Assembly (NCBI GenBank): GCA_000708835.1
Contig: DF237161.1
Coordinates: forward strand, 79,391-143,390
Direction: 5' to 3'
DNA length: 64,000 nucleotides
DNA from: Klebsormidium nitens
Lineage: Eukaryota > Plantae > Klebsormidiophyceae
Part shown: positions 1 through 64,000 of the stretch, piece by piece
Numbering within the stretch: position 1 is the stretch's first letter
Layout: every line of letters begins with the position of its first letter
Notes under the pieces: generated by a model
The model's input: the letters and a program-made list of their open reading frames with translations, nothing else
What the model was told of the DNA's origin: nothing
Database searches by the model: none
Position numbers and translations under genes: made by a program

Positions 1-122
1 ACTGATCGACCAACATGACTCTTGTCGAATATGTCTTTGTTGAGAGCAATTTGCTTCTCCAAAGCTTGAGGACTTCCTGCAACCCACCTTCCGTACCGAC
101 TTGAGCCAATTCCTCTTTGCAG

Positions 123-3100
123 GTGCCTCCTGTCCGTCGCTCAGTCTGCATCTCCAACGCCTTCCGAGCGCCTCGCTCTGCTGGCCTCCATTGCACTGAG
201 CCGCGCCACCTTCGCGCGCATCCTGGCGAGCAACCCGGCGTCGCTTTTCCAGCTGCCCCATCCCAGTGTCTCAAACAGTGGCCCCAGCAAGACAGCGGCC
301 GCTTCGAAGGACCCAGCGGTGCCTTCCCTCACGAACACTTTTGAGAATAGTAAGAAGGGATCGGAGACCCTCGGGATAGGGACGCGGTGGGGCAAGGAAG
401 AAGTTGAGGGGTTTTTGAAAACTGTGGAGGACTGCGCACGGGCTGGTGTGGATGCCTCCAGCTTGTCAGTAGCTTCGGTGATTGTCTCTACGAAGGGAAG
501 TGTTCACACCCTGGCCTCGAGCGCACTGGAAGCGGCGGGTTTCGCACCCCTCCGCATGGGGACGGGGGACTTGGGACCAACGATTGGCCCCGCCCTGGAG
601 CGGGGGACGACTACAAACCAGGTACGAAGCGGGCAGTCTGCAGACCCTGAGCAGCTAGGCAGCGGGTTTTTGGAGTCGGCTTTCGAGGCAGTTTCGCGGC
701 AGACTAAGCAGGCAAATCTGTTCCTGGTTGCGGAGCAGACTGAGGGGGCCTCTCTGAGGCGACGCCCCCGTCCGGAGTCGGGCCCCGCCAGTCTGCTGCC
801 GAGAACCCTGCTGCTCGCAGCCAAGCAGCGGGGAACAAGTCAGGGGACCGCTCAGCAGGCGGCGGACGGAGTGGATGGGAGGGGAGAGAGAGCATCCCTG
901 ATAGAAGAAAAACAGCGGGGGGATGACGGGGTGCAGGCAGCAAGCAGAAACGGAAGCGAGGGGCCACAGCGAACGGGGGACCATGCCGTGGGATGGGCCG
1001 AGGCTGCGATCGCTGCCGCGGGTGCGGGGGCTCTTTTGAAGGCTGTGGAGGAGGTTATGGAGCAACGGGAGCAGGCGTGTCGAGTCGAGCGGGAGGCGGA
1101 AATGACGTGGCACGCGCCGGACGCCACGTGGCAGGCTGCGATCGACCGTTTGGAAAGCGGTGTGGTCGAGTGCCTTTCGAAGCTGATTGGAGGGCAGGAC
1201 CCAGCGGCAGGAGTGGTGGAGGGCGGACTGGGTGTAACGTTGACGGGCGAGAAAGGAAAGGGCAGACGGGTTCTGCGGGGCAGTCTGGAGGGGCTGGAAT
1301 ATATTTTTGCGGAAGGGAATGATGAGAACGGCCGGGTGAGCGAAGTGGAGGGAGGTCTCAGAAGCCGCACTGTTGCCGGTGGGGATGAAACTTGCCGTGC
1401 ATTCAGTGACGAGCTCCTTACGGACACTGGAGCAGTGGCAGAATTGAAGCGGATTGTGGTGGGGGAGCTGTTCGCAGCGGTGGGGTCTGTGGTGCGGATC
1501 CGCAGCCTCTTAGTGTCCACTCACGTCCGGAAGCTGAGCCCAGGGAACGAAACGACAGCGCAGCTGGGAAGCAGCCCTGCAGAGGGGGCCGAAAAGGGAC
1601 TGAAAGAGGGGGGAAAGACGTTGGACGTTGTGGAGAGAAAGGGAACGGACAAAGGGTCGAAAAGGAAGAAGCGGAAAGGAGGGGAGACTGATGGGTCTGG
1701 TGTTGTCGATGACAGCCCTTCTGAGCATGGGAGGAACGGAGATGAAGCTACTGAGCCGGGAAGTAGGAAAAAGAAACGGAGAGTCTCGCAAGAAGCAGGA
1801 GAAGTCGAAGACAGGGAAGTTAACCCGCCCGCAGTACTTGACAGCGCTGTCAGCGGCCCGAGTCCCGCCCTGGCGACCCTCGGGCGTCACCTCGCAGCGG
1901 CGAGCGACGTCGTCACTTCGTTCCTCCAGCGCGCGAGTCACGTATCTGCATCGCGTGGAAGCGGGACTCTACAGCGGCCGGAGATCACAGTAGAAAGCGC
2001 GCAGATGCTCGCGCACGTAGTCGACTTCCTCGAGGCCGCTGGCGGATGCTTTCCCCTCCTCTACCCCGCACCTCCGATCGCCGCTTTCGACTGGCTCGTC
2101 GAAACCCACCTTGCCCTGTTTGGAGTCTCAGCCACATCAACGTCGAGGCTTCCCAGCAGGCCGCAGACTGGCGGGCTGGAAGCCGCGCTTTCTGCCGTCC
2201 GATCTAGAGCGGAGGCGTCGTTTGGGACGTTGATCCGGGGAGCGTCCCGGCAGCAGCTCCTGCGCATGTTCCAGGCGGTGGAGAAGGACATGGCCAACGG
2301 AGACGGGGGCCCGCGGACCGAGGCCGCCGTGGGGGCGCTGGCAGTAGTGCTGGAGTCTGTGTCAGGTATGGCTTCTCATATCCGAATAGGTGTTCTTAAG
2401 TAAGAACTGGGCATTATCGAAATCTCGCTCTGGCTGCAAGATGGTCGAACGAGTGTCAAGTGGTCGTGAAGGCATGTGAAATGCACCTGTGCTTTAATCG
2501 TTTTTTCACTGCCTCCTCGACTTTCGTCGTTCGGAGATGTCTGGTTATCTCACTCGAAGAAGGGAAAAAATGGAAAAAAAAATCTGCGTCGATACTTTGT
2601 CAAACCAAGCCCAGGTGACAATAAGTTTCAAAAATCGTGCCAGCAGCACGAACAGCACGTCTCTTATTTTATTCACCTCCTTTCACACTCGGTCAACATG
2701 ATTCATTAAACCTGCTTTCGAAGTAACACTTAGCGGTCTTCTGTATCTGTGCAGGTCCAAAAAGCCTCCGGCTTCTCGCGAGCCACGCCCCCCGCCTGCT
2801 TTCCGTCCTCTTCTCCGTGATCGGGTCCGCAGCAGGCCACGGCGAACCGTGGGCGGCTAGGTCAGGAGGCCTGCTGACGTCAGCGCTGCAGGTGCTGACG
2901 ACCTTCGTGTCAAGAGAGGTTCTTTTCCCGCTGACTGCGGCCCAGGTGGGCCTGGCGCTCAGTGTTCCGGCAACCCTCTTCTCAGCCAGCCAGGCCCTGA
3001 CTCGTGGCAGCCAAACCCTCCCCTTGCCGACCGCACCAACCTCAGTCCCTTTACCCACGCCCGCACCGCCGTCCAAGAGCAGCTTCGAAGGCACCGCCCA

Positions 3101-4809
3101 GGTAGCTCCGATAGGTGCCAGCTCAGCGCCTGGCGCTAACGTGGCGGCAGGAGAGTGCGCCACGCTGTGCTCGGCGTCGCGGCTCCTGCAGGCCGTTCTG
3201 CGGCACCGGCCAAAGGAGGTGCGGCGGTGCGCGGCGCTCCTGGTGGGCTCGCTTCAGGCCATGCTGCAGGCCATCGCAGCGTGGTCGCAGGATGCCGTGC
3301 GGCAGGAGGCTGCCGGGACTGCCTGCGCCGCACTGAGGCGGGTCTACGAGGAGGTGCGCTATCATTGCAAATAGCCTGACTTCAGACAGTGTCAACATCT
3401 TTCCTGTGGAAAGATTCACTTGCACTGTGTTTCAGGAGCGGGGCATTCAAAAGACATTTGGGAGGCAACTCTGTCTGCTCATTCTGGAGTTGGAGGGGCG
3501 TTCGCATTTGTTGGGCCTTGCCAAAGTCGTTAGCGGAGACGTGCTGACAGACGTATGCAACATTTGTGCTCAAACTTGTCGTCGACGTCAGCTTGCCTTT
3601 CACCCTCGTCACACCCCACCAGACCAGGTTGTAGGTAACAACTTGCGTTCTTACTGCCAGGACTCTCATGCAAACTCTGTGGCTGCGTGTTGGTTTTGCG
3701 GCTCGTCTCCGGCCCTCAAGAGTGCCCGCAATGAGTTGCTTCCCAATGGCACAAGGCCATTCAAAAGCACGCTGAAGAAGACCGCTGCTTCCGTCTCCAG
3801 TACTCAAGAGAACTCTGTCGCCAGCTCGAATCGTGCGTGTTTCGATTTAAAGTCGTTTCGTGGCTGTGCCGCAGGTGGGCAACCACAAGGCGTCGCTGAG
3901 CCACTACTGCGTGCACATGCTGGCCGACTACCTCGCCGCGCTCTGCGGCCTGACCGCCTCCAAGGACGCCATCAGCAGGTGCGGGCCGCAGCACTCGTTA
4001 GAGAATCGTTCAGTCCATCGCTCTGTTGATCCAAACCTGCGAATGGCGAAGACGCTTGCTTTTCTCAATCAGTCCTGGCTCGCTCCGGAGGCCGTCGCAT
4101 GTAGATGCGTCAGCTTCTAAAATCGACGTCTTATTTCTTGCACGTGTCGTCTTGTAACTTACCGAGGACGGCTGTTCTCTTTCGTCTTGAGCTCATTGTG
4201 GATTCGCTGTGGCAGGGACGCCGCGACGACGCTCCGGTCCGGCATCTTTGCGCTGTTCGACTCGTGCTCGCCGTACGATCTTCAGCAGCTGCACGCCAGC
4301 CTGGGGGCAGGTCAGTAGCCAGCTCCGTGCACTGTGCTGTGGAGAGCTGGTCCAACACTTACAATGTCTTGTCATTTTCCGGAGGTGACCGGCCGCCTTA
4401 GATGGGGCACTTGAATGAGGGCTCAGTGACAGAAAGGAATGCATCGGAGAAACACAGTTAGTCTTCGTCAAAAGTCGGCTTCTCTTGAAGTCCCAATATC
4501 ACATTATACTGGGATGGTTGAGTTTGACTAATGCTTCCGCGATTGGAAGAGAGGGCGTGTGCACCGACTTCGAAGTGTCTGTGCCGTGAGACTGACAGCT
4601 TGTTGAATATCTTTGCACCTTTGCTGTGCTCACAACTTGAGAGATGCACGAGCGGGTATCAGGTGCCAAAGGTACCATTTGCAAAACCGGGTTAGGTCTT
4701 TTTATCGAGTTCGATCATCGTTCATGGTGCAGATGCGACGAGAAGGAACGCGCTGGCGGCTCTTCGCCAAGACTACGAGAAACGTCACAAGTATACGGGC
4801 AAGGTTTAA
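123..4809 (+). CDS. URB2: Nucleolar pre-ribosomal protein Urb2/Npa2 family, 5'-partial (gene starts upstream of window)
   Basis: Phase-consistent exons 123-2365, 2755-3353, 3875-3978, 4216-4310, 4733-4809 with GT-AG introns. The C-terminus reads ...LRRVYEEV|GNHKASLSHYC...LRSGIFALFDSCSPYDLQQLHASLGA|DATRRNALAALRQDYEKRHKYTGKV*, the pattern of the plant/fungal Urb2/Npa2 C-terminal domain (..YxGKV*). Family assignment is from motif recall, not a database search. Confidence 0.85.
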
Positions 4810-5447
4810 ACTGTGACACACCGAGCCAAAACTGGGGTATCATCCTAGCGGGCTGCACGTGTACGCCGCTCCAACTTTTAGTCAGAAGCAGGTTCTAGCT
4901 TTTCCTTTGCGGCCGGGGCTGTAAAGATTAATTGTCTGCATTCGTGGCCGCTCGCACAACCAAGCACGCCAAATTTGTGCATGACTAGTTTAGTAGGTTC
5001 ACTGAAGTCAAACTGGTCCAGCGCCGCCCAAGCCTTGTCGTTGTACTCATGGTGACGGCTTCAATCGGGCCCCGATGTTTTGGCCACAGCTTGCGGTACT
5101 TGGACACTCTGTCTCTTAGGATTGACGGTCACAAACTTCCAACTGGCCCATCCACCATCGTCACGGTTGTTATGCGCATGTGGTGATGCAGCTTCAGTGT
5201 GGTCTGACAGCCTCTTCCCCGCAACTTGCCATGGTCGATCGCCATGGTAGTGCTTGCAATGGAGCACCGGCTACAGCAGTACTTGTGTGATCGTGGAACT
5301 CCGCGCCAGCCCGGCCGCCATATTCTGACAGGGTTGTCAAGTTACTCGCCCATTAAGCGTTGGCGGCATGTGTCGATCACGCGCAGTCAACGCCTCGACA
5401 TACATACGTGATCTACTAAGTTGTGGTATGCAGGGTCTACTAAAGCA

Positions 5448-6210
5448 TACACAAGCTACCTATGGTGGGTACCGGCCGAGTCGATTCCGACTCCGGCCGC
5501 CACAAAATCGATTTAGCGCGTATCGAATATCGTCAGTGTTACCGGCGGTTCGCGTCACGGCTACTCAGGTTTATGTTACTCGGGCGGTACAAATACTCAG
5601 AGAATTTTGCCGGGCCGTAAGTAAGTGTGAGGAGATTCTTAAACAGTGTCAGGTTTTACACTTTGAGAGGAGCATCAAATTGGCACGCAAAGAAGAGCCA
5701 TATGCAGGCTTATAAAAACCTCTGACAAGCAGAAAAAAATGTTGGGAGAGCGTCATGAAGGCTCCTTCGAAGCTCCAACATCTTGTTATGTTGAGGACAA
5801 ATCGGAAGAAGCACCATCGTGGCTGCAAATTGGCCGCCATTGCTTGCTTCTAAAAAGCGCCATTCCCTACACTCCCGTTTCCATCTTCTGCACTCTCCTT
5901 TCAAGTTAGGTACCGCGGTACTCTAGGGTGGTTCGAGTCGGAACTTCCGATCGAAACCATGATTTTCAAATTTCACGTACGGTCAGACTTGATCGGTACC
6001 GTACCGCCGGAAACTCCGGAAGTTTCTGACGATCGGAATGTCAGACAGATTCTAATTTATGAACTCGGACCGGATTCTCAAGTACCGGTCTGCACGGTCG
6101 TCAGTACCGCGTACAGTAATTGTCGCGACGCGACACACCGGTGATTCAAATTTGTGACCGGATCGTCGCGCGATCGAGACCGCCGATACCCACCATAGGT
6201 TGCTTGTGTA
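5448..6210. mobile_element. MITE-like non-autonomous DNA transposon (TA-flanked, Tc1/mariner type)
   Basis: 29-nt inverted repeats 5448-5476 (tacacaagctacctatggtgggtaccggc) and 6182-6210 (reverse complement tacacaagcaacctatggtgggtatcggc), 2 mismatches. Both ends carry TA and there is no transposase ORF inside. Confidence 0.7.
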
Positions 6211-6834
6211 ATTTGAACATATGCAATCATTGCCTTATGCGGTGGCACCGTCATATGATAGTCATTATAATCCATCGATGGTCCATGCGATCCATCGCAA
6301 TGGGCGATCACAAAAATTGCACGTTTTCCGCATAGTGCTAGCTCGCACGGCCCGCCGGTCTCGACATCGATATAAACATGGGAACCATATGTACCCTCGA
6401 TTCTTTGATCTGTATGCAAGCGCTGGCAATCAGCGTGAATTATGCGGTGCATGAGCTGATCCCGATTGAACCTGCCGCCGAGCTGGCGAATCTTCTTTCA
6501 ACTGCAACTGGCATTGCGTTTGCCGGCCGCGAACAAGTCCAAAAGCTGTGCTACACTACGCCGTCAATTTTGATTTTTATAGGACTTTTTATGTCGGTTT
6601 TGACAGGGAGCACTACCGTCGCTCTGGGTAGCTTGCGTCCTTCCATATCCGAATGCTCGAACGAAATCAGCGACGGCGACGCCGTAAAAGTGCGCCTGCT
6701 GCCAGTGCGTGAAGAGTCGCTCGCCAAACTGCGAAGTAGTTCCTCCCCAAGAACGTTCCTCAGCTTGCCTCAAATGAATCGTTCCAGTAGTTCAAAGATT
6801 TAGCTGTCCAGTATTCGGTCGAAGGAAAGAGGAA

Positions 6835-9292
6835 TTACAGGCGGGGACGTGGCAGCCCCTTGCGCTCGAAAGACGACTGCTTAATAAAAGGCGCGCTAGC
6901 TACTTGAACGTGCAGAACAGCTTCAATGTTGTCAGTGTCTGTGTCTTCTAAGGCTTGCTCCGAGCGCTCAAAGGTCAACCCCGTCTCACTCTTCGAAGCA
7001 GTTTGCGTATGTGCAAGAGGAGTCGATTGCAGCATCAGCCAGCGCTTTCTTGCCCTTTCCAAGAACTCGGATACTGCAGTCCTGTAATCGTCACGGTGTA
7101 GGCGCAAGTGTCCTGTCGAGAAGACGACGTTTCCGTCAAGAGCGCAAACATACTGCGTCTCGTCAACCGCCCTTGACATCTTACTCCTACCTAAATGGGA
7201 TAAGTCGTCATGCAGCTTGTCTTCACCGCACTAGACCGCAGCACCGATGCATCAATCCTTGCTGATTTGAAACGGTCTCTGAAGGATCTCTGGAGGCTGA
7301 ACAAGCTAAAATGTACACCAATCTTTTGAACCGTGAAAGCAGTGGCGTGAGCCCTCACCTACGTGGAGGGACTGGGGCCATGTAACCGCTGTTACGTCTG
7401 CCCCAACTTTCCGCACGTTTGCGACAAACTCATCGATCCTCTCTGCCGGGGCCAGCGGGTCATCTCGACTGTACAGAAGCAGGAGGGGTTGCAGGACCTG
7501 GACACACGTGGCACAGCAACAGTGGGCTTCATGTGACCCCTTGTCAGCATAATTTGGCGCTTAATCTGTTGGAGGACTCACTTGTGTGCACTGCCTTCCA
7601 CGTTGTCTGAAAGGAGAAGACAGGGGGTGAACACGATCGAAGCTCGACATAGTGTGCTTGGCAACCTGCAGGAATCAAGCGGGAGCACACCCCAAGAATG
7701 CAGGGCTGCTCTGAATAGTATCTGATGGGTTCTTTGACCTTACTTGCAACTGCCAATCAATCACGGATTGCGGGGCAATTTTGACAGTGCGGGCAACGAT
7801 CTGGACTGGCTGATCAATGGTCCACCGCCATCTGATCCTGCTTTCGCGTTTCTCAGCACTGCTACAATTCAGCCCAGTCTGTTTTCGAAAAGCGCAGCTT
7901 CCCAACATGCACAGAGCAGAGTTCCAGTGCGTAGTCTTTTGAGCACATGTTCGATTCAGATCGAGGTACTCTGCTGTCACTAGATTGCAAGGCTCGACGA
8001 TAGTTGCACAAACACTCCAAATACATCTATCCTTCATAAACGACAGGCTCTGATTATGCAAAGAGCGCCTTACCGCTGCCCTTTCCAGTGTCTGCCAAAA
8101 GTCCCGCCTGTCGGCCTCAAAGTGTCCTTTGAACAAGCCGTCCAAGACAATTGCAGTGCCTTTCGCAGCTAGAAAGCGAGCCGTGCTTTGTTGACCCCCT
8201 GGGGGGTGGCTTAGGAAGCGGACACCTATTTTAGACACAAAATCGATTGGACTGGAATCATAGATCTGGCCAACAATACAGCTTTGCAGGGGGCGGTACT
8301 TCTGACAAGCTTCTGGATCCACTTCTGGACACTGGTCGAGCAAGACCTGCAACACAAGATTGGACATGTTGACATACGGTCTTGCCTGAAACTCAACCTA
8401 CCACAGGGGACGCAGCGTCCATTGCTTCCATGAGAGATTGAGACGATGGCTCCAAGTTTTCTGCGAGAGAGCTTGACAGATTTGATCGACGCTTTGCTTT
8501 TGCCAAACCAATTGCTGCTAGATGACGGATAATCACACCGTCAACAACCAGAACGATCAAAAGAAATGCACAACATCTGGAACTGCCCCACTCATCATTG
8601 TCGCCAGGGGTACAGCAAGCTATTCAGCTCGCACAAACCTCCACTCACCTGCCAGAGTTTGTACAGACACGCCTTGGCGCCCCCGGAAAATGCAGCGAAA
8701 ACCAACGGCCTGAGACCACCCTGGGTCCTTTCCAGCAGTGTATCAAGAACTTGGAGAGCAAGACGAAGGGCCCGCCCTGGAAGCCAGCTGGACAGGAGAA
8801 TGAGCAGCAAAGGCTCAGAAACAGCTGGAATATGGAGAATCAAGCCTGATCATGCAAGGAACAACTGGAGCATTGAAAGGGCTCAGTGAATACTCGATGC
8901 AGTGCAGGGCAGCCTGATCAACTCTTTCAGCTGTACTGAGCTTCAAGCTAGAAAATAGCCCTGGCACAGCTTGTCTTATGATTGATCAAGATTCGAAATT
9001 CACCACTGAGCTTCACACAGCTGCAGAGTCTGAGTTCAGTTTTCTGATCGTGATGGAGGAAGCAGAAGACGTACAGGTTCAATGTGCCTGGACGCACGGC
9101 AAGAGCATCCCAGCCACACTCGTGGTACAGCCGCGTGTAAGTGCTGATGTGCCTCCGCTCACAGCTCATCCAGCCAAAAAGGACCACAATGGGGGCATTC
9201 TCCACGACAGCAGCTGAGAGGTCGTTGCCAGTGTCTGAGGTTCTTCCGCCGCTGCTCCAGTACAGGTCATCTGGAGCTCCTGCCCAGCCCAT
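6835..9292 (-). CDS. TMEM53/DUF829-family alpha/beta-hydrolase-fold protein
   Basis: Exons (5'->3') 9292-9075, 8787-8649, 8346-8074, 7497-7359, 7112-6835, all in phase. Motifs PIVVLFGWM, LVFAAFSGG, GQIYDSSP, LLLLYSRDDPL and WPQSLHV|GHLRLH are typical of DUF829. Confidence 0.85.
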
Positions 9293-10033
9293 CCTCAAGG
9301 GAGCCCACAAGCATGACCGAGCACGCAGGAGTTTCCAACACGGGCGTGCACAATGCACAGGCAAATTGCAGGTTCACTTGCACTTCCAGGTTCAACTTGA
9401 TGCGAAGTTCAAGGATGTTGACGGTTCCGGGTTGACCCGTCATTGTCAATGATGAAATTTTTAGATTGTACATGGAAATCTGGCAGCATAGACGGCGCAA
9501 AGGACGTCACTTTCCGCCGCCGGCGTCCTGGTCTCTCCCAGACTTGAACCTTCACATTGTCGGCCGTCCACGGTCCCGTCGCGGGTTTTAAGTAGGTAGC
9601 TGCAAACAATCTACAGGACAGAATGTGTTCATTTTCTATGTTTTCATGTCGAAGGTATGTACACAGACACCAGCTGGAATGTGGTGAACACAGAAAGGTG
9701 ACGGCATTCCCTCAGCCCACTCAGCTCAGCCTTCCCTGTTGATCACTTTCTTCTAGCCTACTGCTGCTGCCTAGCTCTACCTGTTCTGGTATGTCAGAGA
9801 TGGCGCATCCTCACTTGTGCCCAGTCATGGGGATGTCGTTCTCCCCGGAGCCTCAGTTCTGTTCTTGTCCTGATACCAATGTTTTGTTGCACTTCAATTC
9901 TGGTCCCAAACCCTCGGCTCGAGCTTTCCTTGAGGACACTGCCATTTCAGCAGCAAGCACTGATAGTTGGTGCGAGGTAAGACATCCTTGGTTCCTGTCA
10001 GTACGAGCAGCTGCAGCATTGAGTGGGCTGCAT

Positions 10034-10039
10034 TATAAA
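10034..10039 (+). promoter_or_regulatory. Possible TATA box (TATAAA) ~40 nt upstream of ATG 10078
   Basis: TATAAA precedes an ATG that opens a signal-peptide-like exon. Positional argument only. Confidence 0.25.
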
Positions 10040-10077
10040 GCGAGGGCAAAGCACACTGCGGAGGTGCAAGCTGCAAA

Positions 10078-12819
10078 ATGGCGCAGCATTCCATTGTGGA
10101 GGGAACGGCTACGAGCTATACATGGCTGCGGAATCGTAGCATCCTCCTTTTGCTGACAGCCACTCTTTGTGTCCTCTGCAATCAACCCAGAACCGTGGAG
10201 GGTGCTCCGACTCATGGGTAGGTATCTAGGACCTGCCCGCATTGTAAGAGTTTCGCTAAAATCTGGATGGACAGCACACTCGGTAGAAAGCTTGCATCCT
10301 GTGGTCCATGAGAAACTCTGTGGAACTGCCTCTTGTTGCTGGGGTGCATTACATGCTGTCCCGTGCTTGACCGACCACCTCATTCATGCACACAAGAGAA
10401 GGCTGCTCACTGCGTGGCTGGTGTTTAATCTAAGTTGATGGTATTCCATCAACTAGTGTAAGATAATCGGTGCTTGGGAAGTGTCCAGAAATGTTTTTGA
10501 AAGCGTGGACGAGTAGTGACCTCCAGTGGCAAGCTGCCCATCGTCAGGGGTCAGCATTAGATTGCTGATGTCTCAAGCCTCCGACCATGACAATGGTGGG
10601 ACTCATGGGAAGGTGGCACTTCTTGCCACTTTCAAGTTGGTTTTGTGTCTCCCAGCCTTTGGGCCACAATCCCCGTGCACTGCAGTCTGAACTCACACCT
10701 GGGCCTATGCTTGCAGGCTCAGGGGGTCACCACGTTCTGTCAGTCTCCATCCTGGTGAGGGGCCATTCTTCGCAACTGAAAATCGGCATTGTAGATGCAC
10801 TTTGTCCTATTGCTGTGCCTGAGAGGAATGGTTCCGTGCCTCTTTTGATTGCTTGACACCAGCTCTGAAGCTGACTCTTGGTCCTTACTTCCGTTACCTC
10901 AGGTCGCCGTCTACAGCAGAGCCAAGGGACCGTAGCTTGCCCCAGCGGCCAAGTGGCATGGACCAATTGCGGCGTTGCTTTTGATGCCACCAAGCAAGTG
11001 TGCATCAACGGCCGCATCTGTCTCATGTGAGCATCGTTCGTAAATGTTCAAAGCTGACTTACCTACCCACTCACCAGAGTGATCCAAGAAAGAGACAACT
11101 TGCATAGCTTTTGAAGAGAGTACCAGACAATGTCAGTCTTCTTCCACCAAAGGCAATACAGTATCTGCGAGACCCCAGGGTGAGGTTTCAGCAGTGATGC
11201 CCTAGAAATGTGGCAATGATGCTCTGGAAATGAGACAACAGGTGCTGTGACTGAATTTTTGGATTTCCGATCCTTCTTTCAACCCAGACTTTGGTCAGTA
11301 CTTTCCTCAAGGTCTTCATGCCTTCGATACTCTTAGCAGCACCAGACACCTTATCAAGTTCCGAAGATTTCCACAGTCTGTTACAACCTTCTCCTCGCCT
11401 CATTCATGCATTGCCTGCTTCTTCAGCCCTGCCCCTCAGCTTGCAGCCGCTTGCTTGATGTTGACAACAGGCTCATACTGTAAGTTTTCACTCCTATGTT
11501 CTCAAACACCTTGCTCTCATTCAGTGCTGCCGCATGGTTGCTCTGCAGTGGTCAGGAGCTCTGCAGCAATGCGTGCTTCTACCCCACGAAGTCGAGCTGC
11601 ATTGCTGCTTCACTCGAAAGGGACCACCCAGGCGCTAATGACGGCAGCGAGACTCGCAACTGCACGACAGCTGTCAGCACGAGTTCAGCTGTCAGCGCAA
11701 GTACAGCTGTCAATGCCAATCCTGTAACCTTGGGTGCTGCTACCCCTGCATCGCCCACTTACTTTGCCGGTGCAAGTGACAGACACGAGGATGGCGTAGG
11801 GAGTTCTCTGCCTTTCATTTTGCCATTGTTTGAACCCCTTGAATGTTCTTAGGGGGTGGATGTGGTCTTGGCCCTGAGGATTTCAGAGAGCAAGACTGGA
11901 CTTCGTTCTTTGGCTGCTTGCTTCGGCTGCTCGATAAGAGGGTCTTTTGACAACGACGATCTCAAGACGGCTGCCACCGCACCGTATGCTTACCCCTCAG
12001 AAGAAAGACAGAACATTGGAAGGATAGAAGAACAAATCGCTTGCGCTAGGGCCAACTCTTATGTTCTTTGGATTACAGGCGCCATCATGATTGCTATCTG
12101 GTAGCTGGTTGCACACTCCGACTCTGTCTGGGCAGCCGTACCGCAGCCAGAACTTCTCGTGCCAATTATATTGGGTCCCAACTTCAACATAACCCACCAC
12201 TTTTCCTTCCGCATGTTACGGAGGAAGACGTTTTTGGCTGTAAACTTTCAAGCGACGCTACTCTTTCCTGCTCTCTTCTTCGAAAGGGCTAGAATGAAGC
12301 TAGATGCCGCCCTTGCGCTGCTTGTTTGGTCGCCAGAAAGGAAGGAAGTGAGAGCTAGAACGCAACACCCTTTGCGGACACCATCACGAAACCCAAAAAG
12401 TGCACACGAAGATCTTCTTCCAGACCGTCCGATATGCGGACGACGGCTTCGATTCTTCTTCAAAAAGAGAGAAACTTGCACAAAGTAGGACACGGTATAT
12501 AGGCACGAGCTTGACCACGCTAAAAGAGGGGGCGTCGGTCTATTTGGAAACCCATCCTCTGTCGTCAAACGCTTTCGCCCTACGTTCTTACAACTTCGAG
12601 CCGTTTCTCAACCCTCCTTTCCACCATTGGTATCTGCAGAACGTGGCAGCTGTTGTTGGGGGGATTGTTGGTGGGGTCACTCTACTAGGGGCGATAACAA
12701 TCATTGTCATCATATTTTCCCGACGGCGGAGGAGTGAGGCTAAAGCGACAGAGTTCAAAAAGATGATAAAGGAAACAGCCGTAGCTGAGGCAGCCAATGG
12801 ACAAGAGCCGCGTGGTTAA
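10078..12819 (+). CDS. Putative type-I membrane protein: signal peptide, Cys-rich CBM52/Carb_bind-like module, Ser/Thr/Ala stalk, single TM, short basic tail
   Basis: Exons 10078-10201 (…SILLLLTATLCVLCNQPRTVEG), 10903-11026 and 11525-11769 splice in phase to give G-RRLQQ…CGVAFDATKQVCINGRICLIAAAWLLCSGQELCSNACFYPTKSSCIAASL…TTAVSTSSAVSASTAV. The last exon 12640-12819 encodes NVAAVVGGIVGGVTLLGAITIIVIIFSRRRR. Exons between 11770 and 12639 are ambiguous. Confidence 0.45.
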
Positions 12820-13099
12820 ATCTGGATTGCAAGATATGTGAGCGAGCCTGAGTATCTGCTGAAAGCAACTCAAGAGAAATCGAAGGAGGTCTCGAGAATC
12901 AAAGGCTTGGTGACTTACATAAGGTGCCTAAAGGGTAAGAAGTTGAGCTCTTCAGATGCTGTATCCTTGTCCAAGCGCTTTTCGACCCAGACTGCTGCGG
13001 ACAAGGGTCTCTTGTCGAGCTGGAAGGCCTGTTACAAATTTTCGAGCCACTCTAGTATCATTATTGCATGGTGAACATGTATAGCATTTGCTTTTTTAA

Positions 13100-14710
13100 C
13101 GAAGGGCCGTCTTCATGACTTCAACGACTTGTGATACTGGTTACGAAAGTCACACACTTCGTCAGTGCATGTGCGATTGCAATTGGTACATTGAACGGCC
13201 CATACGATTGAGCAGAATGCACGAATGGGTAGGACCGTCGGGCCATTGGGTTACACAATCCTTTGGTTTCAAATTACTATGTACCATAAATGCGTGCTTA
13301 CGTGACTTAAGGTCGACCATTTAGAGCAGGTTTATGTATATACGTATCTGTCTTTGAGCATGCTATATAGCCCCTCATGCCATCATTCACCAAAAGCTCG
13401 GCCATGTTGGTGACTCATGCATAAGCAGCCCTGCCGCCCAGATTTCGTGTATATAGCATCGACCTGCTTGTTGCTATCAAAGTGATATCGAGTTGTAATT
13501 AAGCATGGAAAGTCAGAGATGTTCAGTCTTGAGGATGTTGCGCACATGTTCAAAAATATCATGGACGGTCACATGACGGCAGCACATGCATGTTATCCTA
13601 GCTGAGAATCAAGCAATGTTGCAAAGTTGAGCGGGGCCAAGGATAAATGATATGATCGTTTATAGCACTCCGGTGCCATTCAACGCTCTGTATGGTATAC
13701 GCTTCCGCAGGACCCCCGCAGGACTTCTGTCCTACTGTAGCTAGCTGCAAGGGAGCTTGTCTCAGATTGAACTTAGCCCCTGCGGAGCCTTTATATATGG
13801 CAGATAGAAGTACCGGTACCCTAAAGTTGTATATGATACGGCAAGAAAAGAAAAAACATGATCCAATGCGAGCCGGCCGCTAGCTGGCTGGATGAGGAGC
13901 AAGGTGAGTTGCCCAATCATGGTGTAGCAATAAGAAGTGGTAGATCTGAGTATTGCTTATTATGACATTGGGTATACATCGCAGGGAATCCAATGATAAA
14001 TGTGGTGGGGCTTCAACCTTGTTCTGGTAAGTACCCATTGGTTACTTTTGCATGGCGTCAATGCATCTGATCTTAGTTAGCCTAGTAGTAGGCATGAACG
14101 GTGATTGCGCAGAGAACAAATTGTCTCTGGCAAATACCCAGTTCCACTCAAAACCCAACAACTGCCAGCTTTAGCATCTTGAGATGGCACCTAGTGTCAT
14201 GCAATTGTTCCTTGAATCTTTCATCAATCATTGGGATTGTGAGTTGAGGTCAAGTTGCTCAATTCGGTCTATCAATCCTGTTTTTACTGCTTTGCCCAAT
14301 CGGTTGATCCATTTTTAATAGTGCATTTCACACATAATTTGCGAGGTTTGTCAGGAAACCGACATCAATAGAACCGTCACGATCGTCTGTTCCTACTACG
14401 CTGTATCATGGAAACATATGGAAGTCTGGAATGATGATCCAGGGGGTGGATTTGGAATCAACTTTGAAGCTGCTAGGAATGTGAACTTATCAAGGCAAAC
14501 AAGGGTACATTGGGCGGCGTCGATACAATAAGGCAACAGTTCCGACCATCTAGCGATTAGTTGGCACCCTGGCTACTCACAAATGCCCCTTCAGCAGCCA
14601 TCTAGGGTCTGACCACTTCAACAACAATTCTGTCCAGCTAGCGAAAGATTGGCACCCGGGTAATCACAGTGCCCCTTTAAATGGCAATGTAGGGTCTAAC
14701 TAGTGCCCCT
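13100..14710. other. CpG-depleted, AT-richer decayed repeat/relic region ending in a degenerate 88-nt tandem duplication (14551-14710)
   Basis: Hand count of ~6 CpG in 13921-14340, well below expectation. Reading frames are broken by many TGA/TAG stops. Two diverged copies begin tagcga..ttggcacc at 14551 and 14639. Confidence 0.35.
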
Positions 14711-14734
14711 TGGACTATAACTGCAGCAAAGGAC

Positions 14735-15379
14735 TTAGAGGAGGTAGGGAACAATCTTGCCTGTTCGCGCTTTCCAGGCGGCAAACTCCGGGTAGCGGGA
14801 CATTGACTTATCCTTCAGCCGCATGTTGGGAATCCAAAGCCCGACCACCATTGTTCCAAGAATGGCCATAGGCAGCCAATGCATGGCCAACAACCCGAAT
14901 CCCAAGTAGATGAGCAGCTCGCCGAAATAGTTGGGGTTCCGGCAGCCTGCCCACACGCCCTCGGTGAGCAGGGTCCCCTTGCGGTACTGCATGTGCATGT
15001 GCTTCTGCATGTCGCCCACGTAGTGGAAGAAGATCCCAGTGGCAGTCAGCGACACGCACATTGCCAGGTACCATGGCGGGGCTTGCACGTGGCGCGACAT
15101 GACCAGCCAACCAGCAATCCAGTACAGCGACAGGGGCAGCCACACGTAGAACACCCCATACGGTATGCTACAGGGCACCAGGAACTGCCGATCAGGAAAT
15201 GTGAACCCCTTGTACACCCACAGAAGGGCATACGTGCCGTGCGTGGCCAGGTAGATCCAGGCGGTGTAGTTCCACTCCTGGTAGAATGCCATCATCGCCA
15301 GGATCGCCAATGGCGTGACCGCCTTGTGGCTGTCCAGAAAGTCGCTCCGCTTGAATCGATGCGGCTGCGGGCTCGCCAT
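14735..15379 (-). CDS. DUF1295 / steroid 5-alpha-reductase-like (isoprenylcysteine methyltransferase-fold) membrane protein, intronless
   Basis: Uninterrupted 214-aa ORF with strong GC3 bias and several hydrophobic segments. Motifs DSHK, WIYLATHGTYALLWVYK..FPD, GDMQKH and RNPNYFGELLIY, plus C-terminal SMSRYPEF..WKARTG, match the DUF1295 family. Confidence 0.85.
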   Translation of the reverse strand: MASPQPHRFKRSDFLDSHKAVTPLAILAMMAFYQEWNYTAWIYLATHGTYALLWVYKGFTFPDRQFLVPCSIPYGVFYVWLPLSLYWIAGWLVMSRHVQAPPWYLAMCVSLTATGIFFHYVGDMQKHMHMQYRKGTLLTEGVWAGCRNPNYFGELLIYLGFGLLAMHWLPMAILGTMVVGLWIPNMRLKDKSMSRYPEFAAWKARTGKIVPYLL

Positions 15380-16263
15380 GATTCAAGAGCTGCGTCCCTT
15401 CAATGCGCAGCGGTAGCTGATGGCCACCCCGCTGTCAGTGTTGCTGGAATGTGGCTGTGGCCGGCCTGCCCCTTCAACCCACACGCTGCAACCCCGGGCC
15501 CAGGCGCCGAGCTGATCCTGTGCAACTGAAGATGTCAGAAGATACAGTCATTGCTGAGTCAAGATGAAGTCTGTCGAACTGGTGACCTCTGTCGATTGTC
15601 ACTCAGGTATGACATACCTACAGCTACTGACGAGAGCTTCAGTACGTCAGTTTCAAGAGGGAAGCCCAAAAGGCGTCAGCGTCACTGTTCCCGGTCCTAC
15701 ATTTTAACATCGCAGATATTTCTCGTCAATTGACGTCGACCTGGTGCCTGAAAGCAATCACGTTCTGGAGTTCTAGGTATGTAATAGCCCGCGGGTTAGT
15801 AGACAGCCGACGGAAATGTAGTTGCAAAACCGACCGAGCCGCCGCGCGGGGTCACTCGGACTGGATCCAACCGGCCGTATTTCAGAGAGCCGGCCCTGGC
15901 AAACCGGCTGTCACGTGCAATCAACCGACTCATCGGGGATCGACCCTCTGGGCAGCCGGCAACCTCAAAACTTCGTGGTGAAAACTGCTTCCGATTTTCC
16001 TTTAGGTATTGGCGCGTCGCTTCGACTCTCGAGGTACCGCATTCACCGTCATGATGACTCTGGCCCTCGTACGATACTCATGACGTAGGGCAGGTGTACA
16101 GGTCATGTCCGGCCGGCGTACGTACCGTATCCAACACGTAGGCTAGCACGAATTTGTGCATTGAACGGTGAACGTTTTGCTCATGCCCCAATGATCGCCA
16201 CATGCATATGATGCTCAGAGGTGTGAAAGGCAAACCCGGCCTTCGAAATAGGGAGGGATGAGA

Positions 16264-16459
16264 TACCGTACCAGCGTTTAATTTCGTCAGGTTCGACGCC
16301 AGATAATTAATTATGAAACGTTTGCGGGTTTCGGCAGCCCTAGCGTTACCTGCTAAACAAGACCATTATCGGTCCATTACCGCCCAGAATATTTTCCAGC
16401 GGAATTCGTCAGACCAAATAGTTATTTAATATTTGACGAAATCAAACGCTGGTACGGTA
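16264..16459. mobile_element. MITE-like element, ~192 nt, TA target-site duplication, CCGTA termini
   Basis: 26-nt inverted repeats 16264-16289 (taccgtaccagcgtttaatttcgtca) and 16434-16459, 1 mismatch, terminal TA on both sides. Confidence 0.75.
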
Positions 16460-16972
16460 GGTTGGTGATGGCTTTGACTGGCCTAACGTATCTCAGGCTC
16501 AGCCACTCACAGTACTGCGCCAGTGTCATCGTTGGCTAGGTATAATGGGTCGGAACTTGGATTGACCGTTTCAGTCTTGGGCGGCATCATGATTGGCGAG
16601 TTACTGCCGTTTCGATCTTTGACGTCCGATCTTGCCCAGGTTTGTTCCGGGCTCCCTGGCGGGGCCCGGGTTACCTAATGGCTATGCCCAGCTAGCTTTC
16701 GGCGACTACTCGTACCGAATGCGGTACGGTGTAATTCGGGACAATTCCAGCTACGGTATTAGTAAACATATAGAAACCGGGGAGTCTAGGAGTCGTAGGT
16801 CCGAGCCTCCGAGGGCAATGCCCAATACGAATATCGAACATGGATCTTCCAACTTCGTGATAGCGGATCCGCAAATCTGGCCGACACGCGGCGAAATCTC
16901 CGGACGTACCGGTACAAGCAATAAACCCATGGGCCATGAATCATGATTATAGATTTATGGGCACGGTCTTGC

Positions 16973-17297
16973 TACCACCAAGGTATGATTCCGTATGCTC
17001 AAAGTATGCAATTATTTTTCGGCATGCGAGCCCAAATCTTGTGTTATTTTGCAGAATCGGACCCTAATCCGAATGAGCTCCCAAAGCTACCTGGGTACCC
17101 GAGTACCCTGTTTTTCTCGCTTATGAAGGGTTACGGTACGTACCTTCGGTTCATATGGGCTTTGCTATCACTTTCCGAACAGGATTTAACAAATATTTTT
17201 CCTCTCCGAGAAAGCAGATTCCGACGGCTTATTTGGAATTTCCAACTTTCCGAATGCAAATAATTATATATTTATTCGGAATCATACCTTGGTAGTA
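16973..17297. mobile_element. MITE-like element, ~321 nt, TA target-site duplication
   Basis: 21-nt inverted repeats 16973-16993 (taccaccaaggtatgattccg) and 17277-17297, 1 mismatch, terminal TA on both sides, AT-rich interior. Confidence 0.65.
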
Positions 17298-17724
17298 CGG
17301 GTACCTAATATGTACGGGCGCACCGAACTGGAGTCACACTGGAGTCCCATGGCTGTACCTGCCTACCGACTCAGGATCATCGAGCCCATTCGCCCATATC
17401 GTATCATAATATCGTACATGGTCTCATGGTTCCGCCTAGAAGTCAAACCGGTGTAACTCTGGAAAACAGTAAAACCATCCACTTTGATTATCTTGGTGGC
17501 CGCCGGAAGCATTACCCGGTTGAGTGCCTTCAAAAGTGCTTAGGTTAAAGATGATCAGAAGATAATTGATCCGAGCTAGGCGGGTATTCTGAGTCATGCA
17601 AGTGCCCGAATTTCCAATGTTCATCCCTCGAAACCCGGCAGTGTTAGTAACATAACCGTACAGTTCCGCCACCCGGGAACCACGCCCCCGAGGGTGGATC
17701 TAAACCTCCTCCAACGCAAAAATG

Positions 17725-17995
17725 GTAGGTAAATTACGTAGGTACATACACTAATTGCTAACAAATTCCTACCGTAGGTACCGGTACCGTTGGTACACTT
17801 TTGTACGCCGGCCTGGGCTCAAGCACAAGTTTCGAGGTACACCGTACCGTGCACATACCTACCTAGGTACCTACCGCTGCCGGTAGCTAGCTGCTACCTA
17901 GGTGAAAGCTTGAAAAAGTGGAGGTACCTGCCTACCGGTACATTGGTAGTACCTACTCACCCACAGGCAACCGTACTGCCGCTTGTACCGTACTT
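17725..17995. repeat. Low-complexity GGTA/TACC-rich tract
   Basis: Dense interspersed taccgt/ggtacc/taccta/gtaggt words with no coding signal. Confidence 0.5.
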
Positions 17996-20191
17996 CGCCA
18001 CTTCAGGCCCTCCGTGTTGCAGGACTCCGACTGACAGTGCCAGACAGGAGACACTTTGCAGTGTAGGAGGAGGGATCTGAAGACGTCCCGCGCTCCAGCT
18101 AGCCTACTACCTGAATCCAGCTCGCTCGGGCCACGGCACCGTTGTGGCATCTATCTGCTGCGCCTTGAGAAAACCCGAGAAAAGCGAAGGGAGCTTGCAA
18201 TTTGCCGCCAGCAGGTGAGTAGCGCTCCCTCTGTCTCATCCTTCTGCATCTGCTTTTTGGTGTGAGCTGTTTTCAATGCAAGGGGTTCACAGTGAATTGG
18301 TTTCCACATCTTCGTATGCTGGTCTTTTCAAGACAACCCTGCCAACCTTTTACATGATAGATCATGAGTGTCATGATCACCGCACGGAATGCATGCCTGT
18401 TTTCAGTGCACAATTCCAAGTTGATACTGGGCTGCTCGCTAGCTGGTCCCGCATGCATGAGTGCTAGGCAAAAGGTACCGTTATTGGTGCCCTCGGGAGT
18501 TGGGTCCTCTAGCAAGCCCTTCAAGCATGAGGAGTCCTGGAAGGTTGCCGCTGGCCAGTTGTGTCTGGGCAGTCACCATCTGGACCAGAGATTTATGTCC
18601 TTTCCCCATTGAGGCAGTGGTTTAAGTTGGTCGCAATGACCACAAAACGGACGCTGCTTTTTTTACGATCATTTTTTAGTGTTTCAAGTTGAGGAGCACA
18701 GGTGTCACTATCATAAGGTCCAATGCAAGTAGCTGTTTCTCAACCGCTTCGCCTGTGATATAGCTTTCAGTCACAATCTGCCCCTCAAAAATTTGACTGT
18801 GACAGGATTGTTCCCTCGAGCATTTCGTTGATTTCAAAGGCTTGCTTGAAACTGTTTTGGGTCCTGGATCTGCAACGCTCGATTGCCATTGTTCAACTTT
18901 TAAGACACTCCAGAATTGCAGGTGCGTGTCCAAAACGACAACGTGAGATATGGAACGAGACCTGAAAAAGCTCGCACTCCCTGGTTGCTGATGCAAGTGG
19001 GTTCGCGTACTCATTATGGAACATTTCTTGACAAATGTCGGCTCCAAACATTTCAGAAACACCGGTTCTTTACTCCTTGAGATAGCAACATTTGGGTGCA
19101 TTTGAAAGGATGCTGTCTTGATCTGAAAGCGCAAAGCTATGACAAGGTTTCCTGTTTTTCCTTCCCTGCAGAGATATCTGATATCTTTGAAAAAAGTGTA
19201 TTGAGCTGGGGTTTCCTATACCACCAATTGAAGGAGCGGAAAAGGGGGCTCTTATCACCCCCCCCTGACTTGTTGCAACCAAGGTAGAGGTGAGCAGGGA
19301 TGTTAAAGTCAGAGTCGTACTTCGTTAGACTCGTTTTTTTTTGGTTCATGGAAATCGGAAAAGGGAACTGCTACAAATCAAAACCTTGAACAATTTGAAC
19401 AAGGTTTGGCTGGCTTTATGATATGGGTTGTGGTCAGATTGAGTGTTTGTGGCCATGCAGCCGGGGATCTTGCACTACCATCCTCTTGGTCTTCCTCTTG
19501 GTCATTGTCACTCTTGCCTTATGAAGGTTGTGTGGAGTTTACCCTACCATTCTCTTGGTTATTCTTGGTCATCCTTCACTCGCGCTTTGAGAAGGCTCTT
19601 TTGATACTGAAGTTTTGGGGCATCTGTTAAGCGATGGTTGTCCAGATCTCACATGCAGGTGTGAAAGCACCGAAAGATGTCATCAAATCTCTCATCTCAT
19701 GTCAGAAAGCTGAGTGGCCTTTCACATCAAAGCGCAATGAGGGCAAAGTTGGGCATGGGCTCGCAGGCTTAGATATGCTGTTTGCATTGTGACTCTTGAC
19801 TCAACGCGATTTGCATGTTGAGCAAAGTCGACAACAGCTGCATCCAGAACCATTTCACACCATTGCCTCTAGGAAATGATTTTGTATTCATCCAGTTCCT
19901 CTGGACTCTGCAGCCCCTTCCAAATCAACCTCTCCTACCACGAGAATGGATGCACAGCTGGAAAATGTCCTGGACCCACATTAAAAGCACGCTCAAGAAA
20001 GCACAGAAGCCAGTGTTGGCTCCACAAAGCGAGGTTCACACCACAGGTATCTAATCCACGGAGAGCTGCATGTCTGTTGGAACCCCAACAACTGCTTCTC
20101 GGACCTCTTCTTCAGTCCCTCTTTCGCTAAACATGGTACCCCGAGCTTGACCTCTCCATCTTCTACTCTTTGCAGCGGAGCAGCAGCAGCC

Positions 20192-23100
20192 ATGAACGGG
20201 ACCGTCACCATGGAGCTGCTCTCTGAGACCGTGGAGCGTCTCCCGCTGGCGGAGCTGGCGTTCTACCCGGTGGCCTTCATGGTCCTCCTGCTCAGTTGGA
20301 CCACCAGGGCCGCCACGCCCGACCCCGCCGCGGTAAGGCCTGCCTCGCAGTTGCGCTTCCAGCACAGCAAATGAATCATAGCTCCTGCTGATGACAGCTT
20401 GCCACACTCCGACCATGCGCGGTGCGCTTGTCAGTGGAGCAAGTTTTGAAGTCATGAAAATTTTAAAAGGCATTCAGAATAATGTGCTTTCCAGAGATCC
20501 AGAACTGAGGCTTTCCGAATTCTTCTCCCAATATATGCTTTCTGGCTCTTACATTTCCGGCCAAACATTTTGAACACAATACTGGCTTGATCCTGTCTTT
20601 CATATCAGCCCCTGATTGCCCCAACTCATGACCCGGACTGCCTCTACTCAAGAAGGCTCGTAGCATCCAGCCACACTCGACCCTGCTTGAAACCCGCCCT
20701 TCTCTTCATTCTGCAGATGGCGTACAAGCTGGGCCTGCCCTTCCTGGGCCGCCTCGCGCCCAGCCTCAACATGGGCTCGCTCCTCGTCTTTGTCGCCGTC
20801 TACTTTGGATCCTCCATGGGTAACTGGGCGCTCGCTTGGGTGGCGGTGGTCCTGGCGGCCGTCACATGCCCCAAGCCCATTGAAATGGTGCTTCTGAACG
20901 CGATCGTCAAGTCGTCGCTGTTTGGCTCCTCGCGCAAGGTCGAGACATTCATGGTGGACCTTCTGCGCATCGCGCGCGAGCTGGCGGCCAAGCAGGGGCA
21001 GCCCAAGGGTGAGGCGCACGTTACTCACTGTGCTTCAATTAGGGCTACTGTCTGGGCTCTTGCTCTTCGTCAGGGGGATTTGCTTAATGTTCCATAGTCT
21101 GAAGCCTCCTCAAAACCGTCGATTTCAGTTAAGAGGCCCGTAGGCGGACTTGCGAAATTTTTCCTTATCGTTCTGAAAGTTTTCGCTGACACAGGCTTGC
21201 CATTCGGCATTACCCAGTCGAGGGTGCAAAATAGATGCCCTCAATCACGCCAAAGGCACGAAGTAGTTGCAGGCCCACAGGAGCCCTTCTCCATGTCGAG
21301 GCTTCACATTTCGAACGAGCTTCCTCTCTTTGACACGATTTGTCAAACTGACACAAGGTTTGTTCGAACGAAGCTCTTCTCGCGTCCAAACCTGAGATAT
21401 GTTCGGTAACGAGGCTTGGGGGGATGATAGAGACAGTGACAGATTGCTGGCTCCTGACTTTGCCTGTGCGTTTTGGCAGACGCCCTGATAGACTGCCTCA
21501 AGTTCGAGCTGCCCTTCATGCTGCCCATTTACGTCCTCATCGACGTCCACTACGCGCACTTCCTGCACGCAGCACCCACCTGCGAGTTCTTTGCCACCGA
21601 GTAAGTGCCTCTTCCGTTCAACATTAAATTGTAGAAGCAGACTCGGTAAATCCACCCAAAAACCATGATACTTACCTGCGGCTCCTGTTGGGTTTGCACT
21701 CAATACGAACGAACAAAAAATGGCGCGTTTCTCAGATGATGAAAGTTGTGCAGTTAGAATTCGGTTGTCATCCAGGACATCGAAACCTAGCCAAGACTTC
21801 GTTTAGTCAGCCGCTTCTGTATTCCCTGCCGCTCTTCTATCTGTTGTCCCAAGACATTCATTTCTCGGCCCTTTATCTGGTTTCTTTGTTGGCCTTATCC
21901 AGAGTTCTGCGGGGCCCTTCTCAGTCAGATTGAACGTACGTCTTTGTGATCGTCAAACTCACCCTTTCATCAAAATACTCGGTCGAAGTACGAATCCACA
22001 GATTATGACCGTTCCTTCTAAAGTAAAAGGTGCTGGGTCGACCGGAATTATGGGTCAGCAGTACTCCTTTTCCCGGCTGTGAGGCAAACATGCCTACGTC
22101 CTATTGTCTATTTTCACGGTCGTCCCTGTATCTGTCCCAGCTACAAGGCGCGCGACTGGTTCATCGGCCCCAACCTGCTGACGGCCAAGAGCCCGCCCAT
22201 GAAGAACCCCGAGTGGCTGATGCACCGTGCGCTGACGGCCGCCGTGAACGTGGACCGCAACGGCATCGAGTCGACCATGGGGCGCATGGTGGTGCAGGGG
22301 ATGAAGATCCTGGCGGAAATGAGCCGCGATCTTAAGAAGAAGTACGGCTCCGTCATCGACCTCTGCGAAGAGTTCGAGCACATCATCGTGAGTGAACGCT
22401 GGCTAGCCCGCGAATGAAGACGTTCACTCGTGGTGCAGCCCTTTTGAGAGTTTTGTTTGCGGGGTCAGGCAAGGATAGTCGTAGACTTGATTCAAAAGAT
22501 GAGTCAGAATCGAAGGAGAAGGGGTCCGTGGGTGACGAGCTTCGTGGTCGTCCGAAAACAAGTCACGATCAGAGTTTTGTCAATCGAAATCTGCTTCGTA
22601 TATTTGATTCTTTTCATGAAAATTACTCTTTTCCCTTTAATACGTCGTGCTGCCCGTACTCATCTTTAGTACATTGGGAGTGGGTGCTTCGTTGCTGTCA
22701 CTGGATGAGTTTTCGAGAAGTGACGCTTTGCGGTTTCCCATCCCTCACAAGTAACACGTCTCCTCCCCGCAGGTGACGGCCCACCTGAGCGCCATGTTCG
22801 GGCAGGCGTACACGGACAAGTTCCCCATGATCTCCAAGGAGGTCAACTACACGGCCATCAAGTACAGCAGCGTCTCCAACGGCATGCAGATCAAGGTGTG
22901 GCAGCCGCTCGAGGGCCTCAAGTTCCTGGACGGCCGCAAGAAGGTCGTGGACTCCCTCCTCTGGGCGCTCGAGCACAGCGACTCCGCCCTGCTGGAGATC
23001 ATCAGGAAGGCGCACAAGGAGGTGAGGCGAAGGCTGGAGGCCAAAGACTCGTGTAATGGTGCACACAGAGCGTTTGTTTTCGATGGCATCAGCACTCTGG

Positions 23101-26100
23101 GGGTCTTCGTGTTGCATCGTCTTTCTGTGAGGAACGTTGACTCCGAGTTTTCGAGTTGTGATGCTTCACCGTTTTCAGAGTTGTGCGCCCCAAGGCGCTT
23201 CGAAACGTGGACTGGAACTTAGATATATGGACAGGGAAGCACGAATTGTGGGAAGCCTTTCCAACAGAACGCTTCAAGGAAACGAGGATGAAAGAGTCCA
23301 GTTCACTTCCACGCCTTTCCGCTTTTCTTTTAGATGTTCCCGACAGCTTGTCCCCCATACTGGTGACATGATTTCTGCTTCCTTTTCAGGGCAAGATCAC
23401 GCACGAAGAGCTGCTGGGCACGTGCCTGCTGTTCACGTACGCTCTGGCCCCGTCGCGCACGTCCATCTTCGGGCTGTCCCTGCTGGCCAACCTGCCGCAC
23501 GAGCAGGACCGTGTTGCTAAGGAGGTGCGTACCACGCTGCCCGACGTCTTCGACGAGAAGACGGGCGAGTTCGACCCCAAGAAGGTGGACGTCTGGATGA
23601 CCGAGCTCGACGAGTGCGACAACCTCAAGCGGGCCGTCAGGTGAGGACTCAGTTGGGCATCGTTGGAGAAGAGTCTAGCGGACTGATGGGCTACCTCGTG
23701 CGGATTTGATGGGCTTGCGAGCAAATGTTTGAAGCAGAGTCATAGGGTACCCCATCAGATTCGATGTTGCGAAGTCCAGAGAAATCTGAGTGTACAGTTG
23801 GCGTGGGTTTCGCTGTTGTTGTTGGCTGCGTTTCGGACAGAACGAAAGTGATAGCTTGCTTGGTCACGAAGAGGAACTTAGTAGGACCTTCACGGGCGCC
23901 GCTTGGAATTAAGTGCAATCATTCTCGTCTCAACCTCGACGTTACTTTCCTACAGGGAGACGCTGCGGCTGTACCCCGGCGTGCCCATGTTCATTCCCCA
24001 GATGGCGGCGCGCGACGTGCAGATTGGCCCGTGGCAGATCCCCAAGGGCGCGCTCACCATGTCCATGCCCTTCCTCAGCCAGCGCGATGGCAAGGTGCAC
24101 CAGAACCCCGACCAGTGAGTCGACCCACTGGTTTCGAATCTGGTGCAACCCTGACTCTTGTTTGAAAGGTTTCGAGTCTGGAGACTCTGCCGCGATTTGG
24201 GCGCTCCTGGGCTGCAGAGTGCCGAAGCTTGTTTCCTCATGACCGAAAGAAGGTCCACCACGAACTTTTTGACCCTGATGCGATGCGCTACAGATGTACA
24301 CAGAACCGTTTGAGCTCGACATAACGCGAAGTCCGTTGCAGTCCTTGTAGGATCGAGCCGTCTGATAGCTGATTTTTTGATATCCAAGTTGCTCTGTGCT
24401 CGCTTTTGACGATCCCCCCCTTGCCCCCCGCAGATTCGACCCGACCCGCAACCTGGAGAAGGGCGCCCCCCTGCCGGACGGCACGCTGACCTACTTCCCG
24501 TTCGCCATGGGCCCCCGGTCGTGCCAGGGCCAGTTCTACGGGGAGCTGCTGGTGCGCGCCGCCATGGGCATCGCGCTGCGCGACCACGAGTTTGAGGCCA
24601 AGGGCCCGGTGCCGCCCCCGGCCATGCTGGGCTTCATCCACCCCATGACGCCCGCGTGGGCCAAGATCCAGCCCCCCCCGGTGGAGCAGAAGAAGAAGAC
24701 CGAGGTGGGACTACAGTTGACTGGATTCGCCTTCCTCATGTGCCTGGCAGCTGGCAAGGTTTTGTCCGCTTCTGTTAGGTCAACGGGGGGCAGCTACTGT
24801 GAGGATTCTCTTTCTTGTCGGTGCCTCTGCTTGTGTGGGTTGCAAGGTGTCCTTGCCAACGATTTGAAAGACAAGTGCACCTAAATATCTCATGCGCTAA
24901 AACTCTCGCTCATAAGCTTCAAATCACAGCAAGGGAAATTGTCTTGTTTACTACCGATCATGAGATGGACGGCAGGGGAGATCGTCGAAGTGCAGGCGGT
25001 AAAATCAGCTAGCTCTTCCATTGTTTCGGGATTTGCAGCCACCTCCTGTACTGATCATGTTCCTTTTCCCAATACAGGTTGCGAAAGCGGTCCCAGCTGC
25101 GGCGGGCAAGCCGCAGCTGTCGGCAATGAACTCAATCAAGGAGGTGCCCCGCTTGAGCAATGTGGACACCATCACGGTGCTGTACGCATCCACCCAGGGA
25201 ACGTCACGTGCCTTCGCAGACCGCCTGGCGAGGGGGCTCCAGGAGTCGGACCTGAGTGAGCTGGCGGACACCCCCGCCATCAAGGTAAGGGGTACGTGAG
25301 AGTCCACATCGTCGTCCCAAAGCCCGCCCTTTGCTTTGATTTGAACTTTAATATGCACTCTGCACGTGGACATGGTTCCAGGTCGCTTCCCCTATAGTTC
25401 AAACCCTTGATGAAGCTGCACGTTACCTTTGACAGGGTTTTCTGCTCGTTTTCGTTTTCCGTGGTCCAATCCCTGTCGCCCTCGTCCACTCATCACCGTT
25501 CAACGTGGAATTTCAATTTAGCGGTTTCCGGCCGTTCGGTGGAGAACCTCTTCCTTCGTCTTGCCTTGACCTCGTACAGAACTGCTTCTAAACGTGCACC
25601 GAATTCACCTGAAACAGAATCCTCTTTCTTTGTCTTGCCTTGAGCTCGTACAGAGCTGCTGCTATTCAACGTGCGCGGAACCTTACATCAACGAGAGTCC
25701 TCCTTTTGGCCCCCCCCAGGTGTTCGACGCGGCGGACTACTCGATGCAGCAGCTGACGCGCGAGTCGCTGGTCATCTTCGTGACGTCCACGTTCGGGCAC
25801 AACCAGCCGCCGTACTCGGGGTCCAACCTGAAGGCGTTCGTCAACAAGCCCGACACCAAGCTGCCCAACCTGGCGTACGCGGTGCTCGCGCTGGGCAACT
25901 CCGTGTACCCCAGCTTCTGCAGCTTCGGCAAGCTCTTCGACAAGCGCCTCGCGGAGGTCGGCGCGCAGCGACTGATGCCCGTCACCCTCTGCGATGAGGT
26001 GGGGGAGACGACCCTTCTCCGTGGAGATTACTGCAGCATGTCGAACAATCCCAGTTGGGTTAGCAGGAGAAGCTGACTTTATCGTGCAACCGTGAGCACG

Positions 26101-29100
26101 AGTAACGAAATAATGAACGGGATGATCCTTTCTCCTGGTCCGCTTGCATGCAAACCCACGAGCTTCAACAAGGCTTTTTCATCTTCCCTCACTTTTTACT
26201 GCCTCTCGATCCCGGTCGAGTCTACGCAAAAAAATAAGGAGAGGCTGGGACCGTCTATCTGTCTCTCAATGTCGATTGCTGCCTGTTGCAGATTGAGGGG
26301 CAGGAGGGCGCCTTCAACGCTTTCCTCGAGCAGATTGCGGACGTCCTGTACAGCGCACTTGGCGGCGGAGATGGCGCCCCGAGTGAGTCGCGGCTCTCTC
26401 TTAAACACGCTTGGCGCCTCGGATCGACACCCTGTCTTTCCAAAAGCAGCAAACGGTCCTTTTCAAAATCGAAATGAATGTCGCCCAAAGATTTCGAGCA
26501 TTGCTAAGTAGAAGAGCGTCCTCACGTCCCCGCCACTTCATCTGCGATAGCTTGTCTCTTCGAACACAGTACATCCGTAAATAAGCTGAAAGCACATCAA
26601 CTGAACACCGTTCTCGCCCCCGCCACTGACGTCACCCTTCTCCTCCCCCTGAAGCAGGCCCCGTCAGCGTGTTGCCGGTCACCCGGTCCTCCACGGGCAA
26701 GGGCAAGCCGCCGGCGGGTGCCCCCGCGGCCGGCCCGCCGATGGTGAAGAAGCACAAGAGCGCGGACCCCAAGAGGGTGGAGTCCGCGCAGCACCACAAG
26801 CGGTTCGAGCTAGTGGAGCTAGGCCGGGGACAGATCGCGCGCCAGCGCCCGGCGGGGCCCATCAAGGAGGGCGCGCCCAAGGGCACGCGCGACCACCCCG
26901 TGGAGCTGCAGGTGGGGGGGGGCTGGAAGTGTGACGTCAGCCTTAGACTACATTCCATTCTGATGCTTGGAAGCAACTGAGACAGGATTTCTCCCGCGAA
27001 GTAGATTCGGGCTGAAGCAACCGCACAGCCAGCACCGTTATGGTTGAAGCCAAGCAGCTCATACTTGAGAACGTGGTGTCGACCTGTCTGTTCAGTAACA
27101 CACGCCGTCGAGCTCTAAAAATTCAATGGATTACAGGATTTGAGTACGAATTGGCGTCGCGTCAGATGCAAGTCTGTAGGCTAGGCTAAACGCAACAGTC
27201 ACTGAGCAGGGTTTTAACCAAGTAGGAAGTTGGTTTAACTAACCCTTCCGACTTCAGCAGGATTACTTTCTTCCAAAGCAGAGTCCGTGCTCTAATGGCC
27301 GGACTGGCCTTCCGGGCCGCTTCGTGTGTGAACCGTCCTTGCCATCCTTGCAGGTGATCGCCAACCGTTGCCTGCGCCCGTACACCAGCCTGGCGCAGAT
27401 TCGCAACGTCGTCGTGCGGACCCCCTCCGATGGCTCCCTCACGTACCAGCCCGGGGACCTTCTCGGAGTCTACCCTGGTATGTCGGCGGATGGACTCGAT
27501 TCATTCTCGCTTCTTCTTGGGTTCCCTGGAGCAGAGGATGCTTTCTCATGCGATCCCTAAGTAATCGTGGACAAGTGCCAGCCGTGCTGTCACAAGCAAG
27601 CAATACGTTCAAAGTCATTGCCCTGACCTCACTGCGGACTGCAGCTGGTTCTTGACAAAGAGAACGCCCCACGAGAGAGCTGCCCTACCTCTTGCCGAGG
27701 CGTTCGAACCTCCGAAACAGTTGTTCAGCATGAACGATCAGTCGTTTCTCTCCAGACGGAACCAGCGGAAGCTGCGCCGTATTTTGACTGCTTTTCTTGC
27801 GTGCAGTGAACCGGTTGGACCTGGTGACGTCCTTGTCGGAGCGGCTGGGCATCACGGACCTGGACACGGAGTTTGAGCTGCGCCCGCTGCGCGGCAAGGA
27901 CCAGCTGGCGTCACCGCTGCCCGACAAGATGACGTACTGGCTCGCGCTGACGTCATACCTGGCCATCCAGCGCGTGCCGCAGCCGCAGCTACTCAAGGTC
28001 CTGCAGCAGTACACCACCGACCCCGAAGAGGTACGCGCGCGCACTGGCGCCAGCGAGCATGTTGTCATCTATCTGGCGGCTAGAGAGACGGCGTTTCGGA
28101 AATGGTTGCGAACTTGCGGCCTCTGTTGACGTTCTCGACCCGAGTCGGCCTTACCAAACCGTACACAAATGCAAAGGCTGGAGTTTTTGAAATACCGAAG
28201 GACTTCGACAATTTGCCTTGGACCGGCTACCAGATTATTTTCGTCTACTGGGCTCGCTCGACAGCGAGTAGGCGAGCCGCTCGTTGCCTTGTTTGTATCG
28301 GCACCTATCGACGAATAAGCCAGGACGACTTTGCAACTCTGAGACGCCACAAGAGCAAACCACGCTCTGGTGCTGCCGCGGCCCTCGCGTAAAGTGAACC
28401 TTAACGAATGAAAGCGTTCGACCCGCATGTGACCCCCGCTCTACGGCGTGACGTGTGCAGGCGAGCTGGCTGGGCCAGCTGGGCGCGGGCGGCCCCAAGT
28501 ACACCGAATTTGCGATGGGCAGCCACAGTCTGCTGGAGACACTGTACCGCGTGCCATCGTGCAAGCCGGACGTGGCGCACTTGTTCGAGACGCTGCCGCA
28601 CCTGCAGCCGCGCATGTACTCCATCTCGTCCTCGCCGCTCTACCACCGCGGCCAGGCGCACCTCACCATTGCCGAGGTGGGCGCCCACAGCGGGTTCTCG
28701 GCTCCTGCATTTTATTCCTTCGAATGTTTTACTCTGTTCATCAAGTCTGGTTGTCTGTGGGTGATTCGATTTCTGCAGAAATCTGCAGTCGATGACGAGC
28801 GGGGCTGCGCACAGCGGTATCCACAGTGAAAGCAGACTGCATTCCAGCAGAGAATGGCACCAGGGCTGCTCACCGCGGTATCCAGGGTTTCGGTAGAGAC
28901 ACCATTGAAGCAAAGAAGGCCGCGCCAAAATGGCACAGCCCTTACTTTGTTCTCTGTCCCCCTGCCGCAGCTGATCTACCAGTCGCACGACGCCAGCTGG
29001 AAGCGCGGCGTGTGCAGCACGTTCCTGGGCACGGACATCATGATTCCGTCATCCATGGCGGACCCCAACTGCCGCCTGCTGGGCTACGTCATGCCCAACC

Positions 29101-30848
29101 CCGGCTTCCACCTGCCCGAGAGCGCGAGCACGCCCATCGTCATGATCGGCATCGGGTCCGGCATCGCGCCATTCCGCGGATTCTGGCAGCACCGCCTCGC
29201 GATGCTCAAGGTGAGGACGTGTGCACAGCTTTGAGGGAATGCCGGTAATTGAACTCATCTATTGGTTCAAATGTTTGAAGAGCTCCATGAACGGACTGGC
29301 GGACTGGCGCCCAAACCTGTAAATACTTTCTTGCAACGGATTGTCGCAGCCTGTAAAGATCTTTTCATAACCTCGGTAGTTGTTCTTTTAACCTCGTCCT
29401 CGTACAGGTTGCAGGCAGCTTTATGCGGAACGTTCTAGCTGCCTGAAAGTTGGGAAGGTCACGAGCATTTCCCAACATGGCCGAGAGACTGTGAGGCTGA
29501 TTTTTACGCCTTCCCCTTGCAGGACTCCAAGAACACGACCCAGCTGGGCGACGCTCTGCTGTACGCGGGCTTCCAGAGCAAGGTCAACTCGTGCTACCTG
29601 GACGAGCTGGAGCAGGCGCAGAAGGAAGGCGCACTCTCCAAGGTCAGCTCCGCCAGCCTGGATCGCGGCGACTCTCGTCGTTTCTAAACTGGCCTTGCTG
29701 GTCCTGATTAATACCATTGAAAATCGGAAGAGTGCTCCTGTCGTACAGAAACGATGACCCATCCCTCTGAAAGCTAGAAAAGTGTTTTTATCAATACTCA
29801 AACACTTTTTATCAATACTCAAACAAATACCCATGTCACGCATGTGCCTTCCATAGAGACGGAGTGACATCTCTCTCATTGTTCCTTTCAAGCGGCACCA
29901 GCATCTCAACTCTTGTAGACGATCCTGCATTTACGCTCCGTGGGCGCCTTCGCCGGGCCACTTTGGCGTCGGAAGCACCTGGGCATGGGCCTCGAAAGCC
30001 CAGTCCAAAGTCGTCTCAGCTAAACTGCGGCAATCTCAGCTACACCTCAAAGAAGTTCACAATCTGACTCTCTTCTCGGCCTCTTCGTACGCAGGCGCGC
30101 GTGGTGTACAGCCGCGAGGGCGAGCGCAAGTACGTGACGCACGCGCTGACGGAGGACCGCTGGTCGCTGTGGCACGAGTACCTGAGCCAGGGGGCCGTCG
30201 TCTATGTGTGCGGCACCATTAACGCCGCCAACGACGTGCGCGAAACCATCCTGGGAGTCATGAAAGAGGTGAGGCTTCCTGCGCTTACTCGGATTATCTG
30301 ATGTGCTGGTGAGAGCTTCCCAGAAGCGAAAGCCATCGACGATTTCGGAAACAGGAGTCATCTTCAAGAGGCGGGAACCGGTGCGAGGGTCCAATGCCTG
30401 GAATGCGGTTCCCAGCCATCAAGAAACGCATCGATGAAATGCAAGCCTTTGGGACAGGAAAAAGGATTGGGACAACACTTTTTTATTCTTCTCTGTGTGC
30501 ACGCTGCCTCAAGCTCTACTTCAACTGTTTGCAAGAACCACTCGTTACTGCTTGGATCTGTGCGCACTTTTCGAGAGAAAGGGGAACATCTGTTTGTTGC
30601 AACGTCCTCTATTCCCGCATGATGTTTGGAGATTCAACGGCACAGTATGAGCCTCTGATTAGCCTCTCAAGTCTCTCATAGATTCTCCTTGCCCTTGCTC
30701 GCAGGCTGGCGGCATGTCGGAGGAAGATGCTGAGGCGTGGCTGGAGAGCGCTCGCGACCGCGACCAGTACAAGGAGGACGTCTTCGGAGAGAGCACGGCG
30801 TCGTACTCCAAGACGCGGATGCAGGCCCGCCTCCGCTCAGCCAAGTGA
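20192..30848 (+). CDS. Self-sufficient cytochrome P450 - diflavin (FMN/FAD/NADPH) reductase fusion, NOS-type reductase, ~1267 aa
   Basis: 19 phase-consistent exons: 20192-20332, 20717-21008, 21480-21600, 22141-22387, 22773-23021, 23390-23640, 23956-24114, 24434-24704, 25078-25284, 25720-25998, 26292-26382, ~26658-26911 (NAGNAG acceptor), 27354-27477, 27807-28030, 28461-28676, 28971-29210, 29523-29642, 30095-30268, 30705-30848 (sum 3804 nt). P450 motifs: ETLR (ExxR), FDPTR and FAMGPRSCQG heme-Cys. Reductase motifs: LYASTQG, VTSTFG, LGNSVYPSFCSFG, PRMYSISSS, GVCSTFL, GIGSGIAPF, SR..RKYV, VYVCG, EDVFG. Confidence 0.92.
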
Positions 30849-32644
30849 GCTCAAATAAGACCAAACTTGCCAAATCATTGAGACTTCTTGGCCGACGTGG
30901 TCGACCGACTGGCTTCGCCCAATTGGACGGACTCGTCGTGGAATCAGGTGTATTGTCGGGAATCTCTTCTCGCTATGAAAAGATATTGTTGTGATTCCCA
31001 AGGTGCATGCTTGGCCTCGCTCTCGAATCTTTTAGCGGCAGCTTTCTGACTTCGACTTGATGACTCCGCAACAGGGTGAAGCTGCGCTCCTCCTTCCACT
31101 TCCTGGGCGCCAAGGGGATTGCCAAGATCCTGGAGAGCGCCCCGCCAATGTAGACGCACCACCTCGACAAAGAGGTCTGGGGAAGTGCGTCCGTCATTTC
31201 GCGAAGCAAGCTGGTCCTAAGGCATTAGGAGCTTGATAGAAAGTGCTGGCCGTCGCAAGCAGTGGGTTTAGAGCAAAGGTCTAATGGACATATGGATGCG
31301 TCACGAGCATTTTGCAGCCAAAATCAATCCCGGTGGAAGAGGATTGATAGCTCGCTTACGCGCCCCTAGGTAGATGTACTCGGCTCAGTAGTTGCGTAGC
31401 ACAGTCGGTGCCATACTGGTATTTTCCCGTACATCATTGATGTGGCAAACAAGACCAAGTTTTTAACGTGTCCCAAGTAGCCGTTCATCTGGCAGGATTA
31501 GTCATAGCGCCTCTAATTTAGCATATGTTGAACCACATACTCAAGGTTAGATCAACAAGTCGTGCCATTGTGCATAACACCGCTAACCACTGAACCAAGG
31601 ACTCCATATTGGAGACAAAAACTCCGCGTTTGAGTTAAAGGCTTTGTTTATACGAACCGAGTGCACGAAAGGTCAGTGAGTGATGGTGTTGTCGCATCCC
31701 TTCTGTATTGTCATTGAACGAAGTGACTGCAAACCATCGCATCAATTTTGTGAGTTAAGGAGATTAGGGAGCTTCTCGCGTCCTACCGATAGTACGTTAC
31801 CAAGAAATATGTGTTGGTTCACCGATCAAATTGATTTCTCGAGAATCGAATAAACATTTGGAACTCGAGATCGGGCTAAATTATAGTAGTAAAGCCAAAG
31901 CTCGGCTGAACGGCTGCATGGGACTCCGTGATCAATCGGTGCTGCGGACGTGCTTCAGCATGGCGATCTCACCATATGCATGCTTTATCATACGTACCCT
32001 TCACATGTGTGCTTATCTTCATTTACTATCTACTATAGGTACATTCGCTCGAGTTGCCCTGCATAACGCACCTAACTATATCGCGCATATGGCAGTTCTG
32101 CCTTGTCTTTTGGCATATGTCGGTCAGGATTCCCCTAGCTATAAGAATTCTATATCCTCTGTCGGAACACTTATGTGAATGATAATGTTGTGTAGCATGC
32201 ATGTACAATCCAACCCACATGCCACTTTCATGGACGCTTTTCGGATGTTCACGCTGGTCTGTGATCAGCGTGAATTCTGAGAGATCTAACACTCGAGGCG
32301 CACTGCAAGATCGACATGTCATGCTTGTCAGATCAATGATAGATGAACAATGAACGTTGTTGTTGCTGTCAAGCGAAGCTATCCATGCTGGAAAATTTAC
32401 ATGATCAGAATAACAGTGGCATGGGCAGCGCCCTACTTAATAAGAACAAGAGGTTAAGGTGAAGGGTTATGGGACACTTGAAGCACTTCCATCACGCCCT
32501 GGCAAATGAACGGAGGAAGCAAGCTGTCGCATTCGGCAGGCTCATTTCAAACAGGCTCCTCGACGTTTTCTATGACATGTCCGCTAATGCGAATCAGGCC
32601 ACGAGGTGGCAACCGTCATGAACGGAACGTCTCTGCTTCCATCA

Positions 32645-35600
32645 TCAATCTTGATGCTCCGACTTGATCCCGGTTGGGTCGGGCAGCCACTTCTGGCAGT
32701 TCTTCGCCCCGCACCTGCACTCTATGTGGCCGTCCGTACTCCCGGGGCTCGCTTGCACGGGATCTCCGTACTTGTAATCATAGGCGAGCTCCGTCCCAGC
32801 CACGATGTCCTTGATAGCGTATAGGGCCAGAAGGGGCTTCCCAGGGTGGAGGGTGTCCGTGTAGACGCTGTATATAGCCAGGTTGGGGTCGCAACTGCAC
32901 GCAAGAGGGGCAAAGCCAAAGCTTTGCTCAGGAATCTACTTCGTCTTTCATCGTTGAATACTGAAAGCCGTTACGTAAACCAGCGCACCCGCTGGCGTTC
33001 GCAGGGTGGGTCAGCGGGCTGTAGCATCAAGCGAAAGCGTTCACTCTGGCCCACGGAGATCAGCTGTTTCTGATCATGGATCTTAGACCGTGAGGGCCTG
33101 ATCTGGAAAAGAACCGATGTGACTGGCTTTTGAGTCGGTGCATCAGACATAACCCGGTACTTCCGTTGTCAACTCTAGAAGCCTCGCAGCTTGACAACGC
33201 AAAAAAAGAGCGAGGACTCTTGTTGCCTGTCCCTACCAAAGACCCGGCCGCTCGACGCCACGAAAGCCTTTTCGTGACATAAAGCCCCACAGACGCCGGT
33301 GTCAAAGCACGACATCTGCGTCTCAGACATGGCGCCTAGCAGAATGGAGCCCAAACGTCTCCTCGAGTCTGGGCGCGGTTTCCGGATGCAAGCGAGCAGG
33401 AGTGTCGCCAAACTGCACACAGAGACGGGCTGCGCGCGCGCACCTGTGGTTGATGTAGCGGATGATGCTGGAGGCGGGCCCCCCGTCCACGACGTACACC
33501 TCGTCCTGCTGCTCCGCGCTGCGCACGTGGTGGTCCATGTTGAACAGGTACCTGCACGGGCGACACGGCAGCTCAGTTGTAGAGCTAGAGAGTCGCCTCA
33601 GAAAGCGCCTTTTTGAGCAGCCTTTCACTCCGAAGTATAGCTGTTGCTCATTCGTTACAGACGCTTTCCACTTTGGGGAGCAGCTGACTAGTCATCTGAG
33701 CTTCGGCGTCTTACACCTTCACTGCAAGCCGCAATAACTCTGTCCAGCTTGGATCAATAGTAAGTAGACGGAGGGCTGTCTGACCGGAGCGCTGCGGAGG
33801 CACGTTGGAAGTAAGAGGCTGCGTCGACCTCGATGTGTCAGAATGAAGTTTGACTCACACGCTGTTCCGCTTGTTCGCCTCTTCGCTTGTGATCACCTCC
33901 CCCACGTACTGTCCGATCAGCCGACCCCTGCAAGAGAATTGTGGCCCTCAGAAAATGTCGGAAAGCCGAGAGAATTGGCCACCATTCAGCCTGGTGTGTC
34001 GGCTGTGCGCAGTTTTATGGAGCACACGCCTGCAGATGCAAGGGATGTACGATGCGATATCGCGGATTGTCGACGCACTGGATCAATGCGAAGCGAATAA
34101 TGAGCCTGGACTGGGCATCGATATCTTTCAAGCTTGGCCAACGGAGCGATTACTGCGCTTCCGGTTTGCGGGCCCTCTTTTGAATAGCGTGCAATAATGC
34201 AAAACCATCTAAGAGCAACGCAATCCAAGTGGTCAGCAGCCCTCCGGTCTCATTCCGCTCACCGCTGGATATCTTCCCGCGTCCGGACGCCGAAGCCGCG
34301 TCCGTTGTCCGTCTTGAACAGCTCCAGGTGGACGGACGCGCCCCGCTGGAGGGTGGAGTTGGGGCAGCCGGGCCAGCACGGGCACCGCGGGTTGCACTCG
34401 ATGATGGTGGGGTGCAGCTCCGGCGGGAGCTGCGCAGACAACAAAAGAAGGCCTTTCAGCACAAGTCGTCGTTGTTTCTTCCCCGCACCGACCATTCGCT
34501 GCATTGAATCTTATGTGGGGTGCAGCTCGAGAGGAAGGGTCAGGCAGAAAGAGAGCCTTCCTTGACCAAAAACCCCGTCCGTCCTTCACCTCCGCTTCAG
34601 AGTTTTCAAGGTCGCCGTTTCACACGGGGACTTCTTTGTAGCACCAATCAGTATTCAGCACGCGCTCGCTGACGATTGGACTGGAGAAAGCTTTGAGGTG
34701 ATTGCCAATTCCTCACAGTCGAAATAAGTTAGACCGCTGGCATCCTCCCTCCATCAAGGAAAGAATTTGATGCGCTCAATGCTTTCTCACGGCCGACATG
34801 TTGTGAAGATGGAGTGAAGGAAAGACAGAATTGGATGAATGACGTCGAAACTGCGCACCGAATTTAACTAGGTAGCCGAGACAGGCCCTCGAAGAAAGCA
34901 CTCCCAAGGGTTGAAAAGTGTGGTCCGATGCAAGAAGAAGATATCAAAAGACCGAACAATAGCAGGACCGGGAAAGAACACAGGAAGCAAGGCCGCGATG
35001 CCGGCACGCCCTCACCAGCAGCAGCCGGTTCTCGTCGTAGAACAGCCGGCCGCGCATCCGCTCGCGTTGCCAATCAAACCTCTGGTCGTCCTCCGCGGTG
35101 CGCAGCGCGTACCCCTCAAACGCCTCCAGGTCCCGGACGTGCTGGTTCAGCGGCGAGTCCGGATGGTCCGCACCGTCCGGGCAGCAGCCGGAGCAGCCGT
35201 CGGCCGGAGCGAAGCGCTCGTGGAAGTCGGCCAGGTCTGGGTGCAGCCTGGCCAAATTCGACAATAAATTGAGTTGGTGCGGGGTGATCGATCCGGGCAC
35301 TGACTCCTTGGGAGTGTGTCCAAAAGCTGTTTTAGATCGGGGTTCAGAATCACATTTATCTGTTCCGCTCTTCGTTCCCTTCTGAGTCGTTTTCGTAGCT
35401 TCAAAGCTGTGCCGTGCGCCTAGACAGACCAGGCGAAAAGCGAGAGCTTCTGACGGGGAGTCCACCAGTGGTCAAATGAAAGGTACTCTACTCCCTCTCA
35501 GGAACCCGAACGCGCAAAAGATAGTCCGAGCACTTGACGATGTGACGTCACTTGATCCTCCAGAAGCTCGAGTGGCCATCACAGGAACGGAATGCTGGTG

Positions 35601-38600
35601 GTCGCCTTAAAACCGGGAACTTACCGAAAGCCCGTGATGTAGTCCATCTCGAGCGGGCTGACGTCATCGTCCACGTCATTTGTGAACGGAATCGGCACCT
35701 TTTCCTTCCCCCCCGAGATGTCTGCGTGGACAAGACGAGCGCCCACTCGGGAGTAGGCAGCCCAGGGCCGAGTCCCGCTCTTTTTGGGAGGGGCTTTGGT
35801 TCCAGGACTGCTGACGAGGGGCCTGCAACAGAGGATGACGAGCATGAGTCTCTGAAGATGCGGAGAGGCATGCAAGGTTTGGAAGCAGCCCCATCAGCTT
35901 GGAGTTCTTTCTCTTTCGAAGCCGCTTCCGAGAAAAATCTAGGACACCGGTTTGATAGAGCAGAACGATACTTGAACAAGTGAAATCATAGTAGAAGTGT
36001 CACGCATCAGCAGCCATTTTCGTGCCTCATGAAGGTTTACGAACGCCAGTTCTTGCCAAACTGACTCACACTCGCGTCTCGGATCACCAGGTCTACTCTT
36101 GCACTCACATGGTCGGCACTTGCCTTGAAGTCGAAGTCGGCTTTTCGAACAGCTTATATCTTTCAAGAATTCCGAGTCAACAATGGAAACCTTTTGAATC
36201 GAAGCGAGGCAATATAATCCTTCTTATTAAGAAAGTGCCGCAGCATACCCATCCTCAGCAGGACGCCCATTTGCACCGCACCTACTACCCTTCCCAAAGA
36301 CTCAGTCAGGCCTGAAAGTTCAAACTGAACGCGATCACTCACCTTGTGGCAGGGCTTTGCGCATCCTTCTTCCCCGTGTACCGCTCCACGCAGCTGTCGC
36401 ACTGGCAGAACCCCCAAGGCTCAGAAACCTCCACCGGCCCCATGTGCGCATCGCCCTCCCGTGACCTCTTCCCAAGAGCACCCTTCTCTTCCATAAGAAC
36501 TCCGTTCGGCTGCGACACTGAGACGACGTCAGCTTCGCTGGCTTTGTTAACCTTGGAGCTCTCAGCCCCCGGCTCCAGCTCGTCTTCCGACACGCCCCCT
36601 CGATCCGTTTTTGCCTCCTCTAGTTGTTCTGAGTCACAGGCGAAGCACAGCCACGGAGCACCCCCCCGGATCGCTGCGAGCATCCGACCCCCCAGGAGGC
36701 GCTCCACGCACCGGTCGCACGCAGCGCAGGAGCAGCTCTCGCAGCGGCGGCGCTCGGAGGTGGGCGACTCGATGCCACACACCTGGCACAGCCGATCCCA
36801 GCCCCGGACGTCCTGCCAGGAGAAGCGCAATGCATTCAATGACGGTTGCATCAAGCGACGGGGGTATTAGGCTGATGCCCGCATCTCTCAAGCAAGTTTG
36901 CCAGGCTGCAGACATTCGGAAACGTGATATTCTCATGCATGTGGTGTTGGAGCAAGATGGGACTGAAGCCGACTCTTTGAATGGGTTTCAGCTTTTGTCG
37001 GGCCCAGCAGAGACACCAAAACAATTGAAAGAACATGGAGGGGTGGGCAAAACTTTCCCTCGAAGCTTTGCTGCTGAACTCCAAGCCCTTGGGTGCGATT
37101 TAAAGTGCTCTGGAGGGACGAGAACTTCAAGATTTGCAGTGGGTTTTGAATTAGCCGAACATACTTCACCAGCCGACTCATAGCCCACTGCCTGCCCGTC
37201 CAGTAAAGAAGAGAGTAGACGAGCAGACTCAGTCTCAAGAGCGCCGCTGACTCCTCGAATCCATGCTGCTTTCCAAGGAGAGGAGCGGAACCCCGTACAC
37301 ATTCACTGCCCAGAAAAGCAGCTTGCAACGTGGCACGCACCTTCCCACCATAATCTGCGGAGTCAATCGTCCGCGAGCAATCCTGGCACACCGCTACCGG
37401 CAGGCTTGGGTGCTGCCGCTGCTGGCTGCACTTTTGAGAGGCCCCGCACGCCGCACATGCAAACACCCGCTGCTCGCCTCTTCCAGACTCCGGATCACTC
37501 CCCGTCGGCTCTACAAGGCCCGGCCTGGGCCCCACCTGCACTTCCTTCGTCAATGCTGCGACCCCCTTCGCTTTGTCCTCTCTTTCACACCATTCTGCAG
37601 TACTCCCCGTTCGCTTCCTACCTTCCACTGGCGCAGCACTCCTTGGTGCCCCCGCGTTTTCCCCGAGCCGCTGATCAGCCTGTCCCCTCCCGGCCCCACT
37701 CTCTTTTGCGCTGGCGCAAGGCCTGAAGTGCTTCGAGAGGTGGCCATTCCGCGCCCGTGGCGTTGAAAACACCTTGCCGCAACCCGCCCAGCTGCAGGCG
37801 TGCACCTCAGGGCCCTTCCCATCTCGACTTGCTGAGGCCTTCACGCCTGAAGCACCAGGTTCTACCTTTGTCCGACGCTCTCCTAGGAGAGGGGACGTGG
37901 CCCTCTCTTCCAGCTGCTCTGTCCGATCGGTCTGCATTGCGACCGCTAGAGCAGCGTTCGTTTGACCCTCGCCCGCGCTCGAAGTACCTTCCTCTGCCGC
38001 CCCCAAGAAGTTCTGCCCTTCCCCTCGCCAATCAGCCCCGCTTGCCGTGCCTACGCCACCTTGACCGACGCCCACCGCTCCTGCTCTTGACATTTGCAGC
38101 CCGGCCGTATTTTCCCGCCCCTCCTGTCTGACCCTCGCTTGTTCGAACCTCCGCATGTCGCTCTTCGATCCCTCCAGCTGGGCTAAGTCGCACGAGAAGC
38201 AGAGCCAGGCGTCCAGGTCCGCAATTGCGCGCTGCTGTTCTGGCCCCAGCACCCGAGCAAGGCAGCGCTGGCACACCGTCTTGCAGCAGCCGTCGCAACG
38301 TGGCCGCACCTTCTCGCGCCGCCCGCACAGCTGGCAGTGCCGCTCGACGCCAGCCTTGCACTGCACCGCGAAAAAGAAAGGCCGCTTTGGTCGTTGGCAA
38401 AATTGATGATGAGAAGAAAGTTCTCGTCAATTTGAAGTGTGCCCTGTGGCCAATGGTTGCACCAATTCGGAAAGAAGCTTTTTAGGAAAGAGCGAGTAGA
38501 GTTCGAAAGAGAGGGCCTTTCCGTCGATGTCACGGACGTTCTGAGTCAGAGCAGCAAAGGAAAGGCTTGCTTTCCCCCCATCCTTCAAGTTCCTCGGCTT

Positions 38601-41600
38601 CTAGGATATCGATAGAATGAAGCGTTATCAGATCAACCCGCCCGAACGTTAAGTCTTCCGTATTCAGCGCCTAAGTAAGAGGAACTGGCAGAGAAATGCA
38701 CAACTTAGAGGTATGAAACAGCTCTAACCAATATAAACGAGCAATCGGAACTGTTCCACAGCTCAAATTCTTCTTGAGTTTGCCCTACACAAGCTCGCAC
38801 CGATAGCAACACGTATCGCCTTAACAAAGGACGTCGGCCTCAAACAATAAAAGAGCGGCCAATGATACTTGTTTTGCAGAGAAAGTAGTGCTTGTGTACA
38901 CCCGTGCGGCTCACCCTGTCTGAGAAGTTTGCGGAGTTGAACGACTGCACGCACTCCTCGCACAACACCGCCGGCAGCGCAGGATGCCGCTTCATTTCAG
39001 AGAGTCCCCCCGCACCCCCGCATGCAGCACACGCAAACTCCGACGCCTCCTCATCTGCCTCCTGGCGCCCGTTTTCCGTCCATTCCCGGGCCTGGCCGCA
39101 CGGGTCAGCTGCAGTGACGTCGTATGCGCTACCAGTCCCGTCCACCTCTATCCCTCGAGCTTTCGGCCCCTCCTCCGACCTCTTGGCTGCCTCCAAGTCC
39201 CCAACAGCCCCCGAGATTTCAGCGAGCTGCTTTTCTCCCACTTCCGTCACCTCGTCAGTTTGGACGTCAGAGCTGACGTCATCATACGTCGGCCCAAGCG
39301 GGTCCACCAGCTCGGTCCCTTCGTCCGACTCCTCGCCGGGCTCGACCGTGGGTTCTCTATAACCAGGCTCTAACTCACCCGCCAGGGCCTCGGCTAACAA
39401 CACTGCAGCGGGCGACTCCACGTTTCCAGGCGCTTCCTGTCTTGTAGTTCCCCCAGCTTTTGACACTCCCCCAAGGAGGCGAGCAACCTCGGCAGCCCCT
39501 ACTACTCGGCCCAATTGCCCCAAACCTCCAGGCGACCCTCGGTTGGAGAACCCTACCGTTGGCCCCAAAAGTTGCCCCGCCCCTTCCACTTCCCGCTCAA
39601 GGCGCCCGTTTCGTTCCCCGTTCACAACCCTTCTCTTTCCCTCCGACCCGTCGACCACCCTCTCCACCAGCCTCCTCATCACTCGGTGCACTTGCGGCGC
39701 CAGCTCGCTCACCAAAGCCAACAGCGCTGCGTCCAGCGAGACATCCTCAACAATGGCCGCCCGTTTGCTCTTACCAACGTCCTGTCGTTTCAACAGCATG
39801 TCCCTCTGCTTCTCCAACTGCGCCTCAATCGAAGGCAACTTCTTCTGCTTCGGGACGTCAGCCAAGATCGACATAAGCTCCCGGTTGCCCCTTTTCCTCC
39901 CCCGGTTACTCCCGCCGCCTAGGCTCTGCTTCTCAGGTTTGATCCTTGACACCTCTCTGCAAGAAGGGGAGAGCTCAGAGGCCGGCCTGCGGGGCTCCGA
40001 ACTGTCCCTGCTCCGCTTTTGAGGAGACTCGCCGAATCCCCTCTCCGACCCCTCCCACTCTCCACTTTCCGTACCCCGCTCTTCAGCCTCCGAAACGTGC
40101 TTTCGTCCTTCCGTCTGATGAACAGCTGCCTGACCCCCTAAGTGGCGCACCGTACTCTTGCGGGCTTGCAGCGTCACTGGGGGCTTCACCACCGTGCGTT
40201 TCGTCCCTCCCGCTTTCTTCGAGCGTTTACTGGTGTCCGGTTGCGGCCGCTTCGGGCCGCTTCGGGACGCCGCCCAGGGAAGCTGCCTCGGGGGAGCAAT
40301 TTCGCCCCTTCTGACTTGGCAATTGACATGGAAGTGGTCGGGGCATGCGACCGAGAGGCCGCTGTTCTCCAGACCGTCGTGCATGCGGCAGCCAGCCGCG
40401 AGCGCGCATGTGTAGTGGTACACGGAGTGACATGACGACTCGACGCGGCAGCGAGAGGTGGCGCCGACTTGGTTGCAGTACGTGCAGCGCTGTAACGTGA
40501 AAGCAAGTACTCGTCTTGTTGGGAACCACCTTGATAGGAACAGTAAGATTCTGCCTGGTTCTGAAGAAAATCAACACACATCAACACGGCAGTGTAACTT
40601 ACGATTAAGGGTGCTAAAAAGACCGCAAACGCAATTGATGAACGACGGCTTTGCAAAGAAACCGGCTTGGACACCAGGTTGAACGACACGGAATCTGACG
40701 GACCATTTCAATTAGGAACCGGCTCTGGAGGGAAGCAAGTCGGACGGAGCTACCTCATGCCGAATCAACTTGGACGCTGACTTGTCAGCAACGAGGGAAC
40801 TAGCAACGAGGGAACTAGCCTGGAGGGAGCTATGCTGGACAAACTTGTCTGGACGGAAGGAGCTCCAGCATATCCTTATATTGAAGCGGGACCAGACTGG
40901 GACGAAAATCGTCTTGAAGTCCTAAGCCAATTCGTACTAAAGCTGTCGGGAAACCATGTGGGTCAACACCATGTGGGTCAAACCGGCCCGCTTATAGTGT
41001 GTCTTGCTTTACCTCAAAAGTTTCTTGGCTGTCTGGCCGCAAATAGGGAAAGAAAGTTTCGCAAAGGACCCAGATTGGGGACTCGATCATACCGGACGAA
41101 GTAACTTCGACTTTGTGCATCTTGTTCACGCAAACGGAAAGCAACTATTTGTAGGTCGTTCTAGCAGGTTATACCAGCATTGGGGAAATTGAGGCGAAGT
41201 GCTGACGAACCGATGGTGAGTACGCTTGGACTACGCTCTTGCCACCGCCGCTCAAGACTTGGTGACAACTCAAATTTCTGACCGAACTCGCCAGTATCAC
41301 ACAATAATGCTGAACTTCCGTTCTTAGGATGAACCATTTCCGGTGCAACATCAACGGGTTCTTTTCTCTCAATGCGCTTCTTAATAGTTCTCACCACGGG
41401 CGAGCGCTTCTTTCCGCCGCTGTTCGGTGAGCCCGTCGAGTGGATGACCGCTTTGGTGAGCCCCACGAACGCCTCGCCGTCCCCGGGCTGGTACACGGAG
41501 GGCGTCCAAAATGCGCACAGCTGATGCACCACGGCCTTGGCGCCTGAGTACTTGGTGGCGAACATCCGCGACCTGGGACCAAGAAACGCAAGTGTGTCAG

Positions 41601-44600
41601 TATCAACTTAGGCCAAATCCGTCACGAGGCGTCTGCTGAATGGTGCACGCCGCAAAGTGGACATGACATGTGGATCCGCTGTGGGTCACCTCAAAGGAGT
41701 CCGGCAGTGAAGCCGAAGCACAAAGGAAGGAGAACACTGATAGAATCTTGGACCCTGAGGAGCAGGCCTCCGCTTGCATAGCGTTGTGGCTTTCGTAGGC
41801 AAGGATCAGTGGATTAACTTCACAAGTTTTTGACTGATTGAGCAGGCAATTATGAGTGGAGAGTTGGAGTCCGTTGGACAACGGTTGGCCACAGAAAGCG
41901 ACGGCACTCAAGTTTGGCCGTAATGGTGACATTGCCTGCTTGCTGATCGTGATGGAACCCCAAAGAACAACATGGAAGGGGATGTTCGTCTCGTAACAAA
42001 GAGTTGATGTATGAGTTGGGGTAGTGAGCTTTCATGTCTGTCTAGTCTGCATGCTTCAAAGGTCAAATTGCCTCGCTAACTCGCTTCACAACCCAAGCAG
42101 CTTGCGCAACGGCGATATGCAGACTAAATACTGAGTGTCAGCTGTTGTACCCAAGCAGAAAAGAGGCGGATATGCTGTCAGTACCAAACAATGGAAGAAC
42201 GCACATTTTCGACCACAATGGAAAGAAGAACAACATGACCGAAACTCCCCTCCTCGAAGTCCTCAAGTTTTGCTGGAATAAGATACATAAGCGAAATCGT
42301 TCGTTCTCATGAAACGAAACAACAAAACTGCCGGGGAAGATATGTGAGCGAGCTAGCGTGCCTCGGGGCAAAACGATGCAGACAGGGCCAGCTTGGTGCC
42401 CCTGACAACTCTGCACCAGCTGTCAGGGACTGCCCGTGAGACGGAACCAAGCGGAACGGACTAGATCGAGGCAACAAGAGGCCCGGCATAGAAAAGCCAT
42501 GAGCGCCCCAGGACAAAATTAAGCAGCCGGTGACAAGCAGAAACAAGCTGCGTTCCAGGAGCAGATAGCGGGGCGTCTGCTCGCCGTACTAAGACCCTTT
42601 AACGACACATCACATGGCAAGACGGTATCCGCAGCGGGTTTCATAGCTGAGTCCGACTAAATCTTCGGGAAACGGCTGAAACTGCAGCCCACAAGACGGC
42701 ATCAGCAGAAAAGGGACCGGACAAGACGAAGCAACGGAAACTCAAAGCAAAATTGTACATGCTAGCAGCCTTTCTAGACTCACTGACGGCCATTGTAAGG
42801 TCTGCTTCGAGAAACACAGACGGCTTTTTGCAGCGAAGCGACGCTGGAGAGAAGAGCCGTCTGCAATAAGGTAGTTTTAGCGTAGGGGTACCATGCCAAG
42901 GCGATATTAGTACTGGTTCGACCTTCGAAAAAGCAAACACACTGCGGAACTGATAGCACTGGTATGTCTTTGGATGTCAGAACAACCTTGCGCAAGCAAT
43001 GGTACCGATACGACTTTCCGCGTCGCTTTCGCCACTTGGTGCGAGCCTGCTTGAACGTTTGTCTTGAGTTGACTTACACTTACGGACCGCTTCGGAGTCG
43101 AAGTCAAGGGCGAATAGCGCTTCACTATACGGCCAGTCAGATAAACCTTCTCTAGCTTCGAGAAGCTATCTCCAACCGACAGTATGCAGTGGAAGATCTC
43201 TTTTGCCGGTCTCATTACAGCAAAGTGATGGACGACGGAAGAAGTGGCGATAAGAAAACCGATGCAGCATAGCGGAAAGCGGACAAGCAGCGGAACAGCG
43301 ATGACGGACGGACGTAGGCGCGGGCTTATGAAACAGGAGAACCACCGTAAGAACTCATGTTCGGACGGACGGAACGGCAGAGCGGAAAGACAGAGAAGAT
43401 GGCAGCTCCCTGACGACACCACGACGAGAGGCTGAGTCCCTAAGACAGCTCGACCATCCTTAAAGCAGCGCGCGGAAGGCTGGGAAAAAACATAGTCACA
43501 AACGGTAGGACGGACGGACGGATGGACGAGGACGGGTTGAGGGAACTCTGGGCGGACGGGACAAGCAGAAAGGTGAGCGGACAGAAGGAAGGCACGACGG
43601 ATGGACAGATCCGAGTGGCGCTGCTTCACAAGGCTCATTATATAGCAGCCAGGGACACAAAAGGGGGCTCAGAAGAGAATGGAGGATTGGCACGCGGCAC
43701 ATGGCACCACAAGCTCCTTCAACAGTCCTTGCCACAAACTGACGTGATCGTAACTTAGCGGCATCGGTAAGCTTGCAGAAAACGAGACCGCAAGCACAAG
43801 CAGAGAGACTCGGTACTGGCGACAAGCAAACTATCGCAAGGTGACTGACAGAGACGGTACCCAACGACTACGTTGCACGAGTTTTCCAACGGCTTTTGGA
43901 CAGGCAGCTCGGACGGATGTGTATAAGTGCACAGAGACTAATTGGGCGCGGTATTAATTGCGCCATGCTCGTTGAAAACATTGCCATACGATCTACGTCA
44001 ACAACTTCCTGCCGTTACGATACTCTGCTTAAGTGGACCTGTTTCACAGAGCGTCATGGCCCACTGGAAAAGGCACTAAGAAGTGAAACGCCGTTTGCAG
44101 CCCAGAGACCCAAGCACAGACGTATCCTCCCTGCTGCCAAATGCAAGGGCCCTGTGGAGACCACCGAGGACAAAATCCACAGCACAACAGCAACGCCGAC
44201 GCACAGAAGCCGATTGTCGGGCCAGCCTCGTTGCCGTCGTCCTTGAATGGAAAAGATCCAGGAGAAGGGACGAAGATGCGCTATTTCCGCCCCTTTTGAT
44301 ATCAACACGCAACAACTCTCGAACCGGATTCAATGAAAACGGAAAAGGCTGGGCACAGAGGGAGCTTACTTGACGTGAGCTCTTAGCGGCCTGGTGCACG
44401 CGCACGCCTCGTCCCGTCTACCGCAGGTGGCGCAGTACCACTCGCCGCGCGTCCGCGAGGGACCCGCCCCGCACAGCGCGCAGCTTCGCCCGTCCCCCTT
44501 CGCCCCTTCCGCTCCCGGTAACTCCGGAATGACGACACCCTCAACCCACACGTCCGCCTTGGGGGATGGCTCCGCCACGTGGCCACTTGCCACTGGTTGC

Positions 44601-47600
44601 TCAATGATGCCAGTGGCCTGAACGACCGGCGCCGAGACGTCGTGGGTGACTGGGAGCGGTTTCAGTTGGTGAGCGTGGACGATGGCCCTATCGAGCCCGG
44701 TCCCGCTAACAATCTTCTGCCCTTTCCGGGCCGTCGATTCTAACAGCATGCCCGTTGCGCTCTCTCCCTGCTTGCATTCTGAGGCGGGACCTCTCTCAGC
44801 CTTAACCTCATTCGCTGCCTTTTGAACCCGCAGAGCCTTAAGCATCTTCAGTGGGACATCTTCGTCATCCTGGTGCCCCCGACTTTCTTCCAGCCCACTC
44901 CCCGCACCACCTTTGCCCAAGGCTTCCCCTTGCGACCTAGGCTTCAAAGCTTCGTCCTGTTTTATCTCCACAAGTTGCTTATGTACACATACAGTCTTTT
45001 CTACAAGATCCGCTGGGACTCGGAACCTGCTCGCACTTGCCTCTTCCTCTTCCCGCCTACTTGCCTCGACCTCCCCAGCCTTGCCTTGGCTGCCCCCCCA
45101 AACCGGAAGGCTTGACTCCCGGCCTACCCTGTGATACTCAGCTGACAACGTGCCAGCTTGCACGTCCCCCTTCGGCCACCTGTCACCGCTAGCGTCTCCA
45201 GCTACCCGTGCCACCTTCTTCGGTTGAGCGAAGGCCTGGTTCTGGTCGATCTCTAGCCACTCCACGCCCCGCTTCACCCCCCCACAGCTCTGTAAGCCGA
45301 TACTCTTTTGGCCACATTCCTCTACGGCCCTGCCAAGACCCTCCTTGTTGGCGCTCCCCTGACAACACACCACCGCAAGTCATAAGCCTGCTTGATCGAA
45401 CTTCGAGACCGCTTGAGTGTTCTTCTCAATATTGAAGAATCAAGCAAAGATACAAAGAAGGACATCAGAAAATTAATGAGTCCTGACAGGCTTCAGTTTT
45501 TCTGGTCCTTACACAATGTCTTGTTCCCAAACTTGGAACTAGAGGCGATCCGAAAAGTCTGGAAGGCCTACAAAACCGCCTACAAAACCCAGGATGATCT
45601 CTCTCAAGAAGGGCCAATCCAGCTTGATCGAGCCCTAACCTAAAGCAAGTGCCCTGTTTCCCGCAGGGCTTCCAAGTCACTGTTGCTTGTGACGTTGTTG
45701 ACTGCCGGCCCAACGGTGAACACAAGTCGCACAAAGTGGAATTCCAACTCACCAGCGCTTTCTTTTGGTCGCTCTCAAACCCATCCGCATCCACCCCCGC
45801 TCTTGGCTCGCCCTTTTCGATTCTCCACGAAGCCGGAGGCTCATGTTGGTCCAGGCTCGCCCGTTCTGCAACCACGCCCCCCAAGTCCGAGCCACTTCTC
45901 TCCCCATCTCTCGTGCCAGCCTTGCCGGACTCTACGCCGCCCCACCCAAGCTGGAAGTTAGCCGCCCAATCGGCCCGCTTGAGATCCTTCGCAGGCATCT
46001 CCTCGAAACAGAGCCAGTATAGGGGGTGCGCTTGTAAAGCGTACAGCTGCTTTGCCACCGAGGGGGGCGCAAAGTCCGCGGGGCTTGTCTGCGTTTCTTT
46101 ATCTGCTATCTCCCAGGGCTGTTTCGGGCTGCTCAGGGGGGGCTGCTTGAGGCTGAGAAAGCTGGAAAGGGGTACGTTTTGTGTTGCTGGTCGAAAGAGC
46201 GCCTCAAACCTTTCAGCATTTCCGGGGGGCCTTGGCTCATCAGGGAATGCACTTCTCTCGGTAGCAGCCATGATTGGCTCGTCCTCCTGCTTCGGCGACC
46301 CTGCCTTCGTAACTACATGAGAACAGGGCGAGGTTTGGGCCAAGGAAGGAGGGCACCCAGTGTGCTCCTCGGTAGGCTCTGCCCCAAGCTTTTCCAGAAG
46401 GTTCAACTCTTGCCTTGGGGAACCAGTTTCCATTATTTGACCGAACAGCGTCAGCACTGGCGGCTTTCGTTGCTCTTGCAAGTCGGACAGCGACCCCAAG
46501 TGGACAACCCCTGACCCGGACTCGCTAGCCACCGCTCCAAACCTTTGTTGCTCTCCGCCGCTTTCCTGTCTCTCCCTACTTGAAAACGAACCACCATCCG
46601 GTGGCGTCCTCTCATTGTCGTGACCCGGCTCCTGTATGACCGAAGTTTTCTTCAGTCGTTCGCGCTCAATAGCCTCCACTAGCGTCAGGCCCTTCTTCCT
46701 GAGCTCCCCAGCAGGCCCAACCTTCTCATCAATCTGTAGACTCAACCGGTCAACTTTTTTCTCGTCGCTTTCTCTCCGAGCCTCTCGCCTCGTACCCGAT
46801 CTGCCTTCCCCTCTGATGACCTCGTCCTTTCCATACTTAGCCTGACCCTTACTCTTGCCTCGGCTTCCAACATCGCCTCGCCCCCGCTGCTCACTTGCCT
46901 CTGGCACATCTCTTAAAGTTTGTACGCTCTCCGCCCCGCTGCGCATCCCCTCCCTCTCCTCTGTTTCTGTGAGGCTTCTCGAGTTCCGATCCCTGCCCTT
47001 CCAGCTTCCTCTCTCCCACGCCTTATCCTTTCGGGGTGACTTACTCCGCGGTGTCGAGGACGAAACCTCAACCCGCCTCTCTTGCCCCCTTCTCCCGCTC
47101 GCTTCGTCTCGTTCCTTGTCCCGCCTTCTCTCTCTTGGCGATTCGCTTCTCCGCCGCTTCAAGGCCCGCACCTTCCGACCATCTCCCAACTCCCCCGATG
47201 CCCGGTCGGCGCTCTCTTTCCTTTGGCCCCCCTCTTGCACTCCCGTTCTCCCCTCTGCTCCGCTAGCCGACTCTCGCAGCTGCCTTTCGCTGCCGTACCC
47301 TGGAGAACGAGGATTCTTTTCCGCACTCCGTTGCCGCCCAGCAACCACCAAGTGACCCCCTCGACGCCCACTTCCCCAGTCTCTTGGACTCCTCTCCATG
47401 CTCCGACCCCTGCCGTCGACCCAGGCATGCCTGGAGTCGCGCTCCCACATTTGACCGTCGCCTCTGCCTCCCTCAAAAGGGAACGGACCACGCTCTCGTG
47501 AAAGAGACCCCCTAACATTCGGCAGCCCCCGATCCGGCAGCCCCCAATCAGAGGACTCTCGCTCCCATGGGGGTGGTTCAACTCTTGGGTACGAGAGCGC

Positions 47601-47771
47601 AAGGTGGTCAAAGCCAAATAGTCCATTTGGTAAGCGCACAATAGGGCCAAGACCCTCGCTTGAAAAAGGGGGTGGCGCCAAGGTAGGGGGGCCATGAGGG
47701 AGAGGGGCTACCCTATCATACACGGAGCCCCCTACAACTCCGGGTGGCAGGTTTCCAATCGCTCTATCCAT
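32645..47771 (-). CDS. SUV39/SUVR-like histone-lysine (predicted H3K9) methyltransferase with extended PHD, two ADD domains and a C2H2 finger, ~2424 aa
   Basis: 12 phase-consistent exons (5'->3'): 47771-45753, 45358-44370, 41572-41395, 40489-38915, 38360-37341, 36812-36343, 35822-35625, 35247-35016, 34429-34263, 33927-33859, 33551-33444, 32894-32645 (sum 7275 nt). Motifs: DISGGKE, pre-SET IIECNPRCPC..C.N, GRGFGV, YVGEVIT, YLFNMD, INHSCDPNL, ELAYDY and post-SET CRCGAKNC. ePHD: VHQLCAFW…CTYC..GA…C…YHYTCA…CPDH. Confidence 0.88.
36633..37463 (-). other. ADD zinc-finger domain 2, split by a phase-0 intron at the equivalent position
   Basis: CAACG…HPSLPVAVCQDC…|…CQVC…CESCSCAACDRCVERLLG…WLCFAC. Confidence 0.8.
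38187..39037 (-). other. ADD (ATRX-DNMT3-DNMT3L) zinc-finger domain 1, split by a phase-0 intron
   Basis: CAACG…HPALPAVLCEEC…|…CQLC…CDGCCKTVCQRCLARVLG…WLCFSC follows the ATRX ADD cysteine spacing. Confidence 0.8.
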
Positions 47772-49607
47772 GGCCGTGCTTCAAGGGGCCTGCGAAGTGG
47801 CTCAAAATGCCCCCATTGCCTGCGAGACGACGCCAGAGAAAGTATTGCTTTGAAACTTGTAATGCTGTGTTACAAAGAAGAAGAGGGTGTCGCCAGCCAG
47901 ACTCCAAGTATGGAGCTCCTTCACAGACATTGGCGAATCAGCTATTTGTGACTGTTCAGATTAGGCTGAGGGTGTCTCTGCAGCAAAGGAGACAGAAGTG
48001 CACCAGAACGACCGCAATGTTGCAGGATGCTATTAAACAAAGCAAATGCTGCAAGGGCAGAATAGTTTGAGCACTTTGTCAAGAGGAATTCATAGACCTG
48101 CAAATTCTGGTCAGACGATCTCACACATTGAACCACGCAATGAGTAGCATCTTCAGAGCTTACAGCCGGCAGGTGAAACACGATAATAACCCACCTTCCT
48201 TCCTAGACGGAATGCCGACAGCAAGAAGTTGTCTCAATCCACTATAGGAAAGTCAAGCCACAATGTTGAGCAAGCTCTGAAGCTGCCAGGTGGCTGCATA
48301 GATTACAACCAGCTACCGCTCTTTCATGTTGGGCTTCTGCAAAGTTGCCTTGACGCAGCGATCTCTTGAACATAGCTGAGTCCGTCTCGGGGAACATAAG
48401 TGGCACAGCCACCTGGAGACGCCAGCTTCGAGGAGGCTGCGCTGCATCTCTTACCATTGATGCCTGTGTCAACCTTCAGGATAGCAGGACCAGCCTCAGG
48501 CTTCGGCTCATCATTGCTGGACCTCCTAGGATTGCAAATCCTGGTTCAAAAGTGCCCATGACTCGATCAGGGCAGCGAGCTCAGCCTTCAGAACCTCTCT
48601 TCTGTGCCTAGCTGGATCTCCGTATGATCCGAATTATGTAGGCTACATGCACTGTTCATAGCGCGTTACAGCAGAAGCTCGACTCCGACAGGTAGCGCGG
48701 AGCTGGGAGAGAAGATGGAGAGGGATGTAACACCTGCTGCTGATCAAATTAAAATTGCCTTGCAACTTGTTTGCCTGGTATTAGTAAAGTCTTCATTGCC
48801 TGCTCTTTAATTTTTCAAGTCTTTCTTTTGTCCAGATGGTGGCGCAGCGTTGTCCCAGCTATGTCTTTTTTGTCAGCTAGAGCGCGGTAAGGAGCTTTCT
48901 CTTTACATCGTAGCCCTAGCTATAGCTGTCAATGGCATTCCAATGGCAGTCTGAAAGGGTAAATTCTTGAATTCATTGCTTTTGATTCGGTGGCTGTGCT
49001 TCCCTGGAACCACAAGGGAAGGGGCAGGGTTTGCTCTCAAAAGTTTCGCCTTCCAAAAATTGAATGAAGGCCTGAAAGCTTGCCAGCAGGGTACTTACCT
49101 TGCAATAGAACGATGTTGTTGATGCTTATTGTGAAAGCATTGCCGTACACACTGTGTTTCACAATCTGTTGTACAGATCTTGTGCTACTTGTGCAGTAAT
49201 ATTGGGTTTGAAAAGGGCCTTGCATCGCTGATGACCACGGGTTTGGAAAGCAGAGACGACCAAGTGAGAACACTAATTGAGAACCTAGTCTATTCTGCAG
49301 GCAATTGTTGCTGATTGAAGCGCGCCACCAGTACCCTGCTCATCTTTGGACGGTCTGAGAAGCAGGCCCAGCGGCTTCTGGACTTCACTGATTGCTTGCA
49401 CGCGTTTTGCAAACGCAGTCAAGGGTGCCCGATAAGTCAAAAGCACGGACGGACTTGTTTTGTGCCGTCGATTCAGCACTTGTTCAACTTCAGACCCCAA
49501 GATTTACTCTCTGTTGAAAACGAAGATTTGGCGGCAGAAGCTTAGACGGCCATATCTAGAGGTCCAGTTTATGCCTCAGGGCTCTTTGGAGGTTTCACGT
49601 TTGGCAA

Positions 49608-49676
49608 GGCCATTTTCTTGAGTGCAAACAAGAGTTGCCGCTGAGGCCTTTTTCTTGAGAGCAAACAAGAGTCGCC
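49608..49676 (+). repeat. Imperfect 32-nt direct repeat (period 37) ~110 nt upstream of the HDA9 start codon
   Basis: ggccattttcttgagtgcaaacaagagttgcc / ggcctttttcttgagagcaaacaagagtcgcc (3 mismatches). Confidence 0.6.
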
Positions 49677-49783
49677 AGATCCTAGTCAATGAGCTAGCAC
49701 CCGGCAAAGGCAAGCTTTCTTCGTGATGCATCTCCTGCCCTCGTACCCCACTCGGTAACTTAAGTCAAAGCCAGGCCCCCAGC

Positions 49784-52700
49784 ATGGCACCCCGTAAGGA
49801 CCGCGTGTCCTACTTCTTTGATGCTGACGTCGGCAGCGTCTACTATGGTCCCAACCACCCCATGAAACCGCACCGCCTGTGCATGGCACACAGTCTAATT
49901 CTGGGATATGGACTGCACGAGAAGCTGGAGGTATACCGGCCCCACAAGGCGTACCCGCAGGAGTTCGCGCAATTCCATTCCACAGATTATGTGGAATTTC
50001 TGCACCGGATCACGCCCGAGATGACGGACTACTACAAGGACCAGCTGGTGCGATGTGAGTTTATCTGACTGTTCGACCAGGACATGCTGACTTGGCAACT
50101 TTGCTTTGGTCGTTTTCTGCGGAGCGTTCGTTATGATGTTGCGGTGCTGTGGGTTTTATCTTAAGGCTTTTTCTCTGCCAATTTCTGGCGGAGATTTTTG
50201 AATCCTGAAATACCATCTGCTCTCATTGGTGTTACTCTGCTGGATATATAGGTGGTCATCAGGCTTCTTGGCTGGGGGGGTGGTAAGAGTGCTCCGCTTG
50301 ACTAATTCAGCACCGGGGCCGTTCTTGTCTCTTAAGTGGAAAAGAAGCATTCTCAGAGGAGGACAGCGGAGATGAAAAGTTGCTGGCGTTGATCATGAAA
50401 GGAGTCAACGGCAGGAGTGAACACTTGGCAAAGTATCAGCATAGGCGGCAGTTCATCATGTTTTGACTTTGCCTGGTGAATAGAAACGGATCAGGTGATC
50501 TCTGTAGGTGTGAAGGAGGACTTGAGGGGTGCAGCGCTTCGATCTTGTGGGGAAACTGGCTTCAATTGCTGGGTATATTCATCTTTGAGTACTCGAAATT
50601 CAAAGCAGGTCGTTCTGCGAAGCTTTACAGCGGGGGTCTCCTGATTCTTGCTTGCTATGGTGCCTGCAGACAACATGGGCGAGGACTGTCCCGTGTTTGA
50701 CGGCCTCATCGACTTCTGCAAGATTTACACGGGGGGCACCATTGACGGCGCGGTGCGGTTGAACCATGGCCTGTGCGACATTGCGATCAACTGGTCCGGC
50801 GGGTTGCATCATGCCAAGAAGCAGGAGGCCAGCGGGTTTTGTTACATCAACGATCTTGTGCTGGGCATCCTGGAGCTGCTCAAGTACCACGCCCGCGTTT
50901 TGTACATAGACATTGACATTCATCATGGGGACGGGGTTGAGGAGGCGTTCTACATGACAGATAGGTGAGAGGTTGGGTAAGGGGTTACTGTGGCATGAGG
51001 AATCTCGTGCTGAAGCATCTGTGATTGACTACCTTTCTCAGTAGAAGACTGAGAAACTGGCTTGAGTGTTCGAGAAGACTTCATTACAGGATAGGTCGTA
51101 AGTAACCAAGAAGGCAGATCTGCGATTGTTCAACAGGCACTGCGGTTTTCTGTTGAAGACCTCTCTGAAGACCGTTCTGTGAACAGGTTTGCTCCGTGCG
51201 ATGCCCCTGGTTTTGGATCACTGCCAATCGCTTCTTGCAAAGACGACTCAATGTCACCAACTACGAAGGGTCAAGTTACCCCAACTCCACAGACAAGCCT
51301 TGGAACTCATCCTTGATCAATCAACATCGCAGGGTAATGACCGTGAGCTTCCACAAGTACGGCGACTACTTCTTCCCTGGGACGGGGGACGTCAAAGATA
51401 TTGGCGAGAGGGATGGCAAGTTCTACGCCGTCAACGTGCCGTTCAAGGACGGCATTGACGATGCTGGCTTCCATAAGCTATTCAAACCGGTAAGTCTCTT
51501 AGCCATGTTCTGTCAGAACCGGAGGAGGGAGAACGTGGACTTCCGTTGCCGTTTCCGGGACTTTGCCTTGGTTATCACCCCTGCATGATGCTGCAATCAA
51601 CGGTGGGCAGGCGTCGAGCATGCAACTTCCGGCCGTCGAAAGAGGTATGATAGCTAAGGCGGGGTCAGATTCGACGACGGAGTTCATCCATCTTCAGGGT
51701 TCTGTCAGCCTAACACGGCTCTCTGTCATTAAGGCCCATCGTCTGTAGCCGAAAGGAAAGAGACGGCTAGAAAGGCACCTTCCGGATCTCGTGGACGTCG
51801 CACTCAACCTCGTTCATCAACGCATCCGCTTTTCAAGAGCTTCAAAAGATGCGACTGGTCAAAAGGCAGTCTAGCTGGTTTAGCAGTAGCATAAGGATTA
51901 CGTGGGCCTTCTGCAGCCTTGTTCCTATCATTTCAATGACTTGCTGGTGTTTTCCCCTAGGTAATGACCAAGGTGATGGAGATTTTCCAGCCGGGCGCAG
52001 TCGTTTTGCAGTGCGGGGCAGACTCGCTCGCGGGGGACCGCCTCGGTTGCTTCAACCTCTCCATCGACGGTCACGCAGGTGTGGCATCGCGCACCCTCCG
52101 CTTTCTACTTGCTTCGTGTCTAAGTTTCAAGTCGACTCTGCCGTTTGTATTTGTTCTTTCTTTGCGTGTCTTCGCTGGTAACCAGGTGCTTCCCACCACA
52201 CCGGGGTCGAGTTGCGATAGGACGAGTTCCAGACGTCGTCAAGCAACTGTCTCGCTTGTTCCCGCTTCTATCAGGTTCTGTTCAGTCGCATCCCTGTACT
52301 GCCCTTTCATGGGCTTTTCAAAGGCCTCCTGAGTCCTGTAAGACGCTTACCACCATGCTTGCAGCGACGGCTCATGTGCAATGTGCATTGGGCCTCCGAA
52401 AAATGGCTTCTCATTGACGGTTGATTTGAACACGTTGCTGCCGCTATTTCGACAGAAGTTTGTCCACCCCAGCCGCTGACTGCTCCTTTGGCGTGCAGAG
52501 TGCGTCAAGTTTATGAAGAAGTTCGCCGTCCCGCTGCTGGTGACGGGCGGCGGCGGGTACACGAAGCAGAACGTGGCGCGCGCCTGGACGTACGAGACGG
52601 CGGTCCTGCTGGACGCGCAGCTCCCCAACGAGCTGCCCGTCACCGAGTACTACGAGTACTTCCGCCCCGACTACCTGCTCAAGCCGCCCGTCAACACGCT

Positions 52701-54175
52701 CATCGTGAGGCCCGCGGACTTTGTCGCACTTCTGCCTCTATTCCCCCGCTGTCTTCCTTCTTTTTCAGCTATACTTCGTCCCCTTTCTACTCCGAATGAT
52801 CTGTTGGCCCATCTTTTCTTCGTCGGGTGTTCATCTTTAGTGAACTTCTGTAGCATCTTCTGCTTGTCTTCCTGACTGATCGCACTGATGTCTTTGTCGT
52901 ACCTTCCCTTCGACACGGTCCCTTATCGTCGGCCCACTATGGAATGCCTTTCTCTCGAAAAGGAGATGACGGCCATTCTAGTCAGAAAAGTCTGATGATT
53001 GTTCCCTTCATAGGGGTAGCGGTAGATATTCAAGGCGTCCTCGAAGTGTCGAAATCTCCAGGATGGATAACAGCTTGGAGCAAACATCCTCGAAATTTTT
53101 TTCACCCTGACACATTGCATAGCCTTCTTAACGCATCCGATGCTCGAACCCCTTGCAGAACCTTCTCAAATTCTTCCAGAACCTCGGCTACGCGCTCGAA
53201 AATCAGACCTCGGCATTGCGACGTCTGTCTTCGCTAGCCTTCTAACCCTCTTGGGGTTCGCCCATCCCCAATCCCCTTTGCCTTCTCGAATTGGACTTAT
53301 TAGACCGTTCTCGTTCGCTCGCTGCGTGCAGGACAACGGCAACGCCAAGTCGTACCTGCAGGCCATCAAGAACACCATCATGGAGAACCTGCGCGCAATT
53401 GTGCACGCGCCCAGCGTGCAGATGCACGAGGTGCCGCCCGACTCGTACATTCCCGAGGTCGACCAGGACGACCTTACCAGCCCCGACGAGCGCTTCTCGC
53501 GTACGCAACTTCGCAACTCGAGTTTCCTTTTTCTTTGGCATCCTGTGATCTGTCGCCTCTTTCTGTGTTAAAAAAGTGAATGGGTGTACACCAGTTTCAG
53601 ATGAGGACTTTTGACGGGGACTGCAATGGCGGATGTTCTTACCAACGATCGTACAAGGAACGTTTGCACAAGTCAGCTTCCACATCCTTGGAAGCCAAAG
53701 CTGTGCCTTGAAACGGGCAGAAAGGGATGCTGCTGTTGAGTTTGTTACGTACACTGCAGCAGCTTTATGGAGGCTGTGGCTTTGCTACATCTACTTTCAG
53801 CTAAATGCCTGTACGTGTTTACGTGTTTCCCGCTTTGCGAAAACCAGGCTGTTGCACCCCCTCTCGTGCTCAATCGCTACAGAAGCCGCATCCAGCTCAT
53901 GCACGGCCAGCCCGTGAACTATGGACTCTGGCGGCAGACTCAAGGCTCACTTTTAGGACAACGATATTCCTAGCTTTACGTAGGCTCGAATTTGTTCGGT
54001 CGAGACACAGAGATCTTGTTCAACATTCAGTTGCAATCCTTGTTGGACACTCACCATTTTTGTCCTGTTCTCTGCAGAGTTTCAGAAGGACAAGATGGTA
54101 GCTAGAGACGATGAGTACTACGAGGATGAGTACGATCAGGACCATGATACAGAGGAGCCCAGAAGACATGCTTGA
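49784..54175 (+). CDS. HDA9: Class I (RPD3-type) histone deacetylase, HDA9/HDAC3 orthologue, ~437 aa
   Basis: Exons 49784-50054, 50670-50964, 51333-51489, 51961-52078, 52499-52704, 53332-53500, 54078-54175 (sum 1314 nt). Motifs [60 protein letters not shown] and RDDEYY closely match plant HDA9. Confidence 0.93.
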
Positions 54176-55066
54176 TCGTGAGGCCCTTGTTTCCCTAGCT
54201 AAGCGAGCTCGGGAAACATTGACTTCCAGTTGATCTCTCACATCGCCGTCTAATAATCGTGCTGTTCTTTTTGGGGCTGTGCTGCCATATCGAACTTGTC
54301 AGGATAATCAGCGCAGTGATGCTTCGAAAGCATACATAGTGCCTTTCCGGTCGGAACCCTTTCCATAGTGGGTGTACATCACGCGTTGTCAGCATGCCCC
54401 TCTCTGAAGGGTGGGTATGGTTGTACAGTCCCAATTCAATGCTCGGTTCATTCATTACGGATTTGGATGGTCGAAAAGAGACCAAAAAATCTTGAATTTC
54501 GCTCTCCAAAATTTATATGACGCTGCAATGCCGCCTAGGGGCCGCAGATCGACTATTTCGTGGCATGCATGGGTATAAGACTTAGAAATATATATTGAAT
54601 CCGACGAACTTCGCATATAATATGTCGCTAGTCGGCCATCTTGCATGCATGAGAGCTGGCCGCGTGCAATCGTCATTACGATCGAATCGGATATAAGCAG
54701 CCGCCCCCGGGCCTGGTACAGATCGACCGCACATAAAGCTTGCAAATTGCAATATCTTCATGTGCAATGATGTACGACCACGAATCAACATGCAGAGTCA
54801 AAAGTAGAGGGGTTATAAACCAACTCCAGTAGCTCCGAGCTGCTAGATATGGCAACCGTCTCGATCCAAATAACAGGGTCACCGCACTGATACTTGGCAA
54901 CTTGTTTTGCATGGTTGATCTTCATCATAATAAGAAGTATCCATCTTCCAAGGGGAAGCTTTGCTGCAATCTTTAGTCGGAAGTTTCATTCAACAGTACC
55001 CCCCACTTCTTACTTTAGCCTTGATTCACCAAGATTTGGCAGGCTGGTCGCCATTTGATGTCGAAC

Positions 55067-58000
55067 TCAATCGAAGCCGTTGTCATAGTCGTAGCTACCT
55101 GGTGGAGGCTCGGGACCAAATGTGTCCCACGGTGACTCGATGAAGTAGAATTTGCGGACGCGATTGCGGAGTATGGGCACCTGGGAACAGGAGTTGGGCG
55201 GCATCTTAGTTGCAGTGGCTCTTTGAAAGGAGAAATATGAGCGAGGCGTACATAAGACTAGTCAGAAAGAAGTCATTATGCACTCGAGATACTGACGCAT
55301 TGGCCGAAGCACAAGGTGCTGACGCTTCCCTTCGACCACAGCAAGAGAGTTGCAAACAAACCAGTCAAGGCCTGCGACAGCCACATTAAGAGGTCAGTGC
55401 AACTACACCAGACATGCTCTCCGAAACTAGGAGGACACCCTATTTCTTCTGTCAACCTCCGATGCTGACGAGAACTCAGGTAGACAACGGATCCAAAAGA
55501 CCATCTCTTTCCAACGCTGCCCTTCTTGCCACAGGAATTTATTGATTTCTGGATATTAAGAGCATACAACAGACACACGAAAGCACAAAACGGCGGACGA
55601 CTAGAGAAATTGTGCGACGAAAGGTCACCTGCTCCCACTGGAGCCCCGCCCTAATCTTTTCGAGCCTCGTCGCGTTGCGCCCGCCGTCTGGCTGCTCGCG
55701 GGCGCGGGAAGCTGCGTGGATTTGGACTATGCGGTCCGATGCAGAATCGCTAAAGAGCCACTCAACGTCGTCTATGACACCGTCTTCATCTACGAATGTC
55801 GCATAGACATACCTGTGAGCGGTGATGTGGTGGAACGGCTTTAGCGACATATGCAGCGTACTTGGAGCAACAAACGTCACTCGAATCGACTCTGGGTTCC
55901 ATGCGTGAAACTTGATCAGAAGAACCTCGAGAGTCTCTGACTTGAGACAATCCAGGAGGTGATTAGGTAAGGCCACAGTTCAGCGACTTCGGAAGATTCA
56001 GCACTGTCCAGAGTTCGTGGATTGTGTAACAGGAATGCGTACGGTTAATGCAGAAGATACTCTCAAGATTCTTTCGAAAGCAGCTCTGCAGGAATCCCGG
56101 ATAACCAAGAGCTTTTGTAAGAGCTTTTGTAAGATATGGAGACAGGCCTGTCAGGCGGTTAGCGAAGTTGAAGGTGACAGAATCCCCTGGTGCTGAACAT
56201 AAACGCCCTGCAACGGACTGATACTCAATGTCTCACTCTCCACGTTTTACCGTTTCCTAGCAATACGAGTACGACCACTTTCCATCGTGGTCGTGGTCCT
56301 ACCAAGCTCTTGGTGGGGCCAAACTGCAACGAGGCAGAGGGGAAGGGGCAGGGCAAGCGCACCGCGTGATGGACCTACTTTTGCTGCGCCTCATTCACGG
56401 TGCCCCCTAGTCGCTCGATCTGCTGTTCCAAAGTGCGGACCGCTTCAGGGAGGCTGGCTGGATACTCCCAGGGTGCGCAAAAGAAGGGAGGTCTGCACAC
56501 GTCTGCGGAAAGGGTTGACTCATTTGATTGGCAACCCTTGATGCCCGGAAGAGATCTAGATGCCACCGTACATCACAACATATCTTTCTTTCAAACCACA
56601 TTTGCAGTGGCCTTTTCACGAGTACAGGGCAGGGCTGCTGGCCGAATTTGCGGTCAGGCTTCGACAGAGTTCCGCTGATAAAAAGGTCTTAAGCAGAAAT
56701 GCACCTGCTGAAAACGAACTGCGAACCCATTACCTTCATATCGGAGGGATCACTTTACAATTGGCGAGCCGGGTTAGGACCGGATTAAAGGATCTTGAAA
56801 ACGGCGACGAACAGCGACAACATGTAAATGGTGATAGACAAGAAGAAAGTTGGCAGATAACCTCACCTGTCATCGAATGAAGACACACAATTTGTTATTG
56901 AACCGCAACTGCAAGGCAAAGGGCAGTATATGGTAACGAGATTCCGATTTGCCTTCGATATAGACCCCTGATCATCTTGACTTCAGCGGCCACCAAACAT
57001 CGACCATACTGATTCCAAATTGCTTTGATGTGCTCGAGTTCTGGATCTTGAAGTCTCTTGTGGTCTAACAAAGCTGATGCATGGTCATTAGACTTTCGCA
57101 GATGTGAATGTGGGTTTTTATCACTCCACAGATCAAACGAACATGCTATGCTCTTTTTTGTGAGCAGCTGACCATGCCAAGGAAATGGGCTTCAAACTCT
57201 CTATACGCTTATGTAAGGCCCCAGCAGATCAGGAAATGCCAAGAGGTCAGGGCCTGGATTTTCCCCTCACCTGGCTAGCGTGTCGTCTACAACTCCAATA
57301 CCTGCGATGATAGACGGCTTTGCATTTCAGTTGCATGGTTGAGATCCTGACAGCAAGATCCACAAATGCTGGGCCCTTTAGTAATCTGGTTGCTGCAGAG
57401 GCATAGCCTATGGAAATTGCTCTGCCATCACTGGCAGCAGTCCCCCCCGCGTTTGTGAAGCCAAAAACTTGACCGCAACACCGGAATCATGGTCTCTGGA
57501 CTCTGGAGGATTCATACGTCAGTGCCAGTCAGGCCAATACTGAGGTCAGGCGAACACTTCACACTGCAGACAGCTGGTCAACTTTCTCGATTGGCCGAAT
57601 TCATCCAGATGGTAAGAAGTCAATGGAGTCAAGCTCGAATGGATCCCCAGATTGTGGAATCTTATCCAGAGCTTTGCTCCAAAAATAGGACGGGGCCATC
57701 CTCCAGATACTCACATGTTGCACAAGTGCCTTCGGACGGAGCAGTTTGAACCGCAGGGGTGGACCAAGGCAGCCCCCAGCCGGCTGCACTCGCAGGGCCC
57801 GGCCATTGCAACCTCGACCAGTCAGCCAAGGCTCCACCAAGCAGCCAGGACAAAAACTGTCTTCGGCCTTGACCCTCCTTTTCAGTTCTTAGCAATCTCT
57901 TTTGTCGCTTGTCCTTTGGTTCTTCAGGCGTGGTCACATCAGAGACGGCATTCTTTTGTAACATTGCAGTCGATCTGTCGCACACTGGCGGCGTATGTTG

Positions 58001-58195
58001 TGACAAACTGCAGCGCCTCGTTGGCCTGCTTCTTGGTTGATGCATACCACCATCTGCATCAGCCCCCTTGGTATTTGAAATTGTTGAACGCAACCTGGAA
58101 GCGGACTTTTCCCAACCTTGTTTCTTACCACTAAGGCCACTCGCGCTGCGATTGATACAAGCAGTGTTCACGCTGTGATAACAACTTAGTGACAT
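55067..58195 (-). CDS. DUF1499-family protein with transit peptide and twin-arginine (Tat) thylakoid signal, ~321 aa
   Basis: Exons 58195-57715, 57301-57271, 56908-56867, 56492-56379, 55812-55629, 55180-55067 are all in phase (sum 966 nt). They give RRQFLSWLLGGA…GPASAA, CATCIGVVDDTLASCGSITNCVSSFDDRPPFFCAPW, IDDVEWLF…ASR…RNATRLEKIR and VPILRNR. The start codon is uncertain. Confidence 0.72.
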
Positions 58196-60790
58196 GTTTG
58201 ATGGCCAGCTATTTCGCAATCAGAGAAGGCTGCTTGAAGATGGCCTACTCGATGCCCTGAAGCCAGCCTACAAAGCGCCACCCAGCTGACCCCCAGCAGA
58301 TGCCCGCTTCGATGAATGCTACAGTGGTTCCTTCCACGTCAGACGACAATTGAAGCTCACGATCAGCTGGTGTGATCTTCAGCCGTTTGCAATCTTGGAA
58401 GAAGCCTCAGTGAATATTAGAAATTAGAATGCAGCCATGATCACGAGCATCCTGCACGAAGAACAACCGGTTGAAGTTGAAGTTGAACTACGGTAGTTTG
58501 AAGAGCTGGAGCTAGCTGGAGCGGGCTGCGCGCGCGGTCACGTCTTGGATTTCAGTTCCATTTTTCCTCACTGCTGACATCAACAACTAATACATAGACT
58601 GCATAGAAGCCCTACCATTGGCGGCTGGTGCATGTATTTTGGACCGAGGTTGGACAGGGTCAGCTGGCAAAGTGCATCATGCAATACTAGAATGATGATC
58701 AACAATGGAGCACTAGTACTAGTAGTAGAACGGCGCGCTGAAAGAGCGCTGCACACTGGTCCTGCAGTCTCTGATCAGCACAATGCAGCTAGCTGCTCTC
58801 GATACGGTTTGCTGTGATTTGTATGCTGGTCATTGACTTACAGCATTCCAGCATTCTAAATTTGCATAGGTCTTATGATGCAGCATGAACGAGATTGTTA
58901 ACTTTTTGCGGGGCCACACCAAAGTGGTGTGTGATGCTTGAGCAGGTTAGCACAAGCGCAGGGCATTCTCAGCTGTTCCATAAGAATTGGCTGCAGCACT
59001 GCTTGCAGCCCTGCCAGAAGCTGAAGCCAGCGCACACCAATTGCACTCTCAGAAGCCACTTGGGTGAGTCGTCTTGGACATTCAATGCCCTTCGAGCACA
59101 AATTTCATTTGGAGCTGCACTTTTGAGGATTTGGGGATCGCCAAATGTAATTGACCATTCCGTACTGAGCTTTCTGTCTTCCAGCCCATCTGGTTAAGAA
59201 ACAGAGAAGAAATGCTCCGCGGCTGAGGTGAACTTGTGCCCAGTCAGGCTCCGGGGAGGACCTTCAATTCGGTGGTGGATGATAGAAGTGACCCAGAACA
59301 CGTTAGTTCTGTAGCTTTTATTTGGACATGTTTCTTGCTTGTCCTGTTGGTCTTCTCCTGTTCCAGCTATTACTGCACCCTTCTACCTCGAAAGAGCTGT
59401 TCTGCAACTTTTGTAGGATAACTTTCAGTGCCCACTTCAAAGACCCCAATGGCCTGGTCCTGCGCCGTCGATCATACCTTGGATTAGTAGTGTCTGCTGT
59501 CTTCCTCAGGATTTCCCCCCTTTTATACCTTTTTGGTTACATGCAACCAGCAATCTGTCAGATTCCAAGCATTGCAGAACGCTTGTACCAGAAAGCTTTA
59601 CAAAATGATTCATTGATAGCAACCTCTGCGGTGGCGTATCTGGCATCTTTTTAATTCTCCTCGTCCTCTGCGTTCCCTTTCCTTTTTTGGAGTGTCCTGA
59701 CTGCATTGATTGAACCTTTGTCCGACCTCTGAGCATTGTGCACTGGTCTACCTTTCGCTCTTCCAAGGCAGAACGTTGATGATCGTTCCAGCGACCTTAC
59801 TCGCGGAATGAGCTCAACACAAATCTCCCACCTTTCTGACACCTTCGCATCGGAAAACTTCTTTTGAGCAGTTTTCACACTCGAACTTGCTTCAAGAGCT
59901 GCAAGACAGATCCGGTGTAGTGCCTCCTTCTAGTCAGTGACCTCATCTCACCCTCTTGTTGCAAAATCAGTACGTTGTAATCTTCAGATGAAGATCCAAT
60001 TTAATGAAACGGCTTTCTCTCAGCCAAGTCCCTTGGATCAACCTTGATGACCCTTTTCGTGGCGCAGGTCCCCCTCCCCTGGACACACCTCCTGCCATCG
60101 TCATCCACATGCCATGTATCAGAATCAGCGCCCCTGACATCGCAACACAGATTCTCACAACAACTGCAGTCCCACCAGACGTCCAATCGCACGGTAAGTT
60201 CTTGCTCACCTTGAATTAAAGGTCCAAGCGATGTTTCTTTTTGAATCTGGGCTGCGACTGGGGTTATGTCCTGCTATTGATTAGAGACACGACCTCTACA
60301 ATCGCTGGCGTATGGAGGTGCTAGGCGTCCGATTTGAGCTCACGCTTGCAGACGCATGAATATTCCAGGTGCTTTTCTAAGCCAAACTAAGTCGGGTCTG
60401 CACTGAGCCGTCAGACCCTTGGTCAGGGACTGCCAGGCTCCCAGTGGGCTCCGCTTGTGCATGTACTTCTTCTCAAAGGTCCTTTCTGCTAGCTCTCTAG
60501 ACTTCCTGGCCATTGAATTCAGAAGTATGAATGCCTGTAGGACAAGTTAGGGTTGAAAAGCGAGTTCGTGAGACCATTCTCTTTCTTGATCGTTTTCCAG
60601 GGCCCTCAAAAACCGCACGTCTTGTTTATGCAAGCCCGGCTTATTCAGGAGTGGTGGGGATTTGGCACACTCCATACCATTTCCCTACTCCCTGTTTGAT
60701 ACACTTTTAATCTCATGCTATCCATTGGCTCAAGCAGACTCACTTTCAGCGATGACACCTGTGCAATTTGTCTGTCTGCTCGCAGCAGAG

Positions 60791-62623
60791 ATGAAGGTCG
60801 AAAACCTGCGGAAGCTGGCGCAAGTCATTATCATTCGTCATGGAGAGAAGGACGAAAAAAACGATCCGGTTCATCTTGACGGAGCGGGCATGGTCAGGGC
60901 GGTTAAGCTCCCGGACTTCTTGCTGGATACGCAATCGCCTTGGAAGCGGCCTGACGTCATCTACGCAATGAAGCAGCACGATGCGGGCAGCAGCCGGCGA
61001 CCGCTGGAGACGGTCTTATCGCTGGCGGACCGCCTCGGCTTGACCGTGAAAGAAGGTAACTTACGCATACCACGTAAGGACACGGATTTGCTTAAGGATT
61101 CGTTGAAAGGGGCACGATTGTCGATCCCATGTCACCGACGAATGTTGTCTAATCTACTGATAGGATTACGGCTTCGGGGTTTTGCTTCTAGGATCCCTTT
61201 CAGCGTCAACGGACAACTTCTTCTTCGCAACTCTGGATTCTTCTTTGATGGTTTTTCGAGCGCCATAAGGTGGATCGAACATGTCTCCGGAAACAGGATC
61301 TAAACATCTGGATCCTCTTTTTGGCGTGAGCTCAGACGCTTTGAGCAGCGCCCAAAAGTTCCACTCATCCCGACCGCCACTGACAGTGCTTGTCTCCTTA
61401 CTTGCAGGCAAGGTCAATGACACAAAGACGTTCTATAACAACTTCACCAGGAAGGAGTGGGAGAAGTTGGTCGAGTCGATCTTGGACGGGACCCACGAGG
61501 GGAAGACGGTCCTCGTCTGCTGGGAGCACAAGCTCGAAGTTGACATTGCGAATCACCTGGGCATTCCCGTGAAAGGTAATGCTCTGCTGAGAACACATAA
61601 GCTTCAACATACAGGATACATTGTTTGGGAAAGGCTGTGGAATAATAGCACCTCAAAAGAGCTCTTTGGGGGCGTCAACTCACGAGGTTTTTCTGGTTGA
61701 GGGTGTCCTCATCAGCGCCCCGTTGCATCTGAGGCATAGTCGTAAACAGTCTATGTCTGACGACAGGTCGACCAATTTGGTTGACAGCCAATCTACGAAG
61801 GTCCTGAACGTCAATTTGAAAAGAAAACCTTTGACATCTTCCATTTTCGCAGGCTGGGGTCTAGACCCTTTCCAAGAAGACGGAGGAAGCAAAAAGGACA
61901 TCAAAAAGGCAGAGAACAACTACACCGCGATCTGGGTTCTCACCCCTGCTGGCAAAGACGTCAGGTAAGCGCTGCCTTCGTTGCGCCGGCCATGGTCGAC
62001 GTTTCACGAATCTGCTTATCAAGATTCGGGGCCAGAATGGGCAGTATCTGTTGGTAAATCATGACCTATGGACTGTGCGGGCAGGTCCGTTTCTTAACTT
62101 GCAACCTTCTCATCGTTGTAAGGTTGATCCTGATCAGAACTCTTTGCTTACACGAAAGATGAACGTCGACACATCAGTTCGTTTCACGTAGCCCGTGGAG
62201 TTGTCACTCGTTCGCCGACGACAGGTGCGTCGTGCATTTTGTCTGCACCTGCCTGTTTCGAAGCGTACAATTGTTCATGAGGGTGAAGAGCAAGTGGAAG
62301 GACGAATCTACGAGACAGGACATCAAGGCTTTGCTTCCAACGTCTGAACCTGCTCTTCAATGAACGGATTCGAGGGTCTTGCAAGCTTGGCGCTATCCTT
62401 TGTGGCGCGATGGTTTGATTATTCGAGGCCCTTTGCGAGAGCACCCAGCTTCAAATTTGTTTTGTGCAGATTCGACGTTTTCAAAGAGTTTGACGTCGAC
62501 CCGGACTCGTACGAGCTGACGTACCCAAAGAAGCCTCAAGTCCCCCTCCATACCAGGATCTTCAAAGGCGACGACCTTCGGCAAACCATGAAGCACCCTA
62601 ATAAGAGTGTTGATAGCGATTGA
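60791..62623 (+). CDS. Histidine phosphatase superfamily (phosphoglycerate mutase-like) protein, ~232 aa
   Basis: Exons 60791-61055, 61408-61575, 61853-61964, 62470-62623 (sum 699 nt). Catalytic RHGEK, G..RA..L, S.RPLETV..LA and LVCWEH motifs are present. Confidence 0.82.
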
Positions 62624-62803
62624 CTGCCCGATGTAACCAGTTGAGAGTTGGTGGTCGGAGGTGGGGCAAGCGTCAACTTGTTTGGCTAACCTTGTCGAAG
62701 TAGCGGGTCAGTCACCGACACAATTCCAACGATTCATTGGTCTTGGGCCCCTGAAGCAGATCAACATACAGTCCGCTCCCTTGATGGGAAAGTTTTTTAA
62801 AGG

Positions 62804-63052
62804 TATCGTAGATGCTACTCCAGATTGTGCATAAGAAGAATACCCGTTATTAATCGGAGTCAAAGTTTTGATTGAAGTTGCATAGACCTGTATCATAGAT
62901 GCTACTTCAGATTGTGCATAAGAAGATCATACCCGTTATTATGAGGAGTCGAGGTTTTATTGAAGTTGCATATAGGTATCATATAGATGCTACTCCAGAT
63001 TGTCATAAGAAGAATACCCGTTATCATTATAGAAGTCAAAGTTCTGATTGAT
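62804..63052. repeat. Minisatellite: three diverged 87-88-nt AT-rich units
   Basis: The core tagatgctact(c/t)cagattgt(g)cataagaaga..tacccgttat recurs at 62809, 62896 and 62984. The whole unit is conserved, not only a repeat separated by unique spacers. Confidence 0.85.
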
Positions 63053-63171
63053 CGGACCTGTGGCGCCATTGTCATGGCAAGCCTGGTCGATGATGTTGGT
63101 GTGCTTAGTCTCATGTGTAGAGGTATTCCGATCGAAACTCGCTGCACGCCGGCAATATCGGTTAAATACAT

Positions 63172-63705
63172 GTGCATATTGGATCATATCAGAGGAAGGC
63201 GTACCCCAACGACCACATTCTGATCGTCAAAACCGGCGCCCCGGACAAGTTCCTCAACGAGTTTATAAGGGACGTCCAGAAACCCCTACTGGCGGCGGGC
63301 TTTGAACGCGACACCATCAACTCCCGAGTGCAGCACTGGCGCCTCTTCACCAAGCGCGGCCAGCCAAAGCGCACATGGGGAGCGTGCTTCGGCTCGCGTA
63401 AGGACCGCGATGCCGCCTGGGAGGAATACCTCCCCATCCGCCAGAACGTCATGGACAAAGGCCTCGTCATCGAGCACTGCATCCCAAACCCCAAGGGTGC
63501 AACCAAAACAACCGAGGAAACAACCACCGAGCACACGGAGAATGCTCTGCAGCACACCTGCGCCGCTGCGGAAGCCGCGGCAGCACTACTAGCATCTCCC
63601 GAGGACGCGGCCGAGCCAGGCGACTTGAAGGCCCGTGACCAAATCGACACCATTGTGGACCTGCTCTACAAACGCATCACCAAGGGCAAAAATGCTGAGG
63701 AGTAG
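63172..63705 (+). CDS. Orphan intronless ORF (177 aa), possibly transposon ORF1/RRM-like or virus-derived
   Basis: GC3-biased, protein-like ORF standing out from AT-rich flanks, with AATAAA at 63726-63731. Its beta/alpha spacing (ILIV…RVQHWR…PKRTWGACF.S.KDRD) is loosely reminiscent of the LINE ORF1p RRM. No family recognised. Confidence 0.4.
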   Translation: MHIGSYQRKAYPNDHILIVKTGAPDKFLNEFIRDVQKPLLAAGFERDTINSRVQHWRLFTKRGQPKRTWGACFGSRKDRDAAWEEYLPIRQNVMDKGLVIEHCIPNPKGATKTTEETTTEHTENALQHTCAAAEAAAALLASPEDAAEPGDLKARDQIDTIVDLLYKRITKGKNAEE

Positions 63706-64000
63706 AATCGTTGTAGTTGGTCATAAATAAAGGGCAAATTTAAGCCACTCGTCGTGTAACTGAAGAGGCCTGTAGCCAGTTTCGGGAGTTAGCTAATATG
63801 CCGTAGGAATCGAGTCGGACATTGAACGTATTTGCATGGTAGTGACGTGTCGCTTATGCATATGTTTATTGAAGGACTCTAGCTTTGATTTTCGTAGAGT
63901 CAGATTGAGTCCGGACATGACTTACAGCTGCATAGCAAGCTGTAGAGTCAACAAACTATCCCGGGTCTGCCGGAGACCGTGCTCCATGGCTCTAATGTGG

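Follow-up and report, generated by a model that had tools for sequence, protein, structure and literature searches.

The P450–reductase fusion of Klebsormidium nitens is real and is transcribed as one spliced mRNA. In our judgement, this single expressed nuclear gene is likely to encode a membrane-anchored, self-sufficient cytochrome P450 that combines an orphan P450 with a diflavin reductase sister to those of nitric oxide synthases (NOS), the fusion itself probably being old. The gene has 20 coding exons on the plus strand of the window (the whole 64,000-nucleotide stretch of DNA that was analysed) and encodes 1292 residues. Our model is identical to the public K. nitens protein GAQ84919.1, annotated as an uncharacterised “NADP/FAD dependent oxidoreductase”, except for eight extra N-terminal residues in the latter. 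Exons 12–20 were based on splice signals, this annotation and an ortholog (L133), an 18-kb contig from another Klebsormidium-like sample in which every exon was matched with 77–98% amino-acid identity. The features are as follows, with the evidence in parentheses.

19258–19289, plus strand: 3' end of the 5'UTR exon (contig letters before 20174 map here and end at 19287)
19289 joined to 20176, plus strand: 5'UTR junction (canonical placement after a two-letter ambiguity)
20192–20332, plus strand: coding exon 1, with the start codon and the first of the hydrophobic (membrane) segments, residues 1–47 (RNA joint 20331>20716, hydrophobicity scan)
20717–21008, plus strand: coding exon 2, further hydrophobic segments (residues ~63–105) and start of the P450 domain (RNA joints, hydrophobicity scan)
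21480–21600, plus strand: coding exon 3, N-terminal part of the P450 (RNA joints)
22141–22387, plus strand: coding exon 4, P450, with W.MHRA.T conserved with Phalansterium (RNA joints, alignment)
22773–23021, plus strand: coding exon 5, P450 (RNA joints)
23390–23640, plus strand: coding exon 6, atypical I-helix FTYALAPSRTS (RNA joints, alignment to PDB 7wzl)
23956–24114, plus strand: coding exon 7, K-helix ETLRLYPGVPM (Pfam p450, RNA joints)
24434–24704, plus strand: coding exon 8, with FDPTR and the heme loop FAMGPRSCQGQFY, closing the P450 and opening the Pro/Lys-rich linker (Pfam, RNA joint 24114>24434)
24705–25077, plus strand: phase-0 intron between the P450 and reductase halves (RNA from four runs; kept in L133)
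25078–25284, plus strand: coding exon 9, linker followed by the first FMN loop, YASTQGTS (Pfam Flavodoxin_1 1–27, RNA joints)
25720–25998, plus strand: coding exon 10, FMN core with VTSTFG and YPSFCSFG (Pfam Flavodoxin_1, 74.8 bits; RNA joints)
26292–26382, plus strand: coding exon 11, last part of the FMN domain, with IEGQEGAF (loose end of RNA contig; identical to GAQ84919.1)
26658–26911, plus strand: coding exon 12, low-complexity hinge leading into the connecting/FAD region (splice-site model equal to annotation; conserved in L133)
27354–27477, plus strand: coding exon 13, FAD-binding domain (splice-site model, annotation, L133)
27807–28030, plus strand: coding exon 14, connecting domain (Pfam FAD_binding_1, annotation, L133)
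28461–28676, plus strand: coding exon 15, FAD domain, RMYSISSS (Pfam FAD_binding_1, splice-site model, annotation)
28971–29210, plus strand: coding exon 16, opening part of the NADPH domain, with GSGIAPFRGFWQHR (Pfam NAD_binding_1, splice-site model, annotation)
29523–29642, plus strand: coding exon 17, NADPH domain (splice-site model, annotation, L133)
30095–30268, plus strand: coding exon 18, SREGERKYV and YVCG (splice-site model, annotation, L133)
30705–30844, plus strand: coding exon 19, EDVFG followed by the opening stretch of the tail (splice-site model, annotation)
30845–31074, plus strand: last intron (shares in RNA runs)
31075–31153, plus strand: coding exon 20, last 26 residues of the tail and stop codon (C-terminus equal to that of GAQ84919.1; peptide conserved in L133)

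Logan RNA contigs of 4587–4700 nt from runs X4, X5 and X13, which belong to three studies, span 20174–20331 through 25718–25998 and continue into the exon at 26292. They contain nine GT..AG joints across the P450 and FMN exons, and all eight P450 exons are linked to the FMN exons within these spliced contigs. The joint 24702>25076, with the cut shifted by +2, corresponds to the intron 24705–25077 (373 nt), which was removed at GT..AG in contigs of four RNA runs. The joined exons form a single open frame with neither a stop nor a new start across the junction. The single transcript across 24704/25078 and the canonical phase-0 intron that the earlier note had proposed were thus confirmed, the intron also occupying the same place and phase in L133; the introns of the two genomes are not alignable. 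RNA runs containing exons of the gene numbered about 20 and came from eight studies.

A TAG closes the final 30 letters of the 5'UTR and lies in the reading frame of the ATG at 20192, and we therefore assigned this ATG as the start. Two limits required correction. The heme exon begins at 24434 and not at about 24390, an acceptor at 24389 being ruled out by the RNA joint 24114>24434. The earlier note ended the gene at 30848, but one further intron (30845–31074) follows and the coding sequence ends at 31153. This last intron was missing from most RNA runs and kept in a few: the share of the stretch 30852–31072 was 0.00 in the exon-containing runs X8–X11 and 0.74–1.00 in X25, X1, X2, X26 and X15. 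Its retention creates a stop at 30846–30848. The tail peptide of the last exon is conserved in L133, whereas the read-through sequence is not; RNA coverage of the intron and the ortholog together ruled out 30848 as the end of the coding sequence.

Pfam searches of the full protein identified p450 at residues 216–556 (94 bits), Flavodoxin_1 at 619–756, FAD_binding_1 at 887–1068 and NAD_binding_1 at 1108–1219; single exons gave the same domains (p450 at profile positions 329–444) in this order on the plus strand. Pfam order and open frame agree that the P450 is in frame with complete FMN, FAD and NADPH domains, as originally read. The RNA-supported coding sequence carries the ExxR (ETLR), PERF-type (FDPTR) and heme-thiolate (FAMGPRSCQG) signatures. 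In the reductase half, the cofactor and catalytic residues TQGTS, RxYS, GxGxAPF, SRE..KYV, YVCG and EDVF are all found in the alignment, and the NADPH-selecting SR..K.YV is intact as SREGERKYV in exon 18. The hydrophobicity scan identified two to three N-terminal hydrophobic segments, and EDVFG is followed by a C-terminal tail of 45 residues. The fusion protein has no NO_synthase domain (PF02898), Pfam giving p450 instead; the control NOS P0136 matched PF02898 with 549 bits. Within linker residues 541–625, a regex scan, which as a motif scan does not exclude calmodulin binding, found Pro-containing 1-14 spacings only and no 1-5-8-14, 1-8-14 or 1-5-10 motif.

The usual I-helix motif of P450s is Gly-x-Asp/Glu-Thr. 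In the alignment to PDB 7wzl, this motif is replaced by Leu-Ala-Pro-Ser in the K. nitens P450 and the acid-alcohol pair is absent. The best PDB match of the P450 half reached 59 bits, its alignment being confined to roughly the C-terminal 40% of the domain, and the BM3 heme domain was not among its best 60 PDB matches. Database searches for long relatives returned three weak matches and no fusion, the best showing 32% identity over 23% of the query. By convention, P450s of one family share at least 40% identity. Under this convention the domain falls outside the CYP102 and CYP505 families; it represents an orphan family. A P450 signature scan of bacterial and archaeal genomes gave only free-standing P450s of 456–508 residues and one 740-residue open frame; these scored 35–61 bits, extended about 60–75 residues past the heme loop and lacked TY.LAP. 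A bacterial counterpart or recent transfer is therefore without support. The ESM Atlas gave generic flavodoxin or P450 clusters only, and with the profile of P0055 and 19 exon translations the sole match was P0055.

The same architecture was found in the amoebozoan Phalansterium solitarium, as an uncharacterised transcriptome ORF (EukProt EP01116_P015741/P015743; 1415/1214 residues) with p450, Flavodoxin and FAD_binding domains in Pfam, NAD_binding_1 not being above threshold. The two P450 halves share 28% identity (144 bits). TY[A/G]LAP, ETLRLYPGVPM and CQGQFY are common to both proteins, as are W.MHRA.T and a Phe-Gly followed by a long C-terminal tail; the Phalansterium protein differs in showing only 28–30% identity and in lacking DE..GQE.AF and APF..FW. 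With both the P450 family and the reductase clade recurring in this organism, the fusion probably dates far back and did not arise recently within Klebsormidium. The earlier note had suggested that a P450 took the position of the NOS oxygenase domain on a NOS reductase module; this direction was unsupported, and the Phalansterium protein points to an old fusion family.

The reductase half is nearly equidistant from CPR and NOS in pairwise comparisons. With phmmer it scored 252 bits against rat CPR, 237 against nNOS, 231 against plant CPR and 145 against BM3; the distance between true NOS and CPR is itself 236 bits, whereas the reductase of a mayfly NOS scores 593 bits against nNOS. The best database matches were arthropod NOS (237–257 bits), with BM3-like proteins at 163 and CYP505 at 138 bits among the best 120. 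Searched singly, the reductase exons had CysJ, MTRR and plant CPR as best PDB matches, and the FMN-domain exon aligned end to end (query 2–92 of 93) with CPR FMN domains. All five motifs that had been put forward as diagnostic of NOS (VTSTFG, YPSFCSFG, DEIEGQEGAF, APFRGFWQHRL and EDVFG) are present, but their value is uneven. DE..GQE.AF, APF..FW and the long tail past the presumed FAD-stacking Phe were restricted, in our sample, to NOS and the K. nitens protein, whereas bacterial CysJ-type reductases carry TSTFG and YP.FC as well. Counts of Phe-Gly plus tail were taken from aligned C-termini, an unanchored regex having given false counts in NasC-CysJ proteins. A C-terminal W or WS was found in 18/18 CPR ORFs.

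We placed the reductase in a maximum-likelihood tree of 53 diflavin reductases under a site-heterogeneous model, with eight animal NOS as the NOS sample and metagenome ORFs picked by a CPR motif as the CPR rows; KnNOS1/2, Ostreococcus NOS, cyanobacterial syNOS, MTRR and NDOR1 were left out. The eight animal NOS and the K. nitens and Phalansterium reductases formed a clade with 99/98 support. The placement was unchanged without the Phalansterium row (98) and was recovered from the FMN columns alone (97) and from the FAD/NADPH columns alone (87). An AU test rejected grouping of the K. nitens reductase with CPR/BM3/CYP505 (p=0.005). The suspicion that the NOS reading was mere motif-picking, raised by the best PDB matches of single exons, was overturned by this tree. 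The K. nitens sequence adjoins the animal NOS clade from outside and is not nested in it; its pairing with Phalansterium received 90/80 support. Given 252 bits with CPR and 237 with nNOS against 593 for a true NOS reductase, the view that it represents a sister lineage to NOS reductases, and not a NOS reductase proper, is largely supported within a comparison that sampled animal NOS only. The phylogeny that the earlier note called for thus upheld grouping with NOS rather than with CPR, BM3, CYP505 or CysJ, for a sample without algal NOS, MTRR and NDOR1; its description of the reductase as NOS-type needs qualifying by the position outside animal NOS and by equal bit scores with CPR.

Three other explanations were weighed against this one. 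That two adjoining genes, a P450 and a reductase, were read as one through a gene-model or assembly error has next to no probability. As a general caution, a contig spanning two genes need not mean one transcript; against the artefact stand the splicing of the 373-nt interval at GT..AG in four RNA runs with the frame open, and the same arrangement in L133 and in the Phalansterium transcript. K. nitens does have two NOS genes, KnNOS1 and KnNOS2 (PMC8728061), and NOS-specific motifs and tail are found in the reductase, so that it might have been duplicated recently from the reductase portion of one of them and set behind a P450, in which case it would nest within algal NOS reductases. We consider this unlikely, since identity to any NOS is only about 30–33%, and no K. 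nitens NOS appeared among the 120 best matches (at least 138 bits), although the word filter might have missed one. Such a copy would also fail to account for Phalansterium, whose protein has the P450 family as well as the reductase clade in common with that of K. nitens.

A similarly low probability is given to the proposal that the reductase branches deeply and independently within the CPR/NOS group, its pairing with NOS an artefact of long branches and thin sampling and its motifs convergent. The equal CPR and NOS bit scores agree with it, as do a NOS–CPR distance close to that of the K. nitens reductase from either, long end branches (1.05; 2.06, very long, in Phalansterium) and the wider occurrence of TSTFG and YP.FC. 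However, the clade is strongly supported under a site-heterogeneous model, the grouping persists without Phalansterium and in each reductase half, and a NOS+CPR+BM3 clade lacking the K. nitens reductase is rejected (AU test, p=0.011).

Under the sister-lineage reading, the polypeptide, which runs from a hydrophobic N-terminus through the orphan-family P450 and a Pro/Lys-rich linker into the complete FMN-FAD-NADPH diflavin reductase, would be located at a membrane. Hydride from NADPH would pass to FAD and electrons would then travel singly via FMN to the thiolate-ligated heme, which may act on a probably lipophilic substrate. Because the acid-alcohol pair of the I-helix is missing, oxygen activation, if any, would use another proton route, or the chemistry may not be standard hydroxylation. 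The direct observations behind this scheme are the single spliced mRNA, domain content, tree placement and conservation in the sister genome.

CYP102A1 (P450 BM3) and fungal CYP505 (P450foxy) are alike in joining P450, short linker, FMN, FAD and NADPH domains in one polypeptide, and their presumed electron path is the same. Their P450s are unrelated to that of K. nitens at the family level and, unlike them, the K. nitens protein has several N-terminal hydrophobic segments, the odd I-helix and the 45-residue C-terminal tail. The statement that known self-sufficient P450s carry CPR-like reductases holds, as the BM3-like and CYP505 reductases group with CPR in the tree whereas that of K. nitens groups with NOS; the C-terminus of the BM3-like and CYP505-like proteins in our set is DVF, however, and not DVW. 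The NOS reductase domain, from the nearest clade, shares DE..GQE.AF, APF..FW, YP.FC.F and the Phe-Gly lid with C-terminal tail, but in the K. nitens fusion a p450 domain stands where NOS has its oxygenase domain. CPR/ATR proteins share domain order, cofactor motifs and comparable overall similarity; CPR, however, is a free-standing protein that carries its own anchor and ends in Trp without a tail, whereas the K. nitens reductase sits behind a P450.

Natural P450–reductase fusions are rare, and bacterial CYP102 and fungal CYP505 are biocatalysis workhorses. The K. nitens protein would represent a third, independent diflavin-type fusion lineage beside these two, eukaryotic and bound to membranes, its P450 coming from another family and its reductase from the NOS side of the diflavin tree. 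The earlier note did not know the architecture from plants or algae; it was already deposited as one annotated protein, GAQ84919.1, but our literature searches, which covered the accession, P450/NOS-reductase fusions and algal P450–CPR fusions, turned up no paper on this protein.

As an outgroup adjoining the NOS reductases, this reductase would bear on how NOS were assembled, and the origin of the NOS reductase, along with the order in which the heme domains joined the chassis, would become testable through sampling and ancestral comparison. More tentatively, the K. nitens and Phalansterium proteins could be survivors of an old eukaryotic fusion family that had a direct common ancestor with the NOS reductase, the two groups differing by an exchange of heme-thiolate domains on one reductase chassis. 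The odd I-helix could then indicate non-standard P450 chemistry, with nitrogen oxides or N-hydroxy compounds as possible substrates; according to a preprint, NO is formed by a fungal CPR together with a P450 (bioRxiv 10.1101/2020.07.12.191361). K. nitens serves as a model alga in studies of plant-lineage NO signalling (PMC8728061), and work on NOS-like activity there should consider this heme enzyme with its NOS-like electron supply.

The window consists of eukaryotic DNA rich in introns. A Pfam search of single stop-free stretches identified, in this order on the + strand, p450 (the K-helix and heme region), Flavodoxin_1, FAD_binding_1 and NAD_binding_1 domains. Our final gene model comprises 20 coding exons (20192–31153) and encodes a protein of 1292 aa, which is identical letter for letter to GAQ84919.1 (K. 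nitens, NCBI) except that it lacks eight additional N-terminal residues present in that entry.

Domains identified by Pfam in the full protein
Residues 216–556, p450
Residues 619–756, Flavodoxin_1
Residues 887–1068, FAD_binding_1
Residues 1108–1219, NAD_binding_1

The exons are present in approximately 20 RNA runs from eight studies. We aligned RNA contigs from four runs to window positions 20150–26149, and in three of the four (X4, X5 and X13) one contig of 4587–4700 nt spans the exons from 20174–20331 to 25718–25998; past the exon starting at 26292, each contig extends a further ~2.1–2.2 kb. All nine splice joints in these contigs are of the GT..AG type, and the interval spliced out between the P450 and reductase regions is exactly the intron proposed in the earlier note, 24705–25077. 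For the exons further downstream, the model was drawn from splice signals and motif conservation, and it reproduces GAQ84919.1 exactly. The ATG at 20192 opens a single frame through the joined exons. In the window region 19258–20191, the 5′UTR exon of the RNA contigs closes with a TAG that is in frame and lies six codons ahead of this ATG, which therefore represents the start; the eight extra residues of the public entry (MLNGAAAA) are without support from these RNAs. We also observed one contig from run X1 that departs from the gene at 24618, within the heme exon, and continues into 255 unrelated letters, as well as a 253-nt contig of low depth from run X13 located inside intron 3 (21851–22101). 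Either may reflect a minor isoform, an RNA left unspliced or a chimeric assembly.

At the C-terminal end, translation does not usually finish at the stop at 30846. The interval 30852–31072 is absent from most of the exon-bearing RNA runs and present in five only (X25, X1, X2, X26 and X15), and the public model joins 30844 to 31075. The peptide encoded by the last exon is kept in a contig from a related genome (L133), where the read-through sequence is not. Retention of the last intron (30845–31074) would shorten the protein by 25 residues, with the stop at 30846.

The relationships of the reductase half were analysed by similarity, phylogeny and motif content. Single exons gave best matches to CysJ, MTRR or plant CPR, and the whole reductase scored 252 bits against rat CPR, 237 against rat nNOS, 231 against plant CPR, 184 against CysJ, 181 against cyanobacterial NOS and 145 against BM3. 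A true NOS reductase, from mayfly, scores 593 bits against nNOS and 236 against CPR; the 237 bits of the algal module against nNOS therefore place it outside the animal NOS clade. In a large-database ranking from which a length rule excludes CPRs, the best matches were arthropod NOS (237–257 bits), followed by bacterial nitrate-reductase/CysJ fusions (~200), BM3-like proteins (163) and CYP505 (138). The second-best group (P0172–P0282) comprises more than 100 actinobacterial and proteobacterial proteins of ~1400 aa in which a molybdopterin nitrate reductase is joined to a CysJ-type diflavin reductase (NasC-CysJ).

Because similarity scores alone are insufficient to decide whether the reductase is of NOS type, we built a maximum-likelihood tree (careful search, LG+C20 PMSF) from 53 rows and 567 columns; every row was aligned to a single profile, and the match columns alone were retained. 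CPR was represented by 18 complete ORFs with a terminal W or WS, which were recovered from metagenome contigs by a CPR-specific FMN-loop pattern and are environmental sequences without names. The outgroup, CysJ-type and NasC-CysJ proteins, lies on one side of a fully supported branch (100*), and BM3 and CYP505 group with CPR. The Klebsormidium protein falls in a clade with eight animal NOS and a transcriptome ORF from the amoebozoan Phalansterium solitarium (bootstrap 99, SH-aLRT 98), in a tree whose NOS rows are animal only and which does not include K. nitens NOS, other algal NOS, syNOS, MTRR or NDOR1. K. nitens possesses NOS genes of its own (PMC8728061), namely KnNOS1 (GAQ81306.1) and KnNOS2 (GAQ90485.1). 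The Klebsormidium row remained with NOS when the Phalansterium row was omitted (98), and when the FMN columns (97) or the FAD/NADPH columns (87) were used alone. In AU tests, forcing the Klebsormidium protein to group with CPR, BM3 and CYP505 was rejected (lnL -23.0, p=0.005), as was a clade of NOS, CPR and BM3 without this protein (lnL -20.6, p=0.011).

Multi-flavodoxin proteins also form a well-supported clade in this tree. This eukaryotic clade of diflavin reductases (100*) includes the representative-library matches P0001, P0004–P0006, P0009, P0011, P0013, P0018, P0023, P0027 and P0033. Its proteins feature two to six tandem flavodoxin domains followed by one FAD/NADPH module, with PDZ domains also found in one member (P0028). 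The named members are from thraustochytrids/labyrinthulids (Mucochytrium, Aplanochytrium) and Paulinella, and we are not aware that such proteins have been described.

Motif counts, taken over the sequence sets gathered in this analysis, narrowed the set of features that the earlier note had regarded as diagnostic of NOS. DE..GQE.AF occurs in 9 of 10 NOS and APF..FW in all 10, and outside NOS each is found in this protein only; YP.FC.F is nearly as specific. TSTFG lost this status, since 64 of the 107 NasC-CysJ fusions carry it, and YP.FC, a less strict form, is shared by many CysJ-type proteins. The same note had described CPR-like fusions as ending in DVW. Three of four BM3/CYP505-like proteins (P0252, P0283–P0285) end instead in DVF plus one residue, an ending displayed in the alignment for one BM3-like and one CYP505-like protein; the textbook DVW ending is therefore not universal, and the FAD-lid Phe is not unique to the NOS side. 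Among the aligned C-termini, Phe-Gly followed by a tail of at least 10 residues is confined to NOS, this protein and, apparently, the Phalansterium protein.

The P450 half is an orphan. Its best solved P450 scored 59 bits over the C-terminal 40% alone, followed by CYP51, CYP3A4 and CYP17; its long database relatives amounted to three weak matches, and bacterial genomes yielded only free-standing ordinary P450s (35–61 bits). This half retains an intact heme loop, ExxR and PERF-type motif. Within the I-helix, Leu-Ala-Pro-Ser occupies the place of the canonical Gly-x-Glu-Thr (alignment to 7wzl), a feature common to one other protein, the Phalansterium ORF, which contains p450, Flavodoxin and FAD_binding domains. 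The two P450 halves are 28% identical (144 bits) and share TY[A/G]LAP, the same ETLRLYPGVPM sequence and, following the heme cysteine, CQGQFY. Since the nearest relative of each half is the matching half of the other protein, the fusion is most likely older than the Klebsormidium and Phalansterium lineages or was transferred between them as a unit. The comparison of the two proteins and the tree gave no direction for any "replacement" of the NOS oxygenase domain.

The protein is labelled "NADP/FAD dependent oxidoreductase" or "NADPH-hemoprotein reductase" in databases and is uncharacterised. A literature search that covered few subscription journals found no paper on it or on its architecture. 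It is a fusion of the same kind as the natural P450-diflavin reductase fusions but differs from them in its P450 family, in a reductase that the tree places on the NOS side, in its predicted membrane anchor and in its NOS-like tail.

Because none of the cofactor or catalytic positions of diflavin reductases is missing from the alignment, electrons would be expected to follow the standard path from NADPH through FAD and FMN to heme, either inside one subunit or from one subunit to another. The first ~105 residues contain two to three hydrophobic segments (about 16–38 and 63–105), which are predicted to form a membrane anchor; a weakly hydrophobic window at ~147–165 lies within the region aligning to the Phalansterium P450 half. 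A motif scan of the linker identified no calmodulin-type motif. The C-terminal tail measures 45 residues, of which the part encoded by the last exon is conserved in L133, and by analogy with NOS it might gate electron flow. Given that the acid-alcohol pair is missing and a dedicated reductase is present, the P450 may use another proton route for oxygen activation, or carry out reductive or otherwise atypical chemistry.

The same gene was identified on the L133 contig, 18 kb of genomic sequence from another sample (SRR23617307). All exons match in the same order, with 77–98% amino-acid identity, and all key motifs are identical. Where the P450 part meets the FMN part, the phase-0 intron is retained, and the linker differs by an in-frame indel. 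At the DNA level the exons alone align, with at least 15 of 16 alignable exon blocks 88–95% identical, and the introns are unalignable. The FMN and hinge exons also occur, at 72–84% identity, on a shorter contig (L134) belonging to a relative that is more distant. As judged from these alignments, the pattern is that of a gene under purifying selection.

What the first reader, a model, noticed from the sequence alone, without database searches (positions are those of the whole stretch)
32645..47771. SUV39-type SET methyltransferase carrying tandem ADD readers, an extended PHD and a C2H2 finger
Seen: one spliced ORF joins ePHD, ADD1, C2H2 (CSWAGC…HLSKH, ~37728-37803), ADD2, pre-SET, SET and post-SET. 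Established: ADD domains occur in ATRX and DNMT3/3L and read unmethylated H3K4 (ATRX also H3K9me3). Land-plant H3K9 methylases use SRA (SUVH), WIYLD or C2H2 (SUVR) modules instead. Inference: this is a histone-only read/write heterochromatin writer with an architecture I do not recognise from described families. Both ADD domains are interrupted by a phase-0 intron at the equivalent position, suggesting internal duplication.
Basis: partly seen in the sequence, partly recalled or inferred. Interest (0 to 1): 0.8.

Follow-up and report, generated by a model that had tools for sequence, protein, structure and literature searches.

The report
Algal H3K9-type methyltransferase with two ADD modules
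One expressed gene of the alga Klebsormidium nitens encodes a SUV39-type histone methyltransferase that has two ATRX-like ADD zinc-finger modules inserted between an extended PHD finger and its catalytic domain, a domain combination I found in no described family, although what the ADD modules bind is still unknown.

Summary
Window 47771-32645 (minus strand) is a 12-exon gene, all introns GT-AG, identical to the public model GAQ84920.1 (2424 aa, "Putative histone H3 (Lys9) methyltransferase", Klebsormidium nitens).

Spliced contigs from four studies join exons 5-12, so ADD1-PHD, C2H2, ADD2 and SET lie on one mRNA.

Both Cys modules are true ADD domains, not ordinary PHDs:
- The only significant solved-structure hits are ATRX ADD (E 5e-9 and 4e-11), then DNMT3A/B/L ADD.
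- Predicted folds match ATRX ADD (TM 0.78-0.85).
- They are 41% identical to each other, and a phase-0 intron splits each at the same aligned column.

The SET domain is SUV39-class with intact motifs and a Tyr at the Phe/Tyr switch. It is sister to a land-plant ePHD-SET clade (Marchantia MpSUVR3/4), which has no ADD. The ADD-ADD unit is therefore an insertion of about 970 residues. It is conserved, under purifying selection, in two further unannotated Klebsormidium-like lineages.

Caveats:
- The C2H2 finger is missing in the most distant lineage.
- The residues ATRX uses to read H3K9me3 and H3K4me0 are mostly not conserved, so the "histone read/write" idea is only a hypothesis.

Verdict: a new variant of a known kind, of moderate interest.

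The parts
32645..47771 (-). Whole coding region of the gene (12 exons, 2424 codons plus stop) = GAQ84920.1 / A0A1Y1I1X1 of Klebsormidium nitens
   Evidence: P0001 maps at 100% in 12 blocks, all 11 introns GT-AG; identity of the record
45753..47771 (-). Exon 1, residues 1-673: Arg/Glu/Ser-rich region with no recognised domain and low conservation
   Evidence: No Pfam hit; 58% identity and dN/dS 0.46 against L001
40316..44422 (-). Extended PHD finger (ePHD, about residues 986-1120), spread over the end of exon 2, exon 3 (41572-41395) and the start of exon 4, interrupted by introns 2 (44369-41573) and 3 (41394-40490)
   Evidence: Pfam zf-HC5HC2H 38.1 bits over residues 1019-1114; PHF6, Jade-1 and BRD1 ePHD are the only PDB hits of that exon; dN/dS 0.10-0.25
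38142..39037 (-). ADD1 (about residues 1547-1660): GATA-like C4 finger at the end of exon 4, then PHD finger plus helix at the start of exon 5, split by phase-0 intron 4 (38914-38361) after R1587
   Evidence: ATRX ADD E 5e-9, followed only by DNMT3A/3L/3B ADD; model pLDDT 83 with TM 0.83-0.85 and rmsd 1.7 A to ATRX ADD; all 12 zinc ligands kept in three lineages
37728..37796 (-). Single C2H2 finger (residues 1776-1798) in the linker between ADD1 and ADD2
   Evidence: Pattern match in K. nitens and L001, none in L003; weak KLF/Sp1 similarity; Pfam 13 bits, below the cut-off of 25.2
36594..37463 (-). ADD2 (about residues 1887-2000): GATA-like finger at the end of exon 5, then PHD finger plus helix at the start of exon 6, split by phase-0 intron 5 (37340-36813) after K1927
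   Evidence: ATRX ADD E 4e-11 over 116 residues; model pLDDT 86, TM 0.78-0.80; 41% identical to ADD1; junction seen in RNA contigs
34358..35713 (-). Pre-SET region (residues 2121-2251) across exons 7-9
   Evidence: Pfam Pre-SET 35.2 bits; aligned to MpSUVR3; junctions seen in RNA contigs
32771..34297 (-). SET domain (residues 2272-2383) across exons 9-12. [quoted passage not shown]
   Evidence: Pfam SET 72.6 bits; SUV39H2, DIM-5, SETMAR and Clr4 are the top PDB hits; motifs invariant in three lineages
32684..32719 (-). Post-SET motif CRCGAKNCQKWL (residues 2401-2412)
   Evidence: Aligned to the post-SET of SUV39H2, DIM-5 and Clr4; conserved in L001 and L003

Best explanation
This is one transcribed gene for a 2424-residue lysine methyltransferase of the SUV39 (Su(var)3-9) family. 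Its core (extended PHD finger, pre-SET, SET, post-SET) is the algal counterpart of the ePHD-SET proteins of non-flowering land plants (Marchantia MpSUVR3/4 type). In the Klebsormidium lineage, about 970 residues were inserted between the ePHD and the pre-SET. The insert carries two ATRX-type ADD modules that arose by tandem duplication of a two-exon unit. In K. nitens and its closest sampled relative, but not in the third lineage, there is also one C2H2 finger.

Shown: the gene structure; the single mRNA for ADD1-PHD through SET; the ADD fold and family of both modules; purifying selection on them; intact catalytic motifs; and Tyr at the Phe/Tyr switch.

Inferred: the SET domain methylates H3K9, probably to the mono- or di-methyl state. 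The ePHD and the two ADD modules act as chromatin-docking modules, most likely on basic histone-tail-like peptides, that recruit or regulate the catalytic domain. That would give a built-in coupling between reading and writing chromatin. The ligand is probably not read as in ATRX, because ATRX's key contact residues are replaced.
For: Gene and mRNA:
- 12 exons with GT-AG introns match the public model exactly.
- Contigs of 7950, 7823, 7520 and 4580 nt from four studies remove introns 5-11 exactly and read on into exon 4. The position of exon 5 in the 7950-nt contig (5212) equals 451 nt of leader plus the 4761 nt of exons 1-4.

ADD identity:
- Only ADD families are hit among solved structures.
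- Folds have TM 0.78-0.85 to ATRX ADD.
- All zinc ligands, plus R246- and G249-equivalents and H189, are kept.

Duplication: ADD1 and ADD2 are 41% identical (87 bits, against 40-46 bits to ATRX), and their introns share the same column and phase.

Constraint: whole collinear loci exist in L001 and L003, with dN/dS 0.08-0.25 in domains against 0.3-0.8 in linkers. ADD1's GATA-like half against L003 is an exception at 0.63.

Catalytic class:
- Pfam Pre-SET and SET score above their cut-offs.
- SUV39H2, DIM-5 and Clr4 are the best hits.
- The tree places it sister to the ePHD-SET clade with support 81/98.
- MpSUVR3 has its ePHD directly before its pre-SET and no ADD.

Phe/Tyr switch: Y2380 aligns with DIM-5 F281. 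F281Y makes DIM-5 a mono/di-methylase (PMC3356298).
Against: - No biochemical data exist for this protein or for any ePHD-SET relative I could find. Substrate and product state are inferred from family membership.
- Pfam does not call either ADD above threshold (14.5 bits against 27).
- ATRX's H3-reading residues are poorly conserved: Y203 is Ser (ADD1) or Thr (ADD2), E218 is Arg in both, E252 is Gln or Met, and the acidic loop keeps 1 of 6 and 3 of 6 residues (PMC12900699, PMC7764450).
- The N-terminal half of the pre-SET has fewer Cys than the canonical nine-Cys cluster (sequence).
- Tree support for the sister relationship is moderate (UFBoot 81). The tree also lacks Arabidopsis SUVR1-4, SETDB1 and SETMAR.
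Confidence: 0.72

Rival explanations
1. The ADD modules do not read histone H3 marks. They serve as docking sites for other partners (for example H3-like basic motifs in other chromatin proteins, or histone variants), or as structural spacers, so the protein is not a self-contained read/write device.
For: The single aromatic residue that contacts K9me3 in ATRX (Y203) is Ser/Thr, E218 is reversed to Arg in both modules, E252 is lost, and most of the acidic loop is lost in ADD1 (PMC12900699). The same paper shows that even ATRX's ADD binds non-H3 partners (macroH2A, CHD4) through this surface.
Against: Every ADD domain studied so far binds the H3 tail. The PHD half, all zinc ligands and H189 are conserved. 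An aromatic or hydrophobic residue is conserved at positions 204 and 209 in all three lineages. The modules sit inside a histone methyltransferase beside an ePHD.
Confidence: 0.3
2. The catalytic domain does not write H3K9 methylation. It targets another lysine or a non-histone protein, or it is a weak or inactive enzyme that acts as a scaffold (as proposed for some plant SUVH/SUVR proteins).
For: No member of the ePHD-SET clade has been assayed, as far as my searches show. The N-terminal half of the pre-SET has fewer cysteines than the canonical cluster. SETMAR, a close PDB hit, is not a classical H3K9 enzyme.
Against: All catalytic motifs (GxG, YLF, NHSC, ELxYDY, post-SET CxCx4C) are intact and invariant in three lineages, with dN/dS 0.08-0.18. 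The best matches are bona fide H3K9 enzymes: SUV39H2, DIM-5, Clr4.
Confidence: 0.15
3. The locus is two genes (an ePHD/ADD zinc-finger gene and a SET gene) wrongly fused by annotation.
For: None after testing. The only weak point is that junctions of introns 1-4 were not examined with reads.
Against: Single contigs in four independent studies run from exon 5 (ADD1 PHD, C2H2, ADD2 GATA) through ADD2 PHD to the stop codon and 3' UTR. They also continue upstream into exon 4 for a length that matches exons 1-4. The frame is open across every junction, and the order is conserved in L001 and L003.
Confidence: 0.02

Closest known systems
ePHD-SET proteins of non-flowering land plants (Marchantia MpSUVR3 and MpSUVR4, with relatives in Riccia, Diphasiastrum, Adiantum, Ginkgo, Cryptomeria and Taxus)
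   Same: An extended PHD finger lies N-terminal to a SUV39-type pre-SET/SET/post-SET at the C-terminus. Identity is 40% over 351 residues, E 5e-61. The SET domain is sister to this clade in the tree. Tyr sits at the Phe/Tyr switch (ELSYDY).
   Different: In MpSUVR3 the ePHD (1084-1174) runs straight into the pre-SET (from about 1183). None of the listed members carries an ADD Pfam domain. The Klebsormidium protein has about 970 extra residues there, with two ADD modules.
ATRX ADD domain
   Same: Same three-part fold (GATA-like finger, PHD finger, C-terminal helix) and all 12 zinc ligands. It is the best sequence and structure match for both modules. R246, G249 and H189 equivalents are kept.
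   Different: The ADD is attached to a SET methyltransferase instead of a SNF2 remodeller, and is present twice. Y203, E218, E252 and much of the acidic loop that bind H3K9me3/K4me0 are replaced (PMC12900699).
DNMT3A/3B/3L ADD domain
   Same: Second-best family by sequence and fold. It is the precedent for an ADD placed next to a methyltransferase domain, which it targets and regulates through H3K4me0 (established knowledge of DNMT3A).
   Different: The partner enzyme there methylates DNA, not protein. Similarity is weaker (E 1e-5 to 0.04; TM about 0.55-0.6). No PWWP domain is present here.
SUV39H1/2, Clr4, DIM-5
   Same: Closest solved catalytic domains, with the same motifs and post-SET. SUV39 and Clr4 are the classic case of a reader (chromodomain) fused to an H3K9 writer.
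   Different: There is no chromodomain. The Phe/Tyr switch is Tyr here and Phe in SUV39H2 and DIM-5, which predicts a lower methylation state.
Plant SUVR5 (three C2H2 fingers plus SET) and SUVH (SRA plus SET)
   Same: These are SUV39-family enzymes of the same kingdom that use an added module for targeting. SUVR5 clusters were the nearest Atlas hits, below the 0.9 threshold (0.88).
   Different: They form separate, well-supported clades in the tree. This protein has no SRA and no zf-C2H2_3rep domain. Its lone C2H2 finger is not conserved.

Membership tests
SUV39 / Su(var)3-9 family of SET lysine methyltransferases | SET domain flanked by pre-SET and post-SET regions | tested here: met
   Pfam SET 72.6 bits (cut-off 22.4) and Pre-SET 35.2 bits (cut-off 29.1). 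The post-SET CRCGAKNC aligns to SUV39H2, DIM-5 and Clr4.
SUV39 / Su(var)3-9 family of SET lysine methyltransferases | Catalytic and cofactor motifs: GxG, YxF, NHSC, ELxF/YDY | tested here: met
   GRGFGV, YLFNMD, NHSCDPN and ELAYDY are present and invariant in three lineages.
SUV39 / Su(var)3-9 family of SET lysine methyltransferases | Canonical nine-cysteine pre-SET zinc cluster | tested here: inconclusive
   The C-terminal Cx3CxCx3C half is present. The N-terminal half shows only CxxCC. A conserved CxCxxC lies about 100 residues upstream.
SUV39 / Su(var)3-9 family of SET lysine methyltransferases | H3K9 methyltransferase activity | not testable with these tools
   Needs an enzyme assay.
ADD (ATRX-DNMT3-DNMT3L) domain | GATA-like C4 finger, then an atypical PHD finger, then a packing helix, with 12 zinc-binding Cys | tested here: met
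   Both modules align end to end with ATRX ADD, with all 12 Cys. The models show the same order of elements.
ADD (ATRX-DNMT3-DNMT3L) domain | Closer to ADD families than to ordinary PHD fingers | tested here: met
   All significant PDB sequence hits are ATRX or DNMT3A/B/L. In Foldseek all listed hits with E <= 0.001 are ADD domains.
ADD (ATRX-DNMT3-DNMT3L) domain | Reaches Pfam's curated thresholds (ADD_ATRX, DNMT3_ADD) | tested here: not met
   Best score is 14.5 bits against a cut-off of 27 for PF21255. There is no PF17981 hit.
ADD (ATRX-DNMT3-DNMT3L) domain | ATRX-type residues for H3K9me3/H3K4me0 reading (Y203, acidic loop 207-218, H189, E252) | tested here: not met
   H189 is kept. Y203 is S/T, E218 is R, E252 is Q/M, and the acidic loop keeps 1 of 6 (ADD1) and 3 of 6 (ADD2) (PMC12900699).
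ADD (ATRX-DNMT3-DNMT3L) domain | Binds the histone H3 N-terminal tail | not testable with these tools
   Needs peptide binding assays.
Extended PHD finger (zf-HC5HC2H) | Pfam model above threshold and similarity to solved ePHDs | tested here: met
   38.1 bits against 29.1. PHF6, Jade-1 and BRD1 ePHD are the only PDB hits.
Land-plant ePHD-SET clade (MpSUVR3/MpSUVR4 type) | SET domain groups with the clade | tested here: met
   Sister position, support 81/98. Highest identity 45% (Riccia). Arabidopsis SUVR1-4, SETDB1 and SETMAR were not in the tree.
Land-plant ePHD-SET clade (MpSUVR3/MpSUVR4 type) | ePHD directly adjoining the pre-SET | tested here: not met
   About 970 residues with ADD1, C2H2 and ADD2 lie between them.
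C2H2 zinc finger | C-x2-4-C-x12-H-x3-5-H pattern, Pfam threshold, conservation | tested here: inconclusive
   The pattern is present in K. nitens and L001. Pfam gives 13 bits against 25.2. The finger is absent in L003.
SUVR5 / SUVH | zf-C2H2_3rep (SUVR5) or SRA (SUVH) domain, and clade membership | tested here: not met
   Neither domain is found in P0001. Both groups are separate clades with support 100/100.

The most novel reading that the evidence does not exclude
The two ADD modules are working histone-tail readers with a specificity different from both ATRX and DNMT3. They gate the SET domain directly, in the way DNMT3A's ADD gates its DNA methyltransferase. A single polypeptide would then turn 'no H3K4 methylation', or another tail state, into H3K9 methylation without passing through DNA methylation. 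With two ADDs, one ePHD and one catalytic site, it could span both H3 tails of a nucleosome or neighbouring nucleosomes and spread the mark by itself.
Probability: 0.3. Interest if true: 0.7.

Novelty: new variant of a known kind. Interest (0 to 1): 0.5.

Why it matters
The well-studied ADD domains are those of ATRX and the DNMT3 family, where they tie the methylation state of the histone H3 tail to H3.3 deposition or to DNA methylation. Here nature has joined ADD modules, twice, to an H3K9-type histone methyltransferase in a streptophyte alga related to land plants.

If the modules read histone tails, this is a compact natural experiment in read/write coupling of repressive chromatin. It would also give a handle on how heterochromatin was targeted before the SRA-based SUVH/CMT loop of land plants became dominant.

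The finding also draws attention to an almost unstudied ePHD-SET clade in liverworts, lycophytes, ferns and gymnosperms. The ADD modules have diverged pocket residues, so they could widen the known ligand range of the fold. The gene is expressed, and the domains are small enough to test directly.

Tried and rejected
- Pfam on single exon ORFs gave only sub-threshold hits because the domains are split by introns. This was resolved with the stored public protein.
- Both ESM Atlas feature searches returned only sub-threshold generic SET or zinc-finger clusters and were uninformative. One Atlas call failed on length.
- The paper search for 'ADDz' returned unrelated papers. 'MpSUVR3' is in no paper of the library. 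The two plant SET surveys mention neither ADD nor an ePHD in this group.
- In the first dN/dS run, the L001 ADD1-PHD row (25% identity) was an artefact of a read-through HSP overwriting the true exon. Redone, it gives 82% identity and dN/dS 0.22.
- I first took the Tyr of IRYINHSC for the Phe/Tyr switch. The alignment to DIM-5 showed the switch is the Tyr of ELAYDY (Y2380). The conclusion (Tyr) stands, but for the right residue.
- I first counted the ADD introns as one codon apart. Recounting residues showed they lie in the same alignment column.
- Considered and rejected: the two-gene reading; SUVR5 or SUVH membership; ADD modules as ordinary PHD fingers.
Exons were searched one by one by reference, and whole-domain queries used parts of the public protein P0001 that a search tool had returned.
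Full report
**What is there.** The finding lies on the minus strand. Open segments there carry, in order, a long low-complexity N-terminus, Cys-rich pieces and SET-like pieces. I searched the candidate exons one at a time, by reference. I never joined exons into a spliced model of my own for any search. An exhaustive HMMER search of 1.84 billion representative proteins with the single exon 36936-38366 returned only ten proteins at E <= 0.001. The best was P0001, 2424 residues. P0001 is GAQ84920.1 / UniRef A0A1Y1I1X1, [quoted passage not shown]. That also confirms the organism that earlier notes of this scan had named.

P0001 maps back to the window at 100% identity in 12 exons. All 11 introns are GT-AG:
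- E1 47771-45753
- E2 45358-44370
- E3 41572-41395
- E4 40489-38915
- E5 38360-37341
- E6 36812-36343
- E7 35822-35625
- E8 35247-35016
- E9 34429-34263
- E10 33927-33859
- E11 33551-33444
- E12 32894-32645, including the stop codon

**One gene, one mRNA.** I laid contigs of four runs from four different studies on 32645-38600. Each run holds a single long contig (7950, 7823, 7520 and 4580 nt). Each contig skips introns 5 to 11 with CT..AC ends on the plus strand, which is GT..AG for the gene. The skips fall exactly at the model's coordinates. Each contig has a loose end at 38361, and its letters are the plus-strand sequence from 38916 onward, that is the 3' end of exon 4.

In the 7950-nt contig, exon 5 starts at position 5212. 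That equals 451 nt of leader plus the 4761 nt of exons 1-4, and 224 nt follow the stop codon. The contig therefore has the size of the full-length mRNA. The runs are labelled "RNA?" (a guess), but contigs that lack seven introns cannot be genomic DNA. Thin unspliced contigs (depth 2.5-5 against 30-79) cover parts of some introns and look like pre-mRNA. The two-gene reading is refuted for the ADD-to-SET part. Introns 1-4 rest on the model, on splice sites and on the contig length.

**The Cys modules are ADD domains.** Pfam does not call them (best 14.5 bits against a cut-off of 27). That may be why the public Pfam annotation lists only ePHD, Pre-SET and SET.

The sequence evidence against all solved structures is clear:
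- ADD1 (P0001:1535-1665) matches ATRX ADD at E 5e-9 over about 100 residues.
- ADD2 (1875-2005) matches ATRX ADD at E 4e-11 over 116 residues.
- Both matches cover the GATA-like finger, the PHD finger and the start of the helix.
- Every other significant hit is a DNMT3A, DNMT3B or DNMT3L ADD. No ordinary PHD protein appears (single exons gave the same answer).

The structural evidence agrees. AlphaFold2 models, made without templates, have mean pLDDT 86 (ADD2) and 83 (ADD1). Foldseek puts the ATRX ADD crystal structures first, with TM 0.78-0.80 for ADD2 and 0.83-0.85 (rmsd 1.7 A) for ADD1. All further listed hits with E <= 0.001 are DNMT3 ADDs. The small alignment used for folding contained other ADD proteins, so the fold result is supportive rather than fully independent. 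All 12 zinc ligands and the equivalents of ATRX H189, R246 and G249 are present.

**Internal duplication.** ADD1 and ADD2 are 41% identical over 111 residues (87 bits, E 6e-28). Each is much closer to the other than to ATRX (40-46 bits). Intron 4 follows R1587 and intron 5 follows K1927. These residues occupy the same column of the ungapped stretch of that alignment, and both introns are phase 0.

**The other domains.**
- *ePHD.* It reaches Pfam's threshold (zf-HC5HC2H 38.1 bits, residues 1019-1114). It matches only the ePHDs of PHF6, Jade-1 and BRD1 among solved structures.
- *C2H2 finger.* It has the classical spacing and weakly resembles KLF/Sp1 fingers, but it is below Pfam's threshold.
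- *Catalytic part.* Pre-SET (35.2 bits), SET (72.6 bits) and a post-SET CxCx4C are present. The best solved matches are SUV39H2, DIM-5, SETMAR and Clr4. In the 190-600 residue size class the hits are mainly animal SUV39H1/2.
- *Motifs.* GRGFGV, YLFNMD, NHSCDPN and ELAYDY are intact.
- *Phe/Tyr switch.* It is Y2380. DIM-5 chain index 265, which is residue F281 for a construct that starts at residue 17, is the Phe of ELTFDY and aligns with the Tyr of ELAYDY. F281Y converts DIM-5 from a tri- to a mono/di-methyltransferase, and the equivalent change makes G9a/GLP monomethylases (PMC3356298). A mono- or di-methylating enzyme is therefore the likeliest prediction. This is inference.

**Relatives and history.** The closest full-length relative is Marchantia MpSUVR3 (1522 residues; 40% identity over the pre-SET to post-SET region, E 5e-61, plus a separate match of the ePHDs). 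In MpSUVR3 the ePHD (1084-1174) is followed within about ten residues by the pre-SET. No ADD-like segment is detectable.

A search with MpSUVR3's ePHD-SET region found this architecture in Riccia, Diphasiastrum, Adiantum, Ginkgo, Cryptomeria and Taxus, and in a second Marchantia gene (MpSUVR4). None of these has an ADD Pfam domain.

I built a maximum-likelihood tree of 34 SET regions. It places the K. nitens sequence as sister to the nine ePHD-SET proteins (support 81/98). It lies apart from SUVR5, SUVH, EHMT and the SUV39/Clr4/DIM-5 group, each of which has strong support. The tree lacks Arabidopsis SUVR1-4, SETDB1 and SETMAR, which the capped searches did not return.

The simplest history is an ancestral streptophyte ePHD-SET gene into which the Klebsormidium lineage inserted an ADD unit that then duplicated.

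**Conservation.** Three unannotated genomic contigs carry the same gene:
- L001 (a Logan assembly) has all 12 exons in order. Its SET exons are 88-97% identical and its linkers about 55-64%.
- L003 (a 113-kb JGI metagenome contig) is a more distant lineage, with synonymous divergence near or beyond saturation. It again has the ePHD, both halves of both ADDs, pre-SET, SET and post-SET, all collinear.
- L002 is about 98% identical to L003 but ends before the SET exons.

dN/dS is 0.08-0.25 in the ePHD, the ADD halves and the SET region, against 0.3-0.8 in most linkers. ADD1's GATA-like half against L003 is an exception at 0.63. All zinc ligands are kept in all three lineages. The C2H2 finger is present in K. 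nitens and L001 but absent from L003 in all three frames. It is therefore not a core part of the architecture. I could not name the organisms behind L001 and L003.

**How it probably works.**
- *Shown:* a transcribed, selectively maintained protein that joins an ePHD, two ADD folds and an intact SUV39-type catalytic domain.
- *Inferred from family knowledge:* the SET domain methylates H3K9, probably to me1/me2. The ePHD and ADD modules dock the enzyme on chromatin or regulate it. Precedents are the chromodomain in SUV39/Clr4, the ankyrin repeats in G9a/GLP, the SRA domain in SUVH, and above all the ADD of DNMT3A, which both targets and gates its methyltransferase.

The specific idea that the ADDs read H3K4me0 or H3K9me3 as ATRX does is not supported at residue level. 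In ATRX, Y203 makes the cation-pi contact with K9me3. The acidic residues D207, D208, D212, D214, D217 and E218 are essential for H3 binding, and H189 and E252 also matter (PMC12900699, PMC7764450). By the HMMER alignments the Klebsormidium modules compare as follows:

| ATRX residue | ADD1 | ADD2 |
|---|---|---|
| H189 | kept | kept |
| Y203 | Ser | Thr |
| E218 | Arg | Arg |
| E252 | Gln | Met |
| Acidic loop (6 residues) | 1 kept | 3 kept |

A hydrophobic or aromatic residue is conserved at positions 204 and 209 in all three lineages. A pocket of a different make-up is therefore possible. I put roughly even odds on H3-tail binding of some kind, and clearly lower odds on ATRX-like specificity.

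**Novelty.** The gene itself is in public databases, with a generic name. I found no description of an ADD-SET combination:
- none in the plant SET-domain surveys (PMC5725981, PMC3063831);
- no paper naming MpSUVR3;
- nothing for ADD plus H3K9 methyltransferase in algae;
- no ADD+SET cluster in the Atlas;
- no such protein among the exhaustive search hits, apart from this gene and its orthologous fragments.

I could not run an InterPro/PROSITE architecture search, which might already flag the ADD domains in the UniProt entry. Earlier notes of this scan do not cover this gene.

My verdict is a new variant of a known kind: a lineage-restricted elaboration of the ePHD-SET branch of the SUV39 family. 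It is of moderate interest because it offers a directly testable natural fusion of a candidate tail reader to an H3K9-type writer.

Noticed in passing
window 51196-52875, plus strand: Exon fragments of a class I (RPD3-type) histone deacetylase (Pfam Hist_deacetyl, 52.5 and 31.4 bits). It lies head-to-head with the methyltransferase gene, with its first detected exon about 3.4 kb from that gene's ATG. Two repressive-chromatin enzymes may therefore share a divergent promoter region. I could not check whether the pairing is kept in relatives, because L001 and L003 end too early.
   Followed up: partly
window 36416-36343, minus strand (residues 2060-2084, end of exon 6): A conserved motif WGFCQCDSC(V/A)xRYTG lies between ADD2 and the pre-SET. 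It is kept in the distant lineage (P0004/L003), and this linker has dN/dS 0.15 there. It may supply the cysteines that the N-terminal half of the pre-SET zinc cluster seems to lack. This is unexplained.
   Followed up: no
window 32868-33418, 33942-34093 and 34489-34739: Thin contigs (depth 2.5-5, against 30-79 for the spliced contig) cover parts of introns 11, 9 and 8 in several runs. They are most simply unspliced pre-mRNA or low-level intron retention. One carries G>T at 33372.
   Followed up: no
window 42001-44000 (inside intron 2, 44369-41573): The 2.8-kb intron 2 has a strong A-over-T skew on the plus strand (0.25) that the rest of the window does not show. I did not examine its content for repeats or a mobile element.
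   Followed up: no
protein P0221 (Mustelus asterias, 1544 aa): A shark protein combines an ePHD (PF13771/PF13832) with MBD, Pre-SET and SET domains. This is another ePHD-plus-SUV39-family arrangement, outside plants. In the tree it sits on a long branch of its own.
   Followed up: no
I did not re-examine it.
   Followed up: no
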